From: Bradymonadia bacterium
GTDB lineage: Bacteria > Myxococcota_A > Bradymonadia > UBA7976 > UBA1532
Assembly: GCA_046290225.1 (NCBI GenBank)
Contig: JBKAGE010000001.1
Span: 96,134 to 160,133, forward strand
Direction: 5' to 3'
DNA length: 64,000 bases
Below, in pieces: positions 1 through 64,000 of this stretch. The first letter of the stretch is position 1. The number at the start of each line of letters is the position of its first letter. Both the position numbers and the translations under genes were made by a program. Below the pieces are notes generated by a model that did no database searches, was not told the origin of the DNA, and saw nothing but the letters and a program-made list of their open reading frames with translations.

Positions 1-2
1 GC

Positions 3-53
3 GGCCGCGAGAAGAACCGTCGGGTGGAGTTCATCATTCTCGGGAGACGTTGA
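3..53 (+). CDS. 3' end of an OmpA-family (peptidoglycan-binding) protein, truncated by the window edge
   Basis: Frame 3 reads GREKNRRVEFIILGRR-stop; NRRVE is the typical OmpA_C terminal motif. The stop is 3 bp before the next ATG. Confidence 0.75.
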   Translation, partial: GREKNRRVEFIILGRR

Positions 54-56
54 GCC

Positions 57-3000
57 ATGCACCGTACACACCTGCCAGCGCTCCACGGCGCGCTGCTCCT
101 GCTCCTCAGCGTGCTCCTCGGCGGCTGCGGTCGCTCGAGCCTCGACTGCGCCACCACGGCGGATTGCCCCTCGGGCAACATCTGCATTCAAGATCAGTGC
201 GTGAGCGGCCCGCCGTGTGCCTTGGGCCTGTGTCCCACAGGCCAGGTGTGCGTCTCCGACATCTGCGTCGACGAGGAGCGCCTCGCCGGCGTGTGCGGGC
301 CCAACCGCGCCTGCCCCGACGGCCAGCGCTGCAGCGAGCAGAACCTCTGTGAGCCCTGTGGCCCCGAGGGCTGTGATCCGCTGATCTGTGATCCGGAAGA
401 TCCCAACTGTCAGGTCTGCGCCGGTGATCAAGAGTGTGGCGCCGGTCTCATCTGTGACGACGGTCGCTGCCGTGTAGGCTGCCGCTTCAACCAGGACTGC
501 CCGGGTGGCCTGTGTGATCCGCAGAGCCAGACCTGCGTCGACCGCCAGTGCAATCAAGACCTCGACTGCCCTGATCCTCTGCTGTGCGATCCTCAGGGCC
601 AGTGTGTGGACTGCCTCTCTGATCCCGATTGCGGTCCGGGCCGCGTATGTGATCTGAACATCTGCCGCCCCTCTGATCAGTGCATCGGCGACGAGGAATG
701 CCCTGCGGGCTTCCTCTGCCTCAACGGCGCCTGCGAGCGGGGTGAGGGCTGCCTCGGCGACTTCGACTGTCAAAACGGCGAGGTCTGCATCGACGGCGCC
801 TGCATCCCCGCCGGCTGCCAGTCCGACGAGGAGTGTGGTGACGGTCGCCAGTGCGTCGCCGGTGAGTGCCTGCCCGTCGGCCAGTGCCGCCGGGACACGG
901 ATTGCGATCCGGGCTTCTCCTGCATCGCCGGTGAGTGCCGCTTCGATCCCGAGTGCCGCGTCGACGTGGACTGCCCCCCAGGCCTCATCTGCGAGCAAAA
1001 CCGCTGCATCGAGCAGCTCGAGTGCACCATCGACGGCGACTGCCTGCCGGGCCAGCAATGTCGCGGTGGCTTGTGTGTCGGGGTGCCCGACTGTCGCGGT
1101 GACTTCGACTGCCCTCCTGGCCGCGTGTGCCAGATGGGCCAGTGCATCGTGGGGCCCGAGTGCCTCGACAACTTCGACTGCCCACCTGGTGAAGAGTGCA
1201 TCGACGAGCTGTGTGTGTCGGCGCCTGAGTGCCGCAACGACAACGACTGCCCCTTCGGCACCCAGTGCGTCGACGAGCTGTGCGTCCCAGTGCCCGGCTG
1301 CCGTGGCGACTTCGATTGCCCAGATGGCCGCCTCTGCCAGGCAGGGCAATGTGTCATCGCGGGCTGCATCAACGACCTCGACTGCCCTCCTGACACCATC
1401 TGTGAAGCGGGCCTGTGCCAGCCGGTGCAGTGCCGGTTCGACGGCCAGTGCCCCGCCCAGCAAATCTGCGACGACGGCCGCTGCACCCCGGTGGAGTGCC
1501 GTGACGACAACGACTGCCCCGCAGGGGGCGAGTGTCGCGGCAACGTGTGCTTCCAGGATCCCCGCTGCCGCGTGGACGACGACTGTCCTCCGGGGAACGC
1601 TTGCCTCGCAGGCAGCTGCGCCCCCGTGGGCTGTGCCGACGATCGCGACTGTGACGAGGACGAGCAGTGTGAGCAGGGCCGATGCGTCGCCGGAGAGTGC
1701 CGCAACGACGATGATTGTGGTCCTGGGGTGACCTGTGTCGCCGGGTTCTGCCTGCCGGAGTTCGTCTGCGAAGACGCCAACGACTGCCCCCAGCCTCTGC
1801 AGTGCATCAACAACGAGTGCCGCGCAGGCTTCCAGTGCGAGCGTGACGAAGAGTGCGATCCCGGCGAGGAGTGCCTCTTCGGCATCTGCATCAGCCTGCC
1901 CCCGCCCCAGTGCCTCAACGACGGTGACTGCGGCCTCAACGAGCGCTGCGAGCTGGGCCAGTGCATCCCTGGCGGTGGCCCTCAGTGCCGCCGTGATGCC
2001 GATTGTGGCTTCGGCTTCCGCTGCGAGGGGGGCGCCTGTGTCGCCGATGGCTGCGTCGTCGACGGCCAGTGTGATCCCGGCGAAGTCTGTGAAGCCGGCG
2101 TGTGCATCCCCGCGCCGGAGTGTCGCGAGGACTTCGACTGCGGCGTCGGCGAGATCTGTCAGGCCGGTGTCTGCGTGTTCGCCGGCGAATGTCGCCGTGA
2201 TCTCGACTGCCCCGAGCCCCTCGTCTGTGAAGACTTTCGCTGCGAGGTGCCTCCGGCCTGTGGCCCCGGGAACCCCTGCCCGGCCAACCAGATCTGCCGC
2301 GATGATCAGTGCGTGCCCGACGGCCGCTGCCAGAACGACTTCGAGTGTGGCCCGGGGAACCGCTGCGACGACGGTGAGTGCGTGCCTGCCTTCGAATGTC
2401 GCGGTGACGTGGACTGTGGTGCCGGTGAGGCCTGCCGTGGCGGTCAGTGCGTCTTCGTGGGTCAGTGCCGCGAGAACATCGACTGCCCCCAGCCGTTGAT
2501 TTGCGACAACTTCGAGTGTGTGCCCGACGTGGAGTGCAACGTCGCCGCAGACTGCGGCGGTCGAGGCTTCGAGTGCTTCGCCAACCAGTGCATCTTCGTC
2601 GGCGAGTGCGACTTCGACAACGAGTGCCCCCCGGGGAACCGCTGCGAAGACTTCCTCTGTGTCCCCGACGAGCAGTGTGGTGCTGGCGATCCATGCCCTG
2701 CAGGCGAGCAGTGCCTCATGGGCCTCTGTGTCTTCGAGGGTGAGTGCCGCGTCGACAACGACTGCCCCTCGCTCTTCTCGTGTGAAGACTTCATCTGCGT
2801 CGAAACCGGTCGCTGCCAGCGCGACGAAGAGTGCGCCCCTCTGGGCCAGGTCTGCGATCCCTTCAGCCGCACCTGCGTCGACGAGAACTTCTGCAACGAT
2901 CAGCGAGACTGCCCCGAGAACCAGCCCTGCATCGGCAACCTCTGCCGCCCTGTGGGCTTCTGCCGCGTCGACGAGAACTGCGAAGAGGACGAGATCTGCA

Positions 3001-5087
3001 ACCAGCAGCTCAACATTTGCCAGCCTCGTCCTGAGTGCTTCGCCGATCAGGACTGCGCCCTGGACGAGCGCTGTGACGCGGGCAGCTGTGTCCCTCTGAG
3101 CTGCCGTGGGGACGACGACTGCAACGCCGGGTTCACGTGTATCGACGATCGCTGTATCCCCGAGTTCTTCTGCCAGGATCCAGGGGATTGTCCCTTCCCC
3201 GGCCAGGAGTGCATCAGCAACGAGTGTGTCGATCCTCAGGGCTGCATCAACGACGCCGACTGCCCCGAGGGCAGCGACTGCCTCGGCGGTGTCTGTGTGG
3301 TGATCCCGCCGCCAGACTGCGAGCGCGATGACGACTGTGGTCCCGGGGAGATCTGCGAGTTCGGCCTCTGTGGCCCCGATCCAGGGTGTCAGAACGACGG
3401 CCAGTGCCCCGCGGGGCAGTCGTGTGAGGCGGGCGTCTGCGTGGTGCCGCCGGATTGTCGCGTCGACGCCGACTGTGGCGGCGGTGAGCAGTGCCTGAAC
3501 GGTGTGTGTGTGGGTCTGCCGGGCTGCGGTGACGACGACGAGTGCCCGCTGACTCAGATTTGCCTGGACCGTGCCTGCATCGATGGCTGCACCGACGAGA
3601 GCCGCTGCTTCGAAGATCAGCTGTGCGTCGATGGCCAGTGCCGTGACTTCGGCGGGCCCTGTCGCGACGACGACAACTGCCTGCCCGGTGAGTTCTGTGA
3701 CGGCAACGTGTGCGTCCCGGGCTGCCGCAACGACGCCGACTGCCCCGATGGCTTCGCGTGCAACGCCGGCGAATGTGTGCTCGACCGCTGTCGCAACGAC
3801 GCCGACTGCCCCAACGGCCAGATCTGCGGCGACAATGGCGTCTGCGAGCCTGCACCTCTGTGCGAGCTTATCCCCGACGAAGATCTGACCTTCATCGCTT
3901 TCGAGGGCACCGAGACGTTCCCCACCAACACCTCGGGTCGGGAGAGCCAGTACGGCTCGAACTGCGCCGGCAACGCCCGGGCCGGTGAGCAGGTCTTCGT
4001 GCTCGACGTGGCCCAGACCTCCGAGGTGATCCTGGAGACCCTCGCCGCGGAGAACGGCAACCAGTACGACACCGCGCTGCACGTACGTACGGTGTGCGAC
4101 GACGCGGCGACGCAGCTCGACTGTGACGATGACGACGGCGACGGCACCCTGTCGCGCATCGAGCTGCCTCAGGCGTCGCCTGGCCGGTACATCATCTTCG
4201 TCGACGGCTTCAACCAGAACACCGGCGAGGCCCGCCTCGAGGTGACGGTGACCCCACTCACCCCCTGCGACGGCAACTTCGACTGTGACAACGGCGCCTG
4301 TGTCGACGGCTTCTGCCAGCAGCCCGACTTCTGCGGTGACGACAACGACTGCGACTTCAGAGAGGTCTGTCGTCAGGGCATCTGCGCCCCTCAGCAGCGA
4401 TGCATCGACGATACCGGCTGCGAGAACGGCATCTGCGTCAACCGGGTCTGCCGGGATCCCCAGTGTGTGCAGGACGAACAGTGTGAGGGCGGTCGGATTT
4501 GCGAGTCTGGCCGCTGCTCCGAGCCTCAATGTCTGCGGGACAACGATTGCGACGCCGGAGAGCGCTGCGACAGTGGGCGGTGTGTCGAAGGCTGTGCTTC
4601 GGATCTCCAGTGCCCGGGGCTCCAGATTTGCCAGCAGCGTGTCTGCGTCGATCCGCAGTGTGTGCGCGACGAGAACTGCGAGGCCGGCCAGCGCTGCAAC
4701 GAGGGCCGCTGTGAAGATGCTGGTGAGTGCGTCAACGACGCCCAGTGTAGTGGCGGCGACAACATCTGCGAGAACAACGCCTGCATCGACGCAGGGGGCC
4801 GCTGCGCCGACGTCGATGCCTGCAACCCCGGTGCAGCCTGTGTGAGCGGCGCCTGTGTCGATCCGGTGCCCTGCGCCAACGACCAGATCTGTCAGCAGAT
4901 TATCCCGATCTTCACGTGTCAGGCAGGGGTCTGTCGGGCGCCGTTCAACCAGTGCGACAGCAACGCCGACTGCGCGGCGAATGGCAGCTGCATCTTCGGC
5001 GTGTGCGCCCCGCTGCCGAGCCCCGAGTGTGTCCGGGACACTGATTGCCCCAACGGTCAGACCTGCGAAAACGAGAGTTGCCAGTAG
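57..5087 (+). CDS. Giant cysteine-rich repeat lipoprotein with one internal PPC-like beta-sandwich domain
   Basis: Signal peptide with lipobox LLGGC; dozens of C-x4/5-C-x5-C-x4-C units; a non-repeat block (about 3880-4260) with YDTALHVR...DDDD...SRI...GRYIIFVDGF typical of PPC domains. Confidence 0.85.
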   Translation: MHRTHLPALHGALLLLLSVLLGGCGRSSLDCATTADCPSGNICIQDQCVSGPPCALGLCPTGQVCVSDICVDEERLAGVCGPNRACPDGQRCSEQNLCEPCGPEGCDPLICDPEDPNCQVCAGDQECGAGLICDDGRCRVGCRFNQDCPGGLCDPQSQTCVDRQCNQDLDCPDPLLCDPQGQCVDCLSDPDCGPGRVCDLNICRPSDQCIGDEECPAGFLCLNGACERGEGCLGDFDCQNGEVCIDGACIPAGCQSDEECGDGRQCVAGECLPVGQCRRDTDCDPGFSCIAGECRFDPECRVDVDCPPGLICEQNRCIEQLECTIDGDCLPGQQCRGGLCVGVPDCRGDFDCPPGRVCQMGQCIVGPECLDNFDCPPGEECIDELCVSAPECRNDNDCPFGTQCVDELCVPVPGCRGDFDCPDGRLCQAGQCVIAGCINDLDCPPDTICEAGLCQPVQCRFDGQCPAQQICDDGRCTPVECRDDNDCPAGGECRGNVCFQDPRCRVDDDCPPGNACLAGSCAPVGCADDRDCDEDEQCEQGRCVAGECRNDDDCGPGVTCVAGFCLPEFVCEDANDCPQPLQCINNECRAGFQCERDEECDPGEECLFGICISLPPPQCLNDGDCGLNERCELGQCIPGGGPQCRRDADCGFGFRCEGGACVADGCVVDGQCDPGEVCEAGVCIPAPECREDFDCGVGEICQAGVCVFAGECRRDLDCPEPLVCEDFRCEVPPACGPGNPCPANQICRDDQCVPDGRCQNDFECGPGNRCDDGECVPAFECRGDVDCGAGEACRGGQCVFVGQCRENIDCPQPLICDNFECVPDVECNVAADCGGRGFECFANQCIFVGECDFDNECPPGNRCEDFLCVPDEQCGAGDPCPAGEQCLMGLCVFEGECRVDNDCPSLFSCEDFICVETGRCQRDEECAPLGQVCDPFSRTCVDENFCNDQRDCPENQPCIGNLCRPVGFCRVDENCEEDEICNQQLNICQPRPECFADQDCALDERCDAGSCVPLSCRGDDDCNAGFTCIDDRCIPEFFCQDPGDCPFPGQECISNECVDPQGCINDADCPEGSDCLGGVCVVIPPPDCERDDDCGPGEICEFGLCGPDPGCQNDGQCPAGQSCEAGVCVVPPDCRVDADCGGGEQCLNGVCVGLPGCGDDDECPLTQICLDRACIDGCTDESRCFEDQLCVDGQCRDFGGPCRDDDNCLPGEFCDGNVCVPGCRNDADCPDGFACNAGECVLDRCRNDADCPNGQICGDNGVCEPAPLCELIPDEDLTFIAFEGTETFPTNTSGRESQYGSNCAGNARAGEQVFVLDVAQTSEVILETLAAENGNQYDTALHVRTVCDDAATQLDCDDDDGDGTLSRIELPQASPGRYIIFVDGFNQNTGEARLEVTVTPLTPCDGNFDCDNGACVDGFCQQPDFCGDDNDCDFREVCRQGICAPQQRCIDDTGCENGICVNRVCRDPQCVQDEQCEGGRICESGRCSEPQCLRDNDCDAGERCDSGRCVEGCASDLQCPGLQICQQRVCVDPQCVRDENCEAGQRCNEGRCEDAGECVNDAQCSGGDNICENNACIDAGGRCADVDACNPGAACVSGACVDPVPCANDQICQQIIPIFTCQAGVCRAPFNQCDSNADCAANGSCIFGVCAPLPSPECVRDTDCPNGQTCENESCQ

Positions 5088-5140
5088 TCACTGGTCTGCC
5101 GCTCGTTTTAAGCGCAACCCCCACCCCTCCAGCCTCACTA

Positions 5141-5156
5141 CGGTCTGAAACTTGCT
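5141..5156 (+). promoter_or_regulatory. Possible sigma-54 type -24/-12 promoter
   Basis: CGGTCTGAAACTTGCT fits GG-N10-GC with TTGCT, 80 bp upstream of the S8 gene; the -24 element is a weak match to TGGCAC. Confidence 0.25.
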
Positions 5157-5235
5157 TTTCCGTGCGTACGTGCACGGCAGACGTGGTCTCTCCTGACCGT
5201 CTGCTGGTCAGAGACATCAGAAGTTCGAGGATCAT

Positions 5236-7986
5236 ATGCGTTTTATCTGGGCCCTCCTCGGGGGCAGCCTGCTGATCACTGGACCCGGCCACGCTCAGCT
5301 CACCCCAGGGTCCACAGGCCCCACCACAGCGCCCGTTGCGCGCAGGATCGACGGGAAGTTCACCGTGCTCCGCGCAGCCATCGACCGACATGGCCATCGC
5401 GCGCCGATCTTCGGCCCCGAGGGCCTGCCCGCTGAGACAGATCTCAGCCGACTCGGCGCCACCCTCCGTTTCACCGAAGCCCTGGCCCCTGGGCAGATCG
5501 CGCAGCTCGAAGATAACGGCGTCGCCTTCGATCGTCGGGACGGAGAAGTAATCGCGCTGGGCACCGTCTACCCCGTACGGGTGACCTGGGCCGCCTTGCG
5601 ATTCCTCGAAGCGTATCCAGGCCTCGTGCGCGCCGAGGCGAGCTGGCGCCCCTTCACCCTGAGCCCCTTGGAGATTACGGGCCTTCAATCCGGCACCGCG
5701 GCGGCGCGATGGCGAACTGAAGACGGCACTGATGGCACTGGCGTCACCGTGGCCACCATCGACAGCGGGGTGGACAGCCTGCACCCCCACTTCTTCAAGG
5801 CCGACGGCGAGTGGTTCGACTGGGTCGACGCCAATGGCGACGGTGACTTCGACCTGGGCACTGACGGGGTGGACTACGACAAAGACGGCAGCCTCGATGA
5901 CAACGAGGTGATGCGGGTGCTCGACGCGGGCACCACAGGCTTCGGCTTTGGGCCCGCTGATGGCTTGGACGGCGTCCTCCAGCCCCGTCTCGACTGGCTC
6001 TACATCGACGTCAACGGCGATCGTCGACGCAACGTCGGCACTGACGATGGCTTCACCGAGTCTGATCCGGCCTACGGCGAGCCCCTCTTCGTCGTCGACG
6101 ACGTCAACGGCAATGACGCCCTCGATCCCGGTGAGAAGGTGGTGCAGCTCGTCACCAGCAAGATCAGCAAGCTGGTATACGGCGAGCAGACCTTCACCCG
6201 AGGCGGCCCTCCGGGCTCGGGCCTCATCGACGCCGTGAAGCATCCGATCCACGAGGGCTCGTTCCACGGCACGGGGGTGGCCAGCATCATCGTCGGCGGC
6301 CAGGCGGGCTTCCACGATCGCGTGGGCATGGCCCCCGGCTCGGAGATCATCAGCTACTCACCGTACGGCGAGCAGCAGGATCTCGAGTACGCCGGACAGG
6401 CCCGGGCCATCGCCGATGCCCTCGACAGCGGCGCCCGTCTCATCGTGCACGAGTGGACCGATCCGTTCTTCGTGGTGCAAGACGGCTCCACCAACCTCGA
6501 GGCGGCCATGGACGCCGCTCGAAATGGTGGCCTGATCCAGGTGAACCCCCTCGGCAACCTCAACGTGGCCCGCAAGCACGCGATCCGTGAAGTGAACGCA
6601 GGCGACAGCCTCTCTCTGAGCTTCGAGGTGGGTCCGGGCTTTCAGAGCGGCTTCGGATTCCAGCCCTACACAGTGTCGTACGGCCTGGTCATGTGGCAGG
6701 GGGATCACAACCTCACCGTGGGGGTGAGGCGGCCCTTCAGTGCCAGCACCATCAACGTGCCCCTCGATGGGCAATATCACGATCTCGGCGAGCGCACCTT
6801 CGCCCAGGCATACTGGGATGTGACCGATCGCGGCACGCGCTATGCCCTGGTCTTCGTCTTCAAAGAAGATTTCAACGGCGCAGAGGGCCTCACTGAAGGT
6901 GCATGGAACCTCGAGCTCGGAGGCTTCGCCGAGGCCGACACGGTACATGCCCGCATCGCGGACTACTACTCGAGCTGGGGCCTGGGCATCGCCTGGGAAG
7001 ACGCCACCCCCGACGTGAGCAGCGCGGTGTTCCCTTCGACCGCCGACTCGGCCATCGGGGTGGCAGCCTACGGCGGCCGTCACGATCTGCCTGACTTTGA
7101 TGGCAGCCGCGCCGGTGAGCTGCGCAACTACTCAGGCCGTGGCCCACGCATCGATGGTGCGCCGGTGGTGGACATCGCCGCCTCTGATGATCCTTACGCT
7201 GCCATGGCGGCCACAGCCGAAACGATTCAGGCGGGCTATGGACGCTCCTGGTTCAGCACCTTCGGCGGCACCAGCGGCGCGGGCCCTCACGTAGCGGGTG
7301 CCCTGGCCCTCATGGCAGCCCATGATCCGGAGGCGAGCGCCACGGCCCTGGAAGATCGCCTCATCGCCACAGTGGATCAGTCGGCGCCGGTGCCCGACTA
7401 CGGCGCCTTCCCGAACGATCACTGGGGGTATGGCCGCCTCGACGCCTACCGGGCGATCTACGACGCTCAGGCGCCGATCCCCGATCAGCGCCCTGATGTG
7501 GTGGTGGATGTGCAGGTCACCGAGTCCGAGGTGATCTTCGATCCCAGCCGCTCCAGTGATCCTGAGGGGGCGGCCATGAAGGTGCGCTTCGACATCGACT
7601 ACGACGGCCGCTGGGAGTCGACGTGGCAGGATCTCACCCCCATGGCGATGCCCTTGGACGTCTTCGGCGGCGAGCCTGGACTGGCCAAAGTGCAAATCAG
7701 AGACGTGAGCGGTGCGACCCACGGGTTGCTGGTGCCCTTCGATCCCAGTCAGGTGACACCCCCACCCATGCCTGATGCAGGCGTCTCTCCCGAGGCCGAC
7801 TCGGGCCCGAACGGCGGCTCCGGTGGAGGCGCTGGAGGCGGCAACTCTTCTGATGGTGGCATCGACGTGATGCGGGCCACCGACGATGGTGGCTGCAACT
7901 GCTCGACGAAGGGCACAAGCCCAGCGGCCTTGCTCTGGCCACTGCTGGTCCTGGCAGGGCTTGCACGCAGGCGCGCCTCTCGCTGA
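5236..7986 (+). CDS. S8 (subtilisin-family) serine peptidase with MYXO-CTERM-type sorting tail
   Basis: Catalytic motifs IDSG, HGTGVA and GTSGAGPHVAG; signal peptide; PKD-like region; C-terminus GCNCS...LLWPLLVLAGLARRR. Confidence 0.9.
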   Translation: MRFIWALLGGSLLITGPGHAQLTPGSTGPTTAPVARRIDGKFTVLRAAIDRHGHRAPIFGPEGLPAETDLSRLGATLRFTEALAPGQIAQLEDNGVAFDRRDGEVIALGTVYPVRVTWAALRFLEAYPGLVRAEASWRPFTLSPLEITGLQSGTAAARWRTEDGTDGTGVTVATIDSGVDSLHPHFFKADGEWFDWVDANGDGDFDLGTDGVDYDKDGSLDDNEVMRVLDAGTTGFGFGPADGLDGVLQPRLDWLYIDVNGDRRRNVGTDDGFTESDPAYGEPLFVVDDVNGNDALDPGEKVVQLVTSKISKLVYGEQTFTRGGPPGSGLIDAVKHPIHEGSFHGTGVASIIVGGQAGFHDRVGMAPGSEIISYSPYGEQQDLEYAGQARAIADALDSGARLIVHEWTDPFFVVQDGSTNLEAAMDAARNGGLIQVNPLGNLNVARKHAIREVNAGDSLSLSFEVGPGFQSGFGFQPYTVSYGLVMWQGDHNLTVGVRRPFSASTINVPLDGQYHDLGERTFAQAYWDVTDRGTRYALVFVFKEDFNGAEGLTEGAWNLELGGFAEADTVHARIADYYSSWGLGIAWEDATPDVSSAVFPSTADSAIGVAAYGGRHDLPDFDGSRAGELRNYSGRGPRIDGAPVVDIAASDDPYAAMAATAETIQAGYGRSWFSTFGGTSGAGPHVAGALALMAAHDPEASATALEDRLIATVDQSAPVPDYGAFPNDHWGYGRLDAYRAIYDAQAPIPDQRPDVVVDVQVTESEVIFDPSRSSDPEGAAMKVRFDIDYDGRWESTWQDLTPMAMPLDVFGGEPGLAKVQIRDVSGATHGLLVPFDPSQVTPPPMPDAGVSPEADSGPNGGSGGGAGGGNSSDGGIDVMRATDDGGCNCSTKGTSPAALLWPLLVLAGLARRRASR

Positions 7987-8060
7987 CAGGCCGACGTGAG
8001 TCCTTGACCGCGCTCATATTTCGGAACACCTTGATCTTCCACAACATGCAGGAGGGTCAG

Positions 8061-8591
8061 ATGAATCTCGAAGCGCTGCTCAAAGACACCGGCGAACTGC
8101 GCTCCCCCCTCGACGTCTCGGCCTTTGTGCTCGTGCAGGCCCTCAAGTCGATCGACTCCCCACAAGCAGAGCAGATCGAGGCGCTCTTCAAGGCCTCGAT
8201 CCCCAGAGTGAGTGACGAAGACACCGAGCTTCTGTCTCAAGTGCTCATGCACCACCTCGCCGAGGCCCTCGCCCACGGCGCCTACTACGGCACTGTGCAG
8301 CTCGCTGGCAGCCTCACCATGGTGGAAGCCCACATCCTGCACGACGCTCTGAAACAGTCAGGCGTGGCCAACCGGATCCGCCATGATCACCAGACCGGGA
8401 ACAGCTTCCCCAACCTGGGCAACGATGTGGAGATCTGGGTGTATCCCAACGATCTCGAGCGCGCGCGGGCCATCTACCAGCAGACCCAGGCCACCGACGC
8501 ATCCACTGTGACCTGCAGCAACTGCGGTGAAGAGAACCCCGGTCACTTCGGGCGCTGTTGGAACTGCGGCTCCACCCTGAGCAACGACTGA
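8061..8591 (+). CDS. DUF2007-like protein with C-terminal zinc ribbon
   Basis: EAHILHDALKQSGV...VEIWV..DLERAR followed by CSNCGEENPGHFGRCWNCG; SD GGAGG before ATG 8061. Confidence 0.7.
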   Translation: MNLEALLKDTGELRSPLDVSAFVLVQALKSIDSPQAEQIEALFKASIPRVSDEDTELLSQVLMHHLAEALAHGAYYGTVQLAGSLTMVEAHILHDALKQSGVANRIRHDHQTGNSFPNLGNDVEIWVYPNDLERARAIYQQTQATDASTVTCSNCGEENPGHFGRCWNCGSTLSND

Positions 8592-8676
8592 TTTCACAGC
8601 ACATCTCAAGCGACCCCCACCTCTCCCAGCCATCTTTACAACGCGATCTCATTGGAGACCCTCTCGAGGAGCGTTT

Positions 8677-10140
8677 GTGGCCACTCAAACCGATCAGGTG
8701 TCGACCGAGCCCGATCTCGTACAGCACACGGGCACCCGCGAGTTCAGTCGCCGATTGCCCCTGAGCATCAGCGCCCAAACGCTGTATGACTGGCACGCCC
8801 GGCCGGGGGCCTTCGAACGCCTCGCCCCACCTTGGGAGGACATCGAGGTGGTGCACAAAGCCGGGGGAATCGAGGACGGCGCCCAGCTGATCATGAAGAT
8901 CAAGAAGGGCCCCTTCAAACTCACATGGGAAGCCCTGCACCAGGGTCACGTCCCTGGTGCGCAGTTCCAGGACCAGCAAGTGCGTGGACCCTTCGGGTTC
9001 TGGTTGCACACCCACCGGTTCGAAGAGCGAGAGGGCGGCAGCATGTTGCACGATCATGTGCAGTATCGACTGCCCGTACACCCACTCGGGCAGTGGTTCG
9101 GTGGATGGTTCGCCCGACGCATGCTCGACCAGATGTTCACCCATCGTCATCACCGCACGCAGGCAGATCTCATGCGACACCAGGCCTTCGCCGATCAGCG
9201 CCCCCTCACTGTGGTCATCGCCGGGGCCAGCGGCCTCGTGGGCAGCGCCCTGACCCCCTTCTTGACTACGGGTGGCCACAGCGTGCGGCGGCTGGTGCGC
9301 CGGCCCGCTGCTGGTCAGGGCGTGCCCGAGAACACCGAGCATCGGTGGGATCCGGCAAAGGGCGAGCTCGATCCGTCGATCTTCGAAGGCGTCGACGCAG
9401 TGATCTGTCTCTCTGGGGCTGGGGTGGCCGACAAACGATGGAGCCCTGATCGCAAACGCGTGCTCGTCGAGAGTCGCACCGACACGGTGGGTCTCATCGC
9501 CCGCACCCTCGCTGAGCTGAAAGCCCAGGGTCGGCCGTGCCCCCAGACCTTCATCGCCGCCTCGGCCATCGGGTACTACGGATTTCACCGAGACGACCAC
9601 GACGCCTTCTCCGAGGCCGACGCCCCTGGGGAAGACTTCCTCGCCCGGCTCTGCGTAGACTGGGAGAAAGCTGCAGAGCCGGCCCGAGACGCAGGCATCC
9701 GGGTGGTGACCCCACGGATCGGGGTGGTGATGTCTCCCAAGGGGGGCGCCCTGGGCAAGCTGCTCACCCCTTTCAAGCTCGGCGGCGGTGGGCCTGTGGG
9801 CCACGGCGGGCAGATGATGAGCTGGATCGCCCTCGACGATCTCGTGGGGCTGATTCACTTCGCTCTGCTCGACGAGCGTGTCGAGGGACCGGTGAACGCC
9901 GTGGCGCCGAACCCGGTCACCAGCCGTGAGTTCGCCAGAACGCTGGGCCGGGTGCTCAAACGACCAGCGATCATCCCTGCCCCTGCCTTTGCCATCAAAG
10001 CGGCCTTCGGTGAGATGGGCGAGACGGTGCTGCTCCATGGGCAACGCGTGAAGCCCCAGGCCCTCATCGACGCGGGCTTTCAGTGGCAGCACCCTCACCT
10101 CGAAGATGCTCTGCGCCACGAGCTGGGCCTGATTCAGTGA
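8677..10140 (+). CDS. SRPBCC domain fused to a TIGR01777-family NAD-dependent epimerase-like protein
   Basis: N-terminal WHARPGAFERLAPPW and FQDQQVRGPF..W.HTHRF; Rossmann motif GASGLVG; ASAIGYYG; GQMMSWIALDD; PVNAVAPNPV. Confidence 0.9.
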   Translation: MATQTDQVSTEPDLVQHTGTREFSRRLPLSISAQTLYDWHARPGAFERLAPPWEDIEVVHKAGGIEDGAQLIMKIKKGPFKLTWEALHQGHVPGAQFQDQQVRGPFGFWLHTHRFEEREGGSMLHDHVQYRLPVHPLGQWFGGWFARRMLDQMFTHRHHRTQADLMRHQAFADQRPLTVVIAGASGLVGSALTPFLTTGGHSVRRLVRRPAAGQGVPENTEHRWDPAKGELDPSIFEGVDAVICLSGAGVADKRWSPDRKRVLVESRTDTVGLIARTLAELKAQGRPCPQTFIAASAIGYYGFHRDDHDAFSEADAPGEDFLARLCVDWEKAAEPARDAGIRVVTPRIGVVMSPKGGALGKLLTPFKLGGGGPVGHGGQMMSWIALDDLVGLIHFALLDERVEGPVNAVAPNPVTSREFARTLGRVLKRPAIIPAPAFAIKAAFGEMGETVLLHGQRVKPQALIDAGFQWQHPHLEDALRHELGLIQ

Positions 10141-10577
10141 GCATGTTCCTGTTGGTCCATGCCGCCTCCACCTGGGCGCTCGTGGGCCTCATCTGGACCA
10201 TTCAGATGGTGCACTATCCACTCTTCGCCCAAGTGGGCCCCGAGGGCTTCACGGCGTATCACCACGATCACACCCGCCTCATCACCTTCGTGGTGGGTCC
10301 ATTGATGCTTGCCGAGGCCTTCACCACAGCGGCGCTGGTCTTCATGCCCGATGCGTTGCCAAGTGACTTGAAGGGCGCCGCATGGGTTGGGGCGATCCTG
10401 CTCGCGGTGGTCTGGTTGACGACGGCCTTTATCTCGGTGCCATGCCACAACCAGCTCGCCGGAGGCTTCAATGCGCACGCCCACGACAAGCTGGTGAGCA
10501 CCAACTGGATCCGCACCATCGCATGGACCGCCCGAGGCGCTCTGGTGCTGTGGATCTTTAATCGCACATCCTCTTGA
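10137..10577 (+). CDS. Small integral membrane protein (about 4 TM helices)
   Basis: GLIWTIQMVHYPLF...NWIRTIAW motifs; GTGA overlap with the upstream stop. Confidence 0.75.
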   Translation: MSMFLLVHAASTWALVGLIWTIQMVHYPLFAQVGPEGFTAYHHDHTRLITFVVGPLMLAEAFTTAALVFMPDALPSDLKGAAWVGAILLAVVWLTTAFISVPCHNQLAGGFNAHAHDKLVSTNWIRTIAWTARGALVLWIFNRTSS

Positions 10578-10632
10578 TTACCCCTCACCCTTTGCGGAGA
10601 CTCCGCCCCTTGAACGCACCACAGGTGACCTC

Positions 10633-11889
10633 ATGACCCGCGCTATCTGTTGGATCGCCGCGGCATCGCTCTTTGGTGGCTGTGCCGGCGATGCAGAAAC
10701 TTCCCTGGGCAACGAGCGTGTCCGTGCCCCCGATGCTCAAATGGCCCCTGACGCAGCAGGCCCCCTCCCCGGGCAACCGGACATGGGCCTGCCCGACACC
10801 GACGCCGCCGTGGGCTCTGCCGATGTGGGTACGGCCGATCCGGACGCGATGGCTGCAGATCCCGACGCCGGGCGCGATGAACCCGACGCCGAGGTGATGC
10901 CGGATCCTGATGCAGCCATGGGTGAAGCTGATGCCGAGCCTGACGCTGACATCGACGCACCCGATGCGGCGCCTGAGCCCGACATGGGACCTGTCGATCC
11001 GAACCTCGACCCTGGGGCACCAGGGCCCTATGCGGTCTCTGTGGAGGCTGGGGTGAACGTGGCCCTGCCCGAGAACAGCAGCAGCACACTCATCGTGTGC
11101 ACCCCTGAAGAGAACGGTGCCCCCCTCGACGAGGCGCTGCCTCTGGTGGTCATCTCCCCGGGCTTCCAGCTCGAGACCAGCCTCTACCGTTCATACTGCG
11201 AGCGCATCGCCAGCTGGGGCTTTTTCACGGTCATCCGTAGCCTCAACGTAGTGGGCTTCACCGCAGACCACCCTGCGATGGCTCGGGATCTCAGCGGCCT
11301 CATCGACGTACTCACCGCCAACGACAGCCCCTATGCAGGGCAGATCGATGCCTCGGCCATTGCCGCAGCAGGCCACTCCCTCGGCGGAAAGCTGAGCGCC
11401 CTCGCTGCCGCTGACGATGATCGCATTGATGGGGTGATCGGCTGGGATCCGGTTGATGCTGATCCCCCCGGCGGCTTCGGCGTCGGCGCCTCAGTCGTGC
11501 CAGAGCGCGGGGGTGATCTGTCGATGCCCGTGCTGGTCTTTGGTGAGACCCTCGATGCTGATCCGGTCTTCGGGTTCGGGCCCTCGTGCGCCCCCGCTGA
11601 CCAGAACTACACGCAGTACTATGACGCCGCCTCTGGGGAGGCCACGGAGATCACCTTCGCCGGGGCTGATCACGTGGACTGGCTCGACAATGTCAACTGT
11701 GGGCTGTTCTGCAACGCGTGCCAGTCAGGCATGGCCGATGATGCGGTGGTGCGCTCGATCACTCAACGCACCACAGTGGCCTTCTTGCTGCTGCACTTGC
11801 AGGGTATGCAGGGCATGGCCCGCTGGGTCGATGGTGACGGCCTCGACGCCGACGAGCAGGCAGGGACGATCACGGTGCGCTCTCGTTGA
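10633..11889 (+). CDS. Chlorophyllase/cutinase-like alpha/beta hydrolase lipoprotein
   Basis: Lipobox LFGGC; Asp/Pro-rich linker; nucleophile elbow GHSLGG; DPVD; HVDWLD. Confidence 0.8.
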   Translation: MTRAICWIAAASLFGGCAGDAETSLGNERVRAPDAQMAPDAAGPLPGQPDMGLPDTDAAVGSADVGTADPDAMAADPDAGRDEPDAEVMPDPDAAMGEADAEPDADIDAPDAAPEPDMGPVDPNLDPGAPGPYAVSVEAGVNVALPENSSSTLIVCTPEENGAPLDEALPLVVISPGFQLETSLYRSYCERIASWGFFTVIRSLNVVGFTADHPAMARDLSGLIDVLTANDSPYAGQIDASAIAAAGHSLGGKLSALAAADDDRIDGVIGWDPVDADPPGGFGVGASVVPERGGDLSMPVLVFGETLDADPVFGFGPSCAPADQNYTQYYDAASGEATEITFAGADHVDWLDNVNCGLFCNACQSGMADDAVVRSITQRTTVAFLLLHLQGMQGMARWVDGDGLDADEQAGTITVRSR

Positions 11890-11890
11890 C

Positions 11891-13732
11891 TCACTGCCCC
11901 GCCTGCTGATCTGAGAGCCAGGCCAGCGCAGCCTGAGCCGCCTCGCCTTGCACGCCATACCGACCGATCAGCCCCTTTACCCGGCTGTGATTCACCGAGT
12001 GCACATCCCCTTCGAGCACCATCTCTGCCAGGGCCGTCTGCATCTCCGGGGTCAGACGGCCCGCGCGGGCCTGCTCGTCGAGCGCGTCGAGGGCCGAGCC
12101 CTGCACGCCATAGTCAGCGTCGAGCGCCAGATCCAGCAACAACGCCCCAGCCCCAGGATCAGCCACAGCCCGCAGGGCCGTCGCCGTCGCCGCTCGCACA
12201 CCCACCTCGGGGTGCTGGGCGTCGCCTTCGAGCAGCTGTACCAGCTCAGATCGGGCGGTGTTGCCCAGCGCACGGATCATGTCTCCACGAGCCTCGGTGT
12301 CTTCGATGCCATCCAGCCCGGAGGCGAGGCGCTGGTAGGCCTGCACGCTACGGCCCTCGTCGCTGTGGTGATCGATGGCGCTGCCCAGAGCGAATGCCGC
12401 AGCCATGGGCGCTGCGCCTGCCGCGTCGCTGGTCAGCTCCTCCTCGAGCCAATCGAGTGAAGCCGCAGTGGTCGACTCCACCATGGAGAACCGCTGAATC
12501 AGCAACCCACGCTCGTCATCTGCCCGCGCAGCGGGGGTCTCCAGAGCTGTACGCAGTGCGTTCTGTGCCTGTGGATGGCCAGCGTTGGCCAGCAGATCAG
12601 CTACGAGGGCGCGGCCCTTCTGGCCCAGGGCCGGCTCTTCGAAGAGGGTGACCAGCTGCTCGCACAGCTCCGGCTGAAGCCTGAGCAGCCCCGTGGCGCG
12701 CCAGAGCCACCGCTGGTGATCAGGCATCTCCCCAGCAGGGCCGAAGCGCATCAGGTCATCGCTGATCTGGTCGAAGGTCAGCCCCGCCGCTCGACGCGTG
12801 AGCATCTGGCGCTCGGCATCGGCGCTCACTTTGATCTGACCGGGCACTCGACGCTCAAGCTCTGTCTTCTGTTGCGCCACGACCTCAGCTTCAGTGATGT
12901 CCACGAGCACAAGGCTCAGGCTGTGATGCGCGGAGAGACCATGCCCCGGCTCGGAGACCTCGATGTGCATCGTGCTCTGGAGATCCACCACATGGCCTGC
13001 AGGACTCACGTGGGCCAGGGTGCGCCCATCCACAGGGGCCCCACCCTCGGGCAAGGCCTGTAGACGCTCGCATTGTTCGCGCCGGCGCTCTACCTGCCAC
13101 TGGGCCCCCACCTCAGTGGCTGTATAGTCCCCCACCATGGCGCCGTACTGTGTGTACTGCTCAGCCGACCACGCCCCCTCCGCTTGCACCACGAGTTCAA
13201 GCTCCGAGGCCATCATCTGAGCGATGTGCTTGAAGAGACGGTGGCTGTCCTGAGGCATGTCGATGGCCCGCACGCGCCCGTCGAGACCCACAGTCAGCTC
13301 TGCATAGGCACCATCGAACACAGCAGCAGCGGCCTCTGCGCTGGGGATCGCATCGGTGTCGAGGACCATCAGCCGATGTCGGGTGACGTCGGCGAGGCGC
13401 ACCTTCAACCGCCAATGATCAGCGGCCTGAGCGATGGGCTCGATGATCCAGATGCCTTCGAGATCAGCCTGACCAGCGATGTCGACGGTCTCTCCTACAC
13501 CCACAGTCCGCGTCACGGTCTGCTCTGCGGTGTAGGTGAGCTGGTAGCGGTAGCGTCGGCCGAGTTGCCACGCCAGCTGTGGGCCGTCGCCAAGTGAAGC
13601 CTGCCGAGTGATGGTGTTGTGTTTGGCGGTCTGCTCAGGCTGTGAGGCGGCCTGCTCGCTCTCACCGCCAAAGCCCGCCCAGAGTGCCACCGAGATGCCC
13701 GCCGCTGCCGTGATGATGCCAATACGCCGCAT
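11891..13732 (-). CDS. Secreted or membrane-anchored protein with N-terminal beta domain and HEAT-like helical repeats (vitellogenin_N-like)
   Basis: N-terminal hydrophobic segment; WQLGRRYRYQLTY; helical motifs DLLANAGHPQAQNAL, FALGSA, IRALGNT, VRAATATALR. Confidence 0.75.
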   Translation of the reverse strand: MRRIGIITAAAGISVALWAGFGGESEQAASQPEQTAKHNTITRQASLGDGPQLAWQLGRRYRYQLTYTAEQTVTRTVGVGETVDIAGQADLEGIWIIEPIAQAADHWRLKVRLADVTRHRLMVLDTDAIPSAEAAAAVFDGAYAELTVGLDGRVRAIDMPQDSHRLFKHIAQMMASELELVVQAEGAWSAEQYTQYGAMVGDYTATEVGAQWQVERRREQCERLQALPEGGAPVDGRTLAHVSPAGHVVDLQSTMHIEVSEPGHGLSAHHSLSLVLVDITEAEVVAQQKTELERRVPGQIKVSADAERQMLTRRAAGLTFDQISDDLMRFGPAGEMPDHQRWLWRATGLLRLQPELCEQLVTLFEEPALGQKGRALVADLLANAGHPQAQNALRTALETPAARADDERGLLIQRFSMVESTTAASLDWLEEELTSDAAGAAPMAAAFALGSAIDHHSDEGRSVQAYQRLASGLDGIEDTEARGDMIRALGNTARSELVQLLEGDAQHPEVGVRAATATALRAVADPGAGALLLDLALDADYGVQGSALDALDEQARAGRLTPEMQTALAEMVLEGDVHSVNHSRVKGLIGRYGVQGEAAQAALAWLSDQQAGQ

Positions 13733-13787
13733 GATCTTGCTCCTGAAGTCCGAGGTCTCTGCCTTGGGCTACGCAAGATCGATACGG

Positions 13788-13799
13788 CTTTTTTTCGAG
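13788..13799 (-). promoter_or_regulatory. 12-bp motif CTCGAAAAAAAG, copy 1, upstream of the 613-aa gene
   Basis: Plus strand CTTTTTTTCGAG, identical to 16807-16818; both copies are followed on the minus strand by GCGTAG after 13-15 nt. Confidence 0.5.
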
Positions 13800-13803
13800 C
13801 ACG

Positions 13804-14271
13804 ATGTTTTTGTCACCATCGTGCGAAACAACCACTGCTGAAGTGCCAATCAACATACATGTCATGGTGGCGATGCGTAGATGGGGTCAGCTCTACCTTG
13901 AGCTCGTCAGACATCCTGGAGGATGGGAAAACTCCATCCCATTCTTCCGCTATACTCTGCTCACCCACGACGGCTTGAGAGACACAACCCTCGTCCACAC
14001 ACTCAAAACCGTGGTCGACAACCTCGCAGGAGAGGAGATCATGCCGTACGGAAACCGCTATCTGGAAGCACTTGAGAGCCGAGGCGAGGCCCGCGGTCAA
14101 GCGATGACCCGCATCGAGATGACCATGAAGGTCATCCGTCGCTTCTTCCCAGATGAGGCAGAATCTGCGCGCTCATGGGTAGAGCAGGCAACACCCGAGA
14201 TGATTGATGGCATGATCGACCGGCTCGTCGACGCCAGGACCTTGGCAGAGCTGTTGGGTCAACTACCATAA
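13804..14271 (+). pseudogene. C-terminal remnant of an Rpn (YhgA-like PD-(D/E)XK) protein; the small internal ORF 14041-14271 may be intact (RpnS-like)
   Basis: FFRYTL...EEIM...LESRGEARG...WVEQAT.EMIDGMIDRLVDARTLAELL matches Rpn/DUF4351-like tails; no nuclease N-terminus; strong SD GAGGAG just before ATG 14041; visibly lower GC. Confidence 0.65.
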
Positions 14272-14276
14272 CGTAA

Positions 14277-14347
14277 AACGCCCGCCCCCGACTCGCTGTG
14301 CATAGCGAGCCAGAAGCGGGCGTTCGCTCAAATGAGCGCGCTCATTT
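14277..14347. terminator. Hairpin plus palindrome between convergent genes (probable terminator)
   Basis: AACGCCCGC (14277-85) pairs with GCGGGCGTT (14316-24) around an inner CTCGCT/AGCGAG stem, with an A-run on the left; perfect 18-bp palindrome AAATGAGCGCGCTCATTT at 14330-14347. Confidence 0.6.
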
Positions 14348-16705
14348 TCAGGGGTTCGCAGCGAGCGACTGCAACCCGAAGAGCGGCACCTTCAGCTTCG
14401 TCTTGAAGATGTTCGTGTTCCACTTGGGGCCGGTCCACTTGAAGATGGTCACCTGACCCTTCACGCAGAAGGGGCACCAGCCCGCCTCGCCCCAGAGGGC
14501 GATCTTGCCGCTCAGAGCCCGGAAGGCGAAGTCGAGGCCCGTCTCGACCACCAGCTCCAGGGCGCGGATGTCACCGCGGGGCGCGTTGAGAGCGATCTTG
14601 GCCTTGAAGGGCAGCGACATGTTCAGGAACTCCAGGGTGCCCTTGATGCCCGCTCGGGCGATGAGGATGTCGATGGAGAGCGCCGCGAAGCCGTTGAGCA
14701 TGGCGTAGGGCTTCACCTGACCCTTTACGTAGGCGGCGACGTGGGTGCACTGCGCGCCACCCTTGTCCACACCAGCCTTGGCGCCGAAGCTCAAGCCCAG
14801 CTTGCCGGAGATGCCGCCTTCCACCTTCACGGGGATGAAGACCACCGTGAACCACATCGACCCCTTCACCTCCATCTTGGGGGTCTCGATCTTCTGGTCC
14901 TTCACCAGGTCGAAGGTCAGGGCACCCACCAGGTTTTTACGGCCCTTGTAGAGGCTCTTCCCGGCAATTTGAACGTCACCCTCGTACTTGTGCATGTTGG
15001 CGAAGAAGCGCACGTAGATGAGGTTCACCTGCTTGCCGAAGCCCGTGGCGCCGGCGCGGAACATGGCCTCGAACTCGGCGTTCACGTTGCAGAGGATCCG
15101 CTCGAAGTCGAAGACCCGCCAGCGCATCAGGTACTCGTAGTACAGGTTGAAGTCGTTGTTTCCGAGCTTGCTGAACTTGCTGAACTTCTGCGCGGGATCC
15201 TTCAGACCACCGCCCACCTTGGACATGGCCGCCTTCGCCGCGGCCCGGGCCTTCTCCTCTTGAGCGCGCTGCTCTGCCTGGCGACGCTCCGCCTCTGCCT
15301 TGCGGGCGTTGTCGTTGAGCTCTTTGAGCACCCGGAACAGGTCGAAGCTGCGGGGTGAGGCGAGCCAGAGGCGGCCTTCGGCGACGACGTTGCCGTCGAG
15401 GTCGAGCAGGGGCACCCCGTTGAGGTTCGTCAATACACTGTGCTCGGCCTCTTTCTGCAGTGCGCGGCATGCAGCGTAGTCCGCCTCACGCTTGTCATTC
15501 ACCTTGTCGGCGATGGCCTCCACAAGACGGCGCGGTGAGTAGTCACAAGGGGTGATCTCCCTGGCGCTCAGGCAGCCCTCTGCCTCAGCGACGAGCAGGC
15601 CCTCGACGATTTGCTCGTTGACCACCTCGAGCTCCACCTGGGCCACCTCGAGTGCGGCGCCGGCCTCTTCAGCGTCGAGAGACTCCCCGTTGCAGAAGCC
15701 TGTCTCTTCGTCGATCTCCCCATAACAGTCCCCGATGGGATCGGCCGTGGAGAGCAGGTCGATGCGGGCGACGAGATCCGCCCGGCGCTCGACGGCATAG
15801 GAGAAGGCACGCTGGGGCATATCGTGCTGCAGCATGACCTCGTCGAGCGTGTCGCTCAGTTGCCGAGCTGCCTGCATCTGCCAAGCGAGGGTGTCAGGTC
15901 GGGTACTGACCTCGGGATCTTCGAAGAGCCCTGTCAGGTGCGAGAGGCGATCATCACCAGCGATGAGATCGATGGGTGCGCCGAAGTAGGCGTTGCGTGG
16001 CACCATCTGCACCTCGCCTTGCTCGATGGGCGTGCCATCGAAACCGCGAAGCTCGGGCCCGGGATCGGAAGGGTCCAGACCCATGTGGGCAGCAGCGATG
16101 CCCTCTCGGGCCACCTCCACCATGGTGGTGTATTCAGTGCCCAGAGGGGCGATGGCATCCTCGAAGCGGCTGACGTCGTAGTATTTCTCGTAGATGTATT
16201 CCTCACAGGTCTCGAAGCCGGCGTCGTTGGCGCGATAGTCCCTCCGCTTCTGCAATACATCTTCAGTGAAACCGCCGAAAGCCGTGGTCTGGGTGTGGGT
16301 CTGGGCCACGATGTCGCCGTAGGTGTCGGCGCCTTCTCGCACATAGGTCATGCCCTCGTGGCTGTAGGGGGTCTCGGCGACCACCTCCACCTCACCCTCG
16401 GGGCTCAGCGCCAGCACCTGAGGCAGTGTGTGGGCGTTGGAGAAGCCGTGCTCGGCGAGCTGTTCGGTGCAGCTCGGGGTGCCGTCGGGGTAGGCGCTCT
16501 GGCGACGGGTGGCCTCGACGCCACACGAGGTCTCCAGATAGGCCGGTGACAGGCAATCGGCGAGTGTAGGCGGCGCGCAGAGCACGGTGGGCTCGTAGAA
16601 CACCCCAGTGGGCTCGGCGATGAAGAACTGAGCGCTGGCCTGACCGGCCACGATGGTGGCTGCGGTGGCGCAGACAACAGACGCAATTCGACGACGGAAT
16701 GACAT
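14348..16705 (-). CDS. Secreted protein: Cys-containing helical/coiled-coil N-half and basic amphipathic beta-sheet C-terminal domain
   Basis: Signal peptide ending ASA-QF; SD GGAGG; coiled coil ARKAEAERRQAEQRAQEEK; the last ~280 aa show alternating hydrophobic beta-strand patterns. Confidence 0.8.
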   Translation of the reverse strand: MSFRRRIASVVCATAATIVAGQASAQFFIAEPTGVFYEPTVLCAPPTLADCLSPAYLETSCGVEATRRQSAYPDGTPSCTEQLAEHGFSNAHTLPQVLALSPEGEVEVVAETPYSHEGMTYVREGADTYGDIVAQTHTQTTAFGGFTEDVLQKRRDYRANDAGFETCEEYIYEKYYDVSRFEDAIAPLGTEYTTMVEVAREGIAAAHMGLDPSDPGPELRGFDGTPIEQGEVQMVPRNAYFGAPIDLIAGDDRLSHLTGLFEDPEVSTRPDTLAWQMQAARQLSDTLDEVMLQHDMPQRAFSYAVERRADLVARIDLLSTADPIGDCYGEIDEETGFCNGESLDAEEAGAALEVAQVELEVVNEQIVEGLLVAEAEGCLSAREITPCDYSPRRLVEAIADKVNDKREADYAACRALQKEAEHSVLTNLNGVPLLDLDGNVVAEGRLWLASPRSFDLFRVLKELNDNARKAEAERRQAEQRAQEEKARAAAKAAMSKVGGGLKDPAQKFSKFSKLGNNDFNLYYEYLMRWRVFDFERILCNVNAEFEAMFRAGATGFGKQVNLIYVRFFANMHKYEGDVQIAGKSLYKGRKNLVGALTFDLVKDQKIETPKMEVKGSMWFTVVFIPVKVEGGISGKLGLSFGAKAGVDKGGAQCTHVAAYVKGQVKPYAMLNGFAALSIDILIARAGIKGTLEFLNMSLPFKAKIALNAPRGDIRALELVVETGLDFAFRALSGKIALWGEAGWCPFCVKGQVTIFKWTGPKWNTNIFKTKLKVPLFGLQSLAANP

Positions 16706-16806
16706 GACTTCCTCCCCTCGAGCAGATGCTCTTGTGTGATGCGTGTCGGTGACATTGAGTGGGCCGCGTTGGCCTTCATTGACCCCTACGCCAGGGAGGT
16801 GGAGTT

Positions 16807-16818
16807 CTTTTTTTCGAG
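16807..16818 (-). promoter_or_regulatory. 12-bp motif CTCGAAAAAAAG, copy 2, upstream of the 785-aa gene
   Basis: Exact match to 13788-13799. Confidence 0.5.
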
Positions 16819-16855
16819 GCGGGATTTTTTTGATGAGGGCGGAAAGACGCCCCCT

Positions 16856-18214
16856 TCAGCGGCACGCGAGGGGCATGCTCCGGTTCACCGGTACCCAGGC
16901 CTTCGGAGCGCTGCGGGCTTTCTTGGGGGCGCTCTTGCCGATCTTGAAGGAGAAGCTCAGGGCGTCTTTGTTCAAGGCCACCGTGGAGAGGTTCAGGCCC
17001 TTGTCGCCGCCTTTGCCCATGCCCAGGGCCGCCGTGGAGAACGAGGCTTTGGTCTTGCCCATGCTGTCGCCCCACAGCTGCTTCGCCCAGGCGGTGCCGT
17101 CCGTGATGAGGGGGGGACCGATGATCTCTTCGATCTCCACACCGTTCACCCCGAGGTCCAGGGCCCCCTTCGACAGCGCCACAGAGGGGTCAGCGGCGAT
17201 GCGGGCGCGGATACAGGCACCCTGGGCGCTCCAGACGTTCACCTTCAGCGGCTTGGCGCCCCCGGCCCACTCCACAGCGGGGGTGAAGGTGCCGCTCGGC
17301 GAGGCCTTGCCGCTCATGTCGTAGGTGCTTGGCAGCTTGCCGCCGGCGATGGCCCAGTTGGCCAGCTCCACAGCGGTCGCCGGGGCGATGCGCACGTGTA
17401 CGCGATCAGAGGGCAGCGAGCGCGCCATCGAAGCGGTCATCGGGTTCAACCCCGTGGACACGGGCAGCGTCGTGCGGGCGTTCACCTGGAACACGCCATT
17501 CGCCGACGACAGCGACAGCTCGGCGATGGGCAGATCAGGCAGGGTGAAGCGCACCCGGGCCAGCTCACCGATGGGCTTGAGCACCTGGCTCTGCAGCAAG
17601 CGGAAGGCGTTGTCGGTGAGGTACTTGATGGCGCCGTCGGCGAGCTGACGCACTTGGCGCTCAGGCACGAGGTTGCGCACGAGGCTGGGTACGTTCGACA
17701 TCAACGCGCTCACCAGCTTGCTCCCGGCGTTGGCGCTCACCGAAGGGGTCACCGACTTGAGATCGTCGGCCCGAAAGGCCAGCTCGAGGGTGCCCTTTTT
17801 GGCGTCGGCCACGGGCTTGGTCTCTGTGGCCATGGACATGGTGAACAGCGAGCGGCTGCCATACCCCACGTCGAGATCGAGGCCCATCTTGTACTGCCCC
17901 TTCTGCGTCTGGGTGATGACCATGCGCTTGGGGGCGACCTTGAAGTCTTTGACGTAATCGGCGAGCCGGCCCATGCCGGGGATGGGGATCGATTTGGGGG
18001 TGATCCTGTCGATGCCGGCGCTGATGGCATCATCGAGCATCTTTTGCGGGATGGCGATCGACAGGTGGGGCGCAGTCTGCTGAGCCACCGGCTGGCGGTT
18101 CATGAAAGCATCCCGGTGGGCGGCGATCTCCTGGCAGGGGCCGCAGCCAGTGGTCAGGGCGGCGACGCCGACGCTGAAGGTGGCCCAGAGGGCGCCTCGG
18201 ATCAGGCGGTGCAT
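16856..18214 (-). CDS. Lipoprotein of unknown function, possibly TULIP/BPI-like two-domain fold
   Basis: Lipobox LTTGC; SD GGAGG; two strand-helix openings (LSIAIPQKMLDDAI and VHVRIAPATAVELAN), each followed by long beta strands. Confidence 0.65.
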   Translation of the reverse strand: MHRLIRGALWATFSVGVAALTTGCGPCQEIAAHRDAFMNRQPVAQQTAPHLSIAIPQKMLDDAISAGIDRITPKSIPIPGMGRLADYVKDFKVAPKRMVITQTQKGQYKMGLDLDVGYGSRSLFTMSMATETKPVADAKKGTLELAFRADDLKSVTPSVSANAGSKLVSALMSNVPSLVRNLVPERQVRQLADGAIKYLTDNAFRLLQSQVLKPIGELARVRFTLPDLPIAELSLSSANGVFQVNARTTLPVSTGLNPMTASMARSLPSDRVHVRIAPATAVELANWAIAGGKLPSTYDMSGKASPSGTFTPAVEWAGGAKPLKVNVWSAQGACIRARIAADPSVALSKGALDLGVNGVEIEEIIGPPLITDGTAWAKQLWGDSMGKTKASFSTAALGMGKGGDKGLNLSTVALNKDALSFSFKIGKSAPKKARSAPKAWVPVNRSMPLACR

Positions 18215-18319
18215 GTGTTTCCTCCACATTGAGCGGGCCCATCTGACCCCTTCAAGGCCTGGGGCTCAACCCTTTCTTGTGCCAGAATCCCCCGCCAGAC
18301 TCAGATCAGAGGCCACTTG

Positions 18320-20611
18320 ATGACCGACGCGCCCCAACAGACCGCCCCGACACCTGATTTCAGCGTGCACGACTTCGCCCGAGGCACCCTCAAGACGTGG
18401 GGTGTGATCAGCATCGTGCATGGCCTCGTCATGGTCCTCGCCACCTGGTTCGGGATCCCTTGGAAGTCACCGATGATCAACACCCTGCTCATCGTCCTGG
18501 GCCTCGGTGGGATCGTCGCCGGCGTGCTGCAGTGGCGTGGGGGTCGCCTGGGCTGGCGTGCAGGTCAGGTCGTGGCCTCGATCTGGCTGGTGCTGGGCAC
18601 CCTGATCATCGGCGGCCTGTTGATGTCGTGGGCCTATCTCAAGGGCATTTACGGCGACTTTGGCCGCGGCGGCGCCATCGCCAGCATGTTGGTGGCCCTG
18701 GTGGCGTTCCTGGTCATCGCGCTGGTGCCCACGCTGCACCTGCGGGCGCTGCTGCGCAAAGAAATGCGTCTGGCCTTCGGCGCCGGAGACAAGATCAAGG
18801 CCGCGGCGCTCATCATCGCACTGTTGCCTCTACCCGTGGCCTGGTGGGCCCACAGCCAGCACCACCTCGCACCTGAGGTGCCTGCTCTGAGCGCAGCGGG
18901 CCAGTTGCAGGCGGTCCAGCTGCTCAAGGCCCGGATGCAGGGGGCCGACCTGCCCCCGACCCCAGATCTCGACGGCGCCCCCATGGGGCCTGGGCCAGTG
19001 TATGTCTCTCTGTGGGGGCGAGGCGAGCTGGCCGCCCGCGTGGGGGCCGAGAGCACCGACCTCAAGAGCGCCCTGCTCGCCGCAGCCGACACGCTGAAAG
19101 ATCATCCCGTGCTCACGGGCAAACGCCTCGCCCGCCACACCCTCAAGATCGACCGTGTCGTGGCGAAAGGCCCGGTTCTCTCTTCTGCGGGGCCCATCCT
19201 CGCCCTCTCGGTGAACCCGGGCCTCGACGGCCTGCGCCGTGCCCCTGGGGCCGATGAGCTGCCCGTACAGCTCGACCCGTTCGTGGCCCTGCCCGACGAC
19301 ATGATCCAGGCCGACGTGTTCGGTGCCGCCCCCCTGGTCCCGGGCATTCGCGAGCTGCGTCTGGGGTTGGACGTCGATCAGGTGCTGCCTCGCCTGGCCA
19401 ACGACGGAGCCCCCATCGAGCGCCTGCGCCTGGAGAGCTGGGTGAGCGCGGGGCAAAAGGTGCTGCCCGTGGTCCGCGGCAACACCCCAGGCCCCGAGCC
19501 CGGCCCTGTGGCATGGCGAAACGCCGCCATCCGTGGCGGCGACTTTGTCAGGCGGCAGATTCGGAAGGACAACCGCTTCCACTATCAATACCTGCCCTAC
19601 ACAGATCATCACCCTGGGGGTGCCAACTACAGCATCCCCCGCCACGCCGGCACCGTGTACAGCCTCGCTCTGCTCTTCGGCGAGACGGGGCACAAGCGCT
19701 TCAAGCAGTCTGCAGAGCGGGCGATCCTCTGGCTCGGCGAGCAGACCCACGAGGGCTGCCTGAACGACGGCGACCGGTGTGTGGTGAAGGGCGGTGTCGC
19801 CATGCTCGGCTCCACGGCCCTCACGCTCGTCGGCATGCTGGAATACCAGCGACGTACCGGCGATACCCGCTACGCAGAGCAGGCACGCTCACTGTTGAAG
19901 TACGTCATGGCATTACAGCAGCCCAATGGTGAGTTTCAGCACAAGGTCATCGTGGGCAAGCGCCAGATCGATCCAAGCTACAAAGGCATGTTCTACAGCG
20001 AAGAGGCAGCGCTGGCTCTGGTCATGGCCCACAAGATCCTCGGCGATGACACATACCTCGCCGCAGCGGAGCGCGCGTTGAACTATCTGACCGGGCCCAA
20101 ATACGACTTCTTCCTCGGACGCTTTGTCTATGGGGCCGATCACTGGACCTGCATCGCCGCCGAGGAGGCATGGCCCACCCTCAAACACGACCAGTACTTC
20201 GATTTTTGTAAGGGCTACGCCGACTTCATCGCGCTCATGCAATACCCGCAAGAGGGCTGGCAGAATGCCGACTTCCGTGGGCACTACGGCTTCGGGGCCT
20301 TGCTGGTGCCTCAAGCGCCAGCGGCGGCGGGCTTCACCGAGGCCATCGTGTCGACCTATCGTCTCAGTCGTCACCGAGGTGCCCCAGACCCCGAGCTGAA
20401 GGCGCAGATGTCGCATGCCCTCGACGCCCTCGTGCGCGATCAGCTGCGCTTCGACAACGCCTGGCTGGTGAAACGGCCCCTGAGCGCTGTAGGCGGCTTT
20501 CGCCGTAGCCTCGTAGAGTCAGAGGTCCGCATCGACTTCACTCAACACGCTTTGAGCGCGCTGATCCGTGGCGCGGTGGTCCTCGAAGAAGAGACACGAC
20601 CGGAGAGCTGA
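18320..20611 (+). CDS. Membrane protein with ~5 TM helices, an AMMECR1-like middle region and a C-terminal alpha/alpha-toroid domain
   Basis: Hydrophobic N-terminal ~180 aa; PVYVSLWGRG; YSIPRHAGTVYSL, YSEEAALAL, DHW and VRIDFTQHALSAL motifs. Confidence 0.7.
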   Translation: MTDAPQQTAPTPDFSVHDFARGTLKTWGVISIVHGLVMVLATWFGIPWKSPMINTLLIVLGLGGIVAGVLQWRGGRLGWRAGQVVASIWLVLGTLIIGGLLMSWAYLKGIYGDFGRGGAIASMLVALVAFLVIALVPTLHLRALLRKEMRLAFGAGDKIKAAALIIALLPLPVAWWAHSQHHLAPEVPALSAAGQLQAVQLLKARMQGADLPPTPDLDGAPMGPGPVYVSLWGRGELAARVGAESTDLKSALLAAADTLKDHPVLTGKRLARHTLKIDRVVAKGPVLSSAGPILALSVNPGLDGLRRAPGADELPVQLDPFVALPDDMIQADVFGAAPLVPGIRELRLGLDVDQVLPRLANDGAPIERLRLESWVSAGQKVLPVVRGNTPGPEPGPVAWRNAAIRGGDFVRRQIRKDNRFHYQYLPYTDHHPGGANYSIPRHAGTVYSLALLFGETGHKRFKQSAERAILWLGEQTHEGCLNDGDRCVVKGGVAMLGSTALTLVGMLEYQRRTGDTRYAEQARSLLKYVMALQQPNGEFQHKVIVGKRQIDPSYKGMFYSEEAALALVMAHKILGDDTYLAAAERALNYLTGPKYDFFLGRFVYGADHWTCIAAEEAWPTLKHDQYFDFCKGYADFIALMQYPQEGWQNADFRGHYGFGALLVPQAPAAAGFTEAIVSTYRLSRHRGAPDPELKAQMSHALDALVRDQLRFDNAWLVKRPLSAVGGFRRSLVESEVRIDFTQHALSALIRGAVVLEEETRPES

Positions 20612-22041
20612 TGCGACACTGGGGTACAGGCATCGAGGGTGACTTAGAAGGCGATCTGATCGCCCTGGGCATCGGGATCCTGCTCCTGATCGCCGGCACC
20701 GGTGTCAAGCTGTGGCAATACTACATCATGCGCAAGGCTGCGCAGGCTGTGGACTTCTCGGCGAGCTCGGTGGGTCCGGGCCTGTTCAGCGAGATGGACG
20801 GCAAGCTGCACGGCCTCAGGGTGATGGTCCGGGTCAAACGCTCCGCCTGGTTCTTTCCAGAGACAGTCATCACAGCCCTGGGCCTCCCCAAAAACCTGAG
20901 AGTGCATCCTGCGGGTCTGCAATCTCGCCTCAATGATTTGATGGATGGAGATCGCGTCCTCACGGGGGATGATGTCTTCGACCAGAAGGTCTGGTTGGCG
21001 GGCGACGAGGCCGCCCTGCGCGGCGGGCTCACAGAGCAGGCCCGAGCAGCATTGAGCAAGGCGATGTCCACACACCCGTTCATGGTCGAAGACGGCACGC
21101 TCACGGCGACGATCTCCGGCCTGCCGCTCTCCAGCGGTGGCATCGTGAGCATCCTGAAGGCTCTCGACGATGCGCTGCCGCACCTGAAGGCTCTGGAAGA
21201 GGCTCGACCCGAACTCTTGAGTCGACAGGCTCTGCGCGACCCTGACACCGACGTACGCCGTGCAGCTCTGACGCAACTGCTCCACCGATTCCCCGAAGAT
21301 CCTCTGGCGACGACGACTCTTGAGAAGGTCATGGAGAGCGCACCCAGCGGCGATCAGGTCGCCGCCCTCGAACTGGCCTTCGATGGTCGCATGGGCCAGT
21401 CTTTCTGGCCGAAGCTCTGCACCCTGCTCATGTCGACCCGGCTGAAGCAGGACACCCGTTTGCAAGCCCTCGTGATCTTCTCCGCGCACATGAGCATGGT
21501 GGTGTCGCCTGATCCCCGCCCTTCTGCAGTGCTCGCCTCACTGCTGTCAGAGCCCTTCCCACTGGTGGAGGCGGTCCAACTCGCCGGTCGCCGCGTGTTC
21601 CCGGATATCCGTGCTCCACTCATGGGCCTCGAGGCGTCGTCGACCGCGCTCAAGCTGGCTCAGGTGCAAGCGTTGAGCACGTACGCTGGAGACACATACG
21701 ACGACGCACTGCAGCAACTGCTCGTCGAACGCCTCGCCGACGAGGAGCGAGAGGTTCAGGTGGCTGCCGCACACGTACTCCGAGATCATGCGGATGTGAG
21801 CGCGGTGGCCCCGCTTCAGGCCCTGCTGTCTTCTGGCATCAAGGGGGTGCTGGTCTCTGGCGAGATCAAGCGGGTGGTGGAAGAGGCGGTGTCGGCGATT
21901 CAAGGGCGCCTCGGCGAAGGCGCTGCGCACGCGGTGGGTGGCTTGACTCTGGAGGCGCTCAAAGAAAAGTCGGGTGGCCTCTCAGAAGCCACAGAAGGCC
22001 GTTTGAGCATCGCCAAACCAGAGAAATCACAACCAACATAG
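20611..22041 (+). CDS. HEAT-repeat protein with N-terminal TM anchor (paralog A)
   Basis: TM near N-terminus; TGDDVFD; DPDTDVRRAAL; C-terminal AIQGRLGEGAAHAVGGLTLE...GGLSEATEGRLS. Confidence 0.75.
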   Translation: MRHWGTGIEGDLEGDLIALGIGILLLIAGTGVKLWQYYIMRKAAQAVDFSASSVGPGLFSEMDGKLHGLRVMVRVKRSAWFFPETVITALGLPKNLRVHPAGLQSRLNDLMDGDRVLTGDDVFDQKVWLAGDEAALRGGLTEQARAALSKAMSTHPFMVEDGTLTATISGLPLSSGGIVSILKALDDALPHLKALEEARPELLSRQALRDPDTDVRRAALTQLLHRFPEDPLATTTLEKVMESAPSGDQVAALELAFDGRMGQSFWPKLCTLLMSTRLKQDTRLQALVIFSAHMSMVVSPDPRPSAVLASLLSEPFPLVEAVQLAGRRVFPDIRAPLMGLEASSTALKLAQVQALSTYAGDTYDDALQQLLVERLADEEREVQVAAAHVLRDHADVSAVAPLQALLSSGIKGVLVSGEIKRVVEEAVSAIQGRLGEGAAHAVGGLTLEALKEKSGGLSEATEGRLSIAKPEKSQPT

Positions 22042-22045
22042 CCTG

Positions 22046-23452
22046 GTGGTCATCCAACCCAAGCACCAGAATGAGGATGATGCAGCGGTGGATGGCGAGT
22101 TACTCTTGATTCTGATGGGGTTGGGTACCCTCGCTACGCTCATCTATCTCGTCTATCGCCTTGAGCGCGTGTTCAAAGACGCAGGGCAGGCAACAGGCCT
22201 GACCCTGTATGGCGACGAGTATGAGGACTGGTGGCACCGGCTCGAGGGTGAGTCTCATCAATGCCCCATCAAAGTGGTGATCGCTCGATCGCCCTGGCTG
22301 CTCCCCGAGACCCGCATCATCGTCTCAGATCTGCCGCCTCCTCTCTGTGTGCGCCCTGCTGTGCCCAACGGTACGTGTACTCTCCCCACTGGAGACGAGC
22401 GCTTCGATGGTGTTGTCGAAGTCACTGGAAACCCCCAAGTGATCCGCAGGTCCCTGTCTTCGTCTGTCCGGGATGCACTGTTCGAGGCGATGTCGCGCAG
22501 CCCCTTCATTGTGGAAGATGGTCGGCTCATCTCACGTAGGTTGGGGTTCCCTTTCTCCACGCAGTCTTTCATCGAGCGCATCGAGGCGGTCACCATGGTG
22601 CTCCCTCATCTGAAGTCGATGACTGATGGTCTCACCGCTGATTTGAGCCAACGCGCCCTCCAAGATCCCGATCCGCAGGTGCGCTTCCAAGCCCTGGCAG
22701 ATCTGCTGCGCAACTTCCCAGGACACCCTGACGGTCGACAGACGTTGGGAGACTTCGTGCACGCCCCCGATCTCGAGACACGGCTCGCCGCCCTCGAACT
22801 CGCCGCGGACAATGGGCTGCTGGACGAGTACTGGTCAATGATCTGCGCTCAAGTCACCGCGCTACAATCGACCACTGAAGCTCGCCTGTCTGCGCTGAGG
22901 CTCTTCGAGACATATGCTGACAGAGTGTTGGATCCAAACCCGGCTCCGCTGGAGGTGCTTCGGGCTCTCTTGTCGGAGCAACCCCCTGTAATAGCTTTGG
23001 TTGAGCGCCTCTTCGAGCGGGCACGGCCCGAGCTGCTGCCGGACATCATCGTGATGCAGGCAGACACGCCAGCGCTCCAAGAGCTTCAGGTGCAAGCGAT
23101 CGCACGTCATGCCCGCTCGGGGTACAGCGAAGCGATGCAAGATCTGCTGATTCGACGCCTGAGCACAGGCTCGAGCGCGGTCAAACTCGAAGCCGCACGT
23201 GTATTGGGCACCCATGGCAATGTGGAGGCAGTGGAGCCGCTGCTGAAGTCACGGACTTCGGGGATCGCTGGAGCGCTCTCGGGCACACTCAATGAGGCCA
23301 TCGATGGGGCGGTCGTCGCGATTCAAAGGCGACTTGGAGAAGGTGCAGCTCAGGCGGTGGGTGGCCTGGCCTTGGAAGAGTTCCAGGGCAAAGCAGGGGG
23401 ACTGTCAGAGGCAGTAGATGGCCGCCTGAGCGTGACCCTGGCGAAGGAGTAA
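22046..23452 (+). CDS. HEAT-repeat protein with N-terminal TM anchor (paralog B)
   Basis: Colinear with paralog A: TGDERFD; DPDPQVRFQAL; AIQRRLGEGAAQAVGGLALE...GGLSEAVDGRLS. Start may be GTG 22088. Confidence 0.75.
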   Translation: MVIQPKHQNEDDAAVDGELLLILMGLGTLATLIYLVYRLERVFKDAGQATGLTLYGDEYEDWWHRLEGESHQCPIKVVIARSPWLLPETRIIVSDLPPPLCVRPAVPNGTCTLPTGDERFDGVVEVTGNPQVIRRSLSSSVRDALFEAMSRSPFIVEDGRLISRRLGFPFSTQSFIERIEAVTMVLPHLKSMTDGLTADLSQRALQDPDPQVRFQALADLLRNFPGHPDGRQTLGDFVHAPDLETRLAALELAADNGLLDEYWSMICAQVTALQSTTEARLSALRLFETYADRVLDPNPAPLEVLRALLSEQPPVIALVERLFERARPELLPDIIVMQADTPALQELQVQAIARHARSGYSEAMQDLLIRRLSTGSSAVKLEAARVLGTHGNVEAVEPLLKSRTSGIAGALSGTLNEAIDGAVVAIQRRLGEGAAQAVGGLALEEFQGKAGGLSEAVDGRLSVTLAKE

Positions 23453-23481
23453 GATCTGCGCACTACGGCGGTGCCTCTTCA

Positions 23482-23862
23482 TCACTCCGCCGTGAACTCC
23501 ACCTGATCCATGCCCGTAGAGGCGCTCACCACCAGCAGCGTGACCTCCTCGTCACTCTCGTTCACCACTGTATGTGTCTCGTGCTCTCCAGCAGGACACA
23601 TGACCACGTCACCAGGCTTCAACACCCGACGCGCCGTACCCAGCTCTGCAGTGGGATGACCGGAGAGCACCACGAAGGCCTCTTCACGCTCAGTGTGTCT
23701 ATGAGGCGGCGCGGTTCTACACCCTGAGGGCAGGCGCTCGTGGTGCATGCGCAACAGACCGAGCTGTGACGACAGCTCGGCCACCCAGCCCAGGGCCTCT
23801 CCTGTCGCACGGACCCGAGATCGCGCGTGTGGGGCCTCGTACAGGTTGATGATTTCAGGCAT
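23482..23862 (-). CDS. Cupin domain protein
   Basis: PHRHTEREEAFVVLSG and LKPGDVVMCPAG..HTVVN; SD GGAG before ATG 23862. Confidence 0.85.
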   Translation of the reverse strand: MPEIINLYEAPHARSRVRATGEALGWVAELSSQLGLLRMHHERLPSGCRTAPPHRHTEREEAFVVLSGHPTAELGTARRVLKPGDVVMCPAGEHETHTVVNESDEEVTLLVVSASTGMDQVEFTAE

Positions 23863-23908
23863 GGTGACTCCCATTCGGCCATCGCTGCGAATGTCAAAGG
23901 GGATCACC

Positions 23909-24562
23909 ATGCGCCGTACACGCGTCAAGATTTGCTGCATCGCCAGTGAAGCAGAAGCTCAAATCGCCATCGAAGCAGGGGCGGATGCTCTGGGGCTCGT
24001 CTCCGCCATGCCCACGGGCCCTGGCGTAATCAGCGATGATGACATCGCCACCATTGCCGCCAGCGTACCGCCACTCATCTCCACGTGGCTGCTCACCAGC
24101 AAGACAGCGCCTGAGGCCATCGTGGCCCAGGTGAACGCTGCTGGAGTCGACACCGTACAGCTCGTCACCGATATCCCCGAGGGTGGTCATGCGTACTTGA
24201 AGGCGAAGCTGCCCGGACGGCGCATCGTACAGGTGCTCCATGTCGTGGGACCCGAGATCATCGACGATGCCCTCGCGCTGCGTGCCCACGTCGACGCCAT
24301 CCTGCTCGACTCGGGCAACCCGAGCCAGGCGGAGCTCGGTGGGACAGGGCGCACCCATGACTGGTCTGTGAGCGCCCAGCTGGTGGCGGCGGTGGCGCCG
24401 ACCCCAGTCTTTCTCGCTGGAGGTCTGAGAAGGGAGAACATCGCCGACGCCATCGAGCAAGTGAAGCCCTTCGGTGTCGACGTGTGCAGCGGCGTCAGGG
24501 CCAGTGGCCAGCTGAACCCCGAGCGGCTCTCATCGTTGATCCGCGCGATCCACACTGACTGA
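23909..24562 (+). CDS. trpF: Phosphoribosylanthranilate isomerase
   Basis: RVKICCI, GADALGLV, LLDS...LGGTGRTHDW, FLAGGL..ENI, PFGVDVCSGV. Confidence 0.88.
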   Translation: MRRTRVKICCIASEAEAQIAIEAGADALGLVSAMPTGPGVISDDDIATIAASVPPLISTWLLTSKTAPEAIVAQVNAAGVDTVQLVTDIPEGGHAYLKAKLPGRRIVQVLHVVGPEIIDDALALRAHVDAILLDSGNPSQAELGGTGRTHDWSVSAQLVAAVAPTPVFLAGGLRRENIADAIEQVKPFGVDVCSGVRASGQLNPERLSSLIRAIHTD

Positions 24563-27322
24563 CCCTTTGACGGGCAACACCCATCGATCCACCCAGCACG
24601 TACGACTGTATGGCCGGTTCACCACCTCACCGAGATCATCGTAGATGGACTGGGTCAGGCGACGGCCGTGGCGCCTGGAGGTCTGATCCAGCGCGCGCCA
24701 TCGCTCGAGTTCAACCTCTTGCGCAACTCGCCTCGACGTTTCCCGGGGCATCACCAGACCCTGCAACCCCAGCGCAGGGGCCAGCCCATGTTTCAACGCC
24801 CGTATCACGTGCTTTCGCAGCCTCTTATTCGACTCTGACAGATAGATGCCCGAGAGCAGCAAGACAGGTCGACTCCTGGCCAGCAGCCCGTACCCACCAA
24901 AGGCGAAGCCCACAGGCAGCCCATCTGGATCGAGGATCTGCATGGCCACCGAGAGCGGATCAGCCCAGAGTGACCAGAGCCATTGAGCCGTCTGCATACC
25001 GCTGTTGTAACTGTAGCTCTCACTGCTGAAACAGCAGTGTGTGGCATCTGCCAGACGTGGCCAGGTCAGGATGTCGGTGCACTTGTCCAGCCATTGAAGC
25101 GCATATCCGTCCTCGAAATACATCTTCGACGGCCCCTGCCCTGGCCATCGCCCCATGTGGAGCGCGCTCATGTGCCTGGCCACGTCGCCCTCCAGGTGAG
25201 CGCCCCACTGCATCAACCGCATCTTGTTGATCCGCTTGCTGAGGCGCGCCATCGCCTTCAGGCTCTGCTGGTATCGAGCAGGTGTCCATGGCGTGCTCTT
25301 CCGAGGCAGCCTCGGCGGATGAAGCAACATCTGCCTCGCCAGCGCCCGCTCGTCCGTACTCAAGGTCTCCACCAGCTGTGTCGGCGACCGCGTGCAATGG
25401 TCATCAACCTCTGCTTGCACTTCGGTCAGCCACAGCCCCCCATCAAGAGACCAGCCCCGCCACTCGCCAATGGCTGCGATGGTCCTGAGCTGTTCGGCCT
25501 CCAGGCATGTCGGGCACGCCTTGATCAGTGCCCGCAGCCAGGGCAGCGGATCCACACCAACCCGATAGAGCCGTTGCCCCAGGTCGAGCCAGGCGTTGAC
25601 GATGGCCTCGGGCAGCACGCCGCCCTCGACCAGATGGCGCAGCGTTCGAGCAGACTCAGGGCCAAGACGGGTCAGCAACCATGGGGTCGATTGCTTGGGC
25701 ATCACGTGCTCGAGGACTTTGGTGAGGGGTAAAAACAACGGATGACCCTGCGGCACCTGATCCAGCAGATGAGCCACCTTCTTGCCTGTGTGCGGGTCTT
25801 TCAGCAGAGACAGAACCCGCAGGCGCGCTTGAGCAGCTGGAGTGAAGACGCGCTCTGGCTGACTGATCGTCCCCCTGAGCTCACCCAGAGATGCCCGCCG
25901 GACCCCCTCTCGATAGACCTTCATCCCGAGGACCAGGCGCTGCTCGTCGACGAGCGCTCTCGGCACCCCACTGGTCTGGGCCATGGCATCAACCGCCCCG
26001 TCGATCCGCTTGCCCATCTCGTCGATGAGCCACATGCACCACAGCCGCCACTCCGAGCTCAGCTGACTCACAGCATGCATCGTAGACACATCGACCGCCT
26101 TGAGGCGCCGGAAGACATTGAGCACTTTTTGATGGCCTGTAGGGGCAAAGAGCACGCGATACACTGATCGCTTTGCCGTATCTGGCAGGGTGTCCTCGGA
26201 TGATTTGGCCCAGACTTCGACCCAGGCCAGCCCCAGCGCCTGCTGCTCTGACACGCTGAGTGCTCTGTAGTCGTCACACAACGTTTCCAGGACCTCCATC
26301 CCTTTCCAGGCGCGACCTGCCACAGCGTGGAGTCTCGCCCTAGCGAGGGCGACGCTCGATGGTGGGTAGAGCCCCGTGGAGGCCCAACGCTCACCAGACT
26401 GCAGCGCCTTGCGCGCTTCTGCGGTGGCGCCGGCTTGCCACAGCAGGGGGGCGAGCTTCAACGCAGCTCTGCCGCGCCTCGCCCCCTCGGGGTATGCGCT
26501 CAACAATAACCAGGCTTCTCGAGGGCAGCCTCGGGCCACGGCGTCGCTCACCGCTCTGTCCAGGGCGAGGAGTCGCGCGCTGCGTTGTCGCAACCCTTCT
26601 ATCGCGCTCAGCGCCCGCTTGACCCCGTGGAAGCGATGCAGAATACGGACGGACCACGCCTCCGCTCGATCGAGCATTCGTTTCGGCAGCTCGCTCTGCC
26701 TCGCCTTGATCCAGGGCAACAGCCCTGCCCCTGCAGCATGCTCGCAGCTCAGATCGACCGCTCGCGCCCAGAGAGAGAAGCTCATGGGAAACTGAGCTTC
26801 TTGCCCTGGGCGACGCAGATCGACACAACATGCGTTGGGATCATCACGGCGCCAGGTGCCCCGTTTGAGTAACCGGATCATCCGCTCGTAGTCGTTCGGA
26901 TTCACCTCGTCGAGCATCTTCCAAGCAGCCTTCGACGCGCCCAGCTTCATCAGATCCTTGATGCGCTCGACGACGGGGTAGGCCCCATTGACGGGCCTCA
27001 ACAACGCCATCCAGCTCAGCGCATCCTCTGCGAGATACGGATCAGAGTCGTGGATCGCGCGCTGAAGCGCCCTGGCCGCGATACGCACCGACTCATCTTG
27101 TGCGTCCACGAAGGGTTCAAGCCGTTTGAGTACCCTGGTTTTGACCCCAGGGCTCTCCATATTTCTGGTCATCAGATTGCCCAGGAGGGCGAGATCGAAT
27201 GCAAAGGCGTGGGCCTCGCATCTTTGGGTCAGGCCCCAGTTGATCCACTCACCGAAGTGCGGCTCAGCTGATGTGCTGGACACACCGAATCGCTTCGCCT
27301 CAATAGACGTATTCGCAGTCAT
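24530..27322 (-). CDS. Large hypothetical protein (helical repeats plus a globular-looking C-terminal domain)
   Basis: About 930-aa uninterrupted ORF, Arg/Leu/Trp-rich; C-terminal LADATHCCFSS, WADPLS, GFAFG, YDDLG. Start uncertain; 3' end overlaps trpF by 33 bp. Confidence 0.65.
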   Translation of the reverse strand: MTANTSIEAKRFGVSSTSAEPHFGEWINWGLTQRCEAHAFAFDLALLGNLMTRNMESPGVKTRVLKRLEPFVDAQDESVRIAARALQRAIHDSDPYLAEDALSWMALLRPVNGAYPVVERIKDLMKLGASKAAWKMLDEVNPNDYERMIRLLKRGTWRRDDPNACCVDLRRPGQEAQFPMSFSLWARAVDLSCEHAAGAGLLPWIKARQSELPKRMLDRAEAWSVRILHRFHGVKRALSAIEGLRQRSARLLALDRAVSDAVARGCPREAWLLLSAYPEGARRGRAALKLAPLLWQAGATAEARKALQSGERWASTGLYPPSSVALARARLHAVAGRAWKGMEVLETLCDDYRALSVSEQQALGLAWVEVWAKSSEDTLPDTAKRSVYRVLFAPTGHQKVLNVFRRLKAVDVSTMHAVSQLSSEWRLWCMWLIDEMGKRIDGAVDAMAQTSGVPRALVDEQRLVLGMKVYREGVRRASLGELRGTISQPERVFTPAAQARLRVLSLLKDPHTGKKVAHLLDQVPQGHPLFLPLTKVLEHVMPKQSTPWLLTRLGPESARTLRHLVEGGVLPEAIVNAWLDLGQRLYRVGVDPLPWLRALIKACPTCLEAEQLRTIAAIGEWRGWSLDGGLWLTEVQAEVDDHCTRSPTQLVETLSTDERALARQMLLHPPRLPRKSTPWTPARYQQSLKAMARLSKRINKMRLMQWGAHLEGDVARHMSALHMGRWPGQGPSKMYFEDGYALQWLDKCTDILTWPRLADATHCCFSSESYSYNSGMQTAQWLWSLWADPLSVAMQILDPDGLPVGFAFGGYGLLARSRPVLLLSGIYLSESNKRLRKHVIRALKHGLAPALGLQGLVMPRETSRRVAQEVELERWRALDQTSRRHGRRLTQSIYDDLGEVVNRPYSRTCWVDRWVLPVKGSVSVDRADQR

Positions 27323-27802
27323 ACCACCCACTTTCAACAACAGTCAGAAGTATCGATTCATCTCGACGGCGGCATGTTCGAGCATGGGAGGACACACAAT
27401 GCCCGCCTGCTCGACTCAACAGACCCCCAGACCTCTATGTCTGGTGGCAGCAGCCACTCGCCACGACAACAAAATATCGGGATGACCTGCAGTTACACGC
27501 GTACAACGCCCCTGTCGAAGATGCTCAGGGGGGTAAAATCAGCCGATTGAATGCCTGCGTGTAAATCTGCAGGAGTTGTTCAAATGAAGGTGAAGAGATG
27601 CAACATGACACGGCTCCTGCTGCTGGAGTGGAGGGTTCGTCGAGGACTATAGTGATGGATTTTCGCAAATACAAGATAGAGGCGAAAATTTGTCTGTTCA
27701 GGTTGCGTACTCTGCGCTGAGGCACAAAGAAGAAGCACAGAAACCTGTCGTGAGATCTCCCCATGCGTCGCCCCAGAAGACGAACGACGAGCACGGGAGT
27801 GA

Positions 27803-28741
27803 ATGATGCGTTGGCTGATGATGATGTGTTTGGTGAGCATGATGGCCTGTCACGAGGCCGAAGATGCATCGAACTCGGAGCCACTCGGAGAAAACGAGCA
27901 GAATGCTGGAGAGGCCTTTGCCCCTGGACAGCCCGCCGAGGATGCCATGCCTGAGGGTGATGCGGGGACGAGTTCGCCAGATGCCCAGGCCAATCGGCCC
28001 GATGCGATGTCAGACATCCCGGAGTCGGCCCCCGATGCCATGATGCCCAATGCCGAGATGCCCGACGCAGAGATGCCTGCGAGACCTTTGTTCGAGGCCA
28101 GCTTTGACGGCCCTGACGGCGCCGAGTGGCCTGCGCCGTGGTCGATCTCAGGTGGTGTGGAGTCTGCCACCCTCGAAGACGGTATGGCCTGCCTCGTGCC
28201 CTCGATCAGCGACTACTCCCTCGGCCGCATGCACGCGCCCCTCGGCGCGACGAACGTCGAGGTCCTGTTCACCCTCCGCTTCAGCCATGTGCGTCGCCAG
28301 GGCATAGGGTTCTACGTACGACAAAACGGCGCCTACCTCGCCACCGAAGATCCTGCGGGGACCGGTTACGCCATCTTCATCGAAGGCTTCCGCGGCGACG
28401 GCATTGGCCTATGGAGAGAGGTCGAAGGTCACGAGCAGGACATCGACATCCACTTCAATGACGCCCTCGACTTGCAGGACGGGGTGCGCTACCGCGTGCG
28501 CTTCCGAGCAGCGCGACAGGGTGACGGCACTCTGCTTCAGGGACGCATTTGGCCCGAAGATGAAGCTGAGCCCGACACGTGGCAGATCGAAGCCCAGGAC
28601 GACACCCGCGGATTGCAGGACCAACCTCTCGGCATCGCGGTGGACAGCTGGAACAACTTCGACGTGGAAGATCCCGGACCTGCAGTGCGGGGTGCCACCT
28701 GTGTCGACGACATCTCCATCCGTGCGCTTGCTGGTGAATGA
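27803..28741 (+). CDS. Lipoprotein with low-complexity linker and a ConA/lectin-like beta-sandwich
   Basis: SMMAC lipobox; PDA repeats; RYRVRFR...LQGRIWPEDEAEP..WQ...VDDI pattern. Confidence 0.65.
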   Translation: MMRWLMMMCLVSMMACHEAEDASNSEPLGENEQNAGEAFAPGQPAEDAMPEGDAGTSSPDAQANRPDAMSDIPESAPDAMMPNAEMPDAEMPARPLFEASFDGPDGAEWPAPWSISGGVESATLEDGMACLVPSISDYSLGRMHAPLGATNVEVLFTLRFSHVRRQGIGFYVRQNGAYLATEDPAGTGYAIFIEGFRGDGIGLWREVEGHEQDIDIHFNDALDLQDGVRYRVRFRAARQGDGTLLQGRIWPEDEAEPDTWQIEAQDDTRGLQDQPLGIAVDSWNNFDVEDPGPAVRGATCVDDISIRALAGE

Positions 28742-28813
28742 CATGTGTCCCGTGAGACGTCCCCTGGGACACGGGGTGACTCTCCGGCGCCCCATTCCTC
28801 CAGTAGTATTTCA

Positions 28814-28849
28814 ATTCAACCACTTACGCATTCTGGCATGGTCTCTGAA
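28814..28849 (+). promoter_or_regulatory. Possible IHF site next to a sigma-54-like promoter
   Basis: ATTCAACCACTTA has one mismatch to WATCAANNNNTTR; it is followed by TGGCATGGTCTCTGAA (good -24, non-consensus -12). Confidence 0.3.
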
Positions 28850-28884
28850 AAGGCGTCGAGGCACACCTTCTTCGGAGCACTGCC

Positions 28885-31566
28885 ATGTCGTTTCTTCGCA
28901 CCCTAACTACGCTGAGCGCTGCCTGTCTCGCCCTCGCCGCCTGTGATCCCAACGACGAGCTCGCCGAGCACGGCGCCGACGTCATGAGCCCTTCGGACGG
29001 CACGCCTGTCGATCGACCTCAAGATGCCCCACCTGGGGCCTGTCTCGAAGGTGTGGAGGCGAGGCACTGGCCTGAGACGCTGGGCGATGCGCCAGCAGGT
29101 GCCACGCACATCGCCTGCCTCTCGATCAGAAACGACACAGACGTCGACCGTACAGAGGTCGCCCGCTCCGGGGTGCCACTCCCCGTCACGCTGGGTCTCA
29201 CCGAGACATCACGACTCATTCTCGTGGGACCTGATGGCCAGCGCGTGCCCGCTCAGTTCGAGCCCCTCGCTCGCTGGGGATCTACAGTGGACGACATAGA
29301 GGCCCCACTCCAATGGGTACAGGTCTCAACACCGGTGACACTGCCTGCAGGCGACACGGCGCGTGGCAGCCTCATGATCCTCGATCGGGCAGCAGCCCCT
29401 GACGAGATGGGGATGCAGATGATGACTGACGGGACAGAGATATCCATCGACACAGGCACCGCCCAGTTCACCCTCGACTCTGATGCCCCCGGTCTCTTTC
29501 AGCGGATTTTGACGGGTGAGGTTGAACAGATCTTTGATGCCGAGCGCAGTGGCTTCGAGGTACACCTTGGTGATGGCACGATGCTCTCCCCGAGCAACGC
29601 GGTGATCGAGGGCTTCGAGATCGTCGAGCAAGGCCCGGTGCGGGTTGTGCTCCATCAACGTGGGCATCTCGTCGACCCTGGAGGCGCCACCCGATGTATG
29701 GCCTCGGGCTCGCCTTATGAACGGCTGGCCTTCGATCTGGTGGCCGCATTCCACCGCAGCTCGGGCGACGTCGATCTTCAAGTTCATCTGACGCAGACAT
29801 GTGGTGACGCCTTCTCGGGGCCCTGGACCGACGATGGCTTGCAGGTGGAGTCTGCGCAGTGGCGCCTCGTGGGTTTTGAGGGCGCTCAGCTCTGGGTCGG
29901 GGGCACCGAGCAGGTCAGCGCCGTGGAGGGCGCCTCGGTACAGGTGATTCAACGCAAGGGCAGCGGCGCGCCATGGACCCGCCGCGCCGAGGTGCGTCTC
30001 GATGCCCAGGTGACTGAGCGCGCCGAGGCCTTCGACGCTCCATTTGTGGCTCTCGGCAACGCAGCGGCAGCATGGTCACTGCAAATGCCATGGATGCGCT
30101 TCCGGGAGCCTCAAGGACTGCGTGCGACGGCTGATCCTCGAGGTGGCGCCCTGGCGCTGGAGCTCATCAGCGAGCCTCTGTACGTCGGCGAGGCTCGAGG
30201 CCTGTGGCACACAGCCCGCCTGTCCATGATCGCCCAGCCAGACGAAGGGGCCCTCGAACAGGCTCGACGCCGTGGAGTGGCGGCCCTGGAGCGCGGCCTG
30301 CTCGTCTCCACAGACCTCGATGCCTTCAATACCGCTCAGGTCATGCCACCTCTCGGCCAGAGCGGCTCGGCGATGGATCTCGCCTTCACTGCGCTGATGC
30401 ACACGCTGCACACAGACACGGTGCAGTCTCAGTGGGCCCGCTCTCGGAGCTATGGCAGCCAGCTGTGGCCCGACACGCACGCCGATCCGTGGGTGATCGA
30501 CCAGCCCTCCCCCATGGCCATGACTGCCAACATGAACTACTGGAACCCCACAGGCGCAGAGTTGTTGGAGTTCTGGCGTACGGGGGATCCGCAGTGGGCA
30601 TGGGAGATGGCTCTGCCGGGCAGCTGGCTGCAGATGTACAGCGCCTACTACAACATCGGCGACGAGGGCCACGGCAACCGGAACGGCTTTGCAGTCACCT
30701 CGGGTGGCAGCGGCGAAGGTCAGTGGCATCGCAGCAGCTTCGGGAGCGACGATTACAGTTACAACCAGGGGATGGCCGACGCCTACCTGCTCCGACCCGA
30801 CCCGCTCTTCAGGGCTCGGCTGAGGCAAGCAGGTCTGACCGCGACGACTCGGTACAGCGTGGCTGATGAAGACGCCCGGGAACAGTATGTCAATCATGTA
30901 GACATCACCCGCCAGACCATCCAGCACTATGAAATGCTGATGAACTGCGCCCGCTTTGTCCCTGGCCCTGAAGGTGCCACCTGTCTGCGCCGCTCGGTGG
31001 ACATCATGGCGGAGCTGTACCGCGACAACCTCGCCCTGGGCCTCATGTGTCAGGGCGATCTGCGGCAGGCCGATCGCTGCGACACACCTCAACAGTTCAT
31101 GCAGAACGCCATGATGTACCGCTTCTTCTACACCTGGCTGCTCAGCTTCGAGGCTCACCCGAGTGCACCGGCAGGCCTGCGTGCAGCTCTGGTGGACGTC
31201 GGACGCAATCTGCTTGCGTTCACCACCCCCTCTGAGGACGGGCTCATCGACACAGCTGCTGACTTTGCCGCAGGGCTCAGCTGCACCGTGGCCGAAGACA
31301 CCATCACGACGTGTGTCCCAGCGTTGGACTCCGATGGACTTCTGGCCATGTATCGACCCACACGGCCCCATACGCTGGTGCCCATCGCCATCGCCGGCTG
31401 GCTCGGCGACGACGAAGACCTCACCGGCTCGGCGTGCACAGCCCTCGAAGACGCCGCGCTCTTCGAGGGTTGGGGTGACTTCTTCGTCGAAGGCGCGGGG
31501 TATTGGAAGGGCGCCAACCAGATGATTCAGGGGATGGGCTTTGGCCCCGGAGCCTGCCTGCCCTGA
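28885..31566 (+). CDS. PcRGLX/YetA-like (exo-rhamnogalacturonan lyase-like) lipoprotein
   Basis: Lipobox LAAC; ARSGVPLP..VPAQFEPLARW...LQWV (RIFT-barrel-like); IDTGTAQFTL; EQGPVR; helical C-terminal domain with EFWRTGD. Confidence 0.65.
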   Translation: MSFLRTLTTLSAACLALAACDPNDELAEHGADVMSPSDGTPVDRPQDAPPGACLEGVEARHWPETLGDAPAGATHIACLSIRNDTDVDRTEVARSGVPLPVTLGLTETSRLILVGPDGQRVPAQFEPLARWGSTVDDIEAPLQWVQVSTPVTLPAGDTARGSLMILDRAAAPDEMGMQMMTDGTEISIDTGTAQFTLDSDAPGLFQRILTGEVEQIFDAERSGFEVHLGDGTMLSPSNAVIEGFEIVEQGPVRVVLHQRGHLVDPGGATRCMASGSPYERLAFDLVAAFHRSSGDVDLQVHLTQTCGDAFSGPWTDDGLQVESAQWRLVGFEGAQLWVGGTEQVSAVEGASVQVIQRKGSGAPWTRRAEVRLDAQVTERAEAFDAPFVALGNAAAAWSLQMPWMRFREPQGLRATADPRGGALALELISEPLYVGEARGLWHTARLSMIAQPDEGALEQARRRGVAALERGLLVSTDLDAFNTAQVMPPLGQSGSAMDLAFTALMHTLHTDTVQSQWARSRSYGSQLWPDTHADPWVIDQPSPMAMTANMNYWNPTGAELLEFWRTGDPQWAWEMALPGSWLQMYSAYYNIGDEGHGNRNGFAVTSGGSGEGQWHRSSFGSDDYSYNQGMADAYLLRPDPLFRARLRQAGLTATTRYSVADEDAREQYVNHVDITRQTIQHYEMLMNCARFVPGPEGATCLRRSVDIMAELYRDNLALGLMCQGDLRQADRCDTPQQFMQNAMMYRFFYTWLLSFEAHPSAPAGLRAALVDVGRNLLAFTTPSEDGLIDTAADFAAGLSCTVAEDTITTCVPALDSDGLLAMYRPTRPHTLVPIAIAGWLGDDEDLTGSACTALEDAALFEGWGDFFVEGAGYWKGANQMIQGMGFGPGACLP

Positions 31567-31613
31567 TCTCCCTCTGGCTCCCTTCTCGACGTCGTGGCAT
31601 CATCTACGGGTCA

Positions 31614-31856
31614 ATGAGGGGGCAGTCAGAAACCGTGATCTCCAATCCGCTCGAGGCCACCACGCCCGAGGCACTCTTCGGTGCCGAGGCTTTGGCAGAT
31701 GCCAGGCAGCTCAAACGCGTTTATGCGCGTTTGATTCGCGTACACACGCCTGAGCAGGCCCCTGAGGTGTTCGCACACATTCGCTGTCTCTACGAACAGG
31801 CTCAGTCATCACTCGCCGAAGGCACACCGCGCTGCTACTCTGGCCAGCTCGCGTAG
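31614..31856 (+). pseudogene. Short or truncated J-domain-like ORF (DjlB/DjlC-type N-terminus)
   Basis: LKRVYARLIRVHTPEQAPEVFAHIRCLYE resembles J-domain helices II-III, but HPD is absent; the ORF stops inside the 3' end of the convergent gene. Confidence 0.5.
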
Positions 31857-33244
31857 AGCTGGTCGCGGCTCTCCACGGTCCATCCCGCCACCCCGCCCCA
31901 GCCCACTGAGGCCGCATGCCAGTACGGCATTTCAGGCGTGATGCGTTTTGCCGCTTCGTGCACCAGTACACCATCGGCATAGACCTTCAGAGTGGCCATG
32001 ACGTCTTGCGCCACGCTGCCGAAATCGGCCCCGACCTCATAGAAGCCCATACCCATGTCGCCAGGTTCGGGCTCACGAATCTCGATCCACTCTATCTCTG
32101 ATGGTCTGACCGCATCTCTGGAGACCAGGTTACAATCACCTTCAGGGCCCAGTGGCCCCCAATCCGGGTTCGGCCGCTCCCAACTACACATCCATGGGTG
32201 GCTCGACCAGTTGGGGGCGTCGGGGTGCAGCACGTACAGATTGCCATCGACCAGTGCGCTGTCCGGACCACTGACGACCTCCCAGCTCAGCGCAAAGGCC
32301 AGCCCCTGAGGCGAACGACTGTGAATCTCCAGCTCTCCACCCATCTGCCCCTCGACGCAGCGGGGATCTACCTGGGGTGCTTCTCCAGTCTGTTCGCTGA
32401 TGAGTTCCAGCTGAAGCACATAGAGGCCTGTATCGGACACCAGCATATGCGCCATTGGGGTGCTCAAATTGTCGAACGGCCCCCCAAGTTCAGGGCGCGC
32501 GTCATCGATGAAATTCTCTCTGATTTCGGGGACAGGGCCTGCAGGGAACGCGATGGCGTACCAGACATATGCCAGCCCTTCTTCCGCAGGACCATCAATC
32601 CTGGGATCCAGCACAACGCCACGCCCTGGATACGTCCACATCACCGAAGGCTCTGGATACACCCCGCAAAAGGGCGCCTCAGGTGCCTCACCCACGAGGG
32701 TGACCATCGCGGGATCGAAGCAGTCGCCCTGGAACGTCAGCTCGCCTGCTGCTGGCCCTGCAGTGCTTGTGTAACTCACGCTGAACTGGGCCGTCTGGCC
32801 CGGCGAGATGCCGGGCTGACCATCACCATCAGGATCGAGCAGTACCTCTGGATCATCGCGGGGGTCGAGTCCATCGAGAGTGACATCGAAGTCTGGTGAG
32901 CCCACGAGACTCACATGGGTGATCTCCACCGTCACTGGCCCGTCATTGCGCACGGAGATCTGGTGGTGGCTCACTGAGCCTGTGGGGTTCAAGCCAAAAT
33001 CCCAGTGGCCAGGGGCCGCGGCCAACTGCTCCCGGCCATCACAACCAGGGTTGACTGAACCACCACCCCCAGCACCACCTGCAGGCATACCTTCGTCTGC
33101 CTGAGGCGCCTGCTCCACCTCCGCATCCACCGCCTCACCCGCAGCGGCATCTCCAGAGAGGTCACGTGCTCGATTGTCTGTACGATCGACGCACCCCACC
33201 ATCGACATGCCGAGCATGCTCGCCCACAACAACGCTCTGTCCAT
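31835..33244 (-). CDS. Lipoprotein: Ig-like (ASH/choice-of-anchor D-like) + PKD-like + YfaP-like C-terminal domain (paralog 1)
   Basis: MVGC lipobox; WDFG..V.N; LSW...DGNLYVLHP...PDWG...D.....E.I.I motif. Confidence 0.75.
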   Translation of the reverse strand: MDRALLWASMLGMSMVGCVDRTDNRARDLSGDAAAGEAVDAEVEQAPQADEGMPAGGAGGGGSVNPGCDGREQLAAAPGHWDFGLNPTGSVSHHQISVRNDGPVTVEITHVSLVGSPDFDVTLDGLDPRDDPEVLLDPDGDGQPGISPGQTAQFSVSYTSTAGPAAGELTFQGDCFDPAMVTLVGEAPEAPFCGVYPEPSVMWTYPGRGVVLDPRIDGPAEEGLAYVWYAIAFPAGPVPEIRENFIDDARPELGGPFDNLSTPMAHMLVSDTGLYVLQLELISEQTGEAPQVDPRCVEGQMGGELEIHSRSPQGLAFALSWEVVSGPDSALVDGNLYVLHPDAPNWSSHPWMCSWERPNPDWGPLGPEGDCNLVSRDAVRPSEIEWIEIREPEPGDMGMGFYEVGADFGSVAQDVMATLKVYADGVLVHEAAKRITPEMPYWHAASVGWGGVAGWTVESRDQLYASWPE

Positions 33245-33292
33245 TGCGCCTCCAATCTCTCCTCAGAGAGGACCAGAGGCCGCCGGCAGAGG

Positions 33293-33317
33293 TCATGTGC
33301 AAAATTCGGCACGTGTG
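33293..33317 (-). promoter_or_regulatory. Conserved 25-bp upstream motif, copy 1
   Basis: TCATGTGCAAAATTCGGCACGTGTG, 24/25 identical to 36333-36357 and about 50 bp from the start codon. Confidence 0.6.
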
Positions 33318-33366
33318 ATGAGACAGGCAGAGCGTGGATGACATGAAGGGGCTCGGCAATGCGGTG

Positions 33367-34764
33367 CTACCACCACGGCCCTGCCGGCATGAGGGCATCC
33401 ACCGTGTCGACACGCCAGCCGGTGGCGCCTCCCCGCTGAACCGAAGCTGCGTGCCAGAAACGCTCCGCCCGCGTCATCTGCGTGCGCTGCGTGGAGAGCA
33501 GCTCGCCGTCCTTGTAGATCTTCAGCGTGACCTCCACCGCCTCGGCCTGGCCGGTGTAGCTGATCCCAACTTCGTAGGGATCACCGCCCTCGACGAGATC
33601 GGGCGACACGATCTCGGCCCGCTCGACGAAGTCGTGCACGCGGGCGTCTCCGCTGATGAACCAGCAATCCCCTTCAGGCCCGGGGGCGCCCCAATCTCGA
33701 CGGGTGTTGTGCGGATCGCACGCGAGGAATCCCTCGCGCCAGCCCTGAGCCGTGGGGGGCAGAATGGCCAGATCCACATTCTGGGTCTCTGACTCGTCCT
33801 CAGACTCGACAGTCCAGCTCACCTCGAAGGCGAGCCCGTGTGGAGGTCGCACGTTGATGTCGGCGAAGCCACCGATGCGCGTGAAGTCGCACGCGTCTTC
33901 ATCTGCCTCTACAGGATCTCCATCTGCATCGAGGACTCTGAGGCTCACGCGGTAGCTGCCCTCTTCTTCGACGAGGACCTGCGCTCTTGGCGTGTTGATG
34001 TCGTCAGGCTCGGGCGCTGACGCAACATCACCGACATACTCCACCGGCACGCCCGTCCCAGGCGTCGGAGAGTCAAACCGCAACCATTGGAATTGAAGCC
34101 CGTCGGCCGAGCCGTCGACGGAGACGTCGAGATCGACGATGTCACCGGGGTATGCCCAAATCGCGTTCGACAACGGCGCGGCGATGCACAGCGGACCTTC
34201 ACCATTGCCACGGCCATGGAGCGTGATCGCTGAGTCGAAGCAATCACCGACGAAGCCCAGCTCGAACTGCTCAGGGCCCACACTGTCGGGGGCGTACACG
34301 ACGGTGAAGCTCGCCTCGTCTCCCGGCGCGAGACCCTGAGGGCCCAGGATGATCTCTTCTCCATATGCAACTTGACGCTGTTCGTGAAGCACGGAGAAAG
34401 CGGCCGAACCTTCTGTGACCACGTGCACACTCTCGAGGTAGGTCCCACCCGTGTTCTGTATGTAGATCTCCGCGGTGGAGGTCGACCCCACGGGCACGAT
34501 GCCGAAGTCCCATTGGCCAGGGGCGATGGTCATGCCACATTGCCCATCTGGATCCTCAGGTGGCCGCATGACCTCATCCCGCTCTTCTTCGTCGCGTGCA
34601 TTGTCACCAGCGCCATTGTCACCGGCGCCGTCGTCACCCATCCAACCGCCGCCTCCAGCGCCGTCACCTGACCCGGCCTCATCGCTGCTTGTCTGCGATG
34701 ACGTCTCTACACACCCCGACACGAGACCCCCGAGGGCCAATACACACAACAGATACTTGTTCAT
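33367..34764 (-). CDS. Lipoprotein, same family (paralog 2)
   Basis: VSGC lipobox; WDFG; GLAFEVSW..VDL...RDWG; LKIYKDG..FWHAASV; ATG 34764 with SD. Confidence 0.75.
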   Translation of the reverse strand: MNKYLLCVLALGGLVSGCVETSSQTSSDEAGSGDGAGGGGWMGDDGAGDNGAGDNARDEEERDEVMRPPEDPDGQCGMTIAPGQWDFGIVPVGSTSTAEIYIQNTGGTYLESVHVVTEGSAAFSVLHEQRQVAYGEEIILGPQGLAPGDEASFTVVYAPDSVGPEQFELGFVGDCFDSAITLHGRGNGEGPLCIAAPLSNAIWAYPGDIVDLDVSVDGSADGLQFQWLRFDSPTPGTGVPVEYVGDVASAPEPDDINTPRAQVLVEEEGSYRVSLRVLDADGDPVEADEDACDFTRIGGFADINVRPPHGLAFEVSWTVESEDESETQNVDLAILPPTAQGWREGFLACDPHNTRRDWGAPGPEGDCWFISGDARVHDFVERAEIVSPDLVEGGDPYEVGISYTGQAEAVEVTLKIYKDGELLSTQRTQMTRAERFWHAASVQRGGATGWRVDTVDALMPAGPWW

Positions 34765-34867
34765 GGTCTCTCCCCAAACGTTCAACGACGTGCAGACGCC
34801 CTCGAGAGAGGCATCTTCAACATGATTGAGCTCGGGAAAAGTACGCGGCGGGTGGGTTTGAACTCTG

Positions 34868-36283
34868 CTATTCGGGCCACTCAGCGTAGAGGCGGTCGCG
34901 GTTTTCGATGCTCCACGCGCCTGTACTGCCGCCTACAGAGGCGACATGCCAACGCCTCATCTCAGGTGTCATCAGCTGCATGGCTTCGTACACCAGCACG
35001 CCATCTGCATAGATCTTCAGGGTGGCGAGCGTCTCGGTGAACACGCCGCCGAACTCGACGCCCACCTCGTAGAGCCCTCCCAAGTCGTCCGTCGACTCGG
35101 GCCAGGCGATCTCGGCACGCTCGGTGCCAGCACCACCGACGGCGTCGTCCGAAAGCAACCGGCAGTCATCCTGAGTCTCGCCCGGCTCTCCCCAATCAGG
35201 TCCGGTGTTGTTCACACCACAACGGAGAAGGCCGCGCTGCCAGTTCGGCGCCCTCGGATGCAACACATACAGGTTGCCATCAGCAGAGCTGTCGTCGCCC
35301 TCCACCGCAGGCATCCAGCTCAGCTCGAAGGTCAACCCGAAGGGCGGGCGTACGTCCAGCAGCACCTCGCCACCCAGTCGGCCCTCCGCACATGAGGGGT
35401 CAAGCACAGGGGGCTCCCCTGTCATCGCGTCGAGGACCACGAGGTCGAAGGTGTAGAGGCCCGCGACGGCCGGTGAGAACCACGCGCTCGGTGTATCCAC
35501 GCTGTCAATGGGTCCACCGAGCTCAGGCTGCGCCGGGTCGATGAAGTTGTCCACGATCTCGATGGGCACACGGGCGGGCACCTCGACGATGTTCCATCGG
35601 TAGAGCAGCTCGCCCGCGGGGCCATCGATCCTCGGGGTCAAGTCGATGGCTTCGTTCGGATAAGCCCACACTCGCGACGGATCAGGATACACCCCACAAA
35701 ACGGCTCGCCGGGGACTTCACCTGCGAGCTCGACGGTGACGGGCTCAGCGCAGTCGCTCATGATCGTCAGCTCACCAACATCGGCGCCTGCCGTAGGGGG
35801 TGTGTAAGTCACGCTGATCATCACAGCGCCCCCTGGCGAGATGCCAGGCTGGCCGTCGTTGTCGGGATCGAAGAGCACCTCTGGCTCACGACGGGGATCC
35901 ACACCGTTGACTCTGGGCTCGAAGTCCGCCGAGCCGTTGAGGAGAATATTGCTGATCTGTACAGCCCTCTCGCTCGGGTTGCTCACGGTGATGTCTCTGG
36001 TGCTCGTTTCTCCGCTCATGACCAAGCCGAAGTCCAAGACACCTGAGGGCATGGCGACGAGGCGCTCACTGCCCAGACACCCTGGCTCCACAGGCTCTCC
36101 ACCCCCTGCCCCACCCATCATGGCGGCCCCCTCGTCCGCTTCCAGCATCGGCTCGGGAGTCGCGTCCGATTCGGCGCCCACGGATGCATCTTGCGGCTGC
36201 TCGCCTTCACTGGTGGTCGTACGCTCGACGCAGCCCACCGCCGTAATGCTGAGCATGCTCGCCCACAACAACGCTCTGTTCAT
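34868..36283 (-). CDS. Lipoprotein, same family (paralog 3)
   Basis: MNRALLWASML nearly identical to paralog 1; same domain order; ends RDRLYAEWPE. Confidence 0.75.
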   Translation of the reverse strand: MNRALLWASMLSITAVGCVERTTTSEGEQPQDASVGAESDATPEPMLEADEGAAMMGGAGGGEPVEPGCLGSERLVAMPSGVLDFGLVMSGETSTRDITVSNPSERAVQISNILLNGSADFEPRVNGVDPRREPEVLFDPDNDGQPGISPGGAVMISVTYTPPTAGADVGELTIMSDCAEPVTVELAGEVPGEPFCGVYPDPSRVWAYPNEAIDLTPRIDGPAGELLYRWNIVEVPARVPIEIVDNFIDPAQPELGGPIDSVDTPSAWFSPAVAGLYTFDLVVLDAMTGEPPVLDPSCAEGRLGGEVLLDVRPPFGLTFELSWMPAVEGDDSSADGNLYVLHPRAPNWQRGLLRCGVNNTGPDWGEPGETQDDCRLLSDDAVGGAGTERAEIAWPESTDDLGGLYEVGVEFGGVFTETLATLKIYADGVLVYEAMQLMTPEMRRWHVASVGGSTGAWSIENRDRLYAEWPE

Positions 36284-36332
36284 CTTGCCTCCAAGCTCTG
36301 TCGCAGAGAGGAGCAGAGACCACCATCTGGGA

Positions 36333-36357
36333 TCATGTGCAAAATTCGACACGTGTG
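36333..36357 (-). promoter_or_regulatory. Conserved 25-bp upstream motif, copy 2
   Basis: TCATGTGCAAAATTCGACACGTGTG. Confidence 0.6.
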
Positions 36358-36431
36358 CAGCGCTGAGGGCGACACACGGAGCTGGCAGGTCAGGGGCGTG
36401 AGTACATGTCTGTGTACTCGAGGGGGGGCTC

Positions 36432-36971
36432 TTACTTCTTGAGGCTCTTGCAGAAGGCCAGGGCGCCAGCCTGAATCTCGGCCTTGGGGGCGTTGGTCTC
36501 GCAGCTGTAGGCCTTGCCGCCGATCTCCCGACGGGACTTCACCCAGTAGTTGGTGCCCATGCCGCCCTTGTTCTCGGCGGTGAAGATGTAGCCGTCGGCA
36601 AGCTTCTCGGCCTTGACGTTGGTCACGCCCTGGTAGGTTTCGGAGAAGTCCTTCTGGGCCTCTTCGAGGGTCTTGGGCACCATGTCGTTGGCGACGTCGA
36701 TGCTGGCCACGAGGCCCGGGCCCTTAACCATCATGCCGCCGACGATGCCGTCCTCGGCCTTGCTGCCCGCAGGAGCCGAGCCCTTGAGGTTGTCGAGCTT
36801 GGTGAGGACCACCTCGGCGGCGCCTCCACCCTTCTTCTCGCCGCCCTTGTCAGCGGCAGCGGCCTTGTCGCCACCCGCAGCCTTGTCCCCGCCCTCATCC
36901 TTCTTGCCGCCACAGGCGGTGAGCATGGACAACGCACACACCACGGTGATGGTGTTGAGCACCTTGATCAT
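36432..36971 (-). CDS. Small Lys-rich lipoprotein of unknown function
   Basis: LTAC lipobox; GGDKAA linker; compact domain ending C...FCKSLKK; strongly biased codon use. Confidence 0.75.
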   Translation of the reverse strand: MIKVLNTITVVCALSMLTACGGKKDEGGDKAAGGDKAAAADKGGEKKGGGAAEVVLTKLDNLKGSAPAGSKAEDGIVGGMMVKGPGLVASIDVANDMVPKTLEEAQKDFSETYQGVTNVKAEKLADGYIFTAENKGGMGTNYWVKSRREIGGKAYSCETNAPKAEIQAGALAFCKSLKK

Positions 36972-37062
36972 CTCTTGCCTCTTCTCATGTCGTGTGTGGC
37001 GTACAGTCGCCACGGGCGCGATCTACCTGGACTCGACCGCCCGCGCAATCACCCAGGTGGAT

Positions 37063-38484
37063 TCACTCGGGCTCGATGGCCTTCACGGGTGTGCCCGGCA
37101 GATCAGTGGATCGGTCGGCGGGCACCTGATATCGCGCGAGGATCTCGGGGCCTCGATCAGCGACAACCTTGGGATCGAAGACCAGTGAGGCCCCACGGCT
37201 GGTGGTGAAGGTCACCAAACCCTCGGCGGCCTCTACCAGCTCCACCAGGTGGGCCAGATCGCGAGGCATCACCCCGTTCACCGCCTCCACCGACTCATCG
37301 TAGATGTCTTCGTACCCCACGTTGAGCGGATCGCTGAGTACCTGAGTGAGGGCGACGAGCTGTTGCCGCTCTTCGGTGCGACGGCCGTGATAATACGCGC
37401 TGATGAACGCCTTGGGGCCGCTCTCCCACCACCGGTTCCAGGTGTTGAGGTAACCGTGGCTCAGGGGCTGGAACACCAGCCCGCCATAGATGAACCAGCT
37501 GCGGGGCGATGTGTGAATGCAGCGCGTGATCAAGCTGCTCACGGGCGCCAGCCTGAGAGTGACCGTCTTTCGCTCACCGTCACGGAGGATCTCTGCAGGC
37601 ACTTCGTCGCCGATGAACCGCTGACCAATGGACACCTCGAAGGTGGTCCGGTGCCGCCCCTCGTAGAGCGCGGTCAGGTTGTTGGCCACGGTCATGCCGT
37701 CGAGGCTGAGCAAGACGTCACCAGCCTGCAAGGCGCCCCAGGCACTGCTGCCGTACTGCACCTGCAACACCAGCGCGCCGGACATGCCCTCAGCCATGCC
37801 CTTGCTCTGACGCAGCAGGGGATTCTCCATGGGCTGCACCCAGATGCCCAGGCCGGGGATCTGCGGCGACCGCCCCGCGGCGACCCCGTCGAGGAACTGC
37901 CGGATGATGGGGGCCGGCACCATCTCGCCGATGTTGTCGGCGCGATCGAGCTTCTGGAACGCGATGCCCACCACCTCGTCGCCCTTGAAGACCGGGCCAC
38001 CGGAGTTCCCGGCGTTGATGGCGGCGTCGACGGTGACGGCGAGCAGATGACGCTGAGAGTGGCTGTAGCGCTGCACCTCGATGCGGGAGACCACCCCCTC
38101 GGTGAAGGAGATCTCCTCGCCCCCGATGGGGTAGCCCACCACGGTGACCTTGTCTCTCAGCGCGGGCAGATCGCCGATGACCGCGGGCTTTACCCCGTCG
38201 AGGGCGGGGGCGTGCTCGAGGCGGAGCAGCGCCAGATCACTGTCGTGGCAGATGGCCTCGAGCTCGGCGACGTACCGATCGGGGCCCGAGACGTGTTGCA
38301 CCTGCAAGAAGGTGGCGTGGGCCACCACATGGGCCCCGGTGAGCACACGCCCGGGGGCGATGAGCACCCCGGACCCGGTGCTGCGAGACGGCGCGTGGGC
38401 CCGCCAGGGCTGCGCGAAGTCCGTCTCCTGGCTGGTGGTGAAGATTTTGACGACTTGTGGATATTCAGAGCGGTGTGCAGACAT
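37063..38484 (-). CDS. Deg/HtrA-family trypsin-like serine protease with PDZ domains (Deg2-like)
   Basis: TGAHVV, DLALL, AINAGNSGGP; GYPIGG..S.TEGVVSRIE; C-terminal GGLVFQPLS PDZ. Confidence 0.9.
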   Translation of the reverse strand: MSAHRSEYPQVVKIFTTSQETDFAQPWRAHAPSRSTGSGVLIAPGRVLTGAHVVAHATFLQVQHVSGPDRYVAELEAICHDSDLALLRLEHAPALDGVKPAVIGDLPALRDKVTVVGYPIGGEEISFTEGVVSRIEVQRYSHSQRHLLAVTVDAAINAGNSGGPVFKGDEVVGIAFQKLDRADNIGEMVPAPIIRQFLDGVAAGRSPQIPGLGIWVQPMENPLLRQSKGMAEGMSGALVLQVQYGSSAWGALQAGDVLLSLDGMTVANNLTALYEGRHRTTFEVSIGQRFIGDEVPAEILRDGERKTVTLRLAPVSSLITRCIHTSPRSWFIYGGLVFQPLSHGYLNTWNRWWESGPKAFISAYYHGRRTEERQQLVALTQVLSDPLNVGYEDIYDESVEAVNGVMPRDLAHLVELVEAAEGLVTFTTSRGASLVFDPKVVADRGPEILARYQVPADRSTDLPGTPVKAIEPE

Positions 38485-38521
38485 GGGCGGGGGTTATAGC
38501 ACAGTCGAAGACGCTCCGGGA

Positions 38522-40330
38522 TCAGGGCTCCGGGGCTGGCTCTGGGGCCGGCTCGGGGTCAGGCTCCGGGGCCTGCTCACACCGCTCGATCTCGGTGGCC
38601 CCGTCGAGGGTGTCGAGCACCTCGAAGTCCATCGTGATGATCTGCATGGCATCATCGGCGGTGTTGAAGAACAACGAGTACACCTCGCCGCCGCCCTCTG
38701 GCAGACAATCACCGGCCAGGGTGATGCGCTGGGTCGAGCCATCGAGAGGCGCCGTGACCCGGACATCTTCATCGACGAAGACCGTCCCCTCGTAACGCAG
38801 CCCCACCGGCGCGCCGTGACGCAGCGACAGGTCGAGGGGCTGCACCGAGCCCCCGCCGACGCCGGGCAGCAGGCCGCCACCGGTGCGCATGCTCCAGATC
38901 AAGCGTATGCCTTCAGCCTCTGGCGGCACCGTGAAGGTGAACTGCTTGTATCCCGGCAGCCCCGTCTGCTCGAAGCCGATGACGCCGGAAGTGGAGCGGC
39001 CTTCGACAATGTGGGGGATGCGATCCCGGCTCGTGGCGGCGTTGAAGCGCTCGAAGGGGATCGCCCGCACACAGCCGCCGAACCCGTGCTCGGTGAGCAC
39101 CTCGTCCACCCCAGTGGACACGCTCTCGTCGAAGAGGGCCGCCTCACCGCGGATGATGGCCGCCGCTTGCTCGTGGGTGGTGCGCACCGTGAACTGCTCG
39201 AGGGCTCGGAAGGCGATCTCGTCGGCCACCGCGGCGCCTACGCGCTCGCGCACCGCCCACATCGTCGACCCGATGAGCTGCCCATGGGCGTGCACCTGAT
39301 CGACGGTGTCCGCGGGGCAGCTGCGAAACCCGCTCAGGTTGCGCAGCGCCAGGCCCTCTACCCCCACATAGGCGCCGATGACCGGATCATCAGCGATGGT
39401 GGCGGAGAAGTAATCAGCGAGGCCCTCGTTCATCGAAGGCGGATCGTTCACCAGGCCATACTGATCGGGCACCGAGGGCACCTGCAGTCGGCTCGTGCCC
39501 ACCACGGCGTGGGCGTACTCGTGGTAGATGACCCGGGCGTCGTAGGCGAAGTCTTTTTCACCCTGAAAAAAGATGATGGTGTCGGTGTCCCGAGGAGGCA
39601 GCCCGAACTGCTCGGCGAAGGCCTCCCAGCTTTCTCGGGGGAAGAAGGCCGCGTTGGAGAACGGCACCCAACCGTCTTCGTTCGCCTCGGCGCCGATGAC
39701 GGAGGCCAGAGCTGGGGGATCGATCTGAAACTGCACGTTCACCAGGGCCGGCAACGGGAAGTCCAAACCCTCGAAGCCATGCACCCCGTTGAAGTAATCG
39801 TGGGCCACGTTCACGTGGTAGTACATCATCATCTCGGCGAAGCGATCGTCGGGATCCGCGTCGTCCGCCGGGGGCAAAATGTGCGTGTAGTGGCCTTCAC
39901 CATCGGGGCGAGCCACCTGCACCTCGTGACACAGCGATACCGTGACGTTGCCGAAGGGATTCGCCTGTACCCCACCGGGCTCGTTGAGGCAGTTGAACAC
40001 CTCTACCCACGGGCTGGTCAGGGCGCCGTCTTCGGTGATCACCGGGGGCAGCGTCACCTCGGTGAGGGTCTCCTCGTCGGTGACCGGATCGTTCAGATAG
40101 ATCATCGCCTTGGGGGCCTCGATCACCTGGGGCATCGCATCGGGGATCACTTCAGCGTCGGACATCACCTCGGCATCGGACATCATGGCGTCCGGGGCAT
40201 CGACGGCCATATCAGAGGCCATCATGTCGGCCTCGCCGGGATCTCCACTGGCACCGCCATCGTCACAGGCCGAGAAAGCCAGGCTGCTCATCGCCACCAA
40301 GGCCCATCGGGGCATCACGCACCGCTTCAT
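38522..40330 (-). CDS. M4/M36-like zinc metallopeptidase lipoprotein lacking a propeptide
   Basis: FSAC lipobox; NAAF; VIYHEYAH; NEGLADYFS; VHAHG (thermolysin VH motif). Confidence 0.85.
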   Translation of the reverse strand: MKRCVMPRWALVAMSSLAFSACDDGGASGDPGEADMMASDMAVDAPDAMMSDAEVMSDAEVIPDAMPQVIEAPKAMIYLNDPVTDEETLTEVTLPPVITEDGALTSPWVEVFNCLNEPGGVQANPFGNVTVSLCHEVQVARPDGEGHYTHILPPADDADPDDRFAEMMMYYHVNVAHDYFNGVHGFEGLDFPLPALVNVQFQIDPPALASVIGAEANEDGWVPFSNAAFFPRESWEAFAEQFGLPPRDTDTIIFFQGEKDFAYDARVIYHEYAHAVVGTSRLQVPSVPDQYGLVNDPPSMNEGLADYFSATIADDPVIGAYVGVEGLALRNLSGFRSCPADTVDQVHAHGQLIGSTMWAVRERVGAAVADEIAFRALEQFTVRTTHEQAAAIIRGEAALFDESVSTGVDEVLTEHGFGGCVRAIPFERFNAATSRDRIPHIVEGRSTSGVIGFEQTGLPGYKQFTFTVPPEAEGIRLIWSMRTGGGLLPGVGGGSVQPLDLSLRHGAPVGLRYEGTVFVDEDVRVTAPLDGSTQRITLAGDCLPEGGGEVYSLFFNTADDAMQIITMDFEVLDTLDGATEIERCEQAPEPDPEPAPEPAPEP

Positions 40331-41034
40331 CGAATCACCCGATTGCGCAGGCCGATCACCCGACCGCTGTGGCCGTCCACCCGCACGACGAAGTGGGCCA
40401 CCATGGGCTGGCGCACCACCTCCACCTCGAAGACCTCCACACCGAAGTTGCCCACGGCCGCCACCCCTCGAGTCACCTTGGGCGCCGAGGCCTCCGGGCT
40501 CACCGGGCCTTCACCGAGCACATAGCGCAGGGCCAACGTTCGGGCGTCGTCTTCAGTGATCGTGGCCTGTTTGAACGACTGCAGGGGCTCGGCAGCATTG
40601 TGGAATGCGATCACGTGGCCCTGATCGTCGAGGGTGAGCGTGCCCTCATGATCAAGGACCGGCAGGCGCTGATGGTGCTGAGCGAGTCGGACCACAGTCC
40701 GCTCGCGACGGGTGTTGGCCTCAACAGGCACCAGAGTGGTCCCTGCAGTGAGCACCTCGTGCACGTCGAGGAAATCAGCGGCCTGTTCGAGGGGCGTAGA
40801 TCCCTTCACCGACACCGAGAGGCCCGTGATCACCGTCGGGCGCTCACCTTGCCATTGCACCCTCAGGCGATCACCGCCGAGGGTCTCCAGATGGCGCTCG
40901 ATGCGCAGCTTTGGGGCGTCCCGCTCTGTGAGCGCTTGATGTTCGGTGGGTCGAACCTGGGCCCCGGCGGGGCTGCCCAGCAGGGCAACGGAGGCGGTCA
41001 GGGCCGCCTTGATGGCCGATGAGATGCGCCGCAT
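40327..41034 (-). CDS. Stand-alone FTP/PepSY propeptide-like secreted protein
   Basis: Signal peptide ending AGA-Q; VVRLAQHHQRLPV (FTP-like); ITEDDARTLA and VRVDGHSGRVI (PepSY-like); ATGA overlap with the peptidase gene. Confidence 0.8.
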   Translation of the reverse strand: MRRISSAIKAALTASVALLGSPAGAQVRPTEHQALTERDAPKLRIERHLETLGGDRLRVQWQGERPTVITGLSVSVKGSTPLEQAADFLDVHEVLTAGTTLVPVEANTRRERTVVRLAQHHQRLPVLDHEGTLTLDDQGHVIAFHNAAEPLQSFKQATITEDDARTLALRYVLGEGPVSPEASAPKVTRGVAAVGNFGVEVFEVEVVRQPMVAHFVVRVDGHSGRVIGLRNRVIR

Positions 41035-41149
41035 CTGTCTCCTCGAGTCTTGCACGAGGAGGGAGCATAATCACCCACACGCAGAAAGGGAGGGGCAACC
41101 TGTTACACGGGTCGATTTAGATGGCCCCAGTGAGGGCTTTAAGCGCGCC

Positions 41150-42487
41150 TCAGCGCTCGTCGGCGCCGATGTCGGGTCCGTTGCCCCGGGGCCGCGGCTG
41201 GCTGTCGATGTCGAGACCCGTGTCAGGCATCGTCTTGGCCTTGTCGATGGCCTGCCTGGCCTTGTCGGACAAGCGCAGATCGAGGGTGGCGGGATCGACA
41301 GAGCGAAACAGGCTCGCCGGGGCGTTGGTGATGTTGGACTCGAGGGCGGCCTTGCCGTTGTCCCTGCGACTGATGTTGCGGACGATGTTGTTGGTGATCT
41401 CCACCTGAGTATTGGGGAACCGGTAGTCGATCGAGGCGAAGACCTTGGCCTCCGGGGTGGACCAGACGGTGTTGTGATACACCTGCCCACCGCACGTCTG
41501 ATCAAGCTCGATGCCCGTGTCGTAGAACGGCGTCGAAGCGAAGATGATGTTGTTGCGCACCACCCCGCCGTAGTGGCCCACATGCCCCTTTGCCTCAGGG
41601 CATGGCTTGTCGGGATAGCGTCGAGCCTCGCCTTCGAAGATCAGCCCCAGCCCGATGCCCCGCGCGCAGTCCACAATCACATTGTTTTCCACCAGCGTGT
41701 CCCGGGCCCCTTTCCAGAGGTGGATTGCATGCTCGGCGATCTTGCCGTTGTCACAGAAAATGCCCTGAAACAGGTTGTGATGGATGTGCCACCGTGCCGT
41801 GCCGTGGGTGTCGATGCCGCCGGTGTAGCAACCGGTGAACCGCTTCTCCACTTGCTGTCGGCCGTCAGCGGTCATCACGAAGGTAGAGCACGAGACCTCG
41901 CCATCGTCGATCCACCCGGTCCGCCGTTTGTTGGCGTTCACCTTCAGGAACTGCTCTCCACCATCCACAAAGCGCACATCGTAAATACGATGGTGACTGA
42001 TGGTGCCGTTGAGGGTCTCCGGCGCAGCGATGTGGATCAGGTGATCCACAGCATGTGTCACCGTGAGGTGGGCGATGGTGATGTTCGAGGCCTCGATGTA
42101 GATCATCTCCTGGGTCACGTACGCCCCGTCGAGGATCACCTTCGAAGCATCGCCGCTCGCCCCTCTGAGGGTCACCCCTGGGGTCCGAAACACCAGCCGG
42201 CGTTCCGTCTCGTTCTGCCCCTGGATCCGATAGAGGCCGTCGGCGAGCACGATCGTGCTGCCCTTAGGCGCCCGCCTCACGATTTGCGGCAGCAAACTCG
42301 CTTGACTCGGTGTCACCCGAATCAATCCACCCACTGGATAGGGCAGCGGCTCACAGGTCTGGTGAATCACCGACACCATGGCCTCAGGGTTCGCATCCTG
42401 AAAACCATCACCGGCGGCAACCTGAGGGGTCATGCATCCCACAGTACACGCAAGAAGGAGCACACAGCTCAGAGGGGTAGATTTCAT
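41150..42487 (-). CDS. Right-handed beta-helix (pectin-lyase-like) secreted protein
   Basis: TIVLADGLY, VTLRG, repeated ENNVI/RNNII/YHNTV/TNNIV; C-terminal DLRL...AID...DIDSQPR...PDIGADE. Confidence 0.8.
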   Translation of the reverse strand: MKSTPLSCVLLLACTVGCMTPQVAAGDGFQDANPEAMVSVIHQTCEPLPYPVGGLIRVTPSQASLLPQIVRRAPKGSTIVLADGLYRIQGQNETERRLVFRTPGVTLRGASGDASKVILDGAYVTQEMIYIEASNITIAHLTVTHAVDHLIHIAAPETLNGTISHHRIYDVRFVDGGEQFLKVNANKRRTGWIDDGEVSCSTFVMTADGRQQVEKRFTGCYTGGIDTHGTARWHIHHNLFQGIFCDNGKIAEHAIHLWKGARDTLVENNVIVDCARGIGLGLIFEGEARRYPDKPCPEAKGHVGHYGGVVRNNIIFASTPFYDTGIELDQTCGGQVYHNTVWSTPEAKVFASIDYRFPNTQVEITNNIVRNISRRDNGKAALESNITNAPASLFRSVDPATLDLRLSDKARQAIDKAKTMPDTGLDIDSQPRPRGNGPDIGADER

Positions 42488-42610
42488 GGAGACTCCATGG
42501 CCCGTTCGACTGCTCACTCATCGGCAATCGAGTCGTCCAACACGAGGACGCATCACGGGAGAGGATGTTCAGCGGAGCCAGAAAGCCTCGCGGCACAGGC
42601 GACAGAGCAT

Positions 42611-42644
42611 AAAAAAACCCGCCCGAGGTTGCCCCCGGGCGGGT
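42611..42644 (-). terminator. Rho-independent terminator, minus strand
   Basis: Minus strand ACCCGCCCG-N9-CGGGCGGGT followed by a T-run. Confidence 0.75.
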
Positions 42645-43266
42645 CGAAAAGGGTGGCCTGTGTCTGAGGCGATGTGGCGTATGCAAGGGGAAACGACCAC
42701 CCTTGCTGTACCATATCGGGATAACCCACCATGGGCTTAACCTCTTTCCTCGGGCCGCCGTCCCCCGCGCCCACAACACAACACAAAAAACCCAATAAAC
42801 ACAAAGCATTAACCTCACACACCCACATCAAAAAACGTTCAAAAAACGCCCACACTCCACCCAATCAAGCTAACCAAACAGCACCAAAACGAAACACAAG
42901 ACACCTCACATTGAGCCATTGCATCTCCCCTCTCCTCTTGACTCGAAGCCACATGGTCCTCATCCTCAAGACCTCAACCCACACCCAGGAGGCAGATGAT
43001 GATTGTGTTTGCATGCCCCCAGCCCTGCAGGGTGTGGTGTATCTGCAGCTGAGCCTCTTGCTGAATGCTGCCTGCTGAGCCTTCGCTCAGATCAACTCAC
43101 CTCACCTTGCCCTCAGGCTGAAGACCTTGGTCCATCGAGCATGCTCCCCACCAAGCATGCTCAAGGTCCACGGTGCGTCTCCGTCTCGCCCCACCCCGGG
43201 GCCACATCACACATTGATTTGAGTTGATTTGGGGTCAGAGCACCCCACCTGTTTTGGAGTCTACCG

Positions 43267-44409
43267 TTGTCCGACTTTGCGTCTTCAACGTCTCGTGCTG
43301 CACAGGTGCAGCCACTCGACACCCTCGGCTGGGATACGCGCTGGCACTCAGCCTTCGATCAGATCGGCCGACCGGACCTGCAACCCATGCGGGTCATCGC
43401 CGTTCACCGTCAATTTCGTGTGCTCGCCGGCCCCGTGCCGGTGGAGCGTGGTGTACCCACAGGCCGCTTGAGAGCGCGCTCTTCTCCAGAGGACATGCCC
43501 ACAGTGGGTGACTGGGTGCTCGTCGATGCCGAGCAGGCCACGGCCGATGGTCTGGCACACATCATCGCCAGTCTGCCTCGGCGATCGGTCTTTCGCAGGG
43601 CCGCCGCTGGCGAGAGCACACACGGGCAGGTGGTGGCGGCCAACGTCGACACCGTCTTCCTCGTCTGCAGTCTCGACAGAGACTTCAACCCCAGGCGCAT
43701 CGAACGTTACCTCGCCGCGCTCTGGGGCACGGGCGCACAGCCAGTGGTGTTGCTCAACAAGGTGGATCAATGCCCGGATCCACAGAGCATGCTCGCCGAG
43801 CTTCAGGGCTCAGTCCCAGGGGTGTCCGTGCACTTGACCAGCGCCCTCGACGCCACCGGTCTCGATGCCCTCGCCCCATATCTTCTCCCAGGCCGCACCG
43901 TGGCCCTGGTGGGATCTTCTGGGGTGGGCAAGTCCACCCTGAGCAACGCCTTGCTCGGTGAGGCCGCAGCGACTCACATGGCCACAGGCGCGGTCCGCGC
44001 CGATGACCAGCGGGGGCGCCACACGACCACCCACCGCCAGATGCTCACGCTTCCAGGGGGCGCGCAGCTCATCGACACCCCAGGGATGCGCGCCCTGGGG
44101 TTGTGGGTGGACGAAGGCGCCGAGGCCGGCGTGGCCTCAGCGTTCCCCGACATCGAGGCCCTCATCGATCAGTGCCGGTTTCGGGACTGCAGCCACCAGA
44201 ACGAGCCAGGCTGCGCTGTGCGTGCAGCGCTCGAGTGTGGAGAGCTCTCACCCGCTCGTCTGGCGAACTGGGAGAAGCTGAATCGGGAGCTGGCTTTCCA
44301 GGCCCGGAGACAAGATGAGTCCCTGGCGCGGCTGGAAGAGGCGAAGTGGAAGTCGATCCAGAAGGCGAACCGGGCGCGCACCCGGCTCAGGAACAAGCAA
44401 CGCTATTGA
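43267..44409 (+). CDS. rsgA: Ribosome small subunit-dependent GTPase A
   Basis: VGDWV, AANVD, LNKVD, GSSGVGKST, GRHTT, DTPGMR and zinc finger CRFRDCSHQNEPGC. TTG start uncertain. Confidence 0.95.
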   Translation: MSDFASSTSRAAQVQPLDTLGWDTRWHSAFDQIGRPDLQPMRVIAVHRQFRVLAGPVPVERGVPTGRLRARSSPEDMPTVGDWVLVDAEQATADGLAHIIASLPRRSVFRRAAAGESTHGQVVAANVDTVFLVCSLDRDFNPRRIERYLAALWGTGAQPVVLLNKVDQCPDPQSMLAELQGSVPGVSVHLTSALDATGLDALAPYLLPGRTVALVGSSGVGKSTLSNALLGEAAATHMATGAVRADDQRGRHTTTHRQMLTLPGGAQLIDTPGMRALGLWVDEGAEAGVASAFPDIEALIDQCRFRDCSHQNEPGCAVRAALECGELSPARLANWEKLNRELAFQARRQDESLARLEEAKWKSIQKANRARTRLRNKQRY

Positions 44410-44421
44410 TCTTGGAGGAGA

Positions 44422-45420
<999 letters not shown>

Positions 45421-45554
45421 TGGACAACCTCTGTGTGCCCTCTCGGGCGGCTGGCTCTTCAGACTTTACAAGAACACCTGTAAGGCCTGACATGCTGCAA
45501 CGCACCATCAACCAAATGCAAGGCTAAAACACAGGGGGCAGCCCCGGGGTGGGC

Positions 45555-46367
45555 TCACACCTTCTGGTAAACCCCACGCTTGCCGGGGACCGCCTTGAAC
45601 TTGTCGGAGACCCCGAGAATGGTCTCCGCACCGCCGAGAAACAAAAAGCCATCGGAGGGCATGGTCCGGGCAATGCGTTCGAGGACCATCCCCTTGGTTG
45701 GGGGGTCGAAGTAGATGAGCACATTGCGACAGAAGACCACGTCGAACTTCCCGAGACGGGCGGGATCGTCCATGAGGTTGAAGAGCCGAAACTGCGCCTT
45801 TTGACGCGTCGCATCATTGAGGCGCCATTGGGCGTCTTCTTTCTTGAAGTGCTTCATGAGCAGCTTCACCGGCAACCCGCGCTGCACCTCGAACTGGCTG
45901 TAGAGGCCCGACTTCGCGCGGTTCACCATCTCCTGGGAGATGTCCGAGCCCACGATGTCGAACTTCCAGTCCCGCCAGCCGAGCTCTTCGCCGATGAGCA
46001 TGACCAGGGAGTAGGCCTCCTGGCCGCTGGAGCACGCGGCGCTCCAGATGCGCATCTGCTTGGTCCGCTGCCGGTCGGGGTTGGCCATCAGCTCGGGCGC
46101 CACATGACTCTTGAAGAGTTCAAAGGGCGTACGATCCCTGAAAAAGAACGACTCGTTGGTCGTCATGGCCTCGGTGACCTCGACGAGCAGCCGCTCGTTC
46201 CGAGGGCCCTTGAGCAGACGGGTCAGCTCGTTGAGTCCGTTGGCGCCCCACTTCCGAGCCACCGGCGCCAGACGTGACTCGAGTAAATAGATTTTGTCCT
46301 GGGTCAGGCTGAGGCCGGAGCGCTCTTTGACCAACCCGGAGAGGTAAGCGAAATCGCTTGGGGTCAT
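45555..46367 (-). CDS. cheR: Chemotaxis protein-glutamate O-methyltransferase
   Basis: MTTNESFFFRD, RIWSAACSSGQEAYS, FDVVFCRNVLIYFD, LGGAET. Confidence 0.95.
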   Translation of the reverse strand: MTPSDFAYLSGLVKERSGLSLTQDKIYLLESRLAPVARKWGANGLNELTRLLKGPRNERLLVEVTEAMTTNESFFFRDRTPFELFKSHVAPELMANPDRQRTKQMRIWSAACSSGQEAYSLVMLIGEELGWRDWKFDIVGSDISQEMVNRAKSGLYSQFEVQRGLPVKLLMKHFKKEDAQWRLNDATRQKAQFRLFNLMDDPARLGKFDVVFCRNVLIYFDPPTKGMVLERIARTMPSDGFLFLGGAETILGVSDKFKAVPGKRGVYQKV

Positions 46368-46385
46368 GATCTTTCCCCTGGTTGT

Positions 46386-46751
46386 TTAGAGCATCCCAAC
46401 TTCAGAGAGCTTGGACTGGATGATGGCTTCATCGAAGGGCTTCATGATGTACTCATCCGCCCCGTTCTCCATGGCTGCCATGATGTGATCGAGATCGTTC
46501 TCGGTGGTGCACAAGATCACCACCGGCTGTTCTCGACCGTACTTCTCCCGCAGCGCCTGCAAACACTCGAGGCCGTTCATCACGGGCATGTTCCAATCAA
46601 GGAGCACCACGTCGGGCATCTGACGCTCACAGGCGTTCATGGCGTCCTGGCCATCTTGGGCCTCGTCCACCTCGAACTGCAACTGCTCCATCATGCCCCG
46701 GGTGATCCGCCGAACGACCTTGGAATCGTCTACGATCAGGCAGGTCTTCAT
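46386..46751 (-). CDS. cheY: CheY-like single-domain response regulator
   Basis: LIVDDS, LLDWNMPVMNG, CTTEN, YIMKPF. Confidence 0.88.
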   Translation of the reverse strand: MKTCLIVDDSKVVRRITRGMMEQLQFEVDEAQDGQDAMNACERQMPDVVLLDWNMPVMNGLECLQALREKYGREQPVVILCTTENDLDHIMAAMENGADEYIMKPFDEAIIQSKLSEVGML

Positions 46752-46852
46752 GTCACCTCCCAGTCCCTGACGCACTCGCGGCATCCATCGCGGCGAGGAT
46801 CAGGACATCAGAAGGAGATACGGCGCTCTGAAGTGCCCTCTTGATCACTGAG

Positions 46853-48696
<1,844 letters not shown>

Positions 48697-48700
<4 letters not shown>

Positions 48701-48960
48701 GTCGATGCCTCGTCGAGGCGCAGTTGGATCAGCGCCAGCAGATCACCCACAGTCCGCAGCGCCTCGCCGTCGCCTTCTTCGAGACAAATCTCGAAGGTGT
48801 CTTCGATGGCCACCACGAGCTTGAGCAGACTCAGAGAGTCCATGGCCAGCCCTCCGGCCACAGGGGTCTCGGCGGTGATCTCTGCTGGCGCCGCCGACGG
48901 ATCGGGCAGATGAGCTCTGATCAAGGTGACGAGGGTGGGTAAATCAGGAGAGACGCTCAT
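48697..48960 (-). CDS. Acyl carrier protein
   Basis: LAMDSLSLLKLVVAIEDTF; 4-bp overlaps on both sides. Confidence 0.9.
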
Positions 48961-50003
48961 GTGAGCCACCTCAGCAGCACAAGCTCGGCACAGAAGCCCG
49001 GGCCCATGGCCATCAACAGGCCCCACGATCCCGGCGGGGGCGGCTCGTCGAGGGTCTGCGACATGACCATGAGCACCGAAGCGCTCGACAGATTCCCCAC
49101 AGTGCGCAGGCTGGCCCACGAGGCGTCGAGGGCGCCATCGGGCAGCTCGAGGCCATCGGCCACGCCTTCGAGCACTTTGGGCCCTCCTGGATGGCAGACG
49201 AACCGCTCGATGTCGTCGATGCTGAGCCCGTGGGCGCCGAGGAAGGCCTCTACGCCCGGGCGCAGGCTGTCTCGTGCGATGTGCGGCACCTGAGCAGAGA
49301 GCACCACCTTGAAGCCGCCACTGCCGAAGTCCCAGCCCATGACCCGCTCAGTGTCTGGGAAGAAGATCGAGCGGGTGTCGACGATCTCCGGTAGCCCTCG
49401 GGGCGCCTCACCATCTGCCCGGACCACCACCGCCGCGGCGCCGTCGCCGAAGAGACCGCTGGCGACGATGTTCTCCAACGAGAAGTCGCCGCGCTGAAGC
49501 GTGAGCGAGCACAGCTCCACTGAGAGCAACGCCCCCACCTGACCAGGCTTCAGGGCGTCGGAGACCCGAGCGAGCCCCGCGGCGCCGGCGACGCAGCCCA
49601 GACCAAAGAGGGGCATGCGCTTGAGATCGGCCCTCAAGGGCAGGCGATTCATCAGCCGGGCGTCGATGCTCGGCACCGCGAGGCCCGTGACGGTGACGAA
49701 ACACAACACATCCACCTGCTCGGGGCTTACCCCAGCACGACTCAGGGCCTGCTCGAGGGCTTCGGCGCCGAGGGGCACAGCCACGTCGATGTAGGCTTGA
49801 TTGGCCCGCTCGAAGTCGAGATCGAGGTAGGCCTCCATCGGGAGCGCCAGATTGCGGCCACCCACCAGAGCGTTGCGGTGGATTGCCGCGAGGCGCTCGA
49901 CGTTGTGATGCACCCCCTGCCATTGAGACTTGAAGGCGTCGATGAGCGCTTCCTGATCGTAGCGATGAGGCGGCAGGGCGGTCCCTGCAGCGGCGATGTA
50001 CAT
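48957..50003 (-). CDS. Type III polyketide synthase (SrsA/FtpA-like)
   Basis: Cys-His-Asn triad: GLGCVAG, CHPGG, GNLSS; also LFGDGA and MGPGF. Confidence 0.95.
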   Translation of the reverse strand: MYIAAAGTALPPHRYDQEALIDAFKSQWQGVHHNVERLAAIHRNALVGGRNLALPMEAYLDLDFERANQAYIDVAVPLGAEALEQALSRAGVSPEQVDVLCFVTVTGLAVPSIDARLMNRLPLRADLKRMPLFGLGCVAGAAGLARVSDALKPGQVGALLSVELCSLTLQRGDFSLENIVASGLFGDGAAAVVVRADGEAPRGLPEIVDTRSIFFPDTERVMGWDFGSGGFKVVLSAQVPHIARDSLRPGVEAFLGAHGLSIDDIERFVCHPGGPKVLEGVADGLELPDGALDASWASLRTVGNLSSASVLMVMSQTLDEPPPPGSWGLLMAMGPGFCAELVLLRWLT

Positions 50004-50010
50004 AGGATCC

Positions 50011-51126
50011 TCAGGTGACGGAGGGGCCCTCGAGGGCCAGAGGTGTGACAGGTGGTGCCAGGGCCGGGGCGGCGTCGTCCGCGGAGAGCCGGCTCACAGC
50101 GAGCTGCATCACCCAGGGGCAACGATGCACCACCGGCAAGATCAAAGATCGCAGGGGCCGCCGACGGGCCACAGCGAGCAAGGCCCCGGTCATCTGGTAG
50201 TAACGGGCGGTGGCCCGGCGCCATGCGCGCTCGTAGCTGTCGAGGTTGCTGTGACCCGTGATACAGCCCACGAGGGCCCGGGCCCCTTCGAGGCCCAGGC
50301 GCACCCCCTCTCCTGTGAGAGGGTCGAGGAAGCCCGCGGCGTCGCCCACGAGGGCCACTCGGCCCTTCACCCTGGCAGTGGCGCGCTGATCAAAGGGACC
50401 ACCGCCCTTCACCGGCCCCAGCGGGCTGGCGTCGGCCAGCCTGGCCCACAGATGAGGACACTGCGCCTCGAGCATGTCATCGAACCGGCCTTTGCCCTCG
50501 AAGAGCACCGCCACGCCCACCTCACTTGTGGAAACAGGCGTCACATATGCCTCGATGGAGGGCCCCCAGTACACCTCGACACAGTGCGTCCACGGAGCCA
50601 AGGCGAAGTGGCGCACCATGCCCATGCGGCGCCAGCGAGGGGCGGGCCCTTGCAGGCCGAGTTGCCGACGCAGAGGGGATCGCAGGCCGTCGGCCACCGC
50701 CATCCAGCGGCCGTTCAAGCCCGCAGCGCGCACCCTGCCCTCGCCTTGCTCGATGTCCGTGACCTTCTCGTGGGCCCAGCGCACGCCCAGCCCCTCGGCG
50801 CGGGCCAGCATGGCCCGGTGCAGATCGCTCCGCCGCACGCCCCAACCGCTGCGACCCTTGGAAAAGCCCACCGAAGCTCGACGATCGTCTCTGGCCCCGT
50901 CGATGTAGCTGACGCCGGTCATCTCCACCCGGCGCTCGGGGCTCACGCCCATGGCCTGCAGCACGCGTACAGCTCGAGGCATCAAGCCCTCGCCACATGC
51001 TTTGTCCACCACACCTGTTCGGGGTTCGATCACCACCACTTCGAGGCCTGCGAGGGCCCCTTGGATCGCACAGGCGAGCCCCGCTGGGCCACCACCCGCC
51101 ACCAGGAGATCGGCGTCGAAGCTCAT
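50011..51126 (-). CDS. FAD-dependent oxidoreductase/monooxygenase (SrsC-like)
   Basis: GGGPAGL, DKACGEGLMP, ADGLRS, LVGDAAGFLDPLTGEG. Confidence 0.9.
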   Translation of the reverse strand: MSFDADLLVAGGGPAGLACAIQGALAGLEVVVIEPRTGVVDKACGEGLMPRAVRVLQAMGVSPERRVEMTGVSYIDGARDDRRASVGFSKGRSGWGVRRSDLHRAMLARAEGLGVRWAHEKVTDIEQGEGRVRAAGLNGRWMAVADGLRSPLRRQLGLQGPAPRWRRMGMVRHFALAPWTHCVEVYWGPSIEAYVTPVSTSEVGVAVLFEGKGRFDDMLEAQCPHLWARLADASPLGPVKGGGPFDQRATARVKGRVALVGDAAGFLDPLTGEGVRLGLEGARALVGCITGHSNLDSYERAWRRATARYYQMTGALLAVARRRPLRSLILPVVHRCPWVMQLAVSRLSADDAAPALAPPVTPLALEGPSVT

Positions 51127-51644
51127 GCGACCCTGGCCGCCTCCAGACGACTCAATGCTTCATTTTCGCAGCGAATGCGCACCGTGAGCAGCCACCCGTT
51201 GAGCACCGTGAAGACCACGGCGGTGATCCATGCACCCCCGAGGAGCGGGATCACCACCCCTTCGAGGACCACCGCCACATAGTTGGGATGCTTGATCACC
51301 GTAAAGGGTCCGCGGGCCACGCGGGGGGCGCCGGGGATCACGATGACGCGGGTGTTCCACTGACGCCCCAGGGTGGTGATCACCCACCAGCGCAAACCCT
51401 GGGCCATGAGGGCCAGGGCCAGCAGCGTCACCACCGCGGGTGTCGGCACAGATCGTGGCAACAGGAAGTGCTCCAACACACAGGCCACGAGGAAGCCGGT
51501 GTGCAACGCCACCATGTAAGGGTAGTGACCTTGCCCGGTCTCGACCCCCCCTTGCTCGAGGCTCCAACGGGCGTTGCGGGTTGAGACGACCATCTCGACC
51601 AGGCGCTCGAGGGCGGTGAGGCCGATGAAGAGGGCATACAGCAT
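51123..51644 (-). CDS. Isoprenylcysteine carboxyl methyltransferase family protein (SrsB-like)
   Basis: HYPYMVALH, LGRQWNTRV, GPF..IKHPNY, RIRCENEAL. Confidence 0.9.
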   Translation of the reverse strand: MLYALFIGLTALERLVEMVVSTRNARWSLEQGGVETGQGHYPYMVALHTGFLVACVLEHFLLPRSVPTPAVVTLLALALMAQGLRWWVITTLGRQWNTRVIVIPGAPRVARGPFTVIKHPNYVAVVLEGVVIPLLGGAWITAVVFTVLNGWLLTVRIRCENEALSRLEAARVA

Positions 51645-51661
51645 GAGGGAACTCTCGGCGC

Positions 51662-52840
51662 TCAGTTCAGCGCCTTGAAGTGCCCTCCGCTCTTAAACCA
51701 GGTGTGCACCTTTGGCAACACTCGGGACAGGACCGCCGGATCGGCGTAGTAGAGCGCGAAAGACTCGGCGAAGGACTCCTGCATCGAAGTGCGCCCGTAA
51801 GCTGTGGGGCCCTTGGCCTTGCCCAGCACCTTGGCGTACGCCTTGAGCACCGGGCCGTACTTCACCATCTTCTTCGCCTTCTCGCCCAGGGCGTCCACCG
51901 CTTTGCGCTCCTTGGCGATGAAGGCCTTGTCCGCCTGGATCGCCTTGCCCACCTTGTCGGCCTCCTGCTTCTTGTTGGCCCGGGCGAGGCTGTTGTAGCG
52001 GTTCACCTTCTCGTTGAGCTGCTTGATGCGCACATTGAGGGCCTTGAAGCGCTTGCCGTAGCGACAAAAAGTCAGGCGGCCAGGTCGGGTGTGCATCACA
52101 TGGCCGAACTCGTGGAGGATCGTCCGGGCCCCTGCAGGGTGGGGCCGCTCGGGCGTACCGACGAACTGCACCTTCTGGGCGGCGATGGCGCGATCGTAGA
52201 TGAACAGCTCTTCAGAGCAGTTGTTGAGGTTGTGCTCCCCACCCCGCTGGCGGTCCTTCCCCCGGGGGGCGCGGATGATGGGCAGCTTCACCAGCAGCTT
52301 CCTGCCTTTCGGGCCCAGCAGCTCGAGGGCAGAGACCAGCGCCGCCCGAGAGCTCTTGCCCCAATCGCTTCCCCCCTTGCCCTTCAGTGGGCCCGTGGCG
52401 TACTTGCTGGCGATCTTCTCTTTACTCGGGGGGTTGGGGGCCTTGAGGGCCTTGCCCAGGATCACCGTGATGTTGCCCTTCTTCGGGCGCCTCACCGTCA
52501 CTGGGAACCGGCCCTTCCCCTTCACCTCGATGATCAAGTCCGACTCGTTGCCGCCCTTCTTCTGTCCGGTGACGAAGAGGGCCTGAAGCACCGCCAGGGG
52601 CTGACCCTTGAGGGCCTTGCCGGGCACCTTGGCGTTCTTGCCTCCTGTGCGCACCACCACGGTCTTCGACTTGAGCTTGCCCTGCAGATGTTGTGTGAGG
52701 GCCTCGCGATCTTTCTCGGTCACCGGCTTCTGGTTGAAGGCCGTGCTGTCGTAGAGCTCCTGCTCCTCGGGGCGACTGCCACAGCCGAGCACGTTCAGGT
52801 TGAGCAGACAGAAGAGGCTGAAGAGGACAAATGCGCGCAT
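51662..52840 (-). CDS. Basic lipoprotein with a zincin HEXXH domain (lethal-factor-like) and coiled-coil insert
   Basis: VLGC lipobox; TILHEFGH; TAYG....ESFAESFALY..DP..L. Confidence 0.7.
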   Translation of the reverse strand: MRAFVLFSLFCLLNLNVLGCGSRPEEQELYDSTAFNQKPVTEKDREALTQHLQGKLKSKTVVVRTGGKNAKVPGKALKGQPLAVLQALFVTGQKKGGNESDLIIEVKGKGRFPVTVRRPKKGNITVILGKALKAPNPPSKEKIASKYATGPLKGKGGSDWGKSSRAALVSALELLGPKGRKLLVKLPIIRAPRGKDRQRGGEHNLNNCSEELFIYDRAIAAQKVQFVGTPERPHPAGARTILHEFGHVMHTRPGRLTFCRYGKRFKALNVRIKQLNEKVNRYNSLARANKKQEADKVGKAIQADKAFIAKERKAVDALGEKAKKMVKYGPVLKAYAKVLGKAKGPTAYGRTSMQESFAESFALYYADPAVLSRVLPKVHTWFKSGGHFKALN

Positions 52841-52925
52841 GGGGACTTGATGATCTCGCTGAGTGCGTTGAACGACGTCGTGTGAACATACGACCTCGTC
52901 CCAGACGAGGGCCACCCCTCCGGAT

Positions 52926-53426
52926 TCACTCCACGGTCAGAGCGCACGTCATTTGCGACTGGTTCAGGGCAGGATCGGTGGCCACGAAGGTGATGGTGTG
53001 CACGGTGCCCGGCTCACCCGTGGTGAGCGAGACGCCGTCGACGCCAGGTGCTGCGCTCACGTGCACGCCCACTTCTGCCGGAGCGCCACAGTTGTCGGAC
53101 CATGACACACCACACGCCTCGAAGACGTCGATGACGACGCCGGCAGCCACCTGCACCTCAGGTGAAGAGAGACCCAGCTCCGGGGGCTCGAGATCGGTGG
53201 GCATGATCACGTACTCGCAGACCCCCTCTTGCTCTGCGCACGGTGACAGGATAGGGGTCAGAAAGAGGTCCGCACCGCTCACGGGCGGGCCCTCGGCCTG
53301 AGGCCATTGCCACTGACACTGCCCGTCGACTTCCACCTGTACCACCCCCTGAGCGGAGGGCGCTCCAAAAGCGTTCGACGTGAAGGTGAACCACAGGACA
53401 CAGAAGATGAGGAAGCGTGAGTGCAT
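52926..53426 (-). CDS. Small secreted hypothetical protein (Ig/HYR-like beta-sandwich)
   Basis: Signal peptide ending AFG-A; several Cys; SDNCG and HTITFVATD..N...C.LTVE resemble HYR domains. Confidence 0.55.
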   Translation of the reverse strand: MHSRFLIFCVLWFTFTSNAFGAPSAQGVVQVEVDGQCQWQWPQAEGPPVSGADLFLTPILSPCAEQEGVCEYVIMPTDLEPPELGLSSPEVQVAAGVVIDVFEACGVSWSDNCGAPAEVGVHVSAAPGVDGVSLTTGEPGTVHTITFVATDPALNQSQMTCALTVE

Positions 53427-53491
53427 AAAAAAGAAGATACACAACCACACAAACCTACACAACCCCACAACACTCCAGAAAGGGATCAGCC

Positions 53492-54280
53492 ATGGTCTTC
53501 CGGTGGTTTACCCGCAGGCGATGGGCCAACATCGTCGCCGAGCCCTTCCCCGAGCAGTGGCGCCCGCACCTCGAGTCCCACTTTGCCTACTGGTCCGTGC
53601 TGAGCCCTGAAGAGCAGCGCACCCTCGAAGGCATCGTGCAGGTGCTCATCGCCGACAAACACTGGGAAGGCTGCGGCGGGCTACAGCTCACCGAGGCCAT
53701 GCAGGTGATCATCTCGGTTCAGGCAGGGCTCTTGATCCTGGGGCACCCCCCAGAGGGGCACCACTACTACGACAACGTAGACAGCATCCTGGTTTACCCG
53801 TCTACCTATGTGGTGCCCGGCGGCCGCGGCGGCGCCGACGGCACGATCAGCCATGATGATCGGATTGTGCTGGGCACCGCTCACATGGGCGGGCCGGTGG
53901 TCTTGTCGTGGAACAGCGCCCTCAAGGGGGGCATCGATCATCGCGACGGGCGCAACGTGGTCTATCACGAGTTCGCCCACAAGCTGGACATGCTCGATGG
54001 CGCCGTCGACGGCGCGCCCACCCTGGAGCACCCCCGAGATTACGCCGACTGGGCCGAGGTGATGAGCGACGCGTACACGCGTCTGAGGGCGAAGGTGGCC
54101 AAAGGCCGGCGCACGCTCATCGACGCCTACGGCGCCACTGAGCCAGCGGAGTTCTTCGCCGTGGCCACGGAGCACTTCTTCGAGCAGCCCCGCCAAGTGC
54201 TCAAAGAGGAGCCGGAGCTCTATCGCGTGCTGTCGTCGTTCTACAAACAGGATCCTGCAAAGCGGCTCACTGCCCGTTGA
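53492..54280 (+). CDS. M90 family zinc peptidase (MtfA-like)
   Basis: ILVYP, VVLSW, DGRNVVYHEFAHKLD, YGATEPAEFFAVATEHFFEQP. Confidence 0.92.
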   Translation: MVFRWFTRRRWANIVAEPFPEQWRPHLESHFAYWSVLSPEEQRTLEGIVQVLIADKHWEGCGGLQLTEAMQVIISVQAGLLILGHPPEGHHYYDNVDSILVYPSTYVVPGGRGGADGTISHDDRIVLGTAHMGGPVVLSWNSALKGGIDHRDGRNVVYHEFAHKLDMLDGAVDGAPTLEHPRDYADWAEVMSDAYTRLRAKVAKGRRTLIDAYGATEPAEFFAVATEHFFEQPRQVLKEEPELYRVLSSFYKQDPAKRLTAR

Positions 54281-54301
54281 GTCACCACGCGCAGCGCTCA
54301 C

Positions 54302-55753
54302 TCAGGGATCGAGCATGAAGCGCAGCGCCCGCTCAGTGAAGCCACCGCCCACGAGACCCGGCACGTGGCCGGTCATGTTGTGGCGCCAGAGGGCCACGCG
54401 GCGCCCCTCTGCGCAGTTCTCGTAGCGGGTGATCTCGGTCTCCGCCCCTTCGACGCCGTTGATGAGATCGATGGTCTCGGTCACCGGCTCCCCCTCACAG
54501 GCGTTTCGGGTGACGTACCGCGACACCACCTCCTCAGCACCGGGGGCTCGGGGTGTACCTGCGTAAGACACAGCAGTGTCGTCTACCCCGTGGGCGTTCA
54601 CCACGTCGAGGGCGCCAGTGCCGACGCAGTCGGCGGGATCGGGGAACGTCGACCCGGCGAGGCTGATGAGCCCAGCGATGAGATCGTCAGCCTCACACGC
54701 CATGCGGTGGCTCATGTAGCCGCCGTTGGAGTGGCCGATGAGGAACACCTGATCAGCGTCGCCGTTGAAGGTGTCCACGGCTTCTCCGATGAGGCCCCGC
54801 AGATATGCCACGTCGTCAATCTCCGAATCTTGCGGGCCACAGCACGCCTCGGTGGCGTTCCAGAACTGGTTGCCCTCCGGATCGACGGTGCCTTCGGGGA
54901 TCACCAGCACAAAGCCCAGGGCGTCGACCCAGCTGCGCAGCTCGAAGTAGGCGGTCTGCAGCTGACCGTTGGTCGAATAGCCGTGCAGCACCATCACCAC
55001 GGGCCACGGGCCACCACCCTCGTGCCCCTCGGGCAGCACCACCGAAGCGGGGCGATCCGCAGGGCCGAAGGTCGGATCTTCCGGCATGTCCGGGGTCCAA
55101 TCGCAGCTGAAGGGGAGCTGTAGCTGAGACCATGGCGCCGCGGCGAAGGTGCTCATCTCCACGTCGGTGGTGAGGGTCTCGATGCGGCCCCTGACATCTC
55201 CGCAGAAGAACTGCGCGTCACGGATCGTGCTGGTGAAGTTGAGCGTGGCCAGGATGTCGTTCCCTGTGGGGCTGTAGTCAGCCGGGAGCACGATGTCGGT
55301 GAAGCCCGCGGTGAACTGGCCCTCGGCGTTCACAGTGAGATCGGTGAGGGTGGCGATGTCGGGGCTGATGCCACCGTCTTGATCAATCACGCGGATGGTG
55401 AGGGATCCGATGCTGCTGGGCGTCACGTCGCCGAGCTCGAGCTGGAACTCGAGCACGATGCCACCGACGTCGACGAACTGTACGCCCATGCGCCAGAGGC
55501 CTTCCTCCAGGGCCACGTCGAAGGTCTCCATGCCTCCTGCGCCGGCTTCTCCACCGGCACCACCGGCCTCACCACCAGCACCACCCACCTCGCCGCCAGC
55601 GCCGCCGGCTTCTCCGCCGGCACCTGCTGCGCCTGCAGCACCGCCTGCGCCGCCAGTCGCCTCACCACCACCTTCGTCGTCGTCACAGCCCCAGCTCACC
55701 AGGGCGAGGGCGAAGATCACACACCACACACGCTTCATCATCATGCCCTTCAT
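54302..55753 (-). CDS. LpqC/PHB-depolymerase-like esterase lipoprotein with extra N-terminal beta domain
   Basis: SWGC lipobox; VLHGY, WNATEACC, DDVAYL, GHSNGG, HGVDD, GH. Confidence 0.85.
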   Translation of the reverse strand: MKGMMMKRVWCVIFALALVSWGCDDDEGGGEATGGAGGAAGAAGAGGEAGGAGGEVGGAGGEAGGAGGEAGAGGMETFDVALEEGLWRMGVQFVDVGGIVLEFQLELGDVTPSSIGSLTIRVIDQDGGISPDIATLTDLTVNAEGQFTAGFTDIVLPADYSPTGNDILATLNFTSTIRDAQFFCGDVRGRIETLTTDVEMSTFAAAPWSQLQLPFSCDWTPDMPEDPTFGPADRPASVVLPEGHEGGGPWPVVMVLHGYSTNGQLQTAYFELRSWVDALGFVLVIPEGTVDPEGNQFWNATEACCGPQDSEIDDVAYLRGLIGEAVDTFNGDADQVFLIGHSNGGYMSHRMACEADDLIAGLISLAGSTFPDPADCVGTGALDVVNAHGVDDTAVSYAGTPRAPGAEEVVSRYVTRNACEGEPVTETIDLINGVEGAETEITRYENCAEGRRVALWRHNMTGHVPGLVGGGFTERALRFMLDP

Positions 55754-55915
55754 CGAGCCTCCACGGCCGGAATATCCTGACCAACTCGTTTAGACTTTCG
55801 CACTTCGGCTTTCTCTGTACACCGCGATTTGGGTTACAGTACGCCCATCCTGAGATCTGGTGAAAGCACGGTGCCGTCGACCCCGCTCACAGCGCAGTCG
55901 ACGTGGGGAAGATCA

Positions 55916-57544
55916 ATGCACGCACACCACAACGTTCCGACCGCCGCCCGGCGGCTCAGCCGCGTGCTGCTCGGCGTCGCCGCGGCAGCCTCTCTCACAC
56001 TCACCGCCTGTGACGATGACGATGGCGCCGCAGGCACCACAGCCGGTGCAGGTGGTGGCGTCGCCGGTGCCGGTGGAGAGACAGGCGGAGCCGGTGGAGA
56101 AGCCGGCGCTGGAGGCATGATGGTGGAGCAGCCCGCCACGGCCACCATCAACCACAGCTTCGGCCGATATGCCCTCGAGAGCTACGAGGAGGTCGAAGAC
56201 TGTGTGGCCTGGACCCTCAACAACGAAGAGGCCATCTACGTCAACGGCGTGCACCTCGGCAACGACGGTGGGTTTCATCACTCGAACTGGTTCGTGGTGC
56301 CCGACACGGAATACGAAGGCCCCGATGGCTTCTTCGAGTGTGGGGATCGCGGCTTCTCGGAGCTGATCGCCGCCTCGAAGGGCACTGTGCTCTTTGCTCA
56401 GAGCACCCAGTCCATCATCGAGAATCAGGCCTTCGCCCCGGGTGTCGTGGTGAAGATCCCGCCGCGGCACAAGATCGTCGCCGGCGTGCACCTGCTCAAC
56501 CTCAGCGATCGCCCCGTAGACACAGAGCTGCGCATGGGCCTCGATCTCGTGCACCCCAAGACGGTGAATGTCATCCTGTCGCCCTTCCGGCTCACCTATT
56601 ACGATCTCGACATCCCGGCGCAGACCGAGGCCCGCTTCAACGGCACCTGCAACTTCGCCGAGGCCTTCGAGCGTGAAGCGGGCACCCCCTTCGACATCAA
56701 GCTGCACTGGGTGCTGCCCCACTATCACAACCTCGGGAACTACTTTCACCTCGAGCTGATGGGGGGCGAGCGCGACGGAGAGTCGCTCTTCACCCTCGAG
56801 GGCTTCAACGCCGAAGCGAACGGCATGTCGTTCACCCCGCCCATTCACCTCACCGACATCGACGGGCTGCGCTTCAGCTGCGGCTACCGCAACCCTCGAG
56901 ATGTGCCCGTGGGCTGGGGCATCGGCGATCAGGAGATGTGTGTCATGCTCGGCCTCGCCGAGAGCCCGGTCATGCTCGATGGCACGGTGCTCAGCAACAA
57001 CGTCGACGGCATGGGCGAAGACGGCCGCATGCAGAACTCCGGCGACTGCCGCATCATCGCGATCCCCCGGCACCCGGATCAGACCCTGCCCACTGAAGAG
57101 GAGAAGGCCGGCGAGCTCTATGTGCCGCCTACCGATCCCAGCGACGAGGACGTACGGCCGGCCCCCACCTGCGTCGACACCCCCGCCGACGTCATGGCTT
57201 CGCCTCCGGCCACGCTGAGCAGCCTCAAGACCGGGGTGTTCCAGCCCAGCTGCAGCTTCTCCGCGTGTCACGGCGGCCCCAACCCCGCCATGGGCCTCGA
57301 TCTCAGCGGCGACGACCTCTACGCGTCCATCATGAACCACGAGGTGAAGGCCCCCACCGACATGCCCCTCGTCGCTCCGGGTGATCCCGAGGGCAGCTAC
57401 CTGTATCACTTGATGTCGAAGTGTGAGCCCACTGCCGGTGGCGCTACGGTGAACCACATGCCGCTCAACGCCCCCACCCTGATGAGCCCTGCCCTCGTGG
57501 CCACGGTCCGGGACTGGATCGCCATGGGCGCTGAGGACAACTGA
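55916..57544 (+). CDS. Copper type II (PHM/DBH-like) monooxygenase domain fused to a C-terminal cytochrome c; lipoprotein
   Basis: LTAC lipobox; FHHSNW, VHLLN, PHYH.LG, QEMC; CSFSACH and HMP...WIAMGA. Confidence 0.75.
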   Translation: MHAHHNVPTAARRLSRVLLGVAAAASLTLTACDDDDGAAGTTAGAGGGVAGAGGETGGAGGEAGAGGMMVEQPATATINHSFGRYALESYEEVEDCVAWTLNNEEAIYVNGVHLGNDGGFHHSNWFVVPDTEYEGPDGFFECGDRGFSELIAASKGTVLFAQSTQSIIENQAFAPGVVVKIPPRHKIVAGVHLLNLSDRPVDTELRMGLDLVHPKTVNVILSPFRLTYYDLDIPAQTEARFNGTCNFAEAFEREAGTPFDIKLHWVLPHYHNLGNYFHLELMGGERDGESLFTLEGFNAEANGMSFTPPIHLTDIDGLRFSCGYRNPRDVPVGWGIGDQEMCVMLGLAESPVMLDGTVLSNNVDGMGEDGRMQNSGDCRIIAIPRHPDQTLPTEEEKAGELYVPPTDPSDEDVRPAPTCVDTPADVMASPPATLSSLKTGVFQPSCSFSACHGGPNPAMGLDLSGDDLYASIMNHEVKAPTDMPLVAPGDPEGSYLYHLMSKCEPTAGGATVNHMPLNAPTLMSPALVATVRDWIAMGAEDN

Positions 57545-57550
57545 GGCACG

Positions 57551-58171
57551 ATGCGGCTGCCCTGGGCCCTCGCGATCTTATGCACGATCCAGAGCGCGTG
57601 CGGGGGAGATGACACATCTGCGCCTTCGATCCCCCCCGACGCCGACCCGCCTGATGCTCTCCCTGTAGATGCCCTGCCTACAGATGCCACTGTCGATGGT
57701 GGTCCGGTCTTCGAACATCTCATCGCTCACCAAGACTGGCAGCCCACTCCCGTTGAAGAAGACCCTTTCGCCGATCAAATCGGCGAGCGTACTCGCTGTG
57801 AGGGCATCGATGAGCTCTATGTAGAGCAGCTCGGCCCTGACGAGGTCCTCTCCATCGACACGTCTTTTTGTGGGTACGCCACGGTGCACCAACCGCTCCT
57901 CGTCGACGTCGCAGCAGGCGACGAGCTACGACTTCGGCGGTTCCATTTTCCCGTGAACATCCCTGAAGTGACCGAGGGTTACGTGGCTCTGGCCCTCAAT
58001 GGTGAGATCGTCTGGTCCACGACGATCCCCCTCCCAACGGAGAGCGGTGGGGAGACTGTGGTCTGGCAAGCCGACAGCGACTGGCCACACGGCACGCCTG
58101 TGCACTATCACGTGCACAACCATGGGGCCAACGAGTGGGTGCTCATCGAGATTCTGCGCGCCGTCGAGTAG
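57551..58171 (+). CDS. Hypothetical lipoprotein with His-rich C-terminal motif
   Basis: QSAC lipobox; PDA linker; HYHVHNHG; starts 6 bp after the previous gene. Confidence 0.7.
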   Translation: MRLPWALAILCTIQSACGGDDTSAPSIPPDADPPDALPVDALPTDATVDGGPVFEHLIAHQDWQPTPVEEDPFADQIGERTRCEGIDELYVEQLGPDEVLSIDTSFCGYATVHQPLLVDVAAGDELRLRRFHFPVNIPEVTEGYVALALNGEIVWSTTIPLPTESGGETVVWQADSDWPHGTPVHYHVHNHGANEWVLIEILRAVE

Positions 58172-58181
58172 TTCGCCGCCC

Positions 58182-58228
58182 AACTGGTCCAACTAAAATC
58201 ACTAAACTGGGCCTACAGCACAGACCAG
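58182..58228. promoter_or_regulatory. Putative MocR-family operator: two direct repeats and one inverted repeat
   Basis: AACTGG at 58182 and 58205; GACCAG at 58223 is the reverse complement of CTGGTC at 58184. Confidence 0.65.
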
Positions 58229-58244
58229 ACATTTCGCTCTACTC

Positions 58245-59345
58245 ATGAGGCACCTCACAGGAGATCCGCCCATGAGACCCATGCGACGCCCCCGCCAGAC
58301 CCTCACGGACGATGACGCCTGGGCCCTCTTCGAGCGGTCGACCGCAGTACACCTTTCTATGGTGCACCCTGAAGGCTGGCCGATGCTCAAGGTGGTGCAC
58401 GGCGTCGTCGTCGATGGTGCCCTCGCTTTTCATGGCTCTCCCCTCGGGGAGAAGGCCGAGGTCTTCGCCGAGGCAGCGCCGAGGGCCGTGGCAGGTGTCG
58501 AAGAAATCATCGCGCAGATTCCCAGCCACTTCATCCACCCCGAGCGGGCCTGCCCGGCGACGACGTGGTATCGCAGCGCTCAAATGCACGGCCATCTTGA
58601 GGCGGTGGAGGACGAAGCCCAGAAGGCGCGGATACTCCAAGCGCTCATGGTCCGATTTCAGGCGGGCGGTGGGCACGTTCCCATCGACCCGGCCCTTGCA
58701 GACTATGACCGGCTCTATCGACGGGCAGTGGCCTCATTGTCCGTGGTCCGGCTGGTGCCCGATCGGCTCACGGCAAAGCTGGCCCTCGGGCAAAAACGGC
58801 CGCACCTCATCCCGCACATCATGGGTAAGCTCTGGAGGCGCGGCGACGTGGGTGACGTCGAGGCCATCTCTACGCTGATGCAGGCCTACCCCAAAGCTAC
58901 GCCGCCAGAGATCTTCCAAGGGCCGGAAGGCATCACCCTCGATCCCAGCGTCAATGCCGATCTCGAGGACTGCCTCGACCTGCTCCGGGGGCAATACTGG
59001 ACCGCCAATGCCGACGATGACGCCCTGCGTCACAGCCTGCGCCACAGCCACGTGGTCGGCGCCCGCACCGCCGAGGGCAACCTGGTGGCCATCGCCGCTG
59101 GGGTAAGCGAGGGCGTACGCCATGGTTGGATCTGCAATGTGGTGGTGCACCCCAACTGGCGGGGCCGGGGGATCGGCAGCGCCTTGATGCAGCTCCTGCT
59201 CGACCATCCAGCATTGCGTCATGCACAACGGGTGGGTCTGAGCACCCGAGATGCAGAGGCAGTGTATCTACCTCTTGGCTTCGAGATCGGACAGGTAGAG
59301 CATAGGCCCACGGGACCGGTGAAGACCCTCTGGAGGAGACAATGA
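58245..59345 (+). CDS. PNPOx/NimA-like flavin-binding domain fused to a GNAT acetyltransferase
   Basis: PMRRP...FHG..GEK...ATTWYRSA; C-terminal WICNVVVHPNWRGRGIG...LSTRDA..Y..LGF. Start may be 58272. Confidence 0.8.
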   Translation: MRHLTGDPPMRPMRRPRQTLTDDDAWALFERSTAVHLSMVHPEGWPMLKVVHGVVVDGALAFHGSPLGEKAEVFAEAAPRAVAGVEEIIAQIPSHFIHPERACPATTWYRSAQMHGHLEAVEDEAQKARILQALMVRFQAGGGHVPIDPALADYDRLYRRAVASLSVVRLVPDRLTAKLALGQKRPHLIPHIMGKLWRRGDVGDVEAISTLMQAYPKATPPEIFQGPEGITLDPSVNADLEDCLDLLRGQYWTANADDDALRHSLRHSHVVGARTAEGNLVAIAAGVSEGVRHGWICNVVVHPNWRGRGIGSALMQLLLDHPALRHAQRVGLSTRDAEAVYLPLGFEIGQVEHRPTGPVKTLWRRQ

Positions 59346-60787
59346 GCCGATGGCGCCCCACGGTGGCCCTCGACGCCGACGATGAGCGGCCCCTGCGGAT
59401 ACAAATCGCCGATCGATTGCAGTCCGACATTCGTCGAGGCCGCCTCACACCTGGGGCGTCGCTGCCCGGCAGCCGGCAGCTCGCCGAAACACTGGGGGTA
59501 CACCGGAACACGGTCATCGCCGCGTACGAAGAGCTCATCGCCCAGGGCTGGCTACAGACACGCCCGGGCAGTGGTACTTTCGTGAGCGAGGCCCTGCCGG
59601 AGATCGCCCCAAGGCCTTCTGCCGCTCCCACCCTCGGCGAGCTCCCCATCGAGCCGGCGTATGATCTGCCGCCCATGGAAGAAGCACCGGAGGTGCACCC
59701 TGCAGGTGTGCTCTCCCTCGACAGTTTGCCTGATCCTCAGAGCCTGCCCAGCGTGCCGCTCATGCGGGCCATCCGGCGCGCGCTGCGTTTGTACGGCCGC
59801 ACGCTGCTCGACTATGCAGATCCCCAAGGTGATCCACACCTGCGGGTCGCCCTCGCCGAGGTCCTCGCCACTGCCCGTGGCCTGATCCCCGATCCACAGC
59901 GGCTGGTCATCACCCGAGGCAGCCAGATGGCTCTCTGGCTCGCCGCTCAGGCCTTGATCCGGCCAGGCGATCGTGTGGCGGTCGAAGCCTTGGGGTATCG
60001 ACCGGCCTGGGTGGCGCTTCAAGCTGCTGGGGCTGAGCTGGTGCCTGTGCCTGTGGATGAAGAGGGCCTCAGGGTGGATGCCCTGAGCGCCATCGAAGGC
60101 CCGCTCAAAGCGGTCTACCTGACCCCACACCATCAATATCCCACCACTGTGCCACTGAGCCCCCGGCGACGTCTGGCCCTGTTGGAGATGGCCCGAAGGC
60201 GTCGCATCGCCCTGTTGGAAGACGACTACGACAATGAGTTCCACTATGAAGGCCGCCCGTTGATGCCTCTGGCCAGCGCGGCCCCTGAAGTGGTCATCTA
60301 CATCGGCACCCTGAGCAAGGTGCTGGCCCCGGGTCTGCGCATCGGATATGCCTGCGCCCCCGCTCGGGTCATCGAACGCATGATCACGCTGCGTCGCGCC
60401 ATCGACCGCCAGGGTGACGCCCTCGGCGAGCGCGCTGTGGCTGAGTTATTCGAAGAAGGCGAAGTACAGCGACACATTCGGCGCATGCGACGCACATACA
60501 TGGATCGTCGCGACACTCTCACCGAAGCCCTCAAACTGCACCTTGGTGGTGCAGTCAAATGTGATCGGCCTGCAGGTGGTATGGCGCTTTGGGTGGACGT
60601 CGATCCGGAGATCGACATCGATCTCTGGGTGAGTCGCTGTCGGGATCTCGGGGTGACTTTCAGCGCCGGTGGCCGCTACACCTTCGACGGCACACCACTC
60701 AATGCTTTGAGGTTGGGGTTTGCTCGATTGCCACCCGAAGATCTGCGCCGAGCTGTTCAATTGATGGTGCAGGCGCTGCCTCGCTGA
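59342..60787 (+). CDS. MocR/GabR-family regulator (GntR HTH plus PLP-dependent aminotransferase domain)
   Basis: LPGSRQLAETLGVHRNTVIAAYEELIAQG; TPHHQYPT; EDDYD; GTLSKVLAPGLRIG. Confidence 0.95.
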   Translation: MSRWRPTVALDADDERPLRIQIADRLQSDIRRGRLTPGASLPGSRQLAETLGVHRNTVIAAYEELIAQGWLQTRPGSGTFVSEALPEIAPRPSAAPTLGELPIEPAYDLPPMEEAPEVHPAGVLSLDSLPDPQSLPSVPLMRAIRRALRLYGRTLLDYADPQGDPHLRVALAEVLATARGLIPDPQRLVITRGSQMALWLAAQALIRPGDRVAVEALGYRPAWVALQAAGAELVPVPVDEEGLRVDALSAIEGPLKAVYLTPHHQYPTTVPLSPRRRLALLEMARRRRIALLEDDYDNEFHYEGRPLMPLASAAPEVVIYIGTLSKVLAPGLRIGYACAPARVIERMITLRRAIDRQGDALGERAVAELFEEGEVQRHIRRMRRTYMDRRDTLTEALKLHLGGAVKCDRPAGGMALWVDVDPEIDIDLWVSRCRDLGVTFSAGGRYTFDGTPLNALRLGFARLPPEDLRRAVQLMVQALPR

Positions 60788-61059
60788 CACATCGGCACCA
60801 AGGCATACATCTGTCTATAGATACACGTCTCCCATGATGGAGAGAAAGCTCGCTGCCGACAGTGGTGCGGGGAGGATTACGTGGCCCCATCCGAGAGGTT
60901 ACACGTCCATCCCCACTTTTTTCGTTTTTATGTACCCACCTGAAAAAACTCGTTTTTTATCTAGACACACACCACCAACATCGGGAAAAACGCCTTCACG
61001 ACTTGCACACGGCCGGCGAGAGATTCGGTCTTCACCTGTTCAACGGGAGTAGAACACTT

Positions 61060-62154
61060 ATGCGTACGCATTGGTGGATGAGTGTATTGATGAGCGGCGC
61101 GCTCGCTCTGAGCGCTGGCTGTGATGATGACAGCAGCGATGGTGACGGCACTGCCGGTGCTGGCGGTGAGGCCGGCGCCGGTGGCGTGGCCGGTGGCGCT
61201 GGCGGCGAGGCCGGCATGGGTGGCGAAGCCGGTGGCACTGGCGGTATGGCCGGTGGCGCTGGTGGCGAGATGACCCCCACCCTCGGCACCCCCGACGACA
61301 TCGCCAAGGCCGAGGCCCTCTGGGACGAGATCGCCGGCCACCAGATGAGCTGGCGCCAGCCTGCGGGCAAAGAGGGTTGGATCGAAGGCGCCATGCCCCA
61401 CGGTGGCATCCAGCAGATCTACCACAACGGCACTGACCCGAACGCCGACGGCTACATCGTCATCAAGCGCAACTACGGCGAGAAGGACGAAGAGGCCCTC
61501 GGCGCCCTCACCGTCATGCAGAAGATCGATGGCTTCGACGATGAGGTGAACGACTGGTTCTTCGTCCGTTACAACCCCGACGGCACCATCTACGCCCCTG
61601 AGGGCACCGCCATCGCCGGCCGCCCCGGCAAGGGCACCAACGGCGGCTGCGTGGGCTGCCACTCCGGCGCTGGTGGCGACGACTTCCTCTTCAGCTTCGA
61701 TGGTGACGAGATCCCCAACGGCCCCCCCATGGGTCGCCCCTGGGATCTGGTGATGGCCGATCAACTCTGGGCCGAGATCGCCGATCACGAGAACTGGCCC
61801 GTGCCCGAGGGCAAAGAGGGCTGGGTCACCGGCGCAATGCCCCACGGCGCGTCGCAGCGCTTCTTCCACAATGGCGACGACAACACCGCCGATGGCTACA
61901 TCATCATCAAGAAGAACTACGCTGAAGAAGACGAGGCCACTCTCGGTGCCCTCACGGTCATGAAGAAGATCGAGGGCTTCGATGGCGAGGTGAACGACTG
62001 GTTCTTCGTCCGCTTCAACCCCGACGGCACCCTCTTCACCCCTGAAGACGCCCCCGCCCCCCTCGCCGGCCGCCCCGGCAAGGGCACTGACGGTGGCTGC
62101 GTGGGCTGCCACTCCAACGCCCCCGGTGGAGACTACCTCTGGAGCTTCGACTGA
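61060..62154 (+). CDS. Tandem two-domain cytochrome P460-family lipoprotein
   Basis: SAGC lipobox; two near-identical domains each with PHG, GY.IIK.NY, LTVM.K, DWFF and CVGCH. Confidence 0.8.
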   Translation: MRTHWWMSVLMSGALALSAGCDDDSSDGDGTAGAGGEAGAGGVAGGAGGEAGMGGEAGGTGGMAGGAGGEMTPTLGTPDDIAKAEALWDEIAGHQMSWRQPAGKEGWIEGAMPHGGIQQIYHNGTDPNADGYIVIKRNYGEKDEEALGALTVMQKIDGFDDEVNDWFFVRYNPDGTIYAPEGTAIAGRPGKGTNGGCVGCHSGAGGDDFLFSFDGDEIPNGPPMGRPWDLVMADQLWAEIADHENWPVPEGKEGWVTGAMPHGASQRFFHNGDDNTADGYIIIKKNYAEEDEATLGALTVMKKIEGFDGEVNDWFFVRFNPDGTLFTPEDAPAPLAGRPGKGTDGGCVGCHSNAPGGDYLWSFD

Positions 62155-62287
62155 GCCGCCTCCCCTCCTCCAGCGTCACTCATTTTGAGTGCCCTGCCCG
62201 CCAATTTGGTGTAGCACACCGCCTCCTCATGACTTACACTGTGCCGGATTGCTTTACAGCTCGGCACCCGTAGTTCGAGGAGTTCCC

Positions 62288-64000
62288 ATGGCCCTGTCAC
62301 TGACTCAAAAGCTCTTGCACGGCGCTCTCGCCGCGGGGGTCATCACCCTCGCTGGCTTCAGCACTGCTTCTGCAAGCACTGGCTACCATCACTGTGCCAT
62401 CGACGATGCCGGCCAGCTCAAGTGCTGGGGCTACAATGGTCATGGCCAGCTCGGCCAGGGCAACACCAGCAACTATGGTGACTCCGCCAACGAGATCGCC
62501 AACATGTCGGTGGTGGACCTGGGCACCAACGCTCAAGGCCAGCAACACACAGTGCAGCAAGTCACCCATGGCTACCACAGCACCTGTGCGCTCCTCGATG
62601 ACGGACGCGTGAAATGCTTCGGTTACAACGGTCATGGTGAGCTCGGTCAGGGCAACAACACTCAGCGGGGTGATAATGGTGGTGAGATGGGGAACAGCCT
62701 CGCCTACACCAACCTCGGCACCGGCCGCACCGCCGTACACCTGAGCAGCTTCTACCATGGTCACTGCGCCATTCTGGACAACGGCAAGGTGAAGTGCTGG
62801 GGCTACAACAATTATGGCCACCTCGGTCAGGGGCACACTGGCAACCGAGGCACGAGCGCCAGCCACATGGGTGACAACCTCGCCTACACCGAGCTCGGCA
62901 CGGATCGCACCGCAGTACAGATGTCCTCAGGTTATTACGCCAGCTGCGCGCTGCTCGACAACGGTGACGTGAAGTGCTGGGGCCGCAACAATGACGGCCA
63001 GCTCGGTCAGGGCGATCAAACCCAACGCGGCGACAACGCCAACGAGATGGGTGACAACCTCAATCCTATTGACCTCGGCACTGGCCATACTGCGGTGATG
63101 GTGAGCGTAGGTTACCAATTCGCCTGCGCTATCCTTGATGATGGCCGGGTGAAGTGTTGGGGCAACAACGGCAGTGGGCAGCTTGGCCAGGGCAACACCA
63201 CTCAGCGCGGCGATGGTGCCAACGAGATGGGCGACAACCTCGCCTACACCAACCTTGGTACTGGCCGCACCGCCACCCACATCGTCTCTGGGAACAGCTT
63301 CAGCTGCGCCATCTTGGACGATGGTGGGGTGAAGTGCTGGGGCTACAATGCCCATGGCCAGCTCGGCCAGAACCACACGGGCAACCGCGGCACGACCCCA
63401 TCGCACATGGGCGATAACCTGCCCTACGTCAACCTGGGCGCAGGTCGCACGGCAGTGGCCCTGGGCGCAGGCTTCCACAGCACGTGCGCCATCTTGGACA
63501 ACGGCGAGGTGAAGTGCTGGGGCTACAACCCCTATGGCAACCTCGGCACTGGCAACACCTCCTGGTATGGCCACTCCAACGCCAACATGTCCACGAACCC
63601 TGGGGCGAACCTCGGGGTCAACTTCGGCACCCCCATCGATCTGGACAACTCTGGTGGTGTGAACTGCCCCGATGCCGACGGCGACGGGTTGTGTGACTCT
63701 GATGACAACTGTCCCTTGGCCGCAAACGCGGGTCAAAGTGATGTTGACGCAGATGGTTTGGGCGACGCCTGTGACGCCTGCACGAACGACGCGACGAACG
63801 ACGCCGACGGCGATGGCATCTGTCAGGACGTCGATAACTGCATCACCGTGGCCAACGCAGACCAGACGGACAACAACGGTGATGGCTACGGCGACGCTTG
63901 TGTGAGTGTGAACGCCGACATCGATCCCACCGCTACCCTCGGCAACGACCTCGTCATCGGTGAGAACGCAGTCATCGGCGCCTTCGCTCGCGTGGACGAC
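62288..64000 (+). CDS. Secreted RCC1-repeat protein with thrombospondin type-3 repeats and the start of a hexapeptide repeat (partial; not in the ORF track)
   Basis: Hand translation: MALSLTQKLLHGALAAG...; seven C(W/F)G.N..G.LG repeats; DADGDGLCDSDDNCP...DGLGDACD; ends ADIDPTATLGNDLVIGENAVIGAFARVDD; SD GAGGAG. Confidence 0.88.
   Translation, partial: MALSLTQKLLHGALAAGVITLAGFSTASASTGYHHCAIDDAGQLKCWGYNGHGQLGQGNTSNYGDSANEIANMSVVDLGTNAQGQQHTVQQVTHGYHSTCALLDDGRVKCFGYNGHGELGQGNNTQRGDNGGEMGNSLAYTNLGTGRTAVHLSSFYHGHCAILDNGKVKCWGYNNYGHLGQGHTGNRGTSASHMGDNLAYTELGTDRTAVQMSSGYYASCALLDNGDVKCWGRNNDGQLGQGDQTQRGDNANEMGDNLNPIDLGTGHTAVMVSVGYQFACAILDDGRVKCWGNNGSGQLGQGNTTQRGDGANEMGDNLAYTNLGTGRTATHIVSGNSFSCAILDDGGVKCWGYNAHGQLGQNHTGNRGTTPSHMGDNLPYVNLGAGRTAVALGAGFHSTCAILDNGEVKCWGYNPYGNLGTGNTSWYGHSNANMSTNPGANLGVNFGTPIDLDNSGGVNCPDADGDGLCDSDDNCPLAANAGQSDVDADGLGDACDACTNDATNDADGDGICQDVDNCITVANADQTDNNGDGYGDACVSVNADIDPTATLGNDLVIGENAVIGAFARVDD

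Follow-up and report, generated by a model that had tools for sequence, protein, structure and literature searches.

Organisation of the locus

The window, a stretch of 64,000 nucleotides from contig JBKAGE010000001.1 of a Bradymonadia bacterium, includes two minus-strand genes for proteins of 785 and 613 residues, designated P0002 and P0001, respectively (Table 1). Both open reading frames (ORFs) had been reported in a first-pass annotation of the sequence, which proposed that their products are the two halves of one large lipid transfer protein (LLTP), and both are present as reported. All strings quoted there are found in the translations: WQLGRRYRYQLTY (residues 55–67), DLLANAGHPQAQNAL (379–393), FALGSA (447–452) and IRALGNT (486–492) in P0001, and FIPVKVEGG (623–631), GAKAGV (641–646), VKPYAML (664–670) and IARAGIKGTL (682–691) in P0002. 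The P0002 strings are encoded at 14633–14839, inside the interval 14560–14860 that had been given for them.

The spacer between the genes looks like an inserted repeated element. Family searches with its 155-aa ORF gave no match, and two more partial copies of the element (73% and 81% identity) occur in the same genome. In relatives, the gap between the P0001 and P0002 genes is −3 to 292 nt, and can be as short as −3 to 35 nt. Because 615 bp and an opposite-strand ORF separate the genes here, their co-transcription at this locus is doubtful.

Table 1. Features of the P0002–P0001 locus (coordinates are those of the window).
Feature	Coordinates	Strand	Basis
Gene for P0001 (613 aa; putative LLTP front half), stop codon included	11891..13732	-	ORF and translation; structure and profile matches
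Helical solenoid domain of P0001, residues 281–613 (HEAT-like; Vitellogenin_N helical part)	11894..12892	-	AlphaFold helices, Pfam
Beta-barrel (N-sheet-like) domain of P0001, residues 55–280	12893..13570	-	AlphaFold strands, VIA alignment
N-terminal hydrophobic segment of P0001, residues 1–23; signal peptide or uncleaved membrane anchor	13664..13732	-	Hydrophobicity, relatives
Spacer between P0001 and P0002 (615 bp) with 155-aa ORF; apparent inserted repeated element	13733..14347		ORF list, partial copies
155-aa ORF inside the spacer, opposite strand	13804-14271	+	ORF list
Gene for P0002 (785 aa), stop codon included	14348..16705	-	ORF and translation
C-terminal amphipathic sheet domain of P0002, residues 505–774; conserved family core; candidate C/A-sheet lipid pocket	14384..15193	-	
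Cys-rich, mostly helical N-terminal domain of P0002, residues 40–490	15236..16588	-	
Predicted signal peptide of P0002, residues 1–25, A-S-A before Q26	16631..16705	-	Read from sequence; sole hydrophobic peak

Each protein has one N-terminal hydrophobic segment and no second. The sole hydrophobic 19-mer peak of P0001 is at residue 4 (KD 1.78), and a hydrophobic start is common to 20 of 20 relatives. The N-terminus of P0002 reads as a textbook signal peptide.

Structure and relationships of P0001

The AlphaFold model of P0001, which is of middling quality (pLDDT 68.9, pTM 0.43), shows strands at residues 61–278 followed by helices at 281–612, in agreement with the layout claimed for the protein. 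A Foldseek search of the model against 350,542 PDB chains gave LLTPs as all of the best ten matches (MTP, lipovitellin, apoB100 and bee vitellogenin), each with 604–742 aligned columns. The E-values were 3.3e-11 for MTP (6i7s_H), 1.1e-10 for lipovitellin (1lsh_A), 3.2e-9 for 8eoj_B, ~1e-9 to 1e-8 for 9bdt, 9bd1 and 9e9r, and 1.5e-6 for 9enr_A, with low TM-scores (0.25–0.35) and an rmsd of ~20 Å. VIA aligned residues 47–612 of P0001 with 22–613 of MTP over 490 residues, the barrel region included. These matches support, at the level of the modelled fold, the earlier assignment of P0001 as the N-sheet barrel and helical domain of an LLTP. The helical domain extends to the last residue of the chain (613), and the C-sheet and A-sheet are not in the same polypeptide.

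The support from sequence for this assignment is weaker and comes from family-profile matches. A profile of the 24-member P0001 family matched lipovitellin (1lsh_A) in the PDB at 6.3e-7 over two stretches, the better of which lies in the barrel (query 78–201 against chain 26–151), and MTP at 1e-4 (query 371–518 against 351–502). A barrel-only profile of 21 family sequences gave nothing at E≤10 in the PDB, and phmmer with P0001 alone found no PDB match. The Vitellogenin_N profile (PF01347), proposed in the first-pass annotation as a check, failed to match P0001 itself at E≤1, and the gathering score was not reached. It matched 15 of the 24 family members at E≤0.01, and seven reached the 24-bit cut-off, including a second copy in the same genome (34.3 bits). 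The matches of these relatives are confined to profile positions 352–590, which correspond to the HEAT-like helical part.

Taken alone, the helical domain of P0001 fits generic HEAT repeats better than LLTPs, both by profile and by VIA. Designed alphaRep chains gave the top VIA Z values (15–19) for residues 306–613 and were also the strongest family-profile matches. HEAT_2 is the only Pfam match of P0001 alone; it covers residues 470–551 with 36.5 bits, above the gathering cut-off of 27.7, and was found at E≤0.01 in all 24 family members, covering one part and not the whole protein. No HEAT-type chain among the VIA matches spans residues 47–300.

Structure and relationships of P0002

In the model of P0002 (pLDDT 80.5, pTM 0.77), 15 strands are predicted between residues 505 and 774. 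Their mean two-residue hydrophobic moment is 1.39, a value not attained in any of 2000 shuffles of residues within strands (0.71 ± 0.14). The model thus agrees with the sheet-rich end that had been noted for P0002, and the amphipathicity of its predicted strands exceeds chance.

The P0002 family includes 440 representatives at E≤1e-3. Its conserved and paired part is the sheet domain and not the N-terminal head, which is highly variable and includes Laminin_G_3, FG-GAP, fn3, DUF11 and propeller domains. Among 150 representatives listed, the best stretches covering the sheet domain end at or near the C-terminus, with the exception of P0031, whose tail is not HEAT; a fused form of sheet and HEAT domains was not found among them.

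Two MTP chains and one lipovitellin chain were the best three PDB matches of the P0002 sheets by Foldseek (E 2.4e-3 to 5.4e-3); no match reached 1e-3. The most extensive match of the domain, over 230 residues as compared with ~140 for barrels, is to the C-terminal lipid-binding domain of MTP; this match is middling, level with that to an outer-membrane barrel wall. A sheet of the processed-vitellogenin cavity is also fitted. Pfam Vit_open_b-sht (PF09172) was found in two of 63 family members, weakly and below threshold (best 0.0071), and a profile of the 63 members matched no LLTP in the PDB. The likeness to an apoB pattern 'GAKAGV..KPS..ARSGV', put forward in the first-pass annotation, was not borne out: sequence searches with P0002 and with its family profile gave no LLTP chain.

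Pairing of P0001 and P0002

Of 41 related genomes, the same 13 carry members of the P0001-like and P0002-like families. In 22 of the 30 P0001-like places listed, the match immediately upstream, in the same orientation, is P0002-like. In 13 genomes from farther away in the phylum, seven of eight sheet-domain matches likewise occupy the position directly upstream. The co-occurrence of the gene pair, suggested earlier as a check, is thus found, with order and strand retained in most places. Paralogous pairs are many per genome, with up to ten matches in one genome. Distance matrices of the two families, compared over 21 pairs, gave a Mantel r of 0.918, with none of 5000 permutations as high, and 15 of the 21 pairs have the same nearest neighbour in both families.

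Modelling of P0001 with P0002 gave a complex score of 0.79 (0.83, 0.79 and 0.77 in three runs), as compared with 0.00 for the best of three controls; this score may reflect contacts within single chains of solved LLTPs that the model has memorised. Of 157 solved complexes, 116 attain the mark used for the score, as compared with two of 215 mismatched pairs. At least 49% of contacts are shared between the runs, with a partner pLDDT of 47–56 that leaves the partner fold uncertain there. The main predicted interface with P0002 is the helical solenoid of P0001, and the P0002 sheets are buried in the helical arc with high confidence.

The proposal that the two proteins are halves of one LLTP is therefore upheld in part. 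The P0001 fold, the fit of the P0002 sheet domain to LLTP sheets, the synteny and the confident predicted interface agree with it; the apoB motif, the closer fit of the helical domain to generic HEAT repeats, the middling level of the sheet match and the spacer between the genes do not. Generic or unrelated folds, lack of a confident interface and lack of synteny had been named as outcomes that would count against the proposal, and none was obtained outright because the fold matches, the strong synteny and the predicted interface were found.

Proposed role and alternative explanations

In LLTPs, open amphipathic sheets line the lipid pocket. On balance it is probable that the animal LLTP lipid-transfer module (MTP, vitellogenin/lipovitellin, apoB) has a bacterial counterpart in P0001 and P0002, which would be exported and work as two chains. 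P0001 would supply the front half, consisting of the N-sheet barrel and helical arc, and the last ~270 residues of P0002 would supply the open amphipathic sheets of the back half. Both chains would be exported across the inner membrane by Sec, with P0001 possibly kept anchored by its N-terminal helix. The sheet domain of P0002 would then dock on the concave side of the helical arc, also contacting the barrel, to form a body resembling MTP in which a lipid or another hydrophobic ligand is held by the sheets. In P0002 family members the N-terminal part varies, being the Cys-rich helical domain in P0002 and a lectin, FG-GAP, fn3 or propeller domain in relatives, and it would guide the module towards its target or a surface. 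We infer such a location, a lipid ligand, a direction for any transfer and this role of the N-terminal domain; lipid binding as such, a carrier or extractor function and prey lipids as the target would be conjecture.

A real complex might also serve another purpose. P0002 could be a secreted or surface adhesin or a toxin-like effector whose variable head does the targeting, and P0001 its dedicated periplasmic escort, anchor or inhibitor, the LLTP likeness being due to remote ancestry or convergence with no function in common. The adhesion-type domains in the heads of the P0002 family and the 14 cysteines in the mature P0002 chain are consistent with this, as are the many co-diversifying paralogous pairs per genome, typical for recognition or conflict systems, and the generic HEAT binders that best match the helical domain of P0001. 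However, the head is not the conserved, paired part of the P0002 family, both chains find their closest structural matches in one superfamily and in parts of it that pack together, and no toxin or enzyme family matched either protein. This explanation is considered unlikely.

It is quite improbable that the P0002 sheets close into a beta-barrel of the outer-membrane or pore-forming type, with P0001 acting as a periplasmic chaperone before insertion. The two-residue periodicity of the amphipathic strands would suit a barrel, and TamAB and BAM-EspP appear in the P0002 Foldseek list at E 0.05–0.3. TonB-receptor barrels are neighbours of P0002 in a protein atlas at TM 0.41–0.44, as compared with 0.41 for the vitellogenin open sheet, all of these neighbours being below the atlas bar and based on the atlas's own poor model. 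However, the barrel matches span fewer residues than those to MTP, the sheet domain of the family includes two nearly invariant cysteines, and the complex model places the sheets in the helical arc. A C-terminal strand with a terminal aromatic residue is the signal for outer-membrane barrel assembly. This usual signal is missing in P0002 because the chain ends (...LQSLAANP) in a predicted helix (775–783) and a proline, and F, Y or W is the last residue in only six of the 63 family members.

That a generic HEAT-repeat protein merely lies near an unrelated secreted protein, as the 615-bp separation with its opposite-strand ORF and the single Pfam match (HEAT_2) of P0001 might suggest, is barely tenable and close to refuted by the synteny, and also runs against the short gaps in relatives, the Mantel correlation and the complex score.

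To our knowledge, the LLTP machine (vitellogenin, MTP, apoB) is known only from animals, and no paper on a two-gene bacterial vitellogenin/MTP-like module was found in literature searches. With a putative split LLTP in a myxobacterium, bacteria may own a two-gene version of the animal machine. An extension of the two-chain LLTP reading, which we regard as unlikely in its full form, is that animal LLTPs have true bacterial relatives in a two-gene, order-swapped module of predatory-type phyla. The animal single chains would descend from this module or share an ancestor with it, either by transfer of the genes followed by their fusion or by common descent from an ancient source. In the bacterium, the module would be extracytoplasmic and extract or shuttle lipids, its interchangeable heads aiming it at membranes of prey or of the envelope.

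Comparison with known systems

HEAT-repeat proteins (Pfam HEAT_2, PF13646; alphaRep) resemble the helical part of P0001 but have neither its N-terminal beta-barrel nor a conserved sheet-bearing partner gene. Vitellogenin/lipovitellin and apoB100 (1LSH, 9ENR, 9BDT, 9E9R) match P0001 at Foldseek E-values of 1e-10 to 1e-6; a vWD domain, a polyserine tract and further sheets are absent from the bacterial pair.

The large subunit of MTP (PDB 6I7S, 8EOJ) is the smallest LLTP, with a chain of 862–894 residues. It is one chain, whereas the bacterial pair is two, the back-half gene lying upstream, and sequence identity is only 8–12%. MTP has no counterpart of the extra 450-residue Cys-rich helical domain of P0002 and resides in the ER lumen, whereas the bacterial proteins would be exported and lipid transfer by them is putative. 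P0001 shares with MTP the order of barrel followed by helical arc, and the matching parts of P0001 and P0002 (~570 + 270 residues) sum to near the length of one MTP chain.

Organisation of the gene pair

The two proteins considered here, P0001 (candidate front half of a large lipid transfer protein, LLTP) and P0002 (candidate back half), are encoded by neighbouring genes on the same strand. The features of the region are listed in the Table. All peptide strings quoted by the first-pass annotation, which had proposed a split, LLTP-like lipid-binding heterodimer, were found in place in the two translations.

Features of the window surrounding the P0002-P0001 gene pair, and the second copy of the pair
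Feature	Coordinates	Strand	Remarks
1676-aa protein, then 916-aa subtilase	57-7986	+	many DUF7107 Cys-rich repeats (263 bits; weak Myxo_Cys_RPT); Peptidase_S8
SRPBCC-epimerase fusion	8677-10140	+	SRPBCC (Polyketide_cyc) lipid-binding-type domain, TIGR01777/yfcH-type epimerase (306.9 bits)
Alpha/beta hydrolase	10633-11889	+	chlorophyllase / PET-hydrolase-like, 66 bits; convergent with P0001 gene
P0001 gene, 613 aa	11891-13732	-	ORF and translation; 615 bp downstream of P0002
Spacer, 615 bp	13733-14347		holds the 155-aa ORF
155-aa ORF	13804-14271	+	opposite strand to the pair
P0002 gene, 785 aa	14348-16705	-	ORF and translation
P0011 gene, 457 aa	16856-18229	-	lipoprotein-like, signal ending ...LTTGC; just upstream of P0002
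764-aa protein, then two tandem paralogs (476, 468 aa)	18317-23452	+	multi-pass membrane protein without family; paralogs 36% identical
Second, divergent pair copy, same genome (779 aa + 621 aa)	L034 (G000:C17), 242-2581 and 2873-4738	+	292-nt gap

Each protein has a single hydrophobic segment, N-terminal in both. P0002 has a classical signal peptide with A-S-A before residue 26, and its mature chain contains 14 cysteines. The start of P0001 is basic and hydrophobic and lacks an obvious cleavage motif, so that it may be either a signal peptide or an anchor. A family search with the 155-aa ORF in the spacer gave no match. The spacer itself resembles a small repetitive or mobile insertion that has interrupted the operon, because two more partial copies of its sequence (73% and 81% identity) occur in the same genome.

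Predicted architecture of P0001

In Pfam, P0001 matched HEAT_2 alone (36.5 bits, residues 470-551), with nothing else at E<=1. A phmmer search of the PDB sequences with the single sequence gave 0 matches, and an NCBIfam search of P0001 and P0002 gave nothing meaningful. The word-index homolog search found only 4 relatives, the close ones at 35-36% identity, and gained only two HEAT proteins when rerun with an alignment. The close relatives scored 25.4, 23.3 and 19.4 bits against Pfam Vitellogenin_N (cut-off 24). The family set was widened by 20 homologs cut from related genomes to 24 members; 15 of these match Vitellogenin_N at E<=0.01, and seven reach the cut-off, including the front-half protein of the second pair copy in the same genome (34.3 bits). 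P0001 itself misses the model. Every match of the family falls on profile positions 352-590, i.e. the helical part.

When compared with the PDB, the 24-sequence profile matched lipovitellin 1lsh_A at 6.3e-7, with the best stretch in the barrel (query 78-201, chain 26-151), and MTP at 1e-4 (371-518 versus 351-502); both were outranked by many designed HEAT proteins. A profile of the barrel only (21 sequences) gave no PDB match at E<=10, and hence the sequence signal for the barrel appears fragile.

The AlphaFold model of P0001 (5-sequence alignment; pLDDT 68.9, pTM 0.43) consists of strands at 61-278 followed by helices at 281-612. In a Foldseek comparison with 350,542 PDB chains, the ten best matches were all LLTPs, in agreement with the original proposal: MTP at 3.3e-11, lipovitellin at 1.1e-10, apoB100 at about 1e-9 and bee vitellogenin at 1.5e-6. 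The top ten alignments extend over 604-742 columns each, with low TM-scores of 0.25-0.35, and importins and alphaReps come after them, from 3e-5. As judged by the model, and with modest support from sequence, it is concluded that P0001 has the predicted barrel-plus-arc architecture that defines the LLTP front half.

Sheet domain and variable head of P0002

P0002 belongs to no Pfam or NCBIfam family. As a single sequence it matched only riboflavin kinase among the PDB sequences (E 0.1), and the word-index search gave no relatives. An exhaustive search revealed 440 representatives at E<=1e-3, 230 of them at E<=1e-10. Their common core is the last ~200-290 residues, which are C-terminal in proteins whose overall lengths differ widely; in the longer ones, it is preceded by Laminin_G_3, FG-GAP, fn3, DUF11, DUF7948 or propeller domains.

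The P0002 model built from a 63-sequence alignment is good (pLDDT 80.5, pTM 0.77) and includes a Cys-rich, mostly helical region (40-490). Its 15 strands within 505-774 are amphipathic well beyond chance. The best three Foldseek matches among the 350,542 chains were MTP, MTP and lipovitellin at 2.4e-3 to 5.4e-3, none reaching 1e-3. No LLTP in the PDB was matched by the 63-member family profile, and Pfam Vit_open_b-sht was matched by only 2 of the 63 members (best 0.0071).

In the protein atlas, the sheet domain fell near unnamed clusters, TonB-receptor barrels and a single vitellogenin cluster, none of which reached the atlas bar; the TonB-receptor barrels stood level with the vitellogenin sheet, which is a lead only. 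The C-terminal residues of the family speak against a membrane barrel: F or Y is C-terminal in only 6 of the 63 members, and P0002 itself ends in a helix and proline.

Conservation of the gene pair

P0001 and P0002 match in the same 13 of 41 related genomes (12/24 from the same family, 0/16 outside the family). At the 30 P0001-like places listed in the 41 genomes, a P0002-like match lies directly upstream on the same strand in 22 and 5 kb upstream in one more; seven have no P0002-like match, and five of these seven are partial, helix-only matches. At 20 adjacent places that were retrieved, the intergenic gaps range from -3 to 292 nt; these loci were selected for having both matches, and their 20/20 pairing is by construction. 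The 218 of 301 phylum genomes matching P0001 were rejected as a tally, most matches covering HEAT repeats only. Near full-length matches were present in 22 genomes of 12 families among the rows listed for this 301-genome sample.

With a single-sequence sheet query, matches were found in 6 of the 13 genomes searched among these more distant ones, and 7 of the 8 matches are directly upstream of a P0001-like gene. The sheet gene is likewise directly upstream in 5/6 related loci from an alignment-based search. For 21 pairs, the distance matrices of the two families are correlated (Mantel r 0.918; 0/5000 permutations as high), and for 15 of the 21 the nearest neighbour is the same in both. Within-genome distances are saturated (r 0.01); therefore, the co-diversification signal comes from pairs inherited as units.

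Predicted complex

Residues 45-613 of P0001 and 495-785 of P0002 were modelled together, with the family alignment for each. An interface between the chains is predicted, with scores of 0.83, 0.79 and 0.77 (median 0.79), whereas none of 3 controls scored above 0.00; the mark for this score is attained by 116 of 157 solved complexes and 2 of 215 mismatched pairs. Contacts agree in at least 49% between runs, and the pLDDT of the partner is only 47-56. On the P0001 side of the predicted interface, the helical arc contributes its inner face (335-591, with the invariant ALGN motif at 488-491) and the barrel contributes parts 69-89, 121-128 and 165-173; on the P0002 side, the interface is formed by sheet residues 507-695. 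By hand count, the excess of conserved residues there is mild and unconvincing, and it was left out of the argument. In the lipovitellin and MTP structures the helical arc likewise cradles a sheet of the lipid pocket; the high score may therefore stem in part from LLTP chains on which the model was trained, and it expresses likeness rather than measured binding.

Neighbouring genes

No third gene conserved with the pair was found among 11 window neighbours at 40 related loci (E<=1e-5; flanks of 1-4 kb), and the flank ORFs, when clustered, yielded only antisense shadows and local orthologs. P0011, which has no family match, was rejected as a conserved partner: it has relatives in 25 of 41 genomes, but their contigs are not those that carry the pairs. 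The alpha/beta hydrolase gene, whose stop codon is one base apart from that of P0001, is not kept beside the pair in related loci. The 476- and 468-aa paralogs each combine HEAT repeats with a hydrophobic segment at the N-terminus; they were rejected as relatives of P0001 (E 0.21). A 601-aa ORF without family match overlaps the SRPBCC-epimerase fusion on the opposite strand.

Proposed role and comparison with known systems

As judged by the N-termini and cysteines, both chains would be exported. The P0002 sheet domain is predicted to dock into the barrel-plus-arc chain of P0001, and the assembled body, by analogy with LLTPs, may hold a hydrophobic ligand between amphipathic sheets. The variety of head domains on the sheet chain suggests that the head would direct the module to a target. 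The module may carry lipid, extract it or merely bind it.

To our knowledge, the LLTP superfamily (MTP, apoB, vitellogenin, apolipophorins) is regarded as an animal innovation whose origin is an open question. A full-text literature search, with subscription journals largely outside its reach, found no papers on bacterial LLTP-like proteins. A conserved bacterial pair with the barrel, arc and sheets divided between two chains would serve as an outgroup for the superfamily and as a small, genetically tractable system in which to study how the lipid pocket is assembled and loaded. In myxobacterial biology, such a pair would indicate an unrecognised, multi-copy family of exported binders of hydrophobic ligands with variable targeting heads.

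The pair is not a canonical LLTP member. In canonical LLTPs the sheets are in the same chain, whereas here they are on a separate one; furthermore, P0001 misses the Vitellogenin_N model, and the sheet fold match lies at 2.4e-3 to 5.4e-3. With respect to fold and assembly, however, the pair would work similarly to the lipid-transfer module of MTP.
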